From positions 30,506,001 to 30,570,000 of the forward strand of contig OZ076409.1 in NCBI GenBank assembly GCA_964187785.1: a DNA stretch of 64,000 bases. Reading direction: 5' to 3'. Source of the DNA: Amphiscolops sp. MND2022 (lineage: Eukaryota). The notes below the pieces were generated by a model. That model ran no database searches. It worked only from the letters and a program-made list of their open reading frames with translations, and was not told where the DNA came from. Shown here piece after piece: positions 1 to 64,000 of the stretch. Every line of letters starts with the position of its first letter. Within the stretch, counting starts at the first letter, position 1. Made by a program: the position numbers and the translations under genes.

Positions 1-360
1 AAGGGTAGATACTAGACCCGCAACGGTAAAAGATTGCTTCGTAAGTTCTTTTCTGGAGGTTGATAATTGCATTGGTGAAAGTTCACGCCGGGTCGAACGG
101 GCGTTTTCGATTGGGATTTTATAACTCAAAAGTCGCAAAATAAGCTAAAGCCTATTGAAACGTCTGTTTTAATCGGTCTTTTCAGAGATAAAGCACAACT
201 GTTACAGTGGCTAGTTTTTTCGTCTTTTTTGTGCACATTTCTGTTCATTCTCAGTTTAACTTGGTACAGAGGTTAATCGGTTTAGGGGGACCGAAGTTGT
301 TGCGGGTTCGAGTTCCTGCTTAAGCCAGAAACCTTTTCGTGCATTTGCCAAACCGGGCGA

Positions 361-424
361 GACTTTTTTTGGCTTGGTGAGATTTTCTGTGGCTTGGTGA
401 GATTTTCTTTGGCTTGGTGAGGCT
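361..424. repeat. Short tandem repeat, ~3 x 20 bp (GGCTTGGTGAGATTTTCTkT)
   Basis: GGCTTGGTGA recurs at 371, 391 and 411. Confidence 0.85.
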
Positions 425-974
425 TTCGAAAATTGCGGTACATCCGAATTTCGACGTTACAACCGAGGTATCTTGCGTTTTAGTAAAAAGAAAGTTGATG
501 ATCAAAAATTTGGCTATTTCCGAGTTTTGACGTTTAATCCGAAGTAAATTGCGTTTCGCTAAAGAGGATACCGAGGTTCAAAAAAGCATTCCCATGTCGC
601 CCAGCACGCCATGTCCAAAGGGTTGACGTTATTTCCGAAGTAAATTGCGTTCTACAGAAGAGGAGGTGGAGGTTGCGCTCTTTCAAATGTTTTGCGTTTG
701 ATCCGAGTTTTGTTTTAGAGATCGGTGTTTTTTCGTCACTATGCGATTTTTTACAATTTTTTTATCGAAGCCCTTCGATTTTGAACGATTTTGAATTATT
801 TTGGGGCTCCTGTGCTACTGAAAGCTTTGTCCTATTGCATGTTTGCGTGGAACACGCAAAACAACCTGAATAACCGCTACGCAAAGCCTTAGTTGCTGAT
901 TTATTTTCATTTGTGGAAATAAGAATTGCATTCAAATGTTGCTCTGAGAAAGTTCATAAGTTCGTTTAAGGTTT

Positions 975-1633
975 CCCAGGTTGACCAAGCATACTTACCA
1001 TGCTATGATCATAGTATGATCATACTATTATCATAGTCATTCCATGATTATGATCATGCCAAGACCGTACCATGGCGACCATGTTTCATAGTATGACCAT
1101 ACTATGGTCATCATGTTCCATAGTATGATCCATCATGTTTCATAGTATGAACATAGCATGATCATAGTATGAGAAACGATGAATTCTAGATTGAAAGTCG
1201 AGATGTCGGACATGGTAACCTCCTGTAAACAAAGTTCACAAATTTGTTACCTAGTCCTTTCCATTTTGAAATCCCGAAATTCGCTCTCAATATACCAAAA
1301 AAACCCTACCTATCTCAGCGGCTTCAGGAAACGCGATGCCGGAAAGAGTCCTTTATGCTACCCGGGTCATTAAGGTAACCCTAGATCTTCCAAAACCAAA
1401 GAACAAGCCAAGGAGTCACTTTTTGATGTTTTTCAAATTTCAATTTTTTCCGTTAAGGGGACTTCGAATTTTTGAAAGATTTAAAACATGGTCACTCATA
1501 CTTTGACCATAATCGTTGTCATGCTAGTCATAATATGGCCATACTATGACCATATTATGATGATCATTTTCCACCATGATCATACTATGACATAGTATGA
1601 TTCACCATTTCTGAGTATGGGGTTCAACCTGGG
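975..1633. mobile_element. MITE with CCCAGGTTGA terminal inverted repeats and subterminal CATAGTATGAT/ATCATACTATG repeats (EnSpm/CMC-like)
   Basis: CCCAGGTTGA at 975 and TCAACCTGGG ending at 1633. Short ATCATAGTATG-type repeats cluster inside both ends. Possible 2-bp TT target duplication. Confidence 0.7.
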
Positions 1634-1711
1634 TTAGAGGGGAGAGAAACTACATTGTTCCCTTACAAAAGAATTAACTTATCAGCATATCTTATCTTTC
1701 ATACAGTCTAA

Positions 1712-1873
1712 AATGAAAAGTGTCAACTATTCAAAAAGTCGTTTTTCTATTTGTAAATTTTTGTTGAATTGGTTGTTGGTATATATCCATTATAATGGAT
1801 ATATACCAACAACCAATTCAACAAAAATTTACAAATAGAAAAATGACTTTTTGAATAGTTGACACTTTTCATT
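1712..1873. repeat. Near-perfect 162-bp palindrome (81-bp arms, no spacer)
   Basis: Centre is CCATTA|TAATGG at 1792/1793. Arms pair out to 1712/1873 with one mismatch (G1741/T1844). Confidence 0.95.
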
Positions 1874-2366
1874 GTGCGGTTACAAAATATGTTGTTGCTG
1901 ATGTGATTGAGTGCGGGAAATACTTCTGTGTTCAGCGGGTGTCTTGCTCATTCTAGTTCAGGAGTTCTTAAAATGTTTGAGTTCTTAAAATGTTCAGGAG
2001 TTCTAGTTTGCTATAGGCGTGATTTACTGTGTTCCCGGGAACTCTATTCACTCCACCAATAGAGGCCGTCTTCGAATATAAGCAGCGAAATCATTTGAAA
2101 AAGAAATCACCAAACCATTATAAGCCGCCACTTTTATCCGAAGAAATACGGTACTAAAAGATAGCATTTTACTAAAAGTACTAAAAGTGGCAACGTAGAA
2201 GGCACCAGAATCATGAAACATTCGAACATCGTATCCGTAGCTATGTTTGAATGTTCATTCAGTATGACCTGTAGAACCGGCGCTGTGTAGGCTGTCATTG
2301 ATGAGCTTTTTGACAGCGACTAATTTGAAATTTGTGTGTTCAAAATGGACAGAAACCTTGACTCAC

Positions 2367-3210
2367 CCGTAGTTCTTCGATTTCTCGCAGTTTGACATCG
2401 TCTAGTATGGATGACTGGGAGAGGTAAGACATGTCGCTGGCCACTGACACGGAGTCTGAGTCATGGCTGGATGTGGACAAGTTCTCAGTGGATTCGCCTA
2501 TTCCGATATCTGCCACTCTGTCCATGCTGAGCTACCTGAACCTAATTATATGATCTCTTCTCGCTTCCTTTACCATATTTCAGGGTTGGGTTAGTTTCAA
2601 ATAATTGATTTTCTATATTTGTGAGTGCAACTTAGTTTTTCGAGAGTCGAGTTTTTGAATGTTTCAAGAAGCATCTTTGCTTTTCCAGAAACGAGTTCAG
2701 TTTTTTACCAGACAAAAACTGCAAACATGATTTATTGAGTAGCATCATTTGAAGAATGCTGCTGAATAATATTGAAAGGATTTTTCTTGGGACGACAGTT
2801 CTATATAACATGTTTTGATTGGCAGTTGATATTTGAAAACCTTAAACCGTTTTTACCCAACCCTGATTTCTGCACCTTTTGCTCTTTTTATCCTGCTAAT
2901 TCCTTGAAAGTATAATCAGCGGAAACAAGAACTGGCTTCCGAAAATCAAATCATAACTGCCTTGCGTTCCGTTCGATAACATTCCGTCGTCTTTCCCAGT
3001 TTTGCTGTTATTATTTTCTTCTGAAACATTCAGCCAGCTTATCTGGATACCATGGTAACATTGTTCCGCGTTTCTGTTCTGCAAACGTTGTTGTAAGTCC
3101 GCACACTTCTTACACCGAGTGAAATGAAAGCGAAATGAAGTCTCGCTGTTTAAACCATTGATCAATTTCGCGGACGCCTGAGCTGAGTTGAAACCACGCG
3201 AAGCATTCAC
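2367..3210 (-). pseudogene. Decayed reading frame of unknown product, interrupted by a MITE
   Basis: Removing the MITE 2581-2865 and one ATTT joins ORF 2896-3210 and ORF 2340-2525 in one frame (..RN*QDKKSKRCRNMVKEARRDHIIRFR*LSMDRVADIG..). The frame ends at a CGG|GTGAGT donor-like site at 2366. Confidence 0.35.
2581..2865. mobile_element. 285-bp MITE with CAGGGTTGGGT terminal inverted repeats
   Basis: CAGGGTTGGGT at 2581 and ACCCAACCCTG ending at 2865. ATTT flanks both sides (2577-2580, 2866-2869). Confidence 0.8.
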
Positions 3211-3679
3211 TTCTCATGGTGTTTGCTACATGTATTCAGGCCATTGCTGAAAGCGAACAAACGTTTCTTGGCCAACTTTTAAAACGTTAACGTTATACTT
3301 TATCGGCACTAAGTTTCTGTGTTTATACTTAAGTTAGTCTTGCCAAATTTGTTATTGCGCTGTGCGCTGCCCTTTTCGCTTTCTACAGTAGTTATACCGG
3401 TGCCGAGTCGAATCAACTTTTGTTTCGAGTGTATGACGTGTCTTAACAGACTTGCTTTAATTAGTGAAATAATTGTGGATTCATAAATTCTGTGACTAAA
3501 AATTTTTCCATTTTGGCATGGTCTCTTTCAGTCATCTGCATACCACATTGAACTGTAAAAGTGCTAAGGAGTCGCCTTCGACAATAACGCAACCCATACC
3601 AGATATTTCGTACACCAAATATAACAATTCTTGAAGAACTTTTGGGAGTCGGAAAAAAATTTCCATTGCCTTTTTTTCT

Positions 3680-4375
3680 CCCCATCTTTCAATGAAACTC
3701 AAATTTCTCAAAAGCTGTCCATACGATTTTTCTACAAATTTGCACAGCCATTCTACGCCCAAAGGTGCTCCTGTGTGCGCAATGGCATCAAAATAATATG
3801 ACTGGGATCTGAGAAATAGCCAAAATTAGCCCAAAATCGTCAAAAAAAAAACATTTTTGGACTTTTTTTCGAAATTCTCAAAACTGTCCATACTATTCGA
3901 ACGAAATGTTTTACAGTCATTCCACATTATATTAGGGTCTTATATGACTGGGATCTGAGAAGTAGCCAAAAAGAGTTCAAAAATGGCCAAAAGCTCGATT
4001 TTTGGAAATTTTAGTATTACTCAAAACTGTCCATACGAGTCGAGCGAAATAATTAGTCATTCTGCAACATATTACGGTCCTATATGTGCAATGACGTCAA
4101 AATCGTATGACTGGGATCTGAGAAACGTAGCCAGAAATAGCCAAAAAATGTCCAAAAACAGCTATTCTTTGATATTTTTTGATGTACTCAAACTTTCCAT
4201 ACGATTCGAACAATTGTTTCACAGTTAATCTACACCACATTAGGGTCCTATGTGTGCAATGGCGTCGAAATCGCAAGACTGGAATCTGAGAACAGCAAAA
4301 AAACAAATGATGACAATGAAGTACGTATTTTGTTTTTGATTATTTCAATCCGTTCCCGACATTCGGCTCTGGTTT
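3680..4375 (+). repeat. ~180-bp tandem repeat family (TTTCTCAAAACTGTCCATACGATTCGAACGAAA...GTGCAATGGCATCAAAATCGTATGACTGGGAT...AGCCAAAA)
   Basis: About 4 diverged units here. The same unit recurs at 53480-56860, 60944-61050 and 62695-62850. Confidence 0.8.
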
Positions 4376-4642
4376 TATGGTATTGTCGTTAGAAATAATG
4401 GTTTTGACAGGATAACAGAAGTAGACAGGCAGACAAGTAGACAGGTGTACAAAGCACGACAAAAATCAAAGTACCAAAATTTGGGTAAAGCTAAAAACAG
4501 CGGTGTGATAAAAAATTTATGGACACTCCGATGACAAAACAATTCAGGTACGAAACATTAAATAGGCAAAATTCTAATTGTAAGTATCGAAAGGAAAAAA
4601 ACAAAGTTCAGTCTGATACAAGATTCTAATCACTTAGTCATT

Positions 4643-5075
4643 TCAGCAACAGATTTCTCCAATCTTATCATAACAATAGATATCTTTCACAGCAGTTTTT
4701 TTAATCAATTTCCGCGCATAATATCCTTTCGACGATAAACTTTGGAAACCCTTTGCAGACGCGGAGCAATCCGAAATGAAGAATGTAGAAAATTGCTGAC
4801 AAAAAAGCAAATAGGGTGATGTAGCGTCCCCATCGTCATTACGTAGATTGTTTATACTCGGTAAAATAATTTTACACTTCACTTTGAGAGAAAATATTCT
4901 TAAGGTCTATAATGTCGTTGCGATCGCCAATCAACTCGAACTCTAAGGTTGATCCATTAGGAGCATGAAGGGGGCCCGACACTTTGGTTCGAAGAAAGTA
5001 TCGAAGAAAACTAAGAGGGAATGTTTTCCAAAGAACTCCGAGCTGTTATGATTAGCTACAGACTAATTGTTAGGC
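4643..5075 (-). pseudogene. Polinton major capsid protein-like N-terminal remnant
   Basis: Reads ANHNSSEFFGKHSLLVFFD../VGPLHAPNGSTLEFELIGDRNDIIDLKNIF/VKCKI../SDCSASAKG..KGYYARK. The 'LEF...IDL..i..vkckI' pattern matches Polinton double-jelly-roll capsid N-termini as I recall them. Confidence 0.55.
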
Positions 5076-5249
5076 AAGATAATTGACTTGGGAGGAAATA
5101 TCTGACCGACTTCGATGTAGCTTTCTTTTGCGCTGCCTGTTTTTTTTCGGAACTTCCTTGCTCCACGTAATCCTCCACCCAATGTTTTTTAAAATCGGGT
5201 AATTATCAAACTCATCTCTCTTTATTGTCGAAGTCTTGTATCAATTCAT

Positions 5250-5870
5250 GTTCGTAAAATTGGCCTGCAAATATCGTCTCTGTCAAGGTCGGCTAAAAAT
5301 AAAAAGGAAGAGTGAATGTAGTTACTTTTGGTTTCCCAAAAATCTTGTCCGGAAAGTTTTATTTGTATCCTTTTTCGAAAGGAACGTCTTGTTTGGCGAT
5401 TCGAAGTTGGTATTCGACTCCGAACATCTGTATGCTAACTTGTTTACTGCACGCTTCCTCTCACAATGAAATCAACGTGTTAACGTCTTTTAGTGACTTT
5501 GTTCGGTGCCACATCAATCATCGATTTTTGCAAGAGTTTTTGATTGCATTGGCTTTACCCTCAATTTACGTTATAAAACTCCTACTGCAACCCACAAACT
5601 TTTCGCGCCATTGTTGTATTTTGCCAATTTATCAACATAAGCAACATCAACGGGTCAAATTTCATTGTTGTCATACGCTATAACAATGGACCGGGAAAAT
5701 CTTTGTCGATGCTGTCGGTAGTTTCGGGGTTGTTTTTAATTTGAGGGAACATTTCGACTGTGTCGGAAAAGTCGACATGCTTTGGAGAGATTCGATACAC
5801 TTTCATCGGCTACCGGTCTCTTCCAGTACAGAGCGTCAAGATTGCGCATCTTGGTTGCCGAGACGGTCGC
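5250..5870 (-). pseudogene. Polinton/Maverick retroviral-like integrase remnant
   Basis: NEI*PVDVAYVDKLAKYNNGAKSLWVAVGVL*RKLRVKPMQSK at ~5540-5690 and APNKVTKD..LRIAKQDVPFEKGYK*NFPDKIF at ~5340-5510. The catalytic core between them is largely deleted. Confidence 0.75.
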
Positions 5871-6759
5871 AGCGTCTCTTTGGGCTCACCTTTTCATCGA
5901 AATCTTCTTCAAGCGAGTCATGTCAGTGGTTTTTTTGTCGTTTTGCGTGTTTCTTCTTCTTGTTCCAACATTACCTTTCTTCTTTACATTTGATGTTGTA
6001 ACAATTTTTTGGCATCTAAAATGGGAATAAATTGAGGGAGACGTCACCTTTTGATAGAATTTCCTGGTAGTTTGGATCATGTAAGCACTGTTCTCAAATA
6101 TGATGGATACAAAACTACGGTTTTTTGCTACTGGGGACTTGTCTTCGAAAGAAAACTAGTTTGGTCAAAGTTTAGCCCTTCACTTTCATGAATGTTGACT
6201 TGAAAAAAGAATTTTGCAAATTTGTGGGGTCTTCTTTTAGGATTTTGGCTCTGTAATTCTTTCAGAAAACACTGATATAAAATTGTTCTTCTGAAATGTT
6301 CTGAGTCACGGAAAACCCGGTTTCCGAGACCTATAGTATCCGTTCGTTTTATTTTTGGTACTGTAAATTGATAAAATTTCTCAAAAATGTCCCAAAGCGT
6401 CGTTTTCATCATTGTGAGACTTTTTTCAGACGAAAAAATATTCGACAAAAATACGATTTGGTTGCTTCGATTTGTGGAAAGGTGGAGCTGAATATCTCTT
6501 ATGGTTTTTAATTATTTGATTAAATATGAACAAAAAAGTCCTTTGCATGTTTAGAACATTTGGTTGTTTGATACCCTTTGAGGCGCAGACTTGAGCCGGT
6601 CCCGGCTTGTTCTTTCTAGTTATATAAATAGTGATTTGAACAGAGTAATACCCTACAATAAAGTAAGGAATACATTGCACACCTGACTGCTAAAATATGA
6701 ACTGGAGTGGAATAAAGGAAATTGAAATCGTCTGGGCGACCAAGTTTTTCCAGAAAACA

Positions 6760-8055
6760 GTAAATTGAAAGTTCAAAATATTTTGAAGCCGAGTACACAC
6801 ATTTTTGTTCGAAAATTCTGAGATCAAATTACAAAAATTTAGAAGCTATGCATTTTGCTACTGATTTCGCATCTAAGTTAGACTCAATTTTCAACCGCTT
6901 TGAAAGCAATTTTTCTTCGATTGTTCAACCCTACGATTATTTTTCAATTCAATTATAGTTATCTCAAACGATTTTGAAAAAGCAAAAAGAGTTTAAGAAG
7001 AACATATCAGACAAAAAATGAACGCATATTATCAATATTTCTGCGATAGCAAGCCTAGTATTGAAATCTGAATTATTGAACTTTTCCTCCCTTCAAAATA
7101 GGTTATAATCCACTGTAAGGACTTCGAAATGGTTTTGAAGTACTCTTTGCTTTGTGATAGTCTTCTTCTGCGCGGTTTTCAAATTAATTACTGTTTCATC
7201 TAAGTCGACATTTGGGATGGAAATCGGTTGAATTTGAGTTCTCAGTTCATTTGTTTCTGATGGCCTAAAAGGATTATCCTTCAATCTGCTTTCTTGATTT
7301 TCGGTATCAGATGCGTTTATTTCACCGTCATCGCTGTTTATGTAAATGGGCGTTTCTATTCTCGATGTGGTTTGTCCATTACCTTTTCTTCTAGGAATTG
7401 ATCGTGTTCTTCTGCTGTTATTTACTTCTCTCATGATTCTTTCTAACTTGTCGTTCATCTCTTTCCTTAGTTCTGCCATTTCTTTGTTTGTGTTATGTTA
7501 TTTTTTGTGTCCACACTTGCATTTCATTTTCATTTTGTGTAGGATCAACTAAAGCAGCTTCTCTGCCTCTAACTGAACTAACATTATCAAAGATACTAAG
7601 AGTTTCAATCATAGTCTCATTACCTTGCGATGCTTCTGCTTCTGAAGCGCTCTGAAGGTCTCTCTCAATTGAAGATGACTGTCCTCGTCTGAATTTTCTT
7701 TTTTTGTTACCTATCTCAGCTAGGTTGAAAAAATGTTTGTTGGAGAGAAGAATTTCAATTAGGTCGAAAGATGAAATGAAAAAGAGTTGAAAACAAAGTT
7801 GGGGAAGTTGTACATATCAAATCACTAAGAATAAATTGAGATTGTGATGAGAATAAACTGCGAAATTTTTTTCTCGAAGAGATAAGGAAAATAGGTCTGA
7901 TAGGTTTAGTAGTTTTTTGAGGAATTAAGTTTTATGGGGTTGTCTGACTCTCCCCAATTTATCGGGGTCTAATTCTAGCAACAAAACATTCATTTTTCAG
8001 AAAATCATTCTTACATCATTGTTACGTGGCTTCTGAAAATAGCGCCCTTTATTTT
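6760..8055 (-). repeat. 3' LTR of element A (part alignable to the 5' LTR; its true start may lie further right)
   Basis: Colinear with 20610-21880, including the MAELRKEMN.KLERIMREV ORF (7093-7479 vs 20923-21306). Confidence 0.8.
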
Positions 8056-8574
8056 ACTTGAAATTAAAATAGGTTCTTACATGACATCACTTACTGTAAT
8101 GTTAGCAAAGCGTCAAAAGAATTGGATGTATAGTAAAGTATGACTCATTGTTTTTATATATCGAATAATGCTGAATGCATTAGAGTGAACACGTATGAGT
8201 CATACTGCCAAGAAGTTACGTCAGGAGTAATAAACGAACAGAATTATTCTGCATTATGCTGCAAGCTCAATGCAGCAATCAGACCAAATAGTTGGGTTCA
8301 ATATGCATTATGCTCATGCAAAGGAGAGTAATATTTATTCATTTCACTGGTAAATGAACGGAGTAGCCTTATGTATTTAGTGATTGTTAAGTTTACACCA
8401 ATTGTATGTTTGTTTACGCAGTGCATAGCATCACTGGTAGAATTTGCTCAAAACAAATAGCTAACAAGGTTTAACATTGCTGGTGTTAAAATATTACAAA
8501 AGAACCTACCAGACTTAAGTTTAGAGATACCATGAGTTTTTGCAAAGTTTCTGCCGACGGGTTGAAGTATTTGC

Positions 8575-9701
8575 CTTTAGTGTTGCACTCCGGACCCGAC
8601 GCAAGCTCTAGGCTGCGACAGGCCAACATTCTTAGAGCAAATAGGTGCTGTGGTTCTGTCTCTTACTGTTTTGCCCGGATATTCTGCGGCGACTGTATAG
8701 ACTGCCAGAGCGTCGAGAGCGACTTCGTCGTACGTCCTTCCACATCAGTGGCAGTGGCAGTTCCCATGTACATGGGGCATCACTGGTGGGTCAAGTTGCG
8801 TCCTCCTGAGGACTGGCTGCCCCTGTGAGTTGTCATAATTTTGGGTAGGATAAGCCTTAGTCACGGCAGGGATACTATGTACCCCTTGCGGATCCAGGTA
8901 CAGTTGGCCAGTGGAGTTGTAGTAGTATCCAGCGTTGCTGAAGTTGTCAGGGTGCCACGCGGAGCTGAAAGTGTTACCCCGCGGGCTGAAATTGGATCGC
9001 CTATTAGGAGACTACGTTCGCGTCCTGCAAAAGGATATTCGGGGCAATGTACTGATCTCTTAGAGGTGTTTGTAAGATTCCTCTGCCATGATCATTGGGT
9101 TGTGTCCAGTTAGGTACCAGTATTTGCCTTGGATAATAATAGGGATTTTTGGTACAGGCATAATCAGACCATTCCGATTAGTAAAACTAGTGGCTTTATT
9201 AGAGTTGTTGTCTGATGCTGGTGGTATTTGTCCTTTCATCCCCTCGGGATGGGGGAACGGCTAATATTGGTCTGCCGAAGCTATTTCTTGGCACGTTTGC
9301 AAAATTGGGGTTTAGCAGCAAATCCTTTTCGTTGCTTCCTCTCGATTCAAAACATGATGAGAGTGAGAAGTCGGGCAATTCAGTGTGCTCGGTTATTGCA
9401 CTCAGTATACATATTTCAATGTCAGTTCCAACGACGTCGATGAAAGAGTCTTCTCTAGACGCAGGCTCACTAACTGCAAACAATCTTGCTGCATCCTCGT
9501 TGACGAAGGCCGCCATTGGGTTCGTGATTGGCCCCCGGCACTAAATCTTAGAGCAATTGGGTTAGGATGTGGTTGTTCGACCACAAATGCTTCTCCAGAG
9601 TCGCTGGATATGTTTATCAGCCCGAGGGAGTCTGAAGAAATAGAACGCATGTCTTCGTTGATTGCGAAGAGGAGAAAATTGTTTGGAGATCTGTTATCCA
9701 T
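8575..9701 (-). pseudogene. Element A sense-strand extra ORF (Ser/acidic-rich N-terminus, Cys/His C-terminal part), frameshifted
   Basis: ORFs 9402-9701 and 9199-9516, then remnants including CHCH*CGRTYDEVALDALAVYTVAAEYPG near 8670-8765. Same position as B 49038-49723. Confidence 0.5.
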
Positions 9702-10772
9702 TTAAGTTTGGAAGTATCAACCAATTCGTTTATCTTCGCAGAATGAAGTCCTTTCACTTTCTTTTAGTTGATGGGGATTTTCTCGGGTTTTCAGGGTACC
9801 ACAAACAGTTCTCGATATCATCTTCTTTCTAGTTTACTGCTTCCCCGGTAATTTAAAGGCGGTTGCCCGGCTATGCTCCTGTTTCTTCAATTAAATAGCA
9901 CCAGAACAAAATATATTTCGTTTTTTGATTTCCTTTCATGGTGATAATCACTTCGATCTTCACACATCACAAGGTGTCAATGATGGAAATTAATTGTAAA
10001 CAATTTATAAAAAAAACTTAAACCATGAATTTTGTCAGGAATTAGGCTTATTTTTTAGGTTTTACATCTCCTACTATGAGCATACTGCATGTGTTCTAAC
10101 TAACATTCAACAAAGTGAAAAATGAAAATAATATACGTGACTTGCTATTGAAATACATGACGAGTTTCTAAATCAAATTAATTTGTCTTCCTAAATCATG
10201 GTCGTACTGATTCGTACCCTCATGATGTCTATTTTAGCATAAATATGACAGATTTTTGATGCCTGATTGTCAGTTTACAATGAGCATGAACTATGTAATC
10301 ATATGGTATTGATTTGTTTTAGGTCAATCTAAGTTAATTCTGTACTGCATGATGCGTTTTACTACGGCAAATGACATAAGGCTGCTACTAGAGGGCGGAG
10401 CATCATGTGCGTGTACTTTGTTTCAGCTATGCCGTTCAGGACACCTATCTTTGTGGCAGATTTGATTGGTCCGTATTTATCTCATCCAATCAGCGCACAG
10501 CATTCGCGCAAATATGCCTATTTGGTATGCTTGAGGTTTGTTCAGCCGGAAGCCACACTTCGCTCTGTTTGTTTTGTAACTTTCTAAATACAGTCAATTT
10601 TGTCTTTAAAGTCACCTCGCTCTTCTAACTTCTAGTCACACCTTGGCTGATTTTTGTAAATTTTTAAACGCATTGTCATTCGTATTAAATCATTTCACCA
10701 CCTTTCTTTTCGTAACTCTCTTCTGTAATTCCTTCATTATCTCCTTGTTGGTTCGTCCCTCTTATTCCAACA

Positions 10773-13700
10773 ATGGCACCGCTAAAGTCTTCATATCCGA
10801 AAAAATATCCAGTGAATGCCCCCAAGGAGCAGCAATCTGAGGAAACTACTGTGACATGCGGTAAGCTTGATATTCTGTATTTTCCTGTTGAAACCAAGTT
10901 AAATTTTTGTTTATCAGCCGTCTGGAATTTTATTGTGAATTGGCCAGACTCACACTTTTTTCAATTTTTAAACGGAAATGTCAATTTCCTGTTGCTGACC
11001 TCAGCACAATGTATCGTATTTTGTTTCAGGTTCATCCCCAGCTTAACTGCACATTAGCCCACGTACTTCTACTCGCTCCAAGCGTGCAACCACTAGACGC
11101 ACAATTTTATTGGGACCCGCAGATAATCTCAGATTCACACTTGAAGAAGACAAACTCCCGCATGAGTTCACCCCTCAAGTTTTATTGAATGATAACTTCG
11201 ACGAGTATGTGGAAACCACCAGCTTATTTGCGGGAACCACACATGAACCACCGGGCCTCCCAGACGTCAGTCTAGTGCGTCATGTTACATCTTCTCCTCC
11301 TAGTAATGTGACTATAGATGGCAAACAGCCGTGTTATTCGTCAGCAGCAGCGGCTGATCTTTCGGAGTCAGCAAGTGAAAACATTTCAGAATGGTCGCCT
11401 TTCACCAGGTGCCTATTTAACCTAGCTCCCCGCACTAATTAACAACCAGGGCAAGAGGTTGAATGAGTAATTGGAGCATCCACCTCTATCGCGCATCCCA
11501 ATCAACAAACCAGTCCACAAAACACGAGAGAAGAGAGACAGGAACGGCTTCTCTCGGAAGCAGTTGATGAAGGGCGTGACAAGGAAGAGCGGCGACAGCA
11601 TAATTTGATATATACCACCAGCTCCAGAAGCCAACATACTCTCTAAAAGATGCCCCCAACTCTCAAGAAGTCTCGGGCTGATCAAGAAAAGGAATGCTCG
11701 CCCCCATAATCCTTCTCATCAAGTGATTCAGATTAGGACTTTTCTTCCTCTGAGGAACTCGTTGCCCCAAACGAGAAACCAATTAAGTGACTGAAACAAC
11801 GACGAGGTGACGAAGATGCCCCTCAGGGGAAAACTGCAAAGCCGATACATACATTTGCGGTGTGGATGTACCACAAGTGCCCAATACTCAAATACTTTGT
11901 GACAGCTCCCGCAGATGCAGTTCGTTATCCCCACAAGTATCGATATCGCGTATATTTAGTAGAACTCTCCCTGAAGACAAAAGGGCCCTTAGAAATCTTG
12001 GGATATTATATAACTGATGCCCACTTGGTAAAGCAACACCGCATCACGCTAAAACTCCTGGACTCCGGTTGTATGCTAAACAATGCAAAGAACTGACTGG
12101 AATGGCCCTCAAATACGCAAAAAAGAGCGCGCCAAGAGGGAATACCCAATCGCACCTAAGCTCGAATTGTAGTATTTACGTGTTGGACAACTGGAACGAT
12201 CTGATGGGGCAACAACGACAAGGAAGTTCTGTCACAACCTAACCTACTCAGGTTTGGTCCCGTTCAAGGAGGCCATTTGGATACAGTCATAGCGCTCTGC
12301 AAAACAAGAAACAAGAAACCCAAACCACTGAACCAATCTTCCAATACGACTGGCGGCCTCACCGATTTCTTGTAAGTGTAAGATTCTCCCCCGCTCTTGT
12401 TTGAACATTTTATGATGTTCAATTCTTCTTTTGGTTTCAGTGTATGTTGACACACATGTTTCGTGAATTGGACAAATGTGTGCTGCTCCTGCTCGTATCT
12501 GTATTCACACCACATTTCGTGTGGTCTGTATCACGTGTTTTCCCACAGCAGAAAAGGATTTGTGCCACTCCTAAATTCGCCGCTGATGATCTCGAGAGAG
12601 CCCTCCTTGTACTTTCAGTCCAGATCCTTGACCGTTTCGACTTTTTCAGTGTCTTGGACTTCCTCATGATGAGTGGAAGCCCATGGCTCGCGAGGCTGCC
12701 AGAATTCCAAAAGGTACCATCTTTTTAATTTCTTTATTTTGTTTAGTTAACAACTTACGAGTATGTTTGTCCAGTAGAGTCGTTCTCTTGAAGAATCACT
12801 ACTTTGAGGGGAAATCCAGCTGATTTTGCGCTGGTCTAGCAATTCTTGATTTTTTGAGAAATAACACTTCTTTGTGCTAAGTTCGATTTCGTATCTTTTG
12901 AGTTTTGTTATGTCGGTTTTTTTCTTCTCCGGAGATTTCTTGTGGCATACTGCACTGTTATTGCTCTCTTTTCCTTATTTTCGAGTACAAGACGTTCATT
13001 ATGCGTCACAAGGTTTTCAGCATAATGCGGCAAAACTGACTCTTTTGGTTCTTTCTTTTTTGTTTGAATTCTGCAATGACTCATCCTAACGCAACGTAAG
13101 AAGATACCATATTAGTTATACTGCAATAGCATTAAGTTTTGATCGGATTTCGCACGTGCTCAAATCGTTATCATCTTTGTTTCTCATCACATTCAATATT
13201 CAACACGTGACTTTTGAAGATCTATTCAGTTGTAACAGCTAAATATTTGTGTTTGTTTTAGATGGTTACCAACTTTGATTACGACCTAGAGCAAGCTGTG
13301 GCAATACTGGACCATCTGATTTCGAATTGAGATCAAGTTGTGGCTCGTTTGCAAGACAGTATACGTGTCTCGACGTATCGATTCCACAAGCAAGAGGTTT
13401 GTATTCGTAGTTTCTTTTCATTTTCTGTTTTGCTTCCATGTAGTTCATCTGTGTCTTTTGTCCAATATACTGGTATGGAACTCCTTCTGATAGTTCTAAT
13501 TTTTGTCTTACTGGTCTGACGTTTCTCTTTGTTTACAGCCTTCTGGAATGGACGACTTGATTATCGAGGACAGCGTTCTCGTCGCACGCCTCTTCACTCT
13601 TCATTACGCGCAACATCCTCAGCCAGTGTTAGTATTTGTTTTCGTAGTTGTGTTGTTCTGCTTTTTGTACTTGTCCAGTTGTCGTATGGATGGCAACTCA

Positions 13701-14995
13701 AACTTTAGATCACTTCAAGTAGTTATCTTTGCTCATCAAGCTAGCAACTTCTTTATATAAATTGTGTAGTTTTCCATATTTTCTTTTCTGTTTCAGATAA
13801 TTCAATGTTCAAGGAGGTGCGTAACGCAGCCGCCGGCGGTTTTCGACTATTTAACCAGTATTGCGTATTCTTTTTTTCTCAGTTGCAAATCATTTTCCCT
13901 TCCGCCCACTTGGACAACATTGCTATTTGGAACAGATATCTCAACTTTGACATGGATGATAGGGCTTTTCCTTAAAAGACTGTAGATAACTTTCTACAAG
14001 ACGGGACTTTTCTGAACTAATGAGTAGAAGCGAGATCTCTACGCCCAAGCGTTTTGTCAGTCAAGCTATCATCTGCTTCTACAGACACTTCATAAAGATT
14101 CTTCTAACGGACGAACTGGCAATTTTTTCTTTTGCTCGGGGATTGTCTTCATTCGACGCAGCTGTGATAAAAGATGGCAATGGAATCCATTACACTGATT
14201 CTATTCAGTTGTTGTGTGGATACTTCGTCCAGCAGAAGTGGATCGCTCCTCACATTATCGTGACTGATTACTGTTCTCTGGTCACCGAGTTCCGTTCCGA
14301 CAAGGTCAACAGTGGCAGGAAAGAGTGGATGACTTTCTTCTCCCGCTACTACGAACTACAAAGCCGAATCCCAGTGTTCCGACTCTTTCGCTTTTGTTGC
14401 CAGATTCTCTGAAGCCCCTGTAATGCTCCTCCAATGTTCATTAATTCCTTACCCAGAATCAAATCTGACATGGCTGATTTACCTCTGCCATCAGGAGCCT
14501 TCAATTTACTCTTGCTTCAGCCCATAAAGTTTGTTTATGGCGAACCACACTCTGCCCCGAATGTTATAATTGATCTATTAGACTAGGGTCCTGGATTGCT
14601 CCACAAGCGGAAATTTTCTGTTCGGCATTTATTTTTGTCTACTTATTTCCAGAAAATTTGAATTCGGTATTCTCTGGAAACTTACTGTGGAAAAGTGCTT
14701 CGGTCGCCAAAAAGATTTGGCTGTCGAGTGAGGATAGGGCCAATCTGTCTCCAAGCACGAGTTCGAGCGTGGCTAGCACCCCTAGTAAGTCTTCCTTGTG
14801 AAGCCGCCATCTACAGAAGCTAGCACTGTGGTTCGTCGCTTGTTTGACGTTCCAATGTTTCCTGTTCCAGACGCCCCCACTTCAAGTGGTAAAAAGATAA
14901 GAAGAAAAAGAAGACCTCGTCTTCCGTTAAAGACAATTACTTTCTTGGTCAGTGAACTATATTTTGTCCTAATGACAAATGCTTTCTTTTGTTAG
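10773..14995 (+). pseudogene. Element A antisense, multi-exon accessory gene (zinc finger plus hAT-transposase-like helical domain), decayed
   Basis: ATG at 10773. Intron-like GTAAGC..TTTATCAG (10861-10917) and GTAAGT..TTTCAG (12372-12440). Peptides in ORFs 11860, 12444 and 14020 align by eye with element B's minus-strand ORFs. Confidence 0.75.
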
Positions 14996-15086
14996 TATTA
15001 TCTTTTATTTACTTGGTATAATAACTGTTCTAATTGAGAATCTGCGGGAAAAGACAGCGAGTTCAGTCTTGGAAGTCTTATGTTTT

Positions 15087-18000
15087 TAATATCTGTATGA
15101 AACTGAGATACTAGGGTTTGGGTTAGGTCGTAAATTGTATTTTTCACCACGTGTATTTGTGGGTAGTTTTACTTTTCGAACCTCAACAACATCCTCTGAT
15201 AATTTTGTTACTTGATTTTCATCTGCATATTCTGGGAAATTTTCTGCATCCATATAGGCGGTAGTTTGTAAATCTTGTTGATCTTCTTTTATGTCAACTT
15301 CATTATCTTCACTGTTTATTGGTGTTTCCTTACTAGGCGCGGTAGTTTGTTCTACTGTGGTCCCCGTTTTTTGAATTTCGAGGCAGGCTAGGTGGTTTAT
15401 CGGAAGTTATTTTTGTACATCATCTTGTTCATGATCGGGGGGTTCTATCTCAAATGGGTTTGTACCAAAGTTTGTATCCCATATGTGCGCATACAGTTCG
15501 TCATGTGTCACCGTTATGTTATCGTTTTTTGCCTGTCTGTTTCTCTGACAATTTTATCTGCTCGCGGTGTAACTTTCCGTAAACGTATTTTGTGTGATAA
15601 TTGTGATTTGTTGGTCCCCAGTCTGCGTAGAATGTAATTATTTTTAGGCAAATTACTTTTTCAACATTGTAAGGCCAACCCATCTAAATTGTCGAAAGGG
15701 AATTTTGTTGATTGTGTGTCAGCTTTCGGGTTCAGTATATAGCAAAAAAAATGTTATTGACGGAGATGCTTTGGCTTTGCGGTCAAAACACGCTTTCTCT
15801 TAGAAGTATGACTGCACGATTTTCTTTATAGATTGATCATTCAAACGCGTCATTCTGCCTTGTACTTCCTCTGCAATGTCAGCTTCTTCTCGTATAACTT
15901 GTGAATTAAATTGAGTGCCCATGTCGGTTACTATTTTTGTTGGCAAATAGGAATGTTTGCACAGTATGTCCATGATAACCCTTGCAACTGCAGGGGCTGT
16001 TGATTCGGGTTATTGGATATGCAAATAAATATCTTGAAAAGATATCAATTGCTGTTTTTATGTTGTACAAACCTCCACTAGGTGGGCGATTTGGTAATGT
16101 TGTCCATTTGAAGTATATCGTGTGGACCAAGATCCCATTCAGGGCAATTGAGAGGTTTTAAGTATGTCGTATACACATTTGGCAATTTTGTACCCAACTT
16201 TTGATGTACTTTGCTAGGCATTGGTAATAACGTTTTTGTCGAGCTTCTTGGATCATCTTCGTTCTTCTTGGATGGTTTGCATTGTGTCCAAGTAATGCAG
16301 TTGGGAATTCATCTAGGAGTTGTTTTGAGAGTAGAAATTGATAATGGGAAAGTTGCCCATTATCATTGTAATATTTTCGTGCTAGTTTGTCTTGTAGAAT
16401 TTCAAGACGTGGCATATTTTGTAGATAGCGTTGATATCTGTTGCCTTCATGGAACGCTGATTCATCAAACGGTTTTCCTTCAATCTTGGCTTTCAGGTTT
16501 CGAAGGACTGGATCGTTGTTCTGTTCTAGTCGGATTTTTGCATTGTTACGGTGTCCTTCTCGGTAGTTTACTGTGCCCGCTGAGAGTATGAGGAAATATA
16601 GTTCCGTGACTTCATTTTCAAGAAGTTCATTGTGCGTTTCGGTCTGTGCTTGGTGACGAACAGCATCTTTTTCATCCCAATGGGTTTTTTCGTCAGTTTC
16701 GTCGCCGGGAGGAGGGAAATTTGTTCCTCATCCGTTATGCCTGAGGACTGTATAATAACCTCGATAGCTTTTGTTTGTTATATCACTTCTGAGGTTTAAT
16801 TCAAGTTTTACTGTTGGATTGATTTCTGTGCGTGATAAGAAATCAGCCGCTGTATTCATTGCTCCTGTAACACATGCTATGATGGTTATACAGTAATACG
16901 TAATCACACGCATTTCATAGTGCGGGCGGTATAAGTTTGGTCAGAAACAATCTCGTAACTGCTCGGTTGTCAGTGAAAACAATCACTGGAAAGGTTATAG
17001 CCCATATTAAGTGTCCAAATTCAGAAAAGACGAAAAAAATGGCTAAAAACTCTTTCGCGTAAATAAAAAATTTCAAATGTGTGGGGTTAAAAGTTTTTGA
17101 ACCAAAGTCTATTGTTGCACACGTCTTCCGTTTTGATTGTAGTTTCTGTTGAGGATCATCTTCGATCATGATTGCGTATCCTGCTGCCGTAAAAATTGCG
17201 CCACACATGAGGAATCATTTCTTGTCTTCGATTGGCTGTTTCAGTGCCATCTGGAACAACTGTAAAAGCAGTTTGTTGAGTTGTTCAAAATTTGCTGTGA
17301 GTTCATAAGAGATGTTGAATTTGTTGGTTCCTTTCAGTAGGTTGAGAAAGTTGTGAGTCCTACTGAGAGTCGTGGTTTAGAATTTTTAAAGTATTTCAGG
17401 AATCCGATGTATCTTCGGAGTTCTTTTTGGATTTTTGGAGTTTTTCTAAGGCCTTTTTCACTTTTTCAACTTGAGGAGACACTTCGTCGGGGGTTATCGT
17501 TCTGTCGAGGAACTCTACTTGTCAAAAAGACATTTTGACATATACAACTTTAGTCCTGCTTTTCTTATGCATTCAAAGACTGCTCGGATGTTGACGCACA
17601 ATTGTGTGACAGTTTCCGCTGCAATTCCGATGTCTTCGACATGTTAAGCACAATGGTCAGTTTTTATCAATGTGTCTGAATAATCCCTCATGAAACTTGA
17701 AAATGCTGATATTGATCGGTTTAGGTCTTGTGCTTTTCGTCGGTAGGCAAAAGTTCGACTAGCGAAATTAAAGGCCAGCAATTGGATTGATTGGTAGTCT
17801 GCCATTTGTAGGCAGTGATACGCTTGTGAGCAATCAAGCTTACAAAAAAGTTTCTTCCCTGCCATATGTTTAGCAGCGTCAGATAGTGTACTTTCCGGGT
17901 GGTTGTTGTTGACGTAATCTTCGGTTATTAAATTGTTGATTTTCCGTAAAATCTTAGATCTACTAACAGTCGCAATCTACCATTAGGTTTTCTTTGTGCA

Positions 18001-19565
18001 AAGATCGGACTCGCGTATTTCGAAAATGGTAAAGTGCTTATTACACCATACTTGTTAAGTAGGGCAACTTCAACAGTAAAATTTTCTTTGAGATTTATGG
18101 GGATTGGGAGACTTTGGCCGTATGCTGGTCGATCGTCGTTCGGTGTGAGGTTTACTTTAACCTCTTCATTTGTCCCAAGGTCAAACCTGTGTCTTGCAAA
18201 AATATCATGAATTTCTTTGACACTTTTTCCGACTTTTTGTTGTAGTATCACCTCAATCGGAATGATCAAGAAATTGTTTTCGCGTTTGCTCGTCATCATG
18301 TGGGTTGGGTTCTTCTTGTGCTTGTAGTTCCAATAATTCTTAGGAGATTCGTTTTTGTTTTGGTGTATAAATTGTCGGATCACCTGGTTGCTCCGCTTTG
18401 TCATTTTTGTTATTCGCTTTGAGAAGTTCGTTCAACTGTACATCTGTAACTTCAGTATAATGATGCATGATGAACGTTAGTGTTGACGGGCTAACAGGTA
18501 TCATGATCTTGAGTTGTTCGGGTTAGAATCCGAAAATCAGCTAAATGAGTATCAGTTGTTATCGAGTATGGTAGTTCTGAGAAATTGTAGATTTGGTATC
18601 CTACTGCGTTATTATTGACTCTGCTGAGTGAGGAAACCAAGAAACGTGTATCATGTACTTCGAGTTGTGCAGAGGGCGTTACAATGCCTGTTGCATCATG
18701 ACCAATTAGGTGTGGCATTCTGCTTGCAATGAGTAACGTTTCACCTGAATGTAGTGTGTATGTTGCTTCTGCAAGTAAAAAAGTTGTTGGTCGTGTTTGA
18801 ATATTATGTTCGGGTTTCATTTGCTTTGACAAGATGGGGAAATTAGGGAGATTTAGGACTTTCATCAAGATGAAGATTTCTTTGAACAGGAAATCTGTCA
18901 CTTCCAAGGTGAGGCAGACTGTTCCAATCGGTGTTTCTAACTGTGCATTAGTTACCATTATTTGAAAGTTTGGAGCTGGACTTGTGTCAGAGATAGCTTC
19001 TTTTGCTAATAATTTGATTTTGTTAAGATCTTGTTCTGATATGGCGCTGGCGAGAGCTCCAGTATCAACTGAGCCGTCAAGTGTAAGTTTTTCAAAATTC
19101 ATTGGAAATTTATATATATGACGCTTACATTTTGAAGTGAGGCTCGTTGATTGTAGAAGGACAGATGTCTCCGTTTTTTTATTGATTGTAAGATTTTGTA
19201 TTTCATCATCTATGGGGAGTAGTTTTTGTGTTGATGCAGGTTCGTCTGGTATTCCGGGTGTGTTTTGTGATTGTGGATGTTAGATGTTGGTTTTTGAAAG
19301 AGCTTATGATAAGTTTTGTAGTGATTGTTTCAGTTCATTTTCATACAGAAAACTGAGGTTTTCTTCTTGAGGTGTATTGTCGGGACTTTCTGTTGTGTAT
19401 TTTCAGGTGCGTTTTTGTATAATCCTCTGACTCATTGTGTTGGATGTCGTGGGTCTGTAAGTCGATATGTTGTGTGAATGTCTCAAGTTTTGTAGGTTGA
19501 AGGGTTGGATGTTGCCAGTCATCCTTCTCCTTGGGTTTTGTGAGGCGTGGCTGAATTAGTTTAAA
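15087..19565 (-). pseudogene. pol: Element A pol (protease, RT, RNase H, integrase), multiply disrupted
   Basis: VDTGALASAISE (PR); SPIFAQRKPNGRLRLLVDLR, KLDCSQAYHCLQMAD and LAFNFASRTFAYRR (RT); IYAKEFLAI, VFTDNRAV and NTAADFLSR (RH); HNANHP..CQMC and DIFSRYLFAYP (IN); C-terminal YNLRPNPNP. Confidence 0.92.
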
Positions 19566-21545
19566 TCCTTCGATGATGAATGTTGAGATCTGGGTGCTTT
19601 TGGATTTGTAAGTTTTTTGGAATTTTTTCAACTTTCAAGGAGTTTTTTCTGTGTTTCAGTGAGTGTCCACTTGGGAGGCCAACTTCCATGTTTGCTCCGA
19701 AGTAGCATGTTGGTTCTTCGTGTCCTGGTGCGTTACAATGCGTAAATCGGGCGGCATTCGTGTCTTCGTCCATCTTGCGGCGTTTGGCCTATTCCAGGCA
19801 ATCGCTCGCTTTGTGCCCCGCATCCCCGTGTATTAATGGGCACTGTTTTTGGTGTATGTTGTTCTTTTTTAGGTGTTGAATTTTTTGGCTGAGTTGTTTT
19901 GTCTTCCGGTTTTTTGGTTATTGTCATTTGCGTTTCGACTCGAGTTTCCTCGAATTCGAGTCCGTTTAATTCCATCTCTCGTTCGAGATGTCGGTTTTTT
20001 TTCAAAAATTCCGTTTTCCAGGTAGGCTTGATGTATAGATCATCTCAAATGTGGAGGCGCTTTTGCGTTCAAAAGACTCTCTATCTTTCGTGATGCTATG
20101 TCACCAGAAGCGTTTTCTGCGCTTTCTTGTGATTCTTCAAGGAAATCCGGTAGTTTTGTTGTTCCGGGTCGAACACCAAGCCATGTACTCTATGTTTCGC
20201 TACTTTCGGGCTCGACATATTTCCAACGGAACACTACCAAAATGACTTCGAGGGTAGTTGCCGGCGTTCGTTGGATGTTTTTAAAGGTTTTCAAAGCCAA
20301 ACCTCTCAGATAAGCATAAAAATGTTTGATTTTCATTTCCTTTGTTCGATTGGGTTGCATTTCAAGTGTTGTATGAAAAAGATCTTCAAAATTTTCAAAT
20401 TTTTCAATCTTTTCCATTTTCCCGTTAAGTGTGAGTGTGTTTTTAGGGTGGGGGTTACGATTTGCAAGTTTCTCAATAGCTAACGCTATTTGGTTAGCTA
20501 GGTCTTGAGGTGGATTTATTGGTTCAGTCATTAGATATGTTTTTTGTGAAACTCTTGAGTTGTTTGAGTCTTGACGGTGAAATGGTTTGCTAGCTCCTGT
20601 CACCACTGTGAAACTGAAAGTTCAAAGACACAATTTTGTTCGAAAATTCTGAGATCAAATTACAAAAACTTAGAAGCTACGCATTTTGCTACTGATTTAG
20701 CATCTAAGTTACACTCAATATTCGACAGCTTTGAAAACATTTTTTCTTCGAATGTTCAACCCTACGAATTTTTTTCAATAATAGTTATCTCAAACTATTT
20801 TGAAGAAGCAAAAAGATTTTGAGAAGAACTTATCAAAAAAAAAGTTGAACGCATATTATCAAAAATTCGGCGATAGCAAAACTAATATTGAAATCTGAAT
20901 TTTTGAACTTCTTTTCCTCCCTTCATAATAGGTTATCATCCACTGTAAAGACTTTGAAAAAGTTTTGAAGTGTTATTTGCGTTGTGATAGTCCTCCTCTG
21001 CGCGGTTTTTAATTTAAATGTATCATCTAAGTCGACATTTTGGATGGAAATCGGTTGAATTTGAGTTCTCAGTTCATTTGTTTCTGATGGCCTAAAAGGA
21101 TTATCCTGCAATCTGTTTTCTTGATTTTTGGTATCAGATGCGTTTATATCACCGTCTTCGCTGTTTATGTAATAGGGCGTTTCTATTCTCGATGTGGTTT
21201 GTCCATTATCTTTTCTACTAGGAAATGATTGTGTTTTTCTGCTGTCTTTTACTTCTCTCATGATTCTTTCTAACTTCTCATTCATCTCTTTCCTTAGTTC
21301 TGCCATTTTTTGTTTGTGTTATCTGGTACTTTTTGTGTCCACACTTGCTTTTCATTTTCATTGTGTGTAGGATCAAGTAAAACAGCTTCTCTGCCCTCAA
21401 CTGAACTACATTTATCAAAGTTACTGAGCATTTCAATCATAGTCCTAAAACCTTGCGATGCCTCTGCTTCTGGAGCGCTTACGTCTCTCTCAAGTGAGGG
21501 TGATTGTCCCCGTCTTGATCTTCTATTTCTTTTGTTACCTATCTC
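19556..21545 (-). pseudogene. gag: Element A gag (N-terminal part inside the LTR, split by a 376-bp segment)
   Basis: LTR-borne GNKRNRRSRRGQSP..MAELRKEMNEKLER..EEDYH; internal VTGASKP..FENFEDLFHTTLEMQP; CNAPGHEEPTCYFGAN knuckle remnant; ends at TTTAAAC-TAA. Confidence 0.8.
20594..20605 (-). promoter_or_regulatory. Primer binding site of element A (TGGTGACAGGAG, tRNA-Leu-like)
   Basis: Lies 1 nt after ...TTTCACA and begins with TGG. Resembles the tRNA-Leu PBS TGGTGTCAGGAG. Confidence 0.65.
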
Positions 21546-21880
21546 AGCTAGGTTGAAAGAATGTTTGTTGGAGAGAAGAATTTCAATTAGGTCGAAAGAT
21601 GAAATGAAAAAGAGTTGAAAACAAAGTTGGGGAAGTTGTACATATCAAATCACTAAGAATAAATTGAGATTGTGATGTGAATAAACTGCGAAATGTTATT
21701 CTCGAAGAGATAAGGAAAATAGGTCTGATCGGTTTAGTATTTTTTTGAGGAATTAAGTTTTATGGGGTTGTCTGACTCTCTGCAAATTATCGGGGTCTTT
21801 TTTGGGAACATGACATTCATTTTTCAGAGAATCATTTTTACATCATAATTACGTGGCTTCTAAAAAACGCCCTCTTTTAT
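20607..21880 (-). repeat. 5' LTR of element A (truncated at ~21880)
   Basis: Similarity to 6760-8055 stops at ~21880, where element C pol begins abruptly. Confidence 0.8.
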
Positions 21881-21883
21881 ATA

Positions 21884-24800
21884 TGGTTTCCCACACCTGA
21901 AACGTGTGATAATCCTGAACAATTGACACCAATACCGCGTAAAATTCATGAACAACTTCACCATTTCCATCAACTCGAACAAAAAAACCCTAAACAAAAT
22001 GAAGCGGATCGGAACGAATTTCTATCTAAATTCGATTGGAAGAACATTCGGTTTTGACATCAGATGAAATCAGCGAGCTCGAAAACCTTCTCATCGAGTT
22101 TGAAGATAATTTTGCCAAACACAGATTCGACGTTGGTTATAACACTGAAAAGAAAAATAAATTGACGCCCGAACACTCGAATGCAGTTTATATGCAAAAT
22201 CCGCCAACGCCAATACACCTCCGAGACGAAATGATGGTTGAATTGGCTTTTTTGCAATACTACGGCATTTTAACAACACTAACAAATTCGAAGTACAGTA
22301 GCCCAATTTTCGCTCAGCGAAAGCCGTCGGGAAAATTGCGAAGTTTGCATGACCTCAGAAGAAAAAATCATTTGCTGCGACATGATTATGCCAACCACAA
22401 TTTTCCTATTTCCAATATGACGGACGCTGTTAACCATTTTGCGGGAAAGAAATTGTACATAAAATTACATTGTTCGCAAGCGTACCACTGCGTTCAAATG
22501 GCAGACCCACTCTCGGTACAGTTGCTTGCATTCAATTTCGCATCCAGGACATAGGCATACAAACTTTTGGCACAAGGTTCGAGTAAATCCGTTACGGGAT
22601 TTAGTGCTTTTGTACAAAAACACTTGGATCAATGTCTTACGGCTAACCTCTGCACCCAATTCATGGACGATATTGGGAGTGGAAAATTTTCGCTGGTATC
22701 CGAAGTTTCGGACTCAAGGTTTCACCAGAAAAATGTCAATTTGGAATGTGGCAAATTTCTTTCTTAGGCAATACGATCACATCTGAGGGAATTACGCCCG
22801 AAACGAAGAAAATAGAAAAGTTTCTAGACAAAAACAAAATACCACAGACGGTGAAACAAGTCGAAAGACTCTTCGGCTTCACACTATTTTTTTCGACATT
22901 TCATACCAAAGTTGAACGAAAAGCTGCTACCCGTTTACAAATTGTTGCAAAAGGATGTCGATTTCAGAGTTCAAGACGATCATATCGAGAATTTTAAGCA
23001 AATCAAAACTGATCTTTCAAAAGCAACGACAACAACATTGCGTTTGGCAAAACCAAATCAACAGTAGGTTATTCTTTGCGATGCTAGCTACCATTGTAGT
23101 GGTTTTGAACACATGATAGAAGACTACATTGACATGACGGCAGAATCAAAAACAAAAACGTACGCACCAGTTTCTTTCGGATCAAAAGCCTTTAATGAAT
23201 CACAATTGGAAATGTCTGTTTATTGCAGGAATTTCTTGCCTTGTAATTAGCTCTCGATGCTTTCTCGCATTTCATTTGGGGCTGTGAGAAACCAGGATTG
23301 GTGCTCACTGACAACAAAAACCTGACATCTTTCTTCGAAACGAAAGAAATACGTCCTTCTCTATGGAACTTCTTAGATCGAGTCTTGGCATACAACATTA
23401 CCTTGGCGCACGTCCCAGGTCGTGCAAATGCAGCCGCAGACTTTCTTTCACGCATGGAAACAGAACCAGGAGCAACGCTACAGCTCGGACCAACGGATTC
23501 ATTACCAGTCCGAGAAATAAAAGTTTCGATGACAGCCAAAACACCAGATATCTCAATAAACGAGCTTCAATTCAACAACACAACCTTAGAGAAAAACTCA
23601 ACCCATGCGGATTATGAGAAAATTTTGAACAAAATTCCAGGAATAAACGAAAAATTCCCTGAGCTTACGAATTATATTCGTGAAAAAGAAAGCATGTGCG
23701 ACTGGGAATACACAAGCTTAACAAGAGCAGAAAACAACGCACTCCACGAACCTGATCCTCTAAATGACTTTGAGATCTCTGCACATGCCACAACCTTAAA
23801 CCTGAAAGCAGAACAATCGAAAGACCCTACACTGCGCAAAGTTCGTGAATGGCTAGAAGAAAATTTGGACATCGACATAACCTACGAAACCCAAGAAATC
23901 AAGAAGTATGCAAAACACCGCAGTCGCCTGGTACTCGAAAATGGTATCATCTACAGAAAATTTTTCAACGACGTTGGAGTTGTCTCGCATTTACAATACT
24001 GTGTTCCAAAGCATCTTCGATCCTAAATTTTAAACAGACTACACAATTCCCCAACTAGTGGTCATCTGGGCATCAATAAAACAGTATACGAAATTCGAAA
24101 ACGTTTCTTTTTTCCAAGCTTCACGGAATATTTGCTCAACTATGTGAAAACTGCTCAACTTGTTTGCAAACGAAAAATATTCAGCAGAAAAGGTTGCAAC
24201 CACCTCTAGATTCGTTAGCATGTAATCAAAACTTCCCCGGAGATATGATGCAGATTGATCTCGTTGGTCAATTCAATGCACCGGTATACAAATACGCACT
24301 AACAGGAATCGACGTCTTTTCGAAATACCTGTTCGCGGTGCCGCTGTCTAGCATCAGCGCAGAGAATGTAGCAAAAGCGCTAGTTTCCATATTTCTGAAA
24401 CACAGTTACACACCTAAAACTATTCTAGCAGATTTAGGTACAGGTTTCACATCCAAGCTTTTGCACGAGTTGACAAACATGCTGGAAATTAAATTAAATC
24501 TTGCATCTTTAAAACACGCACAAACTGTTGGTGTAGTTGAGAGAGCACATAGTGCATTCAAACGGATTTTGAAGACTAACTCAACCAGTGCATGGTCTAA
24601 CTGGCATAAGTTTGTGGATATTGCAACGTTTGTACACAACACATCTTACCATGTCCCAATCGGTACCACGCCAAGTTCAATATTTCATGGCCGAGAACCC
24701 TTGAAACCCATTGACTTGAGATTCAGTAAACATGTAACCTCGTCTCAACCATCGAGCGACTTTGTGAATGACTTGCAAGACATTCTTGTTCAGCAGTTTT

Positions 24801-25658
24801 GCGAAACAAAATCTCGAACTCATATCATCGTTACCGGAACTACTATGATCGAAAAGCAGAAGCTCAACCGTTGAAAAAGCACGAATACTGCTTGCTTTTG
24901 AACCCGTTGCTCACTGATCAGTCTAGCACTATGTCCAAGACAGTGCAGCATGGCTGCATCTCTACCGAGTTGAGCAGGTTCTCACGAAATTGAATTATAC
25001 CATTCGAAAGGTAGGAACGCCGTTCACTCAATGCGTTCAAAGACTCCGTATCAGGCCAATAAAACCACAATATACCGCTGAAGATTTGCCGAGACTTGAT
25101 CCTTCCGAATTCAAACCTGATCCATCCTTAAGTCAATTTCGGAGTGAACCAGGTCTATTCGACAATGAATTGCAACAGCTGTTGAATGAACATCACACAA
25201 ACGTTGAAACACTCGAATTGCAGGACAGTGAACCACAAAATGAAGTGACAACCACCCTATTATTTCCAATAGTACAACCAGCATTGGCGCTCACTAGAAG
25301 AGAACCAAACGCTCCAAGAGAAAACACAACAGACTTTAATTTGGAACGTCTCTTTGAGCAACCTGATGTGCAAACAGAAACACAGCGACCTAGACGTTCT
25401 ACACTACTACAGGCGCGAATTCATCCTCGCGTTCCGTCACCAACGGCTACACCGACATCACACAAGGTGTCTTGGTTCTCTGATGATGACGAAATGGCGC
25501 GAACTTTAGGTGATCAAGCTAGAGCTGCTCGAAGAGCACTTTTGTCTTCACAATTGGAAGCTAATAGAAAAACTTTAGAAGCGGTAGAATCAATGCAACA
25601 GAACACAGATCCTCAACCGGTAACGAGATCCAAATCACAAAAAAACCACAAGAACTAA
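21884..25658 (+). pseudogene. pol: Element C pol (RT, RNase H, integrase)
   Basis: WFPTPE; SPIFAQRKPSGKLR; CSQAYHCVQMAD; QFMDDIG; CDASY; LTDNKNL; NAAADFLSR; MQIDLVG..GIDVFSKYLF..LADLGTGF..VERAH. Stops and frameshifts throughout. Confidence 0.92.
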
Positions 25659-27400
25659 CAGTACCTTTCAACGTGAGGCAAATAAATCCAATTATTTTCT
25701 TAGATCAAACAACTATGATCGACAATCAAAAAACGCAAACGATTAAAACGCTATCGAGCAAACGCGGGAAAGGCATTGCAGCTACAGTAAAAAACTTTTG
25801 CATACTGAAAAACTGAAAATGAGAAAACAACCTTTTTCGGTAAAGACAAGTGTTTGACAACAAACTGCCCTTGAACATACGCCTCTTGAACAACACAAAC
25901 GTTTCTGGATCTACAAAACCTCGAGCGCACGATTCAAGCCTCCAACACAAATAGCACGAGAATCCATAAATTTGTGGGAAAGAAACATTTTCACAATGAA
26001 CAATTTCCTTGTGGTTGCAAAAACTGCGCTCGAGAAATCTTGGAGACCCTTATGTTCAAGTCATTGCTGGCTTCCTTTCTGCCACCGAGCGCCTTTCGAA
26101 TGAGAACTAACTTTTTTCCTTCGTGGGTTCCCTTCACGCTGTTTTTCACCAAATACCATCACAAAAACAACTAGACTATATAATGCGGAATCATTCTTGC
26201 CAAAACCTGGAAGCTGATTGCAGAAGCTTGAAGGCGAGAATACTACAGCACCGCATACTTTATAATTGCTAGCAAAACTTACTTTTTGAAACCTCCATTG
26301 AACATCATGGGAAGTAACTTTTGGATGGAATTCATTAGTAATTCCGTCCAGGACGTTTCTCAACCCATCAAATGTTAAGAGCCTAACAAATATTGTCACT
26401 TGACTAAGCACCCCAATTACAGGGACAAAATCACAATCAAAAATTCAAAAAAATATACACTTATTAATTTTGAACGGAAAAAAGACGAGCATGTTATGAA
26501 AAACAAGACAATGTTTTCAAAAAAGACGGACAATCACAAATACATCCTCGCCAAAACGTCAGATGGTTTCTCAGTAGGCCATATTGCGTCGCCAAAACCG
26601 TATTGTAAAATTTCTTCCAAAGAACTAACGTTTTTCGATGTAAAAGTTTTTGCCTCAATGAGAAATAATTGACCAACCGATAAAATACCAAATCATGATA
26701 ATTTTAACCAATACGTCAATTCTACCCTCGACACATCCACGTGATCAGATCAAAGTACTTATCACTGGACTGTCTGTTGCCATCGAGCGATTTCGTTACA
26801 AGAGCTAACTTTTTTCGGGTCGAACGCTACACGTCCAATACCAATCAAACATTTAGTCAACAACTCTTCCAAACTGTTAAAACAAAACACCTCCCCCCTG
26901 GCAAGAGCCCTGACAGTTCGGTATACTGACACCGAGGATTTCAGCAACCAACGAGATGCAAAAAAAAAGAAACAAAACAAGAGTTTTTTTCAGTTGGCCA
27001 CACGAACAATGTTTACAAACAAAGAAAAGGGAAGCTGAATACATTGTAACAGAGAACTAACTTTTACCAAAAAAAACTGGAACTACATTGAAAAAAAAAT
27101 AGAAAAATCCGAGGAAGCCAAAAACAAGAGATCGTACACTTTTCTACGCGTTGGGTTCGGTTGATGGTGTAGAAGCTTTTGTCGATTGTAGAATTTTGAT
27201 ATTTTTCTTCAGAAACAGAGAAAAAACGAGTTGTGTTGATGATTTTCTTCTAGATTTAAATTACAGCAAATCGATATTCAACTGAAGTTATATTCAACTT
27301 CTCACAAACAAGTCTCTCGGTTGGTGTGTCAGTCTTTTTTCCTTCTTGCAATCTATAATTTTGGCACTTCCTGTTTCCTGTTTGTTCGAAGGAATTTTTG
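21884..27400 (+). mobile_element. Gypsy element C, 5'-truncated (pol remnant, 3' region, probable PPT and LTR start)
   Basis: pol motifs span 21884-25658. Purine tract AAAGAAAAGGGAAGC at 27021-27035 is followed by TG. Right boundary approximate. Confidence 0.75.
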
Positions 27401-27916
27401 ATCAATATTTATAAAATGCCGCACCAAATATGGTGAAACATGATTATTATGAGAGTTTGAATATTTGATGATTGGTAATAAATTGCCTATTTTGCTGGTC
27501 AAGTTCTATAATCTCTTGGGTGATGAACTTTCCTTGTTGGGTAAATTCCATCAACGATGGCCTTTTTCAGGTCAATGGTAACATGGATATGTTACACTGT
27601 CAATAAAGCAAAATTACAAAACTGGGTCGGTGAGGCGTCTGAATTTGCAAAAACGTGCTCCTAGAACAGGATTTAGTAGTAAATACAAGTTGTTGAAAGT
27701 GATATTAGCATGTTACAAAACTGTTCGCGAAACAGTGTTTTCAAAAATTGAATGACATTTGATCAAGCATGGTTTCCGCCTAGTTTTTCAGTCCAACATT
27801 ACGAGACACATTCCGGTAGCGAACTAGCAGGATCTGGCTCGTTCGATATTTGTTCAATCAGAGCGCGAATGTTTTCTGGACAATTTACACTTGTCAAACC
27901 TTTCGTGCATATACAA

Positions 27917-27993
27917 GTCGTTACACTAGTACGAATGTCATTGGTGAGACGTTACACTAGTACGAATGTCATTGCTAAGTCGTTACACTAGTG
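27917..27993. repeat. Tandem repeat, ~2.5 x ~31 bp (CGTTACACTAGTACGAATGTCATTG)
   Basis: GTTACACTAGT occurs three times at ~31-bp spacing. Confidence 0.8.
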
Positions 27994-27999
27994 AAATAT

Positions 28000-30900
28000 A
28001 TACCTTGAAATATATTTGAGCCTTAGGATCAATAGGACAGTACTTTTGAGCCAAAAGATGTTATAGCTGCTGGAACTACCTCAACCGGGTGTTTAGCTTT
28101 TTCAAACTTACCAATATCAGCTGTATGTTTCATTAAATAATCATCACATTCTGTTGAACGTTTGTTCAGCGTATTACGTGCAGACGAACCCCACGGGTTT
28201 TGTTCTTCGTCTAATTGCGCTTCCGGGCCTGGGATCGGGGGCCTGTAATTCCAGGTTGCTGCGTTTTTATCGCGTTCCGATAAACTGGCTTCCGAGGGTC
28301 GGTCGACGACAAAAACAGGAATTCAGATGAAGAGCTGTATTCAGAAGTGGTGTCCATATTAATTTGTTCATAAATTTTACAAATCTGAGGATTGCCTTTT
28401 TGAGTTAAAAGTATTGGTAACGGCTCGTTGCTCTTTGCGCGTTGCTAGTTAGGCTACCTAGGCTGAAACAAGAAGCCTGTTTCTTTCACAGTAGCAACGA
28501 TGTCTTCTAAAAATATGGAGTGTTTCAGAATCCTGTTAGGCGTCGCAAAGTTGATCAAACGTTTCGAAACAAGAATGGTTCGTCATTATCAGCAAAAACT
28601 TTGCACGTGAAATTGCGCGTTCGAAAGGTTGCAAAACTACATTTTGTGCTACATCTACTGACGCTTTTAACGTTTTGTTACTCACCTGCGCGTGCGCATG
28701 GTCTCGAAGTGGTTTGGAGGATGCCCTAACGACCACCTCCAATGCGGTTAGGTTAACTAGAACTTGATAGGCTTGTAGGAAGTTTCTACCCAATAGGAAG
28801 ACTTTGACACCCATTGCATCTCCGACTACTACGAAGTTGGTTTCCAGCTGATAATCACCCAATTGGAATTTGGTGTTTCCTGAGGTTTCTCTAGGTTTTC
28901 TACAGGCAGCGTATATATCTACACCATAAGGTTGAAGGAGCACACCAGTGTAAACGATCAGTCGTTGTAGGCTGAAAATGTCAGAATAGAAACGCCGGAG
29001 CCAGTGTTTGTCAGACTTCTCAAGAGAAAAGGTGCGGCGTTGGGGATAGTGACCGACAGCACGATCATCTATTCGAGCTTCGCCATTTGAATCATGTTCG
29101 TTGATGTTATAACAACGCAGTTCTTGAGATCCTAGGTATATGCCAGGAAAGAAGGCGTCCGTAATTATTGTAGTGTCAAATCACATGTCGACTCCGTCCA
29201 CAATCACGTAACTGGAACAGGGAAACTGACACGATGTGTTGAATGACACCTTTCACTTGCCATTCATCTGGTTGCGGTAACGTCAATTGTCGGCACTGAG
29301 GATTGCTGGAGATTTCGTCAATCAAGGATTCTATCGTTAGGTCTGGACAATTCCCCCTTTCTGCCACCAATAGCAGTCAACATCAAAGTTCCAAAACCGA
29401 AAGATCGATCATTGCCCTTGCGTTTTAGATCTTAGTCGCTTTGGCATGCACTCGTTCAAGAAAACGTTTTATCAGGAGTAACGTTTTTGGGTGCCCTTGC
29501 AAACATTTTGCCGTGCTCTTGTTTGGTCCCTAACAAATAGTGGTGCCAATTCTTTACACATCGCTTCGCAAACCGCTTCTGTTTATCTAAGTTGTTCTGG
29601 CGTTATTGCTTCTTTTCCGTTGATCAAAAGTGGCGCTAGGCTATTACCTCCCGTTGATTTGATAGATTTATCTGATGCGTCCAGTGTACTTGCTTCTTTT
29701 TGTCTCGTTTTGCTAGCACAGGGGTTGCCCCTGGGCAAGTTGTCATTCGCAGTTTAGAATTCCGCAGCAGTTTCTCGCAAGATGGTGTTTGCGGATTGCA
29801 ATGTGCTAGTCATTTCTGTCGTGGCGTCAGCATACGTGGGATTTCGTAGGTCTGAAATTCCCATGCTAGAGGTTTCGATTGTTTTTGGATCGACTCCTGT
29901 ATCTCTTTTACAAGATATTACTGATGGTGTATAAATCTTGGTGATGGAAGAAAAGTGTACATTTGAAGAGGAGCTTTGTTTTTACTTCACGGGAGATTGT
30001 GTCGATACTGACGGTACCATTGGTGTGTTTGATTTTTGCTTTGACTTGAGAGTTATAGTTTTGGAAGCTTTTGTTAACGAGACCATGGTATCTTTCAAAA
30101 AATCCTTGATAGTATTGTCCACTGGTTCGGAAGTGGGTTGCTCCGTCTGCAACATCGCACTCATCGTTTGGATCTGTGACTCTTTAGCATATTTGTATCT
30201 GCGTTTCCATATTAAGCTTTCGCTGCCTCAGAAAGTCAGTCAGTTTTACTATTCGATAACGCATGGCATCCATGTGTGCTGCTTGGGCCTCTTGACATTG
30301 CATGTGACGTTCAGTTGACATTCGCAGCAATTCGTTTTGGACAGTTTCTATCTCTTGAGTGACGGCCTAGGGGTCACGCTCACATTCGGTTTTCTTTTCT
30401 GATAAACGGGCGGTAGCCTGTCTTGCTTCTATTTGTGCTTCAAGCAGTGCCTTGCCAGCAATAGCGGCTTCATGTACTGCCCTGTATGCCTGTATGCTGA
30501 GGAGCGGCCCGATATCGCCTTGATGCAGGTGCAGTTTGACGTGACGCACAATGCGACCCAGTTGTGGCCGTTTGGGCCAGTAAGTCCGGAGCCCGCGCGT
30601 GCCTGCCCGTTCCAGTTGCTTTGGAAGCAGTGGCTTCCCGCAAGCGTGTTCAGGCGTAATTCATGCCTCCCACGTAGACCATCTGTTGCAGATCGTGTGC
30701 TGTGTCATAGCTTCACATGCTGGTTGCATCGGATTTTGTAATCTTTGAGCATCCTAATCCTAATTTTTCATCTCTGGGTTTGTTGGAATTAGGCTATGGA
30801 CTAAAATCATCTGCTTTCGAAGGAGTTTAGTTTCGAGACGCCAATTGGACGCGTGTGTTTGGGTATCTGATTCATCAGAGGATCCTCTATTAACTCCCGT

Positions 30901-31085
30901 TGTCTTGCCAAGTCCCTTCGTCTGGTACTAATTGGACATGTTGTCGTACATTGGGTCTGAAAAACTGGGAGCGACTATGAAATTCTCTTCCGTTCGTCAA
31001 TCTTCCTCTCGTGGATCAGAGGTCAACTCAGAAGCTATACTGACATTTATTTTGATCACCTCTGGTTTCACTTCCGGCGATACCA
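28000..31085 (-). mobile_element. LTR retrotransposon remnant D (gag-like region plus aspartic protease)
   Basis: NTGSGVSILT (decayed DTG) at ~28980-29008, then PYGVDIYAA..FVVVGDAMG..FLLGRNFL (ORF 28536-28943). TGGTATCGCC, a PBS-like sequence, lies at 31085 on the minus strand. Boundaries approximate. Confidence 0.55.
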
Positions 31086-32129
31086 CTGGTTGATTGGCTT
31101 GCAATGCACTGGCCTCTCCTAAAACATTACGCACAAGAAGTTTTTAGACATTTTTTTTTCAAATTCTCTTGAGCAATGCTTAATTACGTCGTATTTTGCA
31201 CGATAGCGTCAAAAACGTTTGACATTTTGCCACACAGGACCTCAGTTAGTGGAATATGCGATGAAAAAAAATGAGCTGGAAAGTTACTTTCAATTTTTAT
31301 GTCAGATCAGACGTACTGTACCCTTAGGTACTTTCGAGAAGTACCCTCAGGTACTTGCAGCTCGCGTTACCGCCAGATACTGTCACAGTAGGTACTAGTT
31401 ATGAGGGTAGGACAAATTTTGATCTAACATTTTGGTTGAATTTCCGATCGATGGTCAAAAAACGGACTAATTTTCGTACTGTTCAGTCGAAGTTTTGGAC
31501 AGTACGTTTATGTCAATTTTTCAGTGGTTATCGTAACTATCGAGTAAAAACTTGGCACTCACCGTCAAGAAGTACACACAGTGTCAACTCAAAGGTCTGG
31601 AAAAAATCGGGAGCTTCTTCAAATGGGATTTTCATCCAATACAGGAAATCATGAAATAGTAGCTCACGAGCTAACACGATAAAAGTATAAATTACAGCAC
31701 AAAGGACTCTGTATTGCAACAATTACCACCGTAAGCTTGCTTAAGCGAACTGACTCATTTAGGCAACTATTACCATAAGTAGCAGCAGTTTGCTAAAGCG
31801 CACGTTTGAACAAAGTCCGTATCGGCGTATTTAGCAGGTCTGCTGAATGAGTCTTCTCGTGTACGTTCTGCATTTTCCTATCAATTCGCTCTCTCTGTGT
31901 TCATGGGTAAGGGTCTCTGTGGCGCTATGATCTCCTGATCCTCTGCAATTTTTTCGACAGGTCTTTCTAAAGACACGGAAGCGATCAGCGGCAACTGATC
32001 GAAAATCGCAAATTCTAGTTCCTTGAACGAAATGTTCAGTCGTCAATAGGTGAACTTGATTTATCGTAGTCAGCTATTGTTCGAATTTCACAATTCTCTG
32101 TGAAAAGGAAGGAAGCAAAAGTCAGACAA

Positions 32130-33940
32130 AAGTCGAAAATTATTGCTCATTAAGCTTGTTGAACATTGGTAGCAAAATTTTTGAGAAGATTATTTTCAAG
32201 CGATTACTGGACATCTACACCCTCCGTATTTAGGAACAACAATATAGTTTCACTACTGGTAGATCACCAATCTTGAGATTGTTGATGACGATACGCGAGA
32301 TACATACCATTATTCAGAATGTTGAATGCGTTACACTATTCTTATTCGACTTTCAAAAGGTGTTTGATACGATCAGGCACGACATATTTATGAAAAAAAA
32401 AACAAGAACTTGACCTTTCTTCCAAATTTCACAAACTCCGTGAATAATCATATTTATGTAATCGCTATATGAAGATTCAAATTGATGATGCCTTATCTGA
32501 ATCAGGTAAAGTTGAGAAAGGAGTTCCCCAGGGTTCTTTTCTTCGTTCATTTTTTTGTGTTATTTATCTACGACTTGCCAAATGATATTGCATATTTCCC
32601 TTCATACATGTTTGCTGACGACGTTTTTCCATTGTTTACAGGATCCAACAATCCAGCTATTCGTTTAAAGTCTGATTTATGCCAACTTCAAACTTGGAGT
32701 GAGTGCAGTATATTACTTTCAATGCTAAAATTTGCCAATATTTTATTCTCAAAGGATCTTTAGGATCTTTAGGAACCAAAACTGTACAACAAAAAATTAA
32801 AGAAAACGGATGTATATATGGACTTGGGGCTCATTATAAATAGCAACTTGAAATGGAACAACCACCTGGAGACACGAATATCTAAAGACCATCACGTCTA
32901 TCAAATGGTAAGAATAAATCAGAGAGTTTGAATCGAAATCGTGTATTCGGTCAAAACGTCGAAGTTTTGCGTTGCTTTCGAATATCGATTCGAAGCTTCA
33001 AAAAGGTTGTTGAATATCGAATCCAATATCGAATAAACCTAGCAAATAATGTGATATGTTTCGAATATCGAATAAATTTCGAATAAAATTCACAAATTAC
33101 AATAATGAATAATGCGAGCAAAGTTTTCAGGTTGCACATGACCGGAAATAGTAATTGATTGCGGAACATATACTTGCTGACAGTGACACCAGTGCCCAAG
33201 ACTATGCGCTAACCGAGGCTCTTACTCTGAATGAGTTTTCACGGTCTGGACATGTTAAGAATGACAATATTGGCATACGTGAACATTTGCCAAACTTTAA
33301 GCCTGCTAGCGTTGACCCGGAACGACTATTTTTACTTGCTCGCATATCAAAAACTCACTTACAAGCCAGAATGCTGCCAGAAACTCTCGCTCGCAATGCA
33401 TGTCCTATCGCAAAACACGGCAATGTTTCCAAGGAACACAAATTATTACCAGCAAACTGATTCGATCCTGTCAATTAACTCATTGATACAATAACCGTTG
33501 TTTCCACTTTTTTACGCTTTTGATTAAAAGATACCAGTTGAAACATTCAATATCACTGTTGTTTTAAAAATTTTATCTAGTGTATTTGAGTGTTTTGTTT
33601 GTGGCCTATCGTTTGTCCGAGTAATTCAAGATTCTTGCTATCGAATAACGAATCGAAGCTTCGAGAGTTTCTCGAATATCGAATTTGAACCGAATACTGA
33701 TAATCCGACTTTTCGATGTTCAAATAGTCAAAATCTCGAAGTTTTGAACTCCCTGGAAGAAATTCTGCATTGAATACATCAACTAAGTCAAAGCTGCTAG
33801 TATACAAATCCATGATCATTCCATCCCTACTCTATGGTTCAGAATGTTGGTTTCCAAAGAAATCAGAACTGAAGAGTTTGAATTCGTTCATTTCTGAAGT
33901 GACCAGATGGATCATATCATGAGACGACTGCAAACAAGGG
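32130..33940 (+). pseudogene. Non-LTR (LINE, CR1/L2-like) reverse transcriptase remnant, split by a hAT MITE
   Basis: SLLNIGSKIFEKII, FDFQKVFDTIRH, GVPQG, FIYDLP, MFADD and DLGLIINSNLKWNNH. After the MITE it resumes with LLVYKSMIIPSLLYGSECW. Confidence 0.85.
32920..33755. mobile_element. hAT-type MITE (836 bp)
   Basis: Ends CAGAGAGTTTGAA / TTTGAACTCCCTG. 8-bp near-duplication GAATAAAT (32912-32919) / GAAGAAAT (33756-33763). TCGA-rich subterminal repeats. Confidence 0.8.
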
Positions 33941-34140
33941 NNNNNNNNNNNNNNNNNNNNNNNNNNNNNNNNNNNNNNNNNNNNNNNNNNNNNNNNNNNN
34001 NNNNNNNNNNNNNNNNNNNNNNNNNNNNNNNNNNNNNNNNNNNNNNNNNNNNNNNNNNNNNNNNNNNNNNNNNNNNNNNNNNNNNNNNNNNNNNNNNNNN
34101 NNNNNNNNNNNNNNNNNNNNNNNNNNNNNNNNNNNNNNNN
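33941..34140. other. Assembly gap (200 N)
   Basis: Run of N. Confidence 1.
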
Positions 34141-34294
34141 AAACTACTTGCAGAATTGGCCATCTGCGGAAAACCGTTCCAGAAACGTGTTTCTAAAAAT
34201 CAAACCGAAATTCTTCTAGTAAGTATATTTTAAAATTAGTACCTTCACAAGTGTTTTGTTTTTTTTTCAATTCGTAATCCCTAGGTTGTTTTTC

Positions 34295-35312
34295 TTAACT
34301 TCCCAAGGATCTCTCGTGATTCCCTTGTTTTTCTGTATTTCATAAACGACCACCCCGAGTCACTAAAATTTAGTGATCCCTACATATTTGCTGATGATCT
34401 AAAATAATTAGCTGTTGCAATGTCACAAGAGCAATTAAAATCAGACTTGAAGCTGTTTGGAACTGGGTTGACACCAATGGAATAAGCTTGGCTCAGGACA
34501 AATGCTACCAACTTGAGTTCAGAGGTATAAATTATCAATATAAAGTCGGTAACATGAGTTTTGAGGACACAGAAGAAGTCAAAGACCTAGTCATATTTGT
34601 AGAAAAAAGGTTTCAACTGGTCAGTACATGCTAGCAGAAGGTTGAAAAAAGCATATAATGTTTTGTTCTCCCTCAGGCGGAACACCGCGTACGAAATTAC
34701 ATCTAACACTAAGTTGAGCCTGTACAAATCACTGGTACTTCAGATTGTCACCTATGGACTTTTTCGTGCCAAACAATCAAAAGCCACCATGAACGCTCTA
34801 AAATGGCTCCAAAAGAAAGCCGTGAAATGGATACTGGGCAACAAACAGACTTTTGCTAACAGTTTTAGGCTACTGAATATTTTGCCGCTACCATTGTTTG
34901 TGCAGATGAACGATCTCCTACATTTTTCATCGCTTCCCAGAAGAAACCTGGCGAACATTTTGAACTTACATACCAAAATGATTTGCAGCACACTCAGACC
35001 CATGAACTATCAACTGAAAACCCCCGGACTGAGAGGAGCCGCAGCGAACTTATCGTGACAGGAATTGTCTTATCGTGAACAAGGTTAATAAGTGCTTTGA
35101 CATTGGCATTGGAACGGGTCTCAAAGACAGACTTCCCTGCAATATGTGGAACCACTACAATAACCAGTTCGACAAAGACAACTCTTTTACATGGTTGAGG
35201 GTGTGCGACTGTGGACAATGTAGAAACATGGGACGAAGATGTTACAAAAAAATTGGGAACCATCCCATCAGCAAAAGTTGAAAAACCACGTCATCAACAA
35301 CAACAACAGCAT
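34295..35312 (+). pseudogene. LINE 3' fragment (RT C-terminus, Cys motif, (CAA)n tail)
   Basis: PQGSLVIPLFFCIFIND, IFADDLKI, KLSLYKSLVLQIVTYG and LNILPL, then TWLRVCDCGQCR. CAACAACAACAACAG follows at ~35295. Confidence 0.85.
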
Positions 35313-36359
35313 AATCAATTTTTTGCGAAGCCTTTCAATTCCTATTCTTTGCTAGGAATTGATATCTCTGGCAGAATTTGGCAGGTTTTGAACCTGGAGG
35401 TTTTTAAACACTGTTTTAAACACTTTTTTTAATCAATGTTTTTTATTTATTATTTGATTGACGTACTTCATACGTCTATTTTTCCACAAAATAGACTTTG
35501 CTGTGCGGTCCCTAGGGCATAATTTGTAAAATGCTGTTTTTTTCCAGATCATAAATGAGTAACGTAGGTCAAGAACTGGACCCTATATGGGCTGACTTTG
35601 ATAAAATTGCACCAAAAAAGATAAAAATTTGCAGCTGTGAGTAAATGCATATGTGCTTCTGATGTGGATCGATTAGAGAGACAATTTTTCATGATGATTG
35701 CACGGATACAGAGAATAAGTTTAGAGCAGCGTCAACAACGCAAGCACTTTATGAAGGGGCATCTGCTGCAAAACAACCCCGCATTGACCAGTTTGCTGTA
35801 TCCACCAACCCACTACAAAAAGCGAAATTTGACAAGCAAGCCGGCAGATTTTTCTTTGCGAACAACTCCAAAATGTTGAATCCAACTCATTTGTGGCGAG
35901 TAAAAAACAATGATATCTGATAAAGGAAAAACAAACATAGAAAAATTGCTTCCTACACAACCCAACATAATTTAAGTGCTTGAGGTCAAGGTGATGAAAA
36001 AACAAGCCGGGACCGGCCCAAGTCGGCGCCATACCCAAGGCTCAAAAATAGCAAAAAGACATCCAAGTGTCAAATATTCTTTTTTACAGTACTCGAAAAT
36101 CGAGAATTTTTCAAAAAAAAACAAACTCAAAAAAAATGGACCGAGTGGCGCGCTAAAGTCTCACAATGCCAAAAAACTGAAAGGGGGGACCCTTCGAGGT
36201 TTTTCAACATCCATTCTGTCGCAAAACATCAAAAAAATGCAGGGTGGACCCTTTGGTCTCGCCCGGTATGGTATGTTACGCGGAAAAACAGGAAAAACCT
36301 TTTTGGTTCGGTTCGCTAGGCCAAATAGTGCAATTTGGTGCAATAATGTTTGGTAGAAC

Positions 36360-38613
36360 TGTCACGGCCCGCTCCCGGCCGAGGATACAGTTTCTGCTAC
36401 GTGATGGGCAGAGGAAGAGGGCGCGGGTATTGCAAATACCATTAAACTCACTAATGCGTAAGCTATTTCGATTCTACTTACGGTACAACTAGTTAAATGC
36501 AGATAATTTTTCAGATACAGAATCTAAGGTAAACGCCACGGAATATTTTCAAAAATGATTCTAAGCAAGCTAAAACTTCCGGTCAAATATTTTCACGCGC
36601 AACACTATTTCTTATTTCCGGTTTCGTCTTCTGATTTTTCCATACCAATCTAAATATTAAAACAGAAACATTTTCTAAACGGGATCATTTTCTTTGCTGC
36701 TCCACACTGAAATAAAAACATCAAAACTAATAATTAACTCCGAGACGCCAACGGAGTTCATACGACCTAAAATAGAAAACACACAAATATAGAGGACGTA
36801 TTTTCTCCGGTATTAAAATAGTTGTCAAATATCTGTTTAAGACCCCAGTCAAGTGATTCTAAACAAATGTTTACAACGTTTTGACTGCGTCACTCAACTA
36901 AGCTAATAATGGGTGTTTCTATTTTTACGGACCAATAGCGTCGTTCCTTAATTGAATTATTTGAGCTCGAGCTAATAGAAACCGCGCTTGGTTGCCCCTA
37001 GCAACGCCAATTAGCTGAAAGAAAGAATGAATTCGCCTACGCTCTCCGCTTTAACTCCGTCAGCCATTGTTGCTTGGCTATAACAAACCTTAATACGTAC
37101 GGAGCAACTACGGAGCGAATTGTAAAATTGTATTCCGCCGCTCAGCTATAGTTGATCTTAATACGTACGGAGCATCTACGGAGCAGTTCGTAAAATAGTA
37201 GCAATGGAGCATTGGTTTAAACGGAAATCAAACGAGGTTTTTCTGAATCGACGCACTTAAAGGATTTTGGAAAAAAGTCCTCATGTAAAAGGTTGTACCG
37301 TAAAGAGAAGTTAAAACTATGATTGAAGGGTAACGATACTGTGCTATTATGATAATCTCCTAAATCACGTTTACCTTACGTTACACTGAGAGTTTTCATG
37401 TATTAGGTAGTTAGTGAATTATCGCTAAAATATTTCACAGAACGTAACTTAAGTTTAACGTCGAATCCAAACCAGGTGCTTTTCCTGTAGAATGACCTTC
37501 TTATTCATTTATATACGATGTTCATTCGGGTGCAAAGTAATTGTTCTTTTCAGGTATATTTTTCTTACCTATTTGTACTCTGTATTTTGTACTTGCTACG
37601 AGATGGCCATGTATAGGTCAAATTTGAGTTTACTGTAGATGTGGCTGTTCGGTTTATACGAATTAATTGTTGGTCATCATTATATTTTCCTAGCATTGTT
37701 TTGTTCCTCAATAATATCCAAATATCCGCATTCCCAAATTCCCTTTGCTCCGTTTCAGTTCCGCTACAATTTTTGCGAGTCATTCTTTTGCTTCGAATCT
37801 CAACTTTCTTGAATTGGGAATTGACTAATTGATCACGCCGGCGTTTTCTTAAAATGTTAGTTAGACTTTTATTTTGCCGGAATTTTGAGGCTTAGACAGG
37901 AAGTGAACAGTCTGAACAAAAACGATTTCAACAAGCATTACGGAATAACGACGCAACTAGGAATTTTGATACCTGATTTTATGACGCGGGACTGAAATAA
38001 TTTGAATCATTAGCGTTTTTTGATGAACAAACCCGACTTCTACAAAACCTAGGATTTTTTAGGTGAAGAACAAATGATGCTGGGAAGGTATAAATACTTA
38101 GTCAGAACATGTAAATTTAGTTAGTTAATTTTGCGAGTTGTAATAAAGTTAAACTGTTCCGTTGCTTTAACGTTAAACAAAAATCTTCTTCGAAGAATTC
38201 ACCTCTTGCCGGAGAACCTAGTTTTCCAACTGCAAAAATGACAACTGGAAGTCACAAAAGGAAAGCTGTAGCTGAGTTAGTTTCTGGAGACTTTGAAACC
38301 CCTATAGCCGAAAACTCTCCGTCTGAAAACCTCGTAGCTATTTCTAGCAAGATCCTAGAGTGGAACCTGAGAGTCTGATTGAGGTAAAACATCTCTAAGG
38401 ATAGAAATCTTGTCTGATTTAACCAAAATACTTGCAGAAAACCAAAAGGAAATGCTTAAACTGATAGCACCTTCAAACAAAAACAAACTGTCCACGTGAA
38501 CGTTCAAGACTCTGATTCTGAACCTGAAAATGTTTCCGTAACAAGGACGTCCACTCCCGTCAAAATTCACACTGCGACTAACTCTAAAACAACACCGGTA
38601 AATAGATGTAACA
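36360..38613 (+). repeat. 5' LTR of element B (2254 bp)
   Basis: TGTCACGG...GTAACA, colinear with 49638-51832. Confidence 0.97.
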
Positions 38614-39632
38614 TGGTGAAAGGAGTCCTCAATGACTCTACAAACCAACTCACAAAGAGACCAAAACGCACACAAGCTGAACCAACGAAAGACCGCCCAT
38701 CCACATCAAAGATATTGTTCGCACCCCAAACGCAGACATTCCCATCTACCAATCTATTTCCGATGCCAAAAGCAGTCACCGCTTCGCTTCCAGTCTTCGT
38801 TGGTGAGGCCGAAAGGTTTGAACTTTTTGAGGACCTATTCAGAAATAATATCAAAGTGTACCCCCATCTAACGGAAGTTCAAAAAAAATACTTCAACTCA
38901 CTGCTACGAGGAAACGCGCTACAAGCGTATTGCAACCTTGAAGATACCAAAAAAGACATTTTAGAAGAAGTCATCACGGCCTTCAAACGTCGTTTTGGCG
39001 ATTTTCAATTAGCAGCCAAAGCAAGATGTGAGTGGGACGCGTTGCATTTTGACCCCAATAAGCAGAAACATCACGAGTTCCTCAACATGCTCCAAAAAAC
39101 CGCAAAGGAGGCGTTTGGCCCAGAAGCGCAAAAATTCATTGATAAAGCAATATACGCCAAAATTCCGCACCACGTCAAAAAGATCCTTAACAGCGCATAT
39201 TTAGAAGATAACCCTACAATGACATAGTTTTGCATCTTGAGAGGAAAATGGGACTAAACGGACTAGGTGTGCCTGATGAAACAACCCTACTCCCACTCAA
39301 CACAGTGGACGCTGTGGTGACGGACGATAGAAAAGACCAACAGCAACGAGGCCATTGCTTCCACTGCGGCAAATATGGCCACTATAAAGCACAGTGTCGC
39401 AGACTCTAAAGAGAACGTTACAATACCGCCAAAACAACCACAAAAGACAGCCCAAAATGAAGTACCCAAACCCAAACGTAATACATGTGGCAAGATGCAC
39501 AAAACTGAGAACTGTTGGAACGGAGCCAATGTGGCAAATGACCCCAGAATGAAGAAACGAGAATTCACCATCCCAACCAACGAAATCAGTAAACAACCCG
39601 TACCCACCCCGTCCTCCCAGCAAAAAAACTAA
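38238..39632 (+). pseudogene. gag: Element B gag (starts in the LTR; frameshifted copy)
   Basis: ATG at 38238 (MTT.S.KRKAVAEL); FELFEDLFRNNIK; CFHCGKYGHYKAQC and CGKMHKTENC knuckles; ends QQKN*. Confidence 0.9.
38614..38625 (+). promoter_or_regulatory. Primer binding site of element B (TGGTGAAAGGAG)
   Basis: Immediately follows the LTR-terminal CA. One mismatch from element A's TGGTGACAGGAG. Confidence 0.75.
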
Positions 39633-39700
39633 AATCGCCGCACCTACGATTTGGGGAAAAAGTAGACGCGAGGGCGTATACGGTAGAGGACCCCCCAAAC
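39623..39700 (+). promoter_or_regulatory. Predicted -1 ribosomal frameshift signal (A AAA AAC plus stem/pseudoknot)
   Basis: The heptamer at 39623-39629 lies directly before the gag stop. The -1 frame is open into ORF 39776. Imperfect stem CGCACCTAC/GTAGACGCG, whose loop TTTGGGG is complementary to CCCCAAA at ~39693. Confidence 0.75.
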
Positions 39701-42700
39701 AGACATGAAGAAGATTTTTTAACCGAATGTAATGAAGAACCAACTCAAGACTGGCAACGCCGTTGGAACGTAGGCATGATACTCAGGCATAACGCCAGAC
39801 ACCCCGAAGATCCAACACCACTGCCCCAGTGGAAAACCGAGTCGGCCGATAACTATGTGACACTCAAAAGACTGTTGCCGAAATCAAAAACAGAACGAAT
39901 TTATATATATGACAGAGACTACAGATGTGACTCCTGGGATGAACCAACTATCTATGACACAAATGAACTGTCTTTCAAAATCCAGGTTTCAAATCCTCAA
40001 GCCCAATCTACGGAGATCACAAACTTACCATCACCACCGTCACCGATCCTGAAAAGAACAACACCATCTCCACCAGCACCCGTCACCATCACATCCACAC
40101 CGATAGATGCAGAGAACATCATCTGCATTGAGGATAAAACAATATGGGCACATCAAGAAAGAGAAAAACGAGAGTGGCGACCCTACCGTAACACCTCCAA
40201 AAACGCGCCCGCCATGGCACTGACAAACGACGACGTAGAAATCACGGAATGTCCCTCAAAACTGCCTGAAGATTTAGATGCCATCAAGGAATTCATTCAA
40301 CATGACAAAAATGACGACTACATTCCGTTAATGTCCGCCATCGCTCTCAAGAAGAAAAAACGAATGCTTTTCCTACCAGTTGAATTCAACACAGTCAAAA
40401 TCGACGCCTTAGTCGACTCAGCTGCGTACATTAACGCTATTAGTGAAAGGGATGCTGAAAAACTCCGCCAGAACGCTAGTCAATGTATTGTCAATAAAGC
40501 ACCCCCACCCCTTTCAAAGTACAGTACGCTAAAGCCGAATTAGAACAACCATTCGCCACGTACGCTTCAAAATAGGGGACTACACCTTCGAAGAAACATT
40601 CATCATCATGAATCAAACGTCATTTCCCATGATCGGATTGGCGTTCCTACGAAAACACGCCGCAATTCTCGACACTGCACAAGGAACAATTGACTTCCCC
40701 AAGATCCAAATAACGATGGCACTCACAGATGAAAGTCAAAAGTGCAATCCCAAACCCATCACAACAAAGACCGAAGCCAAGCACACAATTCCTGCGCACT
40801 CTACCCGAATTATCTACGCAGCAATCCCCGTGAGTACAGAACATCCAATAACTGGCACAATACAACCCTTACCGCAATTTGACGAATGCGCGAAAGTAAT
40901 AGTAGCCCCAGCAATCACCACAGCCAGAGATAAAAAGGTACCAATTAAAATCGCCAATACCACAGATTTCCCATACACAATAGCTACTGACACCAAAATA
41001 GCCAAACTACAAATTCTGAAACCCGAAGAAACGAAAATGATCCGTCCAGTCGACATAGCTGCCCTGAACCTTCTCACCGAACACGACGATGTGGTCACGT
41101 ACATTAATGCATTAATGCAAGTAGAACGACCCGAAGATAATGAAGAGAAATTCTGGTTCCCAACTCCAGAACACCCAGGCAATGAACAAGAACATTCGCC
41201 CATACAAAAGAGAATCTTGAAAGAACTACGAGACCTTGCTGAATTAGAAAAATTCGACCCAACCGAAAATGAAGAGTCCCGAAGCAACTTCCTATCCATG
41301 TTCAAATGGACAGATTCACTGATTACGGGTAACGACCGCAAAAACCTTGAAGACACCATTGTCGAATTTAATGACATCTTTGCCCGACACCGACTAGACA
41401 TCGGGATGAACACGCAATTTAAAGTCAGCCTAACCCCACAGGACGACAAACCAGTCTACACACAAAACCTACCCGTCCCCATCAACCTCAAAGAAGATCT
41501 GACTGTGGAACTGTCTCTCATGCATCGATACGGTATCATCACGACACTCCCCTTCTCCAAGTACACCAGTCCCATATTTGTACAACGGAAACCCAACGGC
41601 AAGCTGCGACTACTGGTGGATCTGCGCAAAATCAACGCACTCATAGCAGATGACTACATCAACAACAACCACCCTGTCAGCACCCTCTCAGATGCGGCAC
41701 AACACCTAGCAGGGAAGAAACTATTTTGCAAGCTTGACTGCTCCCAGGCAAAATGGCAGATCAAAGGTCAGTAGAATTATTTGCTTTCAATTTTGCTAGT
41801 AGGACGTTCGCCTACCGTCGCCTGGCACAAGGACTAAGCAGAGCTTTATCAGCCTTTTCGAGCTTTATGCGTGTCTGGATTCAGTCATCAAAGCGGATCA
41901 ATGTGCACAATATGTAGATGACATTGGAACCGCCGCAAATACAACGGAACAGCTCATAAAGACCATCAGAGCAGTCTTCAAGTGTATTAGAGAGGCAGGA
42001 TTAAAACTGACCATCGAAAAATGTCACTTTGGAGTAACCCAAATCGAATTCCTTGGACGAACCATCACCCCTGACGGAGTAGCTCCGCAACTTCAAAAAG
42101 TCAAAAATTTCCTCTCCAGAGTTCGCTTCCCCAAATCCAAAAAGCAGGTTCAAAAAGATATTGGCTTTGTCAACTACTACCGCAATTACATACCGCGCTT
42201 ATTTGAAAAACTCATTGGCATGTACGAACTTCTCAAAGCAGACTCCAAAATCAGAATCTCAGAGGAACTTGTAGATAACTTTAAAGAAATTAACGCCAGC
42301 TTAGCGGAAGCTCGTGGACTTGCACTCCGACAGCCCATAGCAGTACGTTCTAATGACGGACGCAAGCTTCCGTGCATCTGGTTACGCCCTCATGATTGAA
42401 GAGAACGATGAACGCAAACTACTCTCCAAACGGAAAACTTTCGCACCAGTAGCGTTCGGATCACGAGTTTTCTCACCTGCACAACTCAAAATGTCCATTT
42501 ACTGCAAGGAATTCTTGGCAATCTACCACGCCTTCCTTGAATACAGCCATATACTATGGGAGACAACAATTCCGACGCTGGTCTTGACGGACAACCGCTC
42601 AGTAACCAGATTTTTCAGACTAAAACAACACCACCTGCACTGTGAAATGCCTGCGACTACGTACTTCAGTTCAAATTCCGGATCATGCACGTAGCGGGCT

Positions 42701-44457
42701 TCCAGAACACAGCAGCCGACTTTCTCTCAAGACTTGAACTCACACCGAAAGAGAAGGTACAACTTAATCTACGAGACGACATCCTAACGTCACCAATTGA
42801 GGTTAATCTAGAATCATCAGATGTAGCCGATGAAGAACAACTTTTCTTCCTACCAGATGAAGAAGAAGAATCCGAACAAGAAATCTTTGCACGAAAAGCA
42901 CTCAGCAAGCGACGTGCTATCGACGAACACGAGAAAGAACTATCAACAAAAGTAACCGAAGTCATCAAGATACCGCTCAACTCCGCAGTCTACTCGTTCG
43001 ACGCAATCAAGGAAAATGCACGGATCAGAAACGAACAAGATGCAGATCCTCTCCTCAAAGCACTGAAACAACGGATCTCACACGAAGAATATGACAAACA
43101 CCTTCTCAAAACTGAAGCACGAGGACGAAACCTATTACGCCACGAAGAAAGAATCATAATGAAAGATGGAGTTCTAATGCGGAAGTACTACGGAGAAGAC
43201 GGATCAGTTACACACAACCAAATCATAATCCCAAAACACCTAGTCCCAGAACTTTTGTCCACTCTGCATGGAAAAACAAATAAACACCCAGGAATCACTA
43301 AAATGATACAGGAATGCAGAGCGAAATACTACTTCCCGGGCCTTGCCCGCAAAATCAGAGCTTGGGTAACCAGTTGTCCAGATTTCATTGCCAACAACAG
43401 AATTGAGACGAGACAGATACGTCCCAAAATGCTAAGCAACACTGAAATCACAATGGGACCAGAAGACTGCCTAGAGTTAGACATCTTACCAAACCTACCT
43501 TCCTCAAATGGATACCAACACAGCATAACGATGATGGACGTCTTCTCTCGCTACCTTTTCGCATACCCGACGCGGGACATGACAGCAAAAACAGTGGCAC
43601 GATGCATAATTGATGTCATGACAAGGCATTGCTACCTACCAACCGTCATACTAACGGATAAAGGATCACAGTTCAGATCGGAGGTAGTCAACCAAATAGC
43701 CCAAACGCTTGACATACGGATAAGCCACGCATCAACGAAACATGCTCAAACAATCGGCATCTTAGAACGAACACATGCTTCTTTGAAAACTTCACTGAAA
43801 ATATCAACGGGAGAACGCCGTTCCATGTGGCACAAATACGTCCAAATTGCAGTCATGAACTACAATACAAGCTACCACGAGAGCTTAGGGTGTGAACCCA
43901 CGACAGTGTGCCACGGACGCATCCCGTACAACATCCTAGACATCAAACTTGGACTGAAGCCCATTTGGAAGAATGACAACACCGAAGAATTAACGGAACA
44001 ACTACAAAAGCAAACAGCCGAAATCCATCAAGCCGCTAAAGACAATCTAATGCAGTCCTACCTCAAATACAAACAGTACTACGACAAGAAAGCAACAGCT
44101 ACGCGTACAAAGAACGGAAAATGAAGTGGTTAAAACAACCACGATCGAAACTACAACTGAAAATGACGTGGTTCAAACAACCACAAATGAGAATACTGAA
44201 GGGAATAGAACATCCTCCGACAACGTTACGTCATTCAACCTAGATGTCAGCGATAACCCTTATATTTTGACCCCACCGCCGTTACAAAGCCCCCCCCCCC
44301 AAAAAAAACTCCTGAACTACCGCCTATTCTTGTTGGATATAATCCTAGAAAAGTGGGCAGATACAATTTACGACCTAACCCAAGACCTAATGTGAACCCT
44401 GACTTCAGAATGCTTGACTCAGTAGCTACGGAAGACTCACGTCCAACTCAAGCCTAG
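39623..44457 (+). pseudogene. pol: Element B pol (PR, RT, RNase H, integrase), frameshifted, with a deletion after the integrase core
   Basis: ALVDSAAYINAISE; FWFPTPE; KLDCSQA; YVDD at 41911; TDASFRASG; HGKTNKHPG; LDILP..MDVFSRYLF..TDKGSQF..LERTH. There is a jump at ~44103 after YYDKKATA. Ends GRYNLRPNPRPN..QA*. Confidence 0.95.
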
Positions 44458-44617
44458 ATGAAATATATAGCAAACCAAACCGGAGTGGCAATGTTAAATT
44501 TTTAAACTTCTCTAAAGGTACAAAACCAAAAAACGGACAACTAACGTGCCCTAGAGAAATACAACAATTAAGAAAATCAACACTTCACAAAACTAAAATT
44601 GGGTTTGAAAGCATTCA

Positions 44618-47600
44618 TCATACCTTGAACGAGATATCAGGATCCCTTTCCTCACTAGAACTTCTTTTACGATTCTTCTTATTGACTTTCACCTTCTTTG
44701 ACGAAACAGACTGCCCAGCACCCTTGTCAGCAGACTTGGATGTAGACGCACCGACATAAGAAGACGTCGTCCCTCCCTTCGCCTTCTTGGACACACTACT
44801 CACATTGCTACCCGTCTCTGACCCGGAAGCCGCAGCATTAACTCGAGCAAGCCTGTTAGCTTTATTGCTGTCCTCATAATACTTCTCGGAAGCTTTGCGA
44901 CGTCCCAATAGATATGAACAATACAATTTTTGATAATCAGCAACAAAGGAATCTACAGCAGGATCACATTATTTTTTCCAAATGTCATACCCAGGAGAAA
45001 CATAAAATACTCCAGCATCTGCGATAGCACATCGAACTGCATCCAAAGTTACATCAGTAAAAAATAGCTGATGTTCGTAACCCGCACTCAATTCGCAGGA
45101 CTGCACAAGACGCAAACAACATTCGAAAGCAGTTTTGCTCAATAAACTACCACTAAGATCAAATGTCACCTGGGGATAATTCACACGAGGCAACCCAACA
45201 ACGAGACAGCATAATTTCAGTACACGACAGACCTCCGGACGAGCACGAAAACTGAAATCACGAAGTAAATGTTTCTCTACAACATAACTACTAAATTGTG
45301 CAACTGCCGCGTTTGACTCGTCCGATGATAATACACCACAACTGACGAAGGACCGGGTCAAGTCAGCGAATAATGAAAAAACAGCATGCTCATCACCCTC
45401 CAGCAGAATCTCAGGGCTAAAACTACAGAGTCCCTTAGTAATCGTTGATGACACACTAGGACTGTTCAGCACAACAGTAACCAACTGATCCAAAAAGTCG
45501 CGGCAGTGCACACGGAACTCTTGAGCTTCAGATGTCTTCCCAGCAAGCAATTCACGACCGAAATCACAATTGTCCAAGAAAGTATCAATTGGAGCAACGG
45601 GATACACAGATACCTTCTTCACGTCCATGTAGTCTTCCCAATCATGAATGCCAGGCAACGAAGAAGGTACGCGAGTCTTCAATAACATACAGTAAACGAA
45701 ATGGCACAATTCACTGTACCCATGAAATCCGTAATCCTTCCGTCGCTGAAGCATCTTCGCGAAATTGATATAGACTGAAACAACACCAAAGTTAGAAAAG
45801 GGAAGAACAGCGGTACCAGACAAGCCGACAGAACTACAAACATCAATCGGAAGAAACAGTCACCAAGAACGGAAACAAAATAGTATAATCACACCAAGAC
45901 GCCATACTTACACGTATCGAGAACAAACCGTAGCAGACCAAAACGCTGCACGATCATGATATCAGCAATCAAATGCCAATTTGTTTCTAACATCTGGAAA
46001 GCAAAGACAACATCTGTACAGATACTCATACACAATACAAGGACAAACGTTTTAGACAGCGCAATAGTACTAACACTGGCAGATTTCCCACGTTCTTCGG
46101 GATTAACAGTACAACGGATGAAAGGACGAATCGTATGCCACAGCTCAATCAAGTCCGTCAGCACTTCGCGATAATCGCAAAAATCTACGGAGCCCTTTCG
46201 GAGACATCTACCCAGCACAATTTTGTCTTCCGTCCACTCTTCATACACTGCGTTCCTGAGACGATGGACAACATACTCTACAATAGTAGTCAATAGTAGT
46301 CACTTCTACCATCCCAAATATGTCTTGATGAGCCTGCCGCAGGGACTGTAGAAAGAGTTCCTCGGTGAACCCCTGATGCACCACAAAACGGCGACCATCC
46401 GTACGGTTATCACCGATAACCTTCAAAAAGCTGGGACTGGCTCCAACAACAGAGAGTGGCATCTGCTTTGACTCCAAACTATGGATAACACGAGAAAGGG
46501 GACCAATTCCGAGCTTGGCATAGGCTGATCAACAGGTTCACTGACCACACAAATTTTCTTCAGATGCTCTTCCTCCCAAAAGAGGACGAAAGAGTGCTCC
46601 ACAAATGCATCTTTTTCAAATTGCACACTGTAGTCTTTAAAAGTAGCAATATCATTGGCCATCAAACGGATCACCCGCGGAGCAAGGCCCTGACAGAGGA
46701 AAGACTGAAACAAAATCACACACCATGAGTAGTAATCGCTCATACTCCGAACAGAAGGAAAAAGAATACGAAGGAAAACAAGAGAAAACGGAAAATACGA
46801 CAACTAAACGGTTATAAATTACAACTTACCACAGTCTCAGATCGACTCCAACTCACGGAGAAATCAGGCTTCTGCTTGCCCAACGAAAGGCAAAAGTGAC
46901 TCCAGAGCTGACGGACGAGCGTAAAATCACCCCCAACACGGAGCAGATCACAGAGAGAGCCCACAAGAGTCATGAACGGGATCTTCGAGCCCACCCGAGA
47001 ATGTTTCGGAAGAAGTTCCTCAGGGAACGGATAGCCCTCTCCCAATTCCACGAAAGGCTTCGCGCGATACTCTGCCAACTGCTCCTCACTTAACTGCATA
47101 GGCTCCATCAACCTGTTCAACACTGGCATGCCCATGTGAACGCGTTACACGACATCCTTGAACCAATGTCCATCGGATTGGAAATGCCGGGCAAATTCAC
47201 GGGATCCATGAGCGTTCATAGCCACATCGCGTTTACACACGACACAGTGAAAATGCGTCCCTACTCCGCGCTTGGAACCACTCACAAAACTAGGGTATGC
47301 AGGATGCGAATCCAACATACGTCAATGCAACATGTTTTTCCGAGTGTATTTCTTTACCTTTGGACGTTTGCCCACCTGCTCATCCACCTTGGCAGTCAGC
47401 TCGCTGAAACCTACACCAGAACACCAATAGAACAATCTCAGGAAGCACCACACAATGAAACAAACCTAGAAGCAGTACGGAACAGAGACGAACAAAAAAA
47501 AGAGAACACTTACTATTCCGAATCGTCCGGTCGGTCCGCGTATCAACCTCATCCACAATTTGTTGACTCAGAAGCTTCAGATGTTCTGGGTTCAGGGCAA

Positions 47601-48401
47601 TCCCTAACAAGTCGTCGTCATTACCTAGGACAGCAAGACGTATACAACAAATGCCCAAGCAACCTACGAACCCCATGCTCCCTAATGAATCAAAATACAA
47701 CACTAACTAATCCACCCTCCTGGTGCAGGAGACAGCATTGGTGGCGAGGGTAGCTCAGTTGTTTTGGCACGTTTGGGGGGAGTTGGGAAGCTTACGGATT
47801 GGACACGACCTTGACGTACAGGAGACTCTACAAAACAAAATAACGTTTACTACACGTCTTCGTAGTTGCACAATCTCACATCATTTAGTAACCTACTAAC
47901 CCGTCTCCTCTTCGGAGGGGGAATCAGTCTCACCTCCATGAGACTCTACCTCGAATTGGGTCTGAGAAGTAGACTTAACTATGTCTCGAGTAGGAAGGAA
48001 TAGCTCGGGAACATCGGGAGCCGTCGGAACAACAGTTTTCTCAAGAATAGACCCAAAGTCGGGAAGAGAACCAAGCGACAACAGAGTGGAAGCTGACGGT
48101 AATACCGCACTAGAAGTCTCCGCGAACCCTCCGGGAATTGTGGTACAGTTACCAGGTTGAGCTACTGAAAATCAAGATCTGCATTCAGACGCGTCAGAGA
48201 TTCGGGAGACTAATAGGCTGATCACCAAAGAATAGTCTACTTACCCATGAAAGTCAGAAAGATTTTACCAACCTGAAGTAGACAATCCAGCCACTCCTCC
48301 GAATGCACGATGTCATCCTCGGAGTAATTGTACCCAGTCTCGTTGCCACTCACAAAACCAGTGGCTATAGTAACAGGACGTTCAGAGTTTTCGTCTTCCA
48401 T
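44618..48401 (-). pseudogene. Element B antisense, multi-exon accessory gene: Cx2C-x16-H-x5-H zinc finger, hAT-transposase-like helical region and basic tail
   Basis: ATG at 48401 (MEDENSERP). FHCVVCKRDVAMNAHGSREFARHFQSDGH at 47166-47252. ORFs 46812, 46423, 46241, 45889, 44969 and 44618. Intron-like GTAAGT/GTTAGT donors at 48244, 46829, 46074 and 45911, with pyrimidine-AG acceptors. A few stops and frameshifts. Confidence 0.8.
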
Positions 48402-49037
48402 CTTCAAGTTCAAAAATTGACCTTGCCAGAGGAATCTAAAAGAAGGAACGAAATCAAAACTTGCAACCTACAAAAATGACCTAAAAACGTAGTCTCCTAA
48501 AAGAAATCAACAACGTCATCCCTACGTACTCAGGAGAGACTTATATATTCTTCAATCTCACTGGAAAGCCCATTACGGCATTGGCGGGAACAAAACGTTT
48601 CCAAAAAATCCTACAGATGAATAAAGTTCATCAAGAAGCCCTGAAGAAAACTCTATTAAAAAATATCTCAGAAATTACGCTTCGTAGCCGTAATCCTATG
48701 CAGAAAATTGATGACGTCACAACGACGCCATCAGAAGAAAAAGGAATTAAGATAAAGATTTCCTATTTTGACCATTCACAGCGAAGATAAAAGTTCGGCG
48801 CCTCAAAAGGTCAGGACGGACCGGAACGAAAGCGAGGAAATCAATCAATAAAAATGGAGAAATTCCCAACGGAAAAGAAATTGAAACGGCCAATTGTCGT
48901 CTAAATTTTCAACTTGACTAGCTTAAAGCTCTCAAAATTTCCTCGCTACGCAATAGCTAAGAAATACTTGCTAAATTCAAACAGTTCACAAGCTCTTCAA
49001 ATAAACCTCAATAACCATCTCGCCAAAGTTACGCAAC

Positions 49038-49723
49038 ATGGACGGCTACTCGCTTGTAATTGATATTTCTTCTGATGAAGAATACACCCGAACGAGCACG
49101 CCGCTAAAATCTCTGCCCCTCAATATGGTCGGCTCTTTAAGTGATTCTTCTACAGAAGTTTTTCGAGGTAGTGACGCCGAATTAGAATCGTCGTGCGGAT
49201 CAAAAGGCTCTCCTAGAATCCTAGGACTAACACCCAAAAAGAAGAAAAAATTTACGAGGGTCTCTTTCAAACTGCCCCGGTCAATAACGGATCAGAAAGC
49301 GATTTTTATGAGGAGGCAGATACCCCCAAGAGAGCTGAGCCATTGAAGCCGTGCCGGAAAATAAACGTCCAACCGGAACGTGAAATGCCGAGAGACAGCC
49401 CGAATGACCTAGATGAGCTGTCCAAACCCCCCGAGATCTCCCGTGAAGAACAGGAACACTTTGAGAGAATGGCCCTCGAGCTTGAAGAGGAAGAAAGGCA
49501 AATTACCTATATGACTGCGGGAAGAGGACGTGGCCCCCACCAGATACGAAATTACATTAGCCGCCCCCCAGTGGTTATAAAGAAAGAAATCCCCCATTGC
49601 CATGGCCTTCCGGTGTCTCTAGCTTCAAGAGGGGCCCTGTCAGGGCCTGCTCCCGGCCGAGGTTGCAGTTTCTGCTACGTGATGGGCAGAGGAAGAGGGC
49701 GCAGGTATTGCAAATACCATTAA
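49038..49723 (+). pseudogene. Element B sense extra ORF, running through the PPT into the 3' LTR
   Basis: ORFs 49038-49346 and 49343-49723 (one frameshift): MDGYSLVIDISSDEE..PKKKKK..GRGRG..CSFCYVMGRGRGRRYCKYH*. The stop lies 86 nt inside the LTR. Confidence 0.65.
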
Positions 49724-51832
49724 ACTCACTAATGCGTAAGCTATTTTAATTCTACTTACGGTAAAACTAGATAATTGCAGATAATTTTTCAGATACAGAA
49801 TCTAACGTAAACGCTACGGAATATTTTCAAAAATGATTCTAAGGAAGCTAAAAGTTCCAGTCAAATATTTTCATGAGCAACGCTATTTCTGATTTCCGGT
49901 TTCATCTTCTGATTTTTCCATACCAATCTAAATAATAAAACAGAAACATTTTCTGAACGGGATCATGTTCTCTGCTGCTCCACACTGAAATAAAAACATC
50001 AAATATAATAAATAACTCCGAGACCCCAACGGAGTTCATACGATCTAAAATAGAAAACATACAAATATAGAGGAGGTATTTTCTCCGGTATTAAAATAGT
50101 TGTCAAATATCTGTTTAAGACCCCAGTCAAGTGATTCTAAACAAATGTTTACAACGTTTTGACTGCGTCACTCAACTAAGATAATAATGGGTGTTTCTAT
50201 TTTTACGGACCAATAGCGTCGCTCCTTAATTGAATTATTTGAGCTCGAGCTAATAGAAACCGCGCTTGGTTGCCCCTAGCAACGCCAATTAGCTGAAAGA
50301 AAGAATGAATTCGCCTACGCTCTCCGCTTTAACTCCGTCAGCCACCGTTGCTTGGCTATAATCAACCTTAATACGTACGGAACATCTACAGAGCAATTCG
50401 TAAAATAGTAGCAATGGAGCATTGGTTTAAACGGAAATCAAACGAGATTTTTCTGAATCGACGCACTTAAAGGATTTTGGAAATAAGTCCTCATGTAAAA
50501 GGTTGTACCGTAAAGAGAAGTTAAAACTATGATTGAAGGGTAACTATACTGTGCTATTATGACAATCTCTTAAATCACGTTTACCTTACGTTACACTAAG
50601 AGTTTTCATGTATTCAGTAGTTAGTGAATTATCGCTAAAATATTTCACAGAACGTAACGTAAGATTAACGTCAAATCCAAACCAAGTGCTATTCCAGCAG
50701 AATGACCTTCTTATTCATTCATATACGATGTTCATTCGGGTGCAAAGTAATTGTTGTTTGCAGGTATATTTTTCTTACCTATTTGTACTCTGTATTTTGT
50801 ACTTGCTACGATATGGCCATGTATAGGTCAAATTTGAGTTTACTGTAGATGTGGCTGTTCGGTTCATACGAATTAATTGTTGGTCATCATTATATTTTCC
50901 TAGCATTTTTTGTTCCTCAATAATATCCAAATATCCGCATTCTCAAATTCCCTTTGCTCCGTTTCAGTTCCGCTACAGTTTTTGCGAGTCATTCTTTTGC
51001 TTCGAATCTCAACTTTCTTGAATTGGGAATTCACTAATTGATCACGCCGGCGTGCCTGCGTCGATGAAAATGTTAGTTAGACTTTTATTTTGCCGCAATT
51101 TTGAGGCTTAGACAGGAAGTGAACAGTCTGAACAAAAATGATTTCAACAAGCATTACGGAATACCGACGCAACTAGGAATTTTGATACCTGATTTTATGA
51201 CGCAGGACTGAAATAATTTGAATCATTAGCGCTTTTTGATGAACAAATCCGATTTTTACAATACCTTGGAATTTTTAGGTGAGGAACAAATGATGCTGGG
51301 AAGGTATAAATACTTAGACAGAACATGTAAATTTAGATAGTTAACTTTGCGAGTTGTAATAAACTAAAATTGTTCCTTTGCTTTAACTTTAAACAAAAAT
51401 CTTCTTCGAAGAATTCACCTCTTGCCGGAGAACCTACTTTTCTAACTGCAAAAATGACAACTAGAAGTCAGAAAAGGAAAGCTGTAGCTGAGTTAGTTTC
51501 TGGAGACTTTGAAACCTCTATAGCCGAAAACTCTCCGTCTGAAAACCTCGTAGCTAGTTCTAGCAAAGTTCCTAGAGTGGAACCTGAGAGTCTGATTGAG
51601 ATAAAAACATCTCTAAGGAAAGAAATCATGTCTGATTTAACAAAAATACTTGCAGAAAACCAAAAGGAAATGCTTAAACTGATAGCACCTTGAAGCAAAA
51701 AACAAACTGTCCACGTGAACGTTCAAGACTCTGATTCTGAACCTGAAAATGTTTCCGTAACAAGGACGTCCACTCCCGTCAAGATTCACACTGCGACTAA
51801 CTCTAAAACAACACCGGTAAATAGTCGTAACA
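49638..51832 (+). repeat. 3' LTR of element B (2195 bp)
   Basis: TGTCAGGG...GTAACA, preceded by AAGAGGGGCCC and followed by the TSD AGAAC. Confidence 0.97.
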
Positions 51833-53454
51833 AGAACTTTTAGGAACTATTTTGGTCAGTTCGTGTGGATAGAGAAATAGTAGAAAAAGTCACTATAATA
51901 GTCGCGTTTCACTTCATGAAGCGCCGACTAAAAAAAACGAGTCATCAATATAGTCGCGTCTCACTTCAAGAAGCGGCTATTAAAAATAAAGAAACACAGA
52001 GAGCGCTAACTGTTATTTCGGTACCAAGCAATACACTGCATCAAGCATCAGTCGTTCAAGTGTCAAATATTATCACAGAAGAATTCAAAAACCAGCCAAG
52101 AAGAAAAACTAGCATTTCCTTTATAGGAGCGGGACATCTTGACACAGCAACAACCCCAGTGGTCACTTTAGAGTCAGTGTGATCAATTGAAAAACGAACA
52201 CTATTATGGAGCTAACACAGATGCTCGAACAACAAAAACAAGTCATGGCCAGTCTAACAAGCCGGCAACGGGCCACGTGGCTCAACGTTCAAAAAAGTAA
52301 AAAAAATTTCACATATGCAAAAGGACACTTTTGCTGAAATTTCATCAACTTTACAGTGCCAAAACATACCTCAAGGGATACACAAGAATCGAAAACCACT
52401 TTTTCCTCAACTGGAGACAACAAAACCTCTCAAAAAAACTAAAAATGTAGGGAAAAAATAGAAAAAATTTTTAAGTCGCATTCTGCCGAAAACCCTAATA
52501 AGTCATCTATGCTTGCAAAACGTTTCGTGTCTAGTAAAAATCGAGGGTGGCTTTGATAAAAACAAATTAGAAAAAAGTCGCTTGGAAAAAACCCGGTGTT
52601 GAAAATACCAAATTCGGATATACTGTACTTTCAGGCAAAACTTCAATTGAAACAAAAACGTGGTGTAACATTCTGAGATGAACGTTTTGTTGAATTTGAT
52701 GAAATTTCGAAACAGTTTGAAAATGACTGGAATGCTTTTTTGAAAAAAAAGTTTTGTTGTATTAAATGTTAAATCAGAATATAGGTGGAGGTTGAAATTG
52801 ATATGTAGAGAAAACTGTAACTAGCGTGAAGAATGGTTGAAAGAAATTTGGAAGATTGAAATCTCTTGAATTTGAGATTGTAGTCCAGAATATTTTTTTC
52901 GTTTGCAAACTCCTCTCCAAATAAATTGTTTTACGTTCGGTTGCTTTGCATAAAATCTTCATGTTGGCTTTCGATATGGGCAAATAAATTGCTCCAACCC
53001 GTATTCTTTTTCTGAATCAGCGTTTTTGGGAGTCGAAAAAAATTTTCAACTACGTATCCAATCGTGTCATTTTTTTAATCGGCGTTTTCGAAGAAAATCC
53101 CGACTCTTACAGTGGCTAGTTTTTTTTTCGTCAGTTCAACGCGTAACGTCCACTTTTTGTGCATTAATCCAATTAATGCACATTTACCAACTTTTACCAT
53201 ATGTACTTAATACTTCATTTTCAACGCATCCAAAGCGTCTAACATGAGAAAAAACGTCCCCCCTTTTACATTTTCGGCACTATGCTACTTACCGGAAACT
53301 TCGAAAAAGAAAAATCAAAAAAAAAATTCGGACTTTTTTTTCTCAATTTTTAGTTGTTTGAGAGCTTTTGTTGTCTCCAGCTGTAGAAAAAGTGGTTTTC
53401 GAGTCTTTTTGAGCCTTAGATATAGCGCCGACTTGGGCCGTTCCCGGCTTGTTT

Positions 53455-56400
53455 TCTCCCACCTTTTCATGAAAGTTTAAAATTTCTCAAAAACTGTTCA
53501 TTCGAGTTTCATAAAATTTTGCACAGTCATTCTGCACCCAAAGGGGCCCTTGCGTCCTCAATGCATCAAAATCGTATGACTGGAATGTGAGAAACTAGCC
53601 AAAATTAGCCCAAAAATGGCCAAAAAATAGCCCATAAACAGCCATTTTTTGACTTTTTTCATTTTTCTCATAAACTGTCTAAACGATTCGAACGAAATTT
53701 TCTACAGTCATTCTACACCATATTAAAGTCCAATTTGTGCAATGGCATCAAATTCGCATGGCTGGATGGGTGGGGAAATCCCCAAAAATTGTCCCGAGGG
53801 ATGGGTAGAGCCCCTATCCCGAGATCGAGGTGGAACTAAATAACAACCATATCCAAAACACGCACTTCAGAAGACGATCTCGAAAACGGCTTGTAGGATT
53901 GAGCTGAAACTTTGCACACGTGCACAACTCGATAATCTAAAAACTTTTTTATCATCACGTTTTGTCGAAAACATCTTTGGTCATGCCGAAAAACCCTATT
54001 TTCCAAAGAAAAAACAACCTTTTTCAGTTTTTTCTCAACCAGGAAATCATAACTTGTCTCAGAGTGCTCTGAGCGATTCGGACATGGACCACAATGATGT
54101 TCAACGGTTCGTGGGGAGTGTGTAGGGCATTTTTGGTCCCAATCGGATGGAAACGCAGTGAGAAATAGACAACTTTCCAAGAATTTTCTCTCTGCCATTT
54201 TTGCCCAAATTTTCAAAGATACAGTCACAGTGGGTAGTTTGTGCCCAAGTTACTGCCAACAAGACCATTTGGCCTATTTGCGGCTGTTTCAGCGTTCCAG
54301 CATTGCCCGGTGAAAAAATATGTGACTTCAAACATTCAAAAACAATTTTTTCAACTTGAATTTTTTTGTTCAACTTCAGGCCACCCAAAGGTAAGAAACT
54401 TCCACACAACTTAGTTTGCAAGTGGATGCATGCGGAAAGTACTCGGATAGACGAGAAAAATGGGCTATAGAAAAACTCTCTATTTCAACCTGACGTTGAC
54501 TTATGATGTTTTGAGTGTGCGATTGAGAAGTGTTAAAAATGTCGAAAAGTGATATTGAAAACTTATCGATAGAGATTCAAGCAACCGCCGAACTGTTCAA
54601 TTGAGGTAGTTTAGTGCACCAACACTCATCAATTTTTTTGACCGTCTTTATAAAGTGTTGAAATCTGCATTAAGTATCAGTTAACGAGAAATACCCAAGT
54701 ACATTCTCATCTCTCCCCACTGTCGGGGAAGATGAGAATGTACACTTCGAAAGCCAAAATATGCTACCTGCTCAACTTATTAAACCTCGTCAACTGACAC
54801 GCAGAAGACACAAAACTGTTTCCAGTAACTCCATGACTTTTAGCTGTAGGTTTTTTAAAAATATCGCAGTGGTGATACTCAGTGATCCAAAAGTGAATAC
54901 CATGGCAATACTTTAAGAACATCTGTCATCGTCATCAACTTTCCGCACCCATCCACTAGCCTATCCTGTGAGGACCTGGCATCCGTCTTGGTGTGTGGGG
55001 GAATCCCCGAAAAAACACCCCGAGGGATGGGTAGGGTCCCTATCCCGAGACAGAAAGTGGAACTACATAACAACTATACCCAAAACGGGGTCTTCTGGGT
55101 ACGATCTCAAAAACTATCACGCGATTCGAACTAAAGTTTCTACAGATGTTCTACACCCAAAGGGGCCCCTGTATGCGCAAAGGCATTAAAATTGTATGAC
55201 TGGAACAGGAGAAACATAGCCAAAATTAGTCCAAAAATGGCCAAAAAACAGTCATTTTTCGACTTCATTCGAATTTCTCAAAAACTGTTCATACGATTCG
55301 AACGAAATTTTCTACGGTCAGTCTACACTATATTAAAGTCCTATATGTGCAATTGCGTTTAAATCTGGTATGTGGGTATGTGGGTATGGATGGGATGCGA
55401 GAAACATAGCCAAAACTAGCCCAAAAATAGTTTTTTTAAAAAAACAGCCGTTTTTGGACTTCGAATTTCGCCCAAAAGTTCAAAAATACAATCAAAATGG
55501 TGCCAAATTTCGCCAAATGGTTTCGCCAAGTTTCGCAAAATAGTTTTTTTAAAAAAACAGCCGTTTTTGGACTTCGAATTTCGCCCAAAGTTTCAAAAAT
55601 ACAATCAAAATGGTGCCAAATTTCTTCCCAAATTCGTGCCAATGAGACCTATTGGTCCTTTTGCCGCTGTTTCAGCGTTCCAGAATTCCCCATTGAAAAA
55701 TGACGAGATCTCAAAATATTCAAAGAAAAACTTTTTCAACTCCAATTTTTTTCCAACTTCAGGCCTCAAAAAGATAAGAAACTTCCCCAAAACTAGGATT
55801 TGAAGTGTATGCATGTGGAAATTACTTGAATAGACGTGAAAAATGCGCTATAGTAGGTCTCTGTATCTTAACCTGACGTTGAATTATGAAGTTTTGAATG
55901 TGAGCAGGATAAGGGGTTAAAATGCCAAAATTGAAAATGGAAATATAAGTCTCTTCCAAAACTCATCGGAAGACGTTCAGTTAATCCCAAAGCTAATCAA
56001 TTGACGTTGTTTAGTGCACCAAAACCATGCAAAGTTTTTTTCACCCTTTTTGAAAAGTATTGAAAGCAGTATTGTTTATCAGTTAACAAGAAATACCCAA
56101 GTACATTCTCATCACCACCCTCGGGGGAGATGGGAATGTACTCTTCAAAAGCCAAAAAATTTTGCTTTGCCAAACTCTAAAACATCGAATGTCATGGTCG
56201 ACACGCAAAAAAACGCAAACTTGTTTCATGTACGTCCATGATTTTTTGATGTAGCTTCTGTAAGAAACAGGTGCAGGAATTGCAATGCTGCTAATAAGTG
56301 ATCGTCCAGAAATGAGAACATTCAAAAGCATGGAAAACGTTAAGACATTTGTCGTCATCAACCCATCCACTAGCCGATCCTGTGAGGACGTGCATCCGTC

Positions 56401-56862
56401 TTGGATGTGAGAAACATAGCCAAAATTGGCCCAAAAATGGCCAAAAAACGGTCATGTTTCGATTTTCTCAAAAACTGTCCATACGATTCGATTGAACTGT
56501 TCTACAGTCATTCTACACCATATTAGAGTCCTATATGTACAATGGCATCAAAATCGTATAGCTGGGATGTGAGAAACACAGCCAAAATTAGCCCAAAACT
56601 TGCCAACAAACAGTCATTTTTCGACTTTTTTCAGTTTTCTCAAAAACTGTTGATACGATTCGAACGAATTTTTCTACAGTCTTTTTACACCGTATGATGG
56701 TCCTTTATGTGCAATTTCATCGAATTCATTCGACTGGGATATGAGAAACATAGGCAAAATTGACCCAAAAATGGCAGACAAACAGCCGTTTTTTGACTTT
56801 TTTGATTTTTGCAAAAACTCTATACGATTCGAACGAAACTCTACAGTCATTTTCTACACCAT
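53455..56862. repeat. Composite array: ~180-bp tandem units interleaved with a ~1.4-kb-period diverged duplication
   Basis: GCTGTTTCAGCGTTCCAG at ~54283 and ~55666; CATCCACTAGCC.ATCCTGTGAGGAC at ~54950 and ~56364; near-exact ~113-bp-period repeat at 55424-55622. Confidence 0.75.
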
Positions 56863-57011
56863 ACATTTTCTACACTTCGGAAAGCCTTCTGCCCCCAGAT
56901 TGACAAACAAGGTCACCCCCGAACATACGAGTGCCCTCGAGGTCATTGCGCCTGCCCGCGCTAAGTCACGTAAGCTGGACTTGTCTTCAGGTAAGCGACT
57001 TTCCTGTTTAA

Positions 57012-57137
57012 GCTACTACGGTACTTCTTTAAGTTCCTCGTAGCTATCGACCATTCCGCTACTACGGTACTTCCTTAAGTTCCTCGTAGCTATCGCCTAA
57101 TTCTGCTACAACGGTACTTTCTTAAGTTCTTCGTAGC
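57012..57137 (+). repeat. Three tandem 46-47-bp hairpin-forming units in the leader of element E
   Basis: GCTACtACGGTACTT..TTAAGTTC.TCGTAGC starts at 57012, 57058 and 57105. Confidence 0.85.
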
Positions 57138-57173
57138 AATTGTCTATGCGCTGTATTCCCTCTTCTGACGCCC

Positions 57174-60100
57174 ATGAAGTTCAAACTACCCGACTTGCCA
57201 TCAAATCCTTCTCCTGAGAAATGGAAATGGTGGAAGAAATGTTTCGAGGACGGCTTACGCATCAATGGCACAACCGAAGATGCTGACAAATTAGTTTTTC
57301 TTCGTATATTTGTCGGCTCTGACTATTTCACTCTCCTCGAGAGCTCTGCAACGTTTGCAGACGCCCTGAGAACATTGGACAGACAGTTTCTGAAGCCCAC
57401 GAGAGTGCTCTTTGCCCGTCATCAAATGCTCAGTGCCAGTCAAAAGGACGACGAATCTATCGTACAATTTTCAGGAAGGCTGAAACGTCTTGTTGAAGAC
57501 TGCGAATGCACCAACTTGACCGTCCAAGCACATAAAGACTATCTAGTACGAGACGCTTTAATATCAGGTCTCAGGTCTGACGACATTCGAGCAGGACTAT
57601 TGGAACTGGAAGACTCCAAGGCCGACATTGATAGCTGCATATCGCTTGCTTGTGCTATCGAACTATCCAGTGACTTTTCCAAATCTTTCAGAAGTGCCGA
57701 ACCTTCAACTGTAGCAGCAACCAAGCCGTTCTCCCAGACAACTCGACGGCAACCTGACCGGCCCGGCAACTCCGCTGCCCAACAGGTTTCGAACAAGCCT
57801 CGTCCACGCTGTCAGTTCTGCGGTCTAAAACAGCATCCACGCTCAAAGTGCTCAGCCAAAAAGGACACTTGTCACAAATGCTCGAAAGCAGGACACTGGG
57901 CTTCGGTATGTAGATCGACCGCTGCTGTCTTACAACAGTCATCTGATGATGAACCCGAGACTGCCGCCGTTTTGTGCAGTACTGGCATATCCCCTGCCAC
58001 TCTGAATGTCAGCCTCAAATTTGCCGGAAGCAATGAACAAGTTCAAGCAATGATTGATACCGGAACCACGGGCTCCTTTATCAGCGCCTCAACAGCTGCC
58101 AAATATGGCCTGAATGTCCGCGCGAAGCGGAAGGTCACTGCCTTGGCAAATGGCGACTCTCTGATTACGTCAGGCACCGCTAAAGCTAAAATTGAGGTAA
58201 ACCAAAAGACCTACCAAGTTCTCTTCACTGTCGCAAAACACCTCGTTGCGGATGTTATTCTCGGGCTTGACGTTCTCCGACAACATCACTCTGTGAGACT
58301 GGAATTAGGCGGTGATCGACCAGAGACGGTTATATCTGCCGGGCTCAAGGAATTGGAGTTCCCGGCGATGAAAATTGCCCCTCCGACCATACTTTCCAAA
58401 ACAGTTTATAGTGCCAAACCGATTGCTACAAAATCGCGTCGTCACAAACCGCAAGACGTCACCTTCATGGATTCAGAAGTTAACCGAATGCTCGCTGAAG
58501 GCATAATCCAAGTTTCCACGTCTCCCTGGCGGGCTCAAGCCTTTGTCGTTAGGGACGGACCCAAGCCACGGATGGTGATCGACTATTCTCAGACAATTAA
58601 TCGTCATACGTCCAAAGACGCCTTCCCCTTTCCAAATATGCAAGACCTGCTTGACCAAGCAGCCGAGAACACTACTTTTTCGAAAATCGATTTGAAGTCT
58701 GCGTATCATCAAATCCCCCTCCATCGCAAGGACATGTCATTCACCGCGTTTGAAGTGAATGGACGACTTTTTGAGTTCACAGGACTTCCCTTTGGCGTCA
58801 CGAACGCTGTAGCCGCATTTCAACGAGAAATGACAGCCTTTGTACGCCGGCACAACCTGAAGCGAACGCACCCATATCTTGACGATGTGATCATCGGAGG
58901 CAGATCCGAGGAGGAACACCAAGAAAATCTGAAGAACTTCCTGAAAGCGGCCGAGATTGAGGGTCTGACACTGAACAAAGCTAAGTGCGTTTTTGGCTGT
59001 AAGACAGTACCAATGCTCGGTCACATCGTGGGAGCTGGCTCTAAACGCCCCGATCCGAGCCGAATCAAGACACTGATGGATTTCCTTATCCCCGAAAACT
59101 CGTCACAGTTGAAACGCTCTCTTGGGTTCTTTGCGTACAACGCAAAGTGGATTGCAGACTACTCAAATAAGGTTGCTCCCCTGCTCGCAACACAGAAACA
59201 ACTGGCCTTTCCGCTCAATCAAGCTTCTCGGCTGGCTATCGCAACTCTCAAGAAAGAAGTTGCCTCTGCCGTACTCTGGCTGCCCCGGGCAAACGAGCCT
59301 CTCGTTCTCCAAACAGATGCGTCCGGGACCGGTATCGGAGCGACACTCACTCAAAACGACAAACCTGTCGGTTTCTTCTCGAGAACTCTTAAACATAGCG
59401 AAATGGCGTACTCGGTGGTTGAACGGGAAGCTATGGCTATCTTGGAAGGCTTCCGCCGTTTCTCAGACCTGTTACGGACGTCACGGGTTCTAGTTCGCAC
59501 CGATCAAAAGGCCCTCTCCTTCATATTTGGACCCAACTCTTCCAGAGTGAAGAATGACAAACTGATTCGCTGGCGCCTGGAACTTTCGGAAGACAACTTC
59601 GAGATAAGCTACCAAAGAGGTTGTCAGAACGTGTCAGCTGACGCCCTGTCTCGATTAGCGTCCCTACAGCCCAGCTGTAAAACCCTACACGAGACACTTG
59701 CGCATCCAGGAGTGGCCCGACTGTACGAATACATTCAAAGACACAAAGTCCCAATATCTTTATATGAGGCGAAAAGGGTTACCGAAAACTGCAAAACGTG
59801 CGCTCTATGGAAACCGCGCTTTTTGCGACCCCCCGGCAGCGATCTTATTCGATCCTCCAAACCTTGGGAGCGACTATCAATCGACATTGTTGGCCCCAAA
59901 CCAATAACTAGAAACAAAAACCAATACCTTCTCACAGTGGTGGATGAGTTTAGTAGGTTTCCCTTCGCCTTCCCTCTCCGGAACATCACGTCTAGTAGCG
60001 TCATCAAGTGTCTTTCAACACTTTTCGCCATCTTCGGAACACCTGGGTTCATTCACTCTGACCGGGGCACACAGTTCGTCTCATCGGAATTGCAAATCTT

Positions 60101-60767
60101 CTGCCGCCAAAATGGAGTTGCGACCTCCAAAACTACGCCCTACCACCCCCAGGGCAATGGCCAAAACGAGCGCTACAACGGAATTGTGTGGAAAGCAGTT
60201 CAGTGCCTGCTACACTCCACAAACCGCCCACTAACTGACTGGGAAAGTGTCCTACCATCAGCGCTCTCGTCGATTCGGACAATTATCAATACCGTAACCA
60301 AGGAGAGCCCTCATGATCGCTTCTTCTGTTTCAAACGCGGCGAGCCGCTGATCCGTCCCTCCAGTAGCGCACCTTGGCTCAGAGCAGACGCTCCCGCGTA
60401 CCTCCGGAAATTTGTAAGGGCGAAAGACCAAGCTCCCGTTGTGTCTGTACAGATATCCGAAGTCATCTCCCCTCATCTTGCACGAGTCTCCTTTGGCGAT
60501 GGGCGAGCTGACATTGTTTCTACAAGTGACCTCTCTCGACGACCGCCGAATATTGACAATGAAGGAACGACCTCACAACCAGCAGGTCAATACAAAGACA
60601 AGGAGACCGATGTAGACATCAGAACCGAAGGTGAACCACGTAAATCTGTGGAACCAATAAAGGAATCTCAATTCAGCCCGGACTCTCCCGCTCCCACCTT
60701 GCGACGCTCGGCTAGGAACAGGAAACCTCCTACATACCTAAGCGACTTTGTGTCGGCTATGAACTAG
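57174..60767 (+). CDS. Gag-Pol polyprotein, 1197 aa (two CCHC knuckles, protease, RT, RNase H, integrase)
   Basis: CQFCGLKQHPRSKC and CHKCSKAGHWASVC; IDTG; IDLKSAYHQI, LPFG and YLDD; TDASG, EREA, TDQK and ADALSR; HETLAH..CKTC, IDIVG, VDEFSRFPF, SDRG and NGQNER. No stops. Confidence 0.97.
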   Translation: MKFKLPDLPSNPSPEKWKWWKKCFEDGLRINGTTEDADKLVFLRIFVGSDYFTLLESSATFADALRTLDRQFLKPTRVLFARHQMLSASQKDDESIVQFSGRLKRLVEDCECTNLTVQAHKDYLVRDALISGLRSDDIRAGLLELEDSKADIDSCISLACAIELSSDFSKSFRSAEPSTVAATKPFSQTTRRQPDRPGNSAAQQVSNKPRPRCQFCGLKQHPRSKCSAKKDTCHKCSKAGHWASVCRSTAAVLQQSSDDEPETAAVLCSTGISPATLNVSLKFAGSNEQVQAMIDTGTTGSFISASTAAKYGLNVRAKRKVTALANGDSLITSGTAKAKIEVNQKTYQVLFTVAKHLVADVILGLDVLRQHHSVRLELGGDRPETVISAGLKELEFPAMKIAPPTILSKTVYSAKPIATKSRRHKPQDVTFMDSEVNRMLAEGIIQVSTSPWRAQAFVVRDGPKPRMVIDYSQTINRHTSKDAFPFPNMQDLLDQAAENTTFSKIDLKSAYHQIPLHRKDMSFTAFEVNGRLFEFTGLPFGVTNAVAAFQREMTAFVRRHNLKRTHPYLDDVIIGGRSEEEHQENLKNFLKAAEIEGLTLNKAKCVFGCKTVPMLGHIVGAGSKRPDPSRIKTLMDFLIPENSSQLKRSLGFFAYNAKWIADYSNKVAPLLATQKQLAFPLNQASRLAIATLKKEVASAVLWLPRANEPLVLQTDASGTGIGATLTQNDKPVGFFSRTLKHSEMAYSVVEREAMAILEGFRRFSDLLRTSRVLVRTDQKALSFIFGPNSSRVKNDKLIRWRLELSEDNFEISYQRGCQNVSADALSRLASLQPSCKTLHETLAHPGVARLYEYIQRHKVPISLYEAKRVTENCKTCALWKPRFLRPPGSDLIRSSKPWERLSIDIVGPKPITRNKNQYLLTVVDEFSRFPFAFPLRNITSSSVIKCLSTLFAIFGTPGFIHSDRGTQFVSSELQIFCRQNGVATSKTTPYHPQGNGQNERYNGIVWKAVQCLLHSTNRPLTDWESVLPSALSSIRTIINTVTKESPHDRFFCFKRGEPLIRPSSSAPWLRADAPAYLRKFVRAKDQAPVVSVQISEVISPHLARVSFGDGRADIVSTSDLSRRPPNIDNEGTTSQPAGQYKDKETDVDIRTEGEPRKSVEPIKESQFSPDSPAPTLRRSARNRKPPTYLSDFVSAMN

Positions 60768-60789
60768 AGACTTTCGAAGCGGGAAGGAG

Positions 60790-60943
60790 TGTTATGAATG
60801 TAATATATATATATATATGTAGTTATTAATACTGTTATATAATGTCGTTGTGTCATTTATGTTAACCTAATTGTTGTATGTATACTTCAGATGAATGCTT
60901 ATCGAATAGAAACTTACTGCAAGTAGTGTTTTTCCCCACGACA
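60790..60943 (+). repeat. 3' LTR of element E (154 bp)
   Basis: TGTTATG...CACGACA directly after the purine tract; the satellite unit resumes afterwards. Confidence 0.75.
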
Positions 60944-61539
60944 GTATCTATGTGTGCAATTTCAAAAAATTCGTATAACTGGGATTCGGAGCGAGTCAGA
61001 AGGAAAAAGACTTAAGCTGACTCCTTTACCGCATATGCGGCTCTGGTTTGATTTGACATTTTAACGTTCGCCCTCCTTGAAGACGGGTGTCTGTAAATAG
61101 GTCGAATTTTTCTGGTCGAAAAGACAGAGGTCGAACCTTTTGATCGAATTGCAGGGATCGAATGGAATGCGGTCGACTTTTATCGTATTTGTTGTATGGC
61201 TCGGTCGCTTCGCTCCCTTCGCCAAGTAGCAACATTGAGGCATGGCCATATGGCACGTCGCTCCGCTTCGCTCCTGCATTCAGGGCACTAGGGGTATGTG
61301 AACATATCTGACTACGTTATAAAAGTTTCGATCCGAGTTGTTTCGATCCCATTCAAAAATTTGGTATGTCAACCTGAGGACTAACTGATTTTCGATCCCG
61401 TTCCTTCGACCTACTTCCGCCGAATTTCGGACGTTTCGGCAAAAACATGGCGGCGGACGTTTCGGCAAAAAAAATTGCCGAAACGTCTCGAATTTTTTTT
61501 TGTCGAAACGTCCTGCTCCCCTTCCGCCCACCCACCAAA

Positions 61540-62661
61540 TGTTTGGAACGTGCCAGAGGCAGTGTTTATTGGCTCGGTATCACCAATCAAATCAAACAGA
61601 AGGTCGCGAGTTGCTCCTCTTGTCCAGCCTACCAAAAGGAGTGCAACACTGAACCATTGCTAGAGCATGAGCGTCCAGAACAACCATGGTCCAAGATAGG
61701 TGAGGATATCATTTACTGGAATGGGAATGACTACTTGTTAGCGGCAGATTACGCGTCAGGTTGCCCAGAGGTTGTTCGTCTACAAGGCAAAGATTCATCT
61801 GCTATCATTGTAGCATTTAAAATGCTACTTTCGCGATATGGTATACCACTAGTTGTTATAAGTGACAACGAACCTCGACTTACTAGTTTCGAAGTTCAGG
61901 AGTTTGACAAAAACTGGGGTATTACATTACTTACGTCGTCGCCGTATCACCCAAAATCTAACGGCCTTGCTGAACGTTCCAATCAAACCGTGAAAAATTC
62001 ACTCAAAAAATCATTAGCGGCCAATGATGATCCATTTTTGGCTCTCCTTACATTCCGTGGATCACCGAAGTTCAAAGAGGAAATTAATCTTGATTCTCTT
62101 ACATTTAACAGGCGTGATTGTTCTGGAAAGTTTAGAGTAGGAGATCAGGTCAACGTTTTTGATCATCGTGCCAAATGTTTCAACAAACAAGGACTTGTGA
62201 AGTCGATTGATGCCCCGAGATCAGTCACTGTCGACACTGGCGAACTATCAATTCGCAGAAATCAACAACTGATACGACAGTCACAAGGTCCATTGCCAAT
62301 TCTTCCAAAGGAATCATCTGACTTATATGAGTTATCATCACCCGGTGAGGGGGAGGAGCGGATACCGGAACCTACACCAGTTGAAAGCATTGGTGTACCA
62401 TCGCCACCCGACAATTCACCACCACAAGTGACTGGGAAACAAGTTACAACACGATGTGGTCGACAGGTGCGAAAACACGCTAGGTATCGATAAACTGTGC
62501 CATGTTTGTCACCACGATGCCACGAAACGAACTGAGGGGAGTTGTCATAGATTATGTGTTTTTATATGTTGTCTTTGACAATCAATACTTAATTTGTTGT
62601 ATTTTCAGTTATCTGATGTGTTAATCTGCCGTTAGTATATCGTCTTGATATTGACCTAACA
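61540..62661 (+). mobile_element. Gypsy (Mag-like) integrase fragment F with PPT and probable short LTR (62543-62661)
   Basis: ERARGSVYWLG..CSSC, PWSKIGED, DYASG, SDNEP and SSPYHPKSNGLAER. GAGGGGAG is followed by TGTCATAG...CCTAACA. Confidence 0.8.
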
Positions 62662-63299
62662 ACTATTTTACAATTGTTGTTTTGCACCGAGCTATTACAC
62701 CATACGATTCGATCGAAAATTTCTACAGTCCTTTTCTGCACCATAGTATGGTCTGTGTGCAATTTCAATAATTTCTTATAACTGGGATTGGAGCGAGTCA
62801 GAAGGAAAAAGGCCTAAGCCGACTCCTTTACCGTATATGCGGCTCTGGTTCTTCGTGAGCATGTTCATTTTCCAGTTTGAGGATCGGTTTCAGTGAAATA
62901 CCGCTTCACTATAGATTTAACGTCTTGATATTTTCAACATCTCGAATGAACATACAGTGAGAAGCCAGTATTTCTAAGAAATATTCGAGTGATGCATTGT
63001 GACAATAATTTGCATTATTTGCACTTATTATAAGTTGCACTTGTTTTTCTCAGGAATAGTTAGTATACAATTAATTGCAATTAATTGTTGAGGTTGCAAT
63101 CAATTATTTGTAATTGCTCTGGCCTTGCAATCAATTAATGATCGCTGATATTTGATACTTCAATCAAATGACACTATAATTTTCATTTCAGAGGGTAATC
63201 TGAGATGCGGGCTTTTTCAGAGGTGCGAACTCAGGTCAGGACAGTCGGTTCGCCAACGAGCAGTCCAAACTCAACAAGGGCCTCGAGCGCAAAGTTGAC

Positions 63300-64000
63300 A
63301 TGAATAAGAATAACCAAACTTGGAAAAGTTTTCGCCCAATCTCTATCCTGCCGAAGTGCTCCCTTGTGTTCGAACAATTTATCTAAAAAATGATCCCTTC
63401 ATACGATCTAAAATTGCTACGTGTCAATATGGTTTCATTGATAGACGTTCAACAATTACTCAACTTATTGCGTAAAATGGGCTTTGGAGGATCTCTTTTG
63501 AAGCTTCAGCTCCTATTTGACATATCGAAAGCAATGTGCGGTTGTTAATACTGTTAAGACGCCTTTTTCCAGATACTATTGGAGTTCCACAGGGTTCAAT
63601 TTTAGGTCCTTTTTTCTAGTTTTCATCAATTTAATACCTGATAAATTTACATTAACAACTGCTTTTTTGTTTGCAGATGACCTGAAACTAACGTAACCGA
63701 ATGAAGTCGATAGATGTGGAACCGGAAAGAGTCCTCCAATGGCTATCTCTCTCATAGTTTGGAATTAACTATGACAAAACAGTTCTTTTCACGTATCCTC
63801 GTGCCATGGTTGAGTTCAATTTTGGGGACTTTAGTGAAATCCTCTTCATCAGTCAAAGATCTAGGTATGGTAGTTGACAATTCGCTATCTGGAATCCCGC
63901 ATTTTGATAGAAGATGCGAACATGCTTCTAGTGTATGTCGTATTTCCTGCGGATCAAAACATGGTGCAGTGAAAGCTAGTATTCACTGGAAGGCACATAC
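63300..64000 (+). pseudogene. LINE reverse transcriptase remnant
   Basis: FRPISILPK, QYGFIDRRSTITQL, GVPQGSILGP, LFADDLKL and KDLGMVVDNSL. Stops and deletions. Confidence 0.85.

Follow-up and report, generated by a model that had tools for sequence, protein, structure and literature searches.

An antisense accessory gene of probable hAT transposase origin, exchanged as a hypervariable cassette among Gypsy retrotransposons of an Amphiscolops genome

Two Gypsy elements and their antisense genes

The window, 64,000 nt of DNA from Amphiscolops sp. MND2022 (GCA_964187785.1, OZ076409.1, positions 30,506,001-30,570,000, forward strand), contains two Ty3/Gypsy LTR retrotransposons, A and B. Pfam identifies the protease-RT-RNase H-integrase order in element B and likewise in the fetched copies of both families. 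Element B lies on the positive strand between a 5′ LTR (36360..38613) and a 3′ LTR (49638..51832) with TG...CA ends; a purine tract precedes the 3′ LTR, and the 5-bp target-site duplication AGAAC is found to the left of the 5′ LTR and after the 3′ LTR. Its gag-pol (38460..44121, (+)) is in pieces that Pfam assigns as gag-like, aspartic protease, dUTPase-like, RT and integrase, the dUTPase-like segment between protease and RT being a weak match (E 0.079). Element A lies on the negative strand, and the aligned cores of its 3′ LTR (6797..8048; exact ends not fixed) and 5′ LTR (20628..21873) share 89.5% identity, with TGGTGA, a sequence resembling a primer-binding site, following the 5′ LTR on the element strand. 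Protease-like, RT and integrase pieces were recovered by Pfam and blastn from its decayed pol (15050..19600, (-)), including an Integrase_H2C2 match at 16161-16727, and this pol shares about 75% DNA identity with sampled A-family copies (blastn). A third element in the window (22030-25655), whose RT stands at about 45% to both families, yielded no accessory homologue.

In both A and B, intact copies from the same genome reveal an antisense, spliced accessory gene between pol and the 3′ LTR. The A gene is on the positive strand. Its probable first coding exon, assigned tentatively (10773..10860), has an ATG and then a GTAAGC donor, a matching donor being retained in 95% of aligned A copies. The exon at 11031..12371 encodes a long low-complexity N-terminal part and then a C2H2 zinc-finger region, and is broken in the window copy by stops, a frame change and decayed ligand residues. 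Exon E3, encoding the RNase H-like core (12441..12713), measures 273 nt here versus 486 nt in intact copies; an intron of about 550 nt, specific to A, separates it from the 135-nt exon E4 (13262..13396), which contains one stop. Exon E5 (13539..13627) is 82 nt in intact copies and disturbed in frame in the window, and the broken last exon, E6 (13797..14995), encodes the helical insertion domain, a C-terminal hAT-like region and a basic tail.

The B gene is on the negative strand and starts with a partly resolved 5′ part of short acidic or low-complexity exons (47500..48401), inside which lies a conserved intronic block (48163-48270). The zinc-finger exon (46830..47410; CxxC...H...H) carries two stops in the window copy. 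Exon E3 (46075..46704), encoding the RNase H-like core and the start of the helical domain, is broken in the window and 621 nt long in intact copies, equal to E3 and E4 of A combined. It is followed by E5 (45912..45993; 82 nt, length and phase as in A) and by E6 with its basic tail (44618..45774), which in the window copy has stops and is internally shortened in frame. Integrase is on the strand opposite to the accessory gene in 59 of 60 long loci, which were selected by the accessory gene, and in 79 of 80 short loci, a set partly overlapping the long one. The two queries returned at least 258 and at least 150 scored matches in the family, and in public assemblies the family amounts to 868 clusters when grouped at 50% identity.

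Conservation and exchange of the accessory gene

The sequence-only reading held that A and B carry the same antisense accessory gene despite their divergence, and sequence comparison across the two families confirms this. All ten internal motifs it cited and both basic tails were located on the strands claimed for them, the place and orientation of the gene are equal in A and B, and no blastn match was found between the LTRs of the two elements, as it had proposed. The tBLASTx comparison that it suggested as a check, 10773-14995(+) against 44618-48401(-), gave no match below E 0.18 and was not significant. Two of its five colinear motif pairs, the fourth and fifth (FARGLSSF/ITKGLCSF and LQSRIPVF/FRARPEVC), share alignment columns, whereas the first three are out of register; QQKRICATP, ARLPEFQK and LDHLISN are aligned instead with GRRFV..Q, EDK...R and LTDLIELW of B, respectively. 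The gene is homologous as claimed, but it has multiple exons and its homology starts earlier, at a zinc-finger exon that had been overlooked.

This relationship is hardly visible from the window's decayed copies by themselves, and other copies in the genome are needed: local alignment of the last-exon pieces in the window gave a score of 49, matched by 5 of 1000 shuffles. Of 30 loci picked with the A query, 26 are matched by the B last-exon query, the best at E 1.9e-15. A profile built from 12 intact copies of the A family finds window B at E 5e-13 in the last exon and 1.4e-5 in the zinc-finger exon, and a profile of 10 B-family copies finds window A at E 2.7e-6. HHalign of the A-family profile against the B-family profile gave a probability of 99.9 and E 3.6e-33 over 668 colinear columns with 19% identity, and three intron positions coincide between the two genes.

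Purifying selection is indicated by omega values of 0.016-0.095 across nine exon sets under a codon model, these values being approximate since dS is near saturation; the codon model replaced pairwise NG86 dN/dS, which was dropped because too few pairs were unsaturated. The same model gave no sign of positive selection or of excess amino-acid change. At six splice sites all 27 B copies have GT/AG, as do 25-27 of the 27 A copies at eight sites of the A gene, and one intron has been precisely lost in two loci (L096 and L100). Splice-site conservation and exact intron loss are indirect signs that the gene may have an antisense transcript of its own. The earlier view of an old, selected module of the lineage, not a chance insertion, is upheld by dN/dS of 0.02-0.10, the three common introns and deep tree splits.

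The expectation that the accessory tree would agree with that of pol holds at depth and fails within families. The A/B, A1/A2 and B1/B2 splits are recovered in both integrase and accessory trees, and this tracking of pol means a single acquisition of the gene, whereas AU tests reveal strong conflict between accessory tree and pol inside families. The sequence-only reading had named such incongruence as a refutation. Since position and introns are common to the copies, however, the incongruence reflects swapping of a cassette at one fixed site and not independent insertions. Elements with pol 95-98% identical and near-identical LTRs carry accessory versions that share just about 60% identity and are saturated at synonymous sites, and a sharp similarity boundary lies near the pol end of the cassette. 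Last exons are less than 70% identical in 64 of the 97 within-family pairs whose pol is at least 93% identical, the loci having been chosen for diversity so that pair counts do not equal population frequencies. Differences at 4-fold sites amount to 0.66-0.75 between versions versus 0.03-0.47 in pol. The accessory gene is an exchangeable, hypervariable cassette. The LTR tracks pol (97-98% between L072 and L078, 94% between L078 and L084), and the idea of a cassette that travels with and recognises its LTR was rejected on this ground. Intronic arrays of short motifs that differ by one base between versions were seen in A2 only (7 loci), with none in A1 or B.

Old lineage diversity could also account for the many versions if all of them served a single general function during replication of the element, such as nuclear import, integration targeting or RNA handling; divergent cassettes could not recombine internally, while pol and LTR would be homogenised by recombination and sweeps. 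Such equivalence would fit the strong purifying selection with no sign of positive selection, a zinc finger almost unchanged between versions within a family, and the basic clusters of the protein, which are possible nuclear signals. It is rather unlikely, however, as the excess depth of the cassette is repeated in three families with both flanks similar and the middle different, and each time sweeps would be needed on both flanks. An improbable alternative is a protein directed at a factor of the host, such as one of its silencing or chromatin proteins, with host variation or escape from small RNAs maintaining the versions. If the gene is expressed, both strands of the region would have transcripts, and synonymous sites are saturated between versions, as this proposal would have it, yet small-RNA pressure should also affect pol, which is homogeneous, and the lack of excess amino-acid change speaks against it as well.

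A predicted hAT transposase fold

The accessory protein, to which the sequence-only reading gave no identity, very probably derives from a hAT transposase and is most likely a catalytically dead one. Two models both indicate the Hermes transposase, with the domains in the right order behind the C2H2 zinc finger: an RNase H-like fold and then a helical insertion domain. The E3 model (pLDDT 81) shows strands 1-2-3, a helix and a strand; in Foldseek it places Hermes on top (E 1.4e-3, prob 0.99), with 7 of the 10 best rows being Hermes, and in VIA 171 residues are aligned (model 6-207 to Hermes 156-356) against at most 97 for the other matches listed, Hermes being only rank 18 by Z. With the model of E5 and E6, Hermes comes first among 48,161 chains (Z 6.7, rmsd 11.6, 209 residues aligned, Hermes 265-609), and Foldseek gave no match at E 0.001. 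Each of these matches is modest, with Foldseek E above 1e-3, Z of 6.7 and 4.8 and rmsd of about 10-12. For a distant homologue, the nearest language-model clusters bear the names hAT dimerisation and FAM200/GTF2IRD2-like (0.88-0.91), and its atlas neighbours carry PF05699, at a low recognition score (1721); the atlas search with exon E3 gave no useful match. Among 31 zinc-finger sequences the ligands C32 and H52 are invariant and C35 and H58 are conserved in at least 90%; this exon matched no Pfam finger family.

Sequence-level searches returned nothing comparable. Pfam scans of 24 exon ORFs and 99 last-exon proteins found no family above cut-off, including hAT, and in the 99 last-exon proteins the C-terminal hAT dimerisation family PF05699 was not matched. 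As the gene is spliced, antisense and matches no Pfam family, standard domain scans miss genes of this kind. Searches of PDB sequences with four profiles gave no match, and searches for longer, full-length homologues scored none, which is weak evidence. The Ac-type hAT ORFs of this genome (30 PF05699 loci) did not match the accessory profiles by HMM or HHalign, and a DUF4371 search for another hAT type, itself uninformative, was likewise without a match, so that no free donor transposon was found.

A CxxH motif after the second aspartate is a feature of hAT transposases; it is visible in the hAT ORFs of this genome, and no conservation of it was found in columns 104-115 of the E3 alignment. 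The catalytic DDE triad of Hermes is given as D180, D248 and E572 (PMC2533014). In the columns inferred to correspond, set by motif and secondary structure against the genome's hAT ORFs and not by superposition, none of 98 sequences has D at the first position (53 have E), none of 116 has D or E at the second, and 3 of 90 have E at the last. No terminal inverted repeats are shared at the cassette edges in the four of four loci examined. One 18-nt inverted pair occurs in L084 alone.

The absence of any sequence-level match to hAT and the modest structural scores could mean that the gene is not hAT-derived, or that it is a passenger, either the remnant of a nested transposon or a transposase that is still active. 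This is very improbable: both independent models and the atlas indicate hAT with the right domain order, omega below 0.1 and the kept splice sites exclude a neutral passenger, and the catalytic columns are lost with no common terminal inverted repeat.

Proposed history, role and known systems

In the history that we propose, a hAT DNA-transposase gene would have entered a Gypsy ancestor in reverse orientation, between pol and the 3′ LTR. As the gene is antisense to the element's genomic RNA, its introns would not be spliced from that RNA and so would survive reverse transcription. The DDE residues would then have been lost, with the zinc finger, fold and basic tails kept under the purifying selection described above. 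The cassette is exchanged between related elements, probably by recombination in common flanks, for which a probable mechanism is that RT switches templates at the pol end and close to the polypurine tract or LTR. The encoded protein most likely works in the nucleus as an allele-specific regulator of the element that carries it, and may bind DNA or chromatin and promote or protect transcription of elements carrying the same version; rare versions would then be favoured, so that many deep versions persist. A lock-and-key model of this recognition is weakened by the near-constant zinc finger within families. CpG transitions at 0.7-2x those of other C/G sites and CpG o/e of 0.79-1.06 leave little trace of methylation, and this weak decay makes a plant-type demethylation mechanism unlikely.

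The whole chain of hAT acquisition, DDE loss, cassette exchange and a version-specific promoting or protecting role is favoured tentatively, at somewhat less than an even chance. With the same origin and swapping, the protein might instead act as a self-repressor or exclusion factor controlling copy number, a rare version escaping resident repression. Temperate phages carry an exchangeable immunity module of this kind. A repressor would account equally well for many deep versions on near-identical backbones, and a dead DNA-binding transposase would suit that function, but a pure repressor should often vanish, yet integrase adjoins the gene in 59 of the 60 accessory-selected loci and many copies retain open exons, which makes it unlikely. 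In the broadest reading, a lineage of retrotransposons would have domesticated an enzyme of DNA transposons for its own regulation, held as a hypervariable, exchangeable specificity cassette under frequency-dependent selection with dozens of types coexisting in one genome, as a counterpart to phage immunity modules; this is possible but somewhat doubtful. The many versions on near-identical backbones are a natural experiment for comparing directly how versions differ in binding, silencing and copy success.

Like hAT transposases such as Hermes, the protein is predicted to combine a zinc finger, RNase H-like core, helical insertion and C-terminal region in equal order; unlike them it has lost the DDE positions, lacks CxxH, shared terminal inverted repeats and a sequence-level match, and travels inside a retrotransposon. 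The proposed role has precedents: element-encoded, sequence-specific anti-silencing proteins are known (PMC5735166), dead transposases can act as transcription regulators, and TnpA of Spm is reportedly transposase-derived (bioRxiv 10.64898/2026.08.24.746577). VANC of VANDAL elements and TnpA resemble the accessory protein as element-encoded proteins that diverge between related families, however they belong to plant DNA transposons and act on DNA methylation, whereas the present gene sits in an LTR retrotransposon with weak CpG decay, and VANC-like sequence-specific binding to its own non-coding DNA is putative here. LTR retrotransposons of bdelloid rotifers are likewise non-plant, Gypsy-like elements with an extra gene after pol and a dUTPase-like segment between protease and RT (PMC5408684). 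Their ORF3 types include env, GDSL esterase, DEDDy exonuclease and others, and the words transposase and intron are absent from the main text of that report (PMC5408684). In the open literature, supplements and repeat databases being outside its scope, no account was found of an LTR element with a gene derived from a hAT or other transposase.

The antisense layout is already known from plants and fungi; the transposase origin and cassette swapping were not found described. The aORF-3R genes, exemplified by gene23 of maize Grande, the ORFs of rice RIRE2 and the TRP28 ORFs of Retand (PMC7264820, PMC11963269) and by brtn of fungal Boty (PMC8365987), are likewise antisense between pol and the 3′ LTR and kept in most copies, whereas the accessory protein described here is about three times longer, with several conserved introns, a hAT-like fold and a hypervariable, swapped cassette. 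TRP28 (PF04195) had no Pfam match in the 24 ORFs or 99 last-exon proteins. As reviewed in the text of PMC7264820 and PMC11963269, aORF-3R genes have no similarity to other transposons, and their origin and function are listed as open. The present gene would offer one origin for such puzzling antisense extra genes, namely co-option of a class II transposase, with a class I element and not the host as the beneficiary.

An antisense gene with introns in two Gypsy families

The window, part of a 1.07 Gb eukaryotic assembly, contains two Gypsy retrotransposons of approximately 15 kb: element A on the minus strand, whose two LTRs are 89.5% identical, and element B on the plus strand, whose LTRs are approximately 94.5% identical, with TG...CA ends and the target-site duplication AGAAC. 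The sequence-only reading saw no LTR similarity between them, and blastn likewise gave no match. Compared between the A and B families, intact relatives are 71-73% identical in RT-RNase H (66% in one damaged copy) and 51-54% in integrase. Each element A LTR contains a 130-codon open frame (7096-7497 and 20926-21318, minus strand), the first without a Pfam match, and the protease-RT interval of element B has a weak dUTPase-like match (40533-41771, plus strand; Herpes_ORF11, E 0.079). A third, decayed Gypsy pol (22030-25655, plus strand) has an RT approximately 45% identical to those of both families; the region downstream (25600-30400) holds no detectable accessory homologue, an antisense ORF of 127 codons with five genome matches, and an apparent nested gag-protease fragment (approximately 28500-30300, minus strand). 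A compact, unrelated Gypsy element (57126-60764, plus strand) with a single open gag-pol frame of 1213 codons and an RT approximately 25% identical to A and B is followed by a further integrase fragment (61378-62490). A dispersed repeat family of approximately 170 bp (3670-4292 and 53448-56863; 72-81% identity) is unrelated to the accessory gene.

The earlier reading had also proposed, from five motif pairs matched by eye, that A and B carry homologous accessory genes antisense to pol. The quoted motifs are in the sequence, though only two pairs are in register and three are not, and the decayed window pair alone is unconvincing; the homology is borne out by family profiles built from copies in which every core exon is intact, 12 for A and 10 for B, whose alignment is colinear across 668 columns (probability 99.9, E 3.6e-33, 19% identity). 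Genome searches with the last-exon ORF returned at least 258 matches for A (132 of 5939 candidates scored) and at least 150 for B (150 of 1406 scored), many being open frames of approximately 400 codons. Sixty loci of 10 kb were fetched, hand-picked across the identity range. Integrase lies just downstream of the gene on the opposite strand in 59, the exception being L118, where unrelated DNA follows, and the B query matches 26 of the 30 loci chosen with the A query.

The accessory gene has the structure of a spliced gene, is under purifying selection and is linked to its element. Aligned as DNA, 26 of the 30 loci in each family (L063, L065, L070, L089, L103, L105, L111 and L118 are absent, some rearranged and some simply not included) show blocks of third-position variation separated by T-rich, gapped stretches. 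Counting the window copies, six GT/AG boundary sites are kept in 27/27 B sequences and eight in 25-27 of 27 A sequences. Three intron positions are common to both families and one is additional in A. The 621 nt of B exon E3 correspond to exons E3 and E4 of A (486 and 135 nt); exon E5 is 82 nt in each. An antisense gene in a retrotransposon would be expected to retain its introns because the sense genomic RNA is not spliced there. In L096 and L100, of one A subfamily, the last intron is missing exactly (oriented position 3794/3795), a rare observation inside a retrotransposon and one consistent with genuine splicing and later recombination involving a spliced copy. Codon-model omega is 0.016-0.095 across nine accessory exon sets and 0.058-0.19 in pol, values that are approximate with synonymous sites near saturation. 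A block in a 5′ intron (48163-48270 in B, 10885-11033 in A) is 73-78% identical between versions whose synonymous sites are saturated; on the element strand the A block folds at -19.6 versus -4.3 ± 2.3 for column shuffles, a weak null, and a cis-element or RNA signal is possible.

Among 1.84 billion proteins clustered at 50% identity, the last-exon profile matches 868 clusters, and the ten clusters checked are unnamed and mostly from ENA assemblies. One of three proteins tested, P0011, has a 100% match in this genome; the other two reach only 30% and 41%, suggesting that other species probably carry the gene.

Similarity to hAT transposases

The accessory protein has no match in Pfam, PDB sequences or a search for full-length homologues. 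The zinc finger and the spacing of motifs had suggested a hAT transposase even before folding. Exon E3, modelled from 116 sequences (pLDDT 81), adopts an RNase H-like arrangement, and Foldseek places the Hermes transposase at the top (E 1.4e-3, probability 0.99; seven of the ten best rows). In VIA, Hermes is 18th by Z (4.8, rmsd 9.9) and the only listed row covering the whole model, whose residues 6-207 align with Hermes 156-356. For the model of E5+E6 (41 sequences, pLDDT 68) Foldseek gave no match; in VIA, Hermes is first among 48,161 chains (Z 6.7, rmsd 11.6, 209 aligned, Hermes 265-609). In the atlas, a distant homologue lies next to hAT dimerisation and FAM200/GTF2IRD2-like clusters (0.88-0.91, with a low recognition score). 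Each result is modest; their agreement and correct order jointly make a hAT origin likely. Counting against it, the accessory profiles do not match Ac-type hAT ORFs of the same genome, and no donor transposon was found.

Catalytic columns were located by motif against those Ac-type ORFs. The inferred first Asp is Asp in 0/98 sequences, 53 of which have Glu there; an acidic residue occupies the second site in 0/116, and the catalytic Glu is kept in 3/90; family B2, outside that alignment, has Val at the first site and Glu at the second. In the four loci examined, the gene is not bordered by shared terminal inverted repeats. The protein is therefore likely derived from a hAT transposase, and would stand outside the active ones. 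A very distant public homologue, P0108, retains Glu in the third of the inferred catalytic columns and may be a nearer relative of the donor transposase.

Acquisition of the gene and exchange of cassettes

Across the 72 loci that have both markers, a set without window A because its integrase match is short, integrase and last-exon distances are correlated (Mantel r 0.97, 0/2000 permutations), with deep splits driving the correlation. Families A1, A2, B1 and B2 and the A versus B split are clades in both trees, although B1 has a support of only 0.49 in the accessory tree. It follows that the gene was acquired once. Its congruence with the element tree holds at these deep splits and breaks down within families. 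For 20 of 52 loci having a long pol ORF and an intact last exon, the topologies of pol and accessory gene are mutually rejected (p-AU at most 6e-4; the fully resolved trees include weak nodes).

Cassettes are swapped within families. L072, L078 and L084 have pol bins 93-99% identical and cassettes 53-68% identical; L067 combines the cassette found in L069 with the pol found in L081. Among loci chosen for diversity, 97 within-family pairs reach 93% identity or more in pol, and in 64 of these the last exons are less than 70% identical; 13, 7 and 3 cassette versions occur among 26, 18 and 7 loci. Four-fold sites differ by 0.66-0.75 between versions versus 0.03-0.47 in pol. The switch point is at most a few hundred bases from the pol end, and on the other side the LTR tracks pol rather than the cassette (ten B loci). 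Similar flanks around a divergent middle indicate that the cassette is exchanged as a block.

Possible role and comparison with known elements

The zinc finger and basic clusters would suit a nuclear factor that acts on its own element with version specificity, which could account for the persistence of deep versions on backbones that are nearly identical. The zinc finger itself is nearly invariant between versions, a weak point for this role, and the protein may instead serve replication generally, with versions equivalent. Arrays of 10-18 short-motif copies, differing by one base between cassette versions, lie in the long E3-E4 intron of L112-L119; that such arrays were seen in A2 only is a second weak point, and the slight CpG decay is a third. 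The protein may also be a self-repressor or target a host factor. VANC proteins are a precedent for an element-encoded regulator acting on its own element (PMC5735166). Transposase-derived regulators such as TnpA are a precedent as well (bioRxiv 10.64898/2026.08.24.746577), in a paper whose consulted text lacks the word "retrotransposon".

In the literature searched (main texts, including PMC13547354, PMC6431247 and PMC5408684), no description was found of a transposase-derived gene, here the likely origin, or of cassette swapping in LTR elements. The antisense layout is already known from Grande gene23, RIRE2, Retand and Boty brtn (PMC7264820, PMC11963269, PMC8365987, as far as consulted). 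The plant antisense genes are described in the parts consulted as of unknown origin and without similarity to other transposons (PMC7264820, PMC11963269), whereas the accessory gene of these Gypsy elements likely descends from a hAT transposase.
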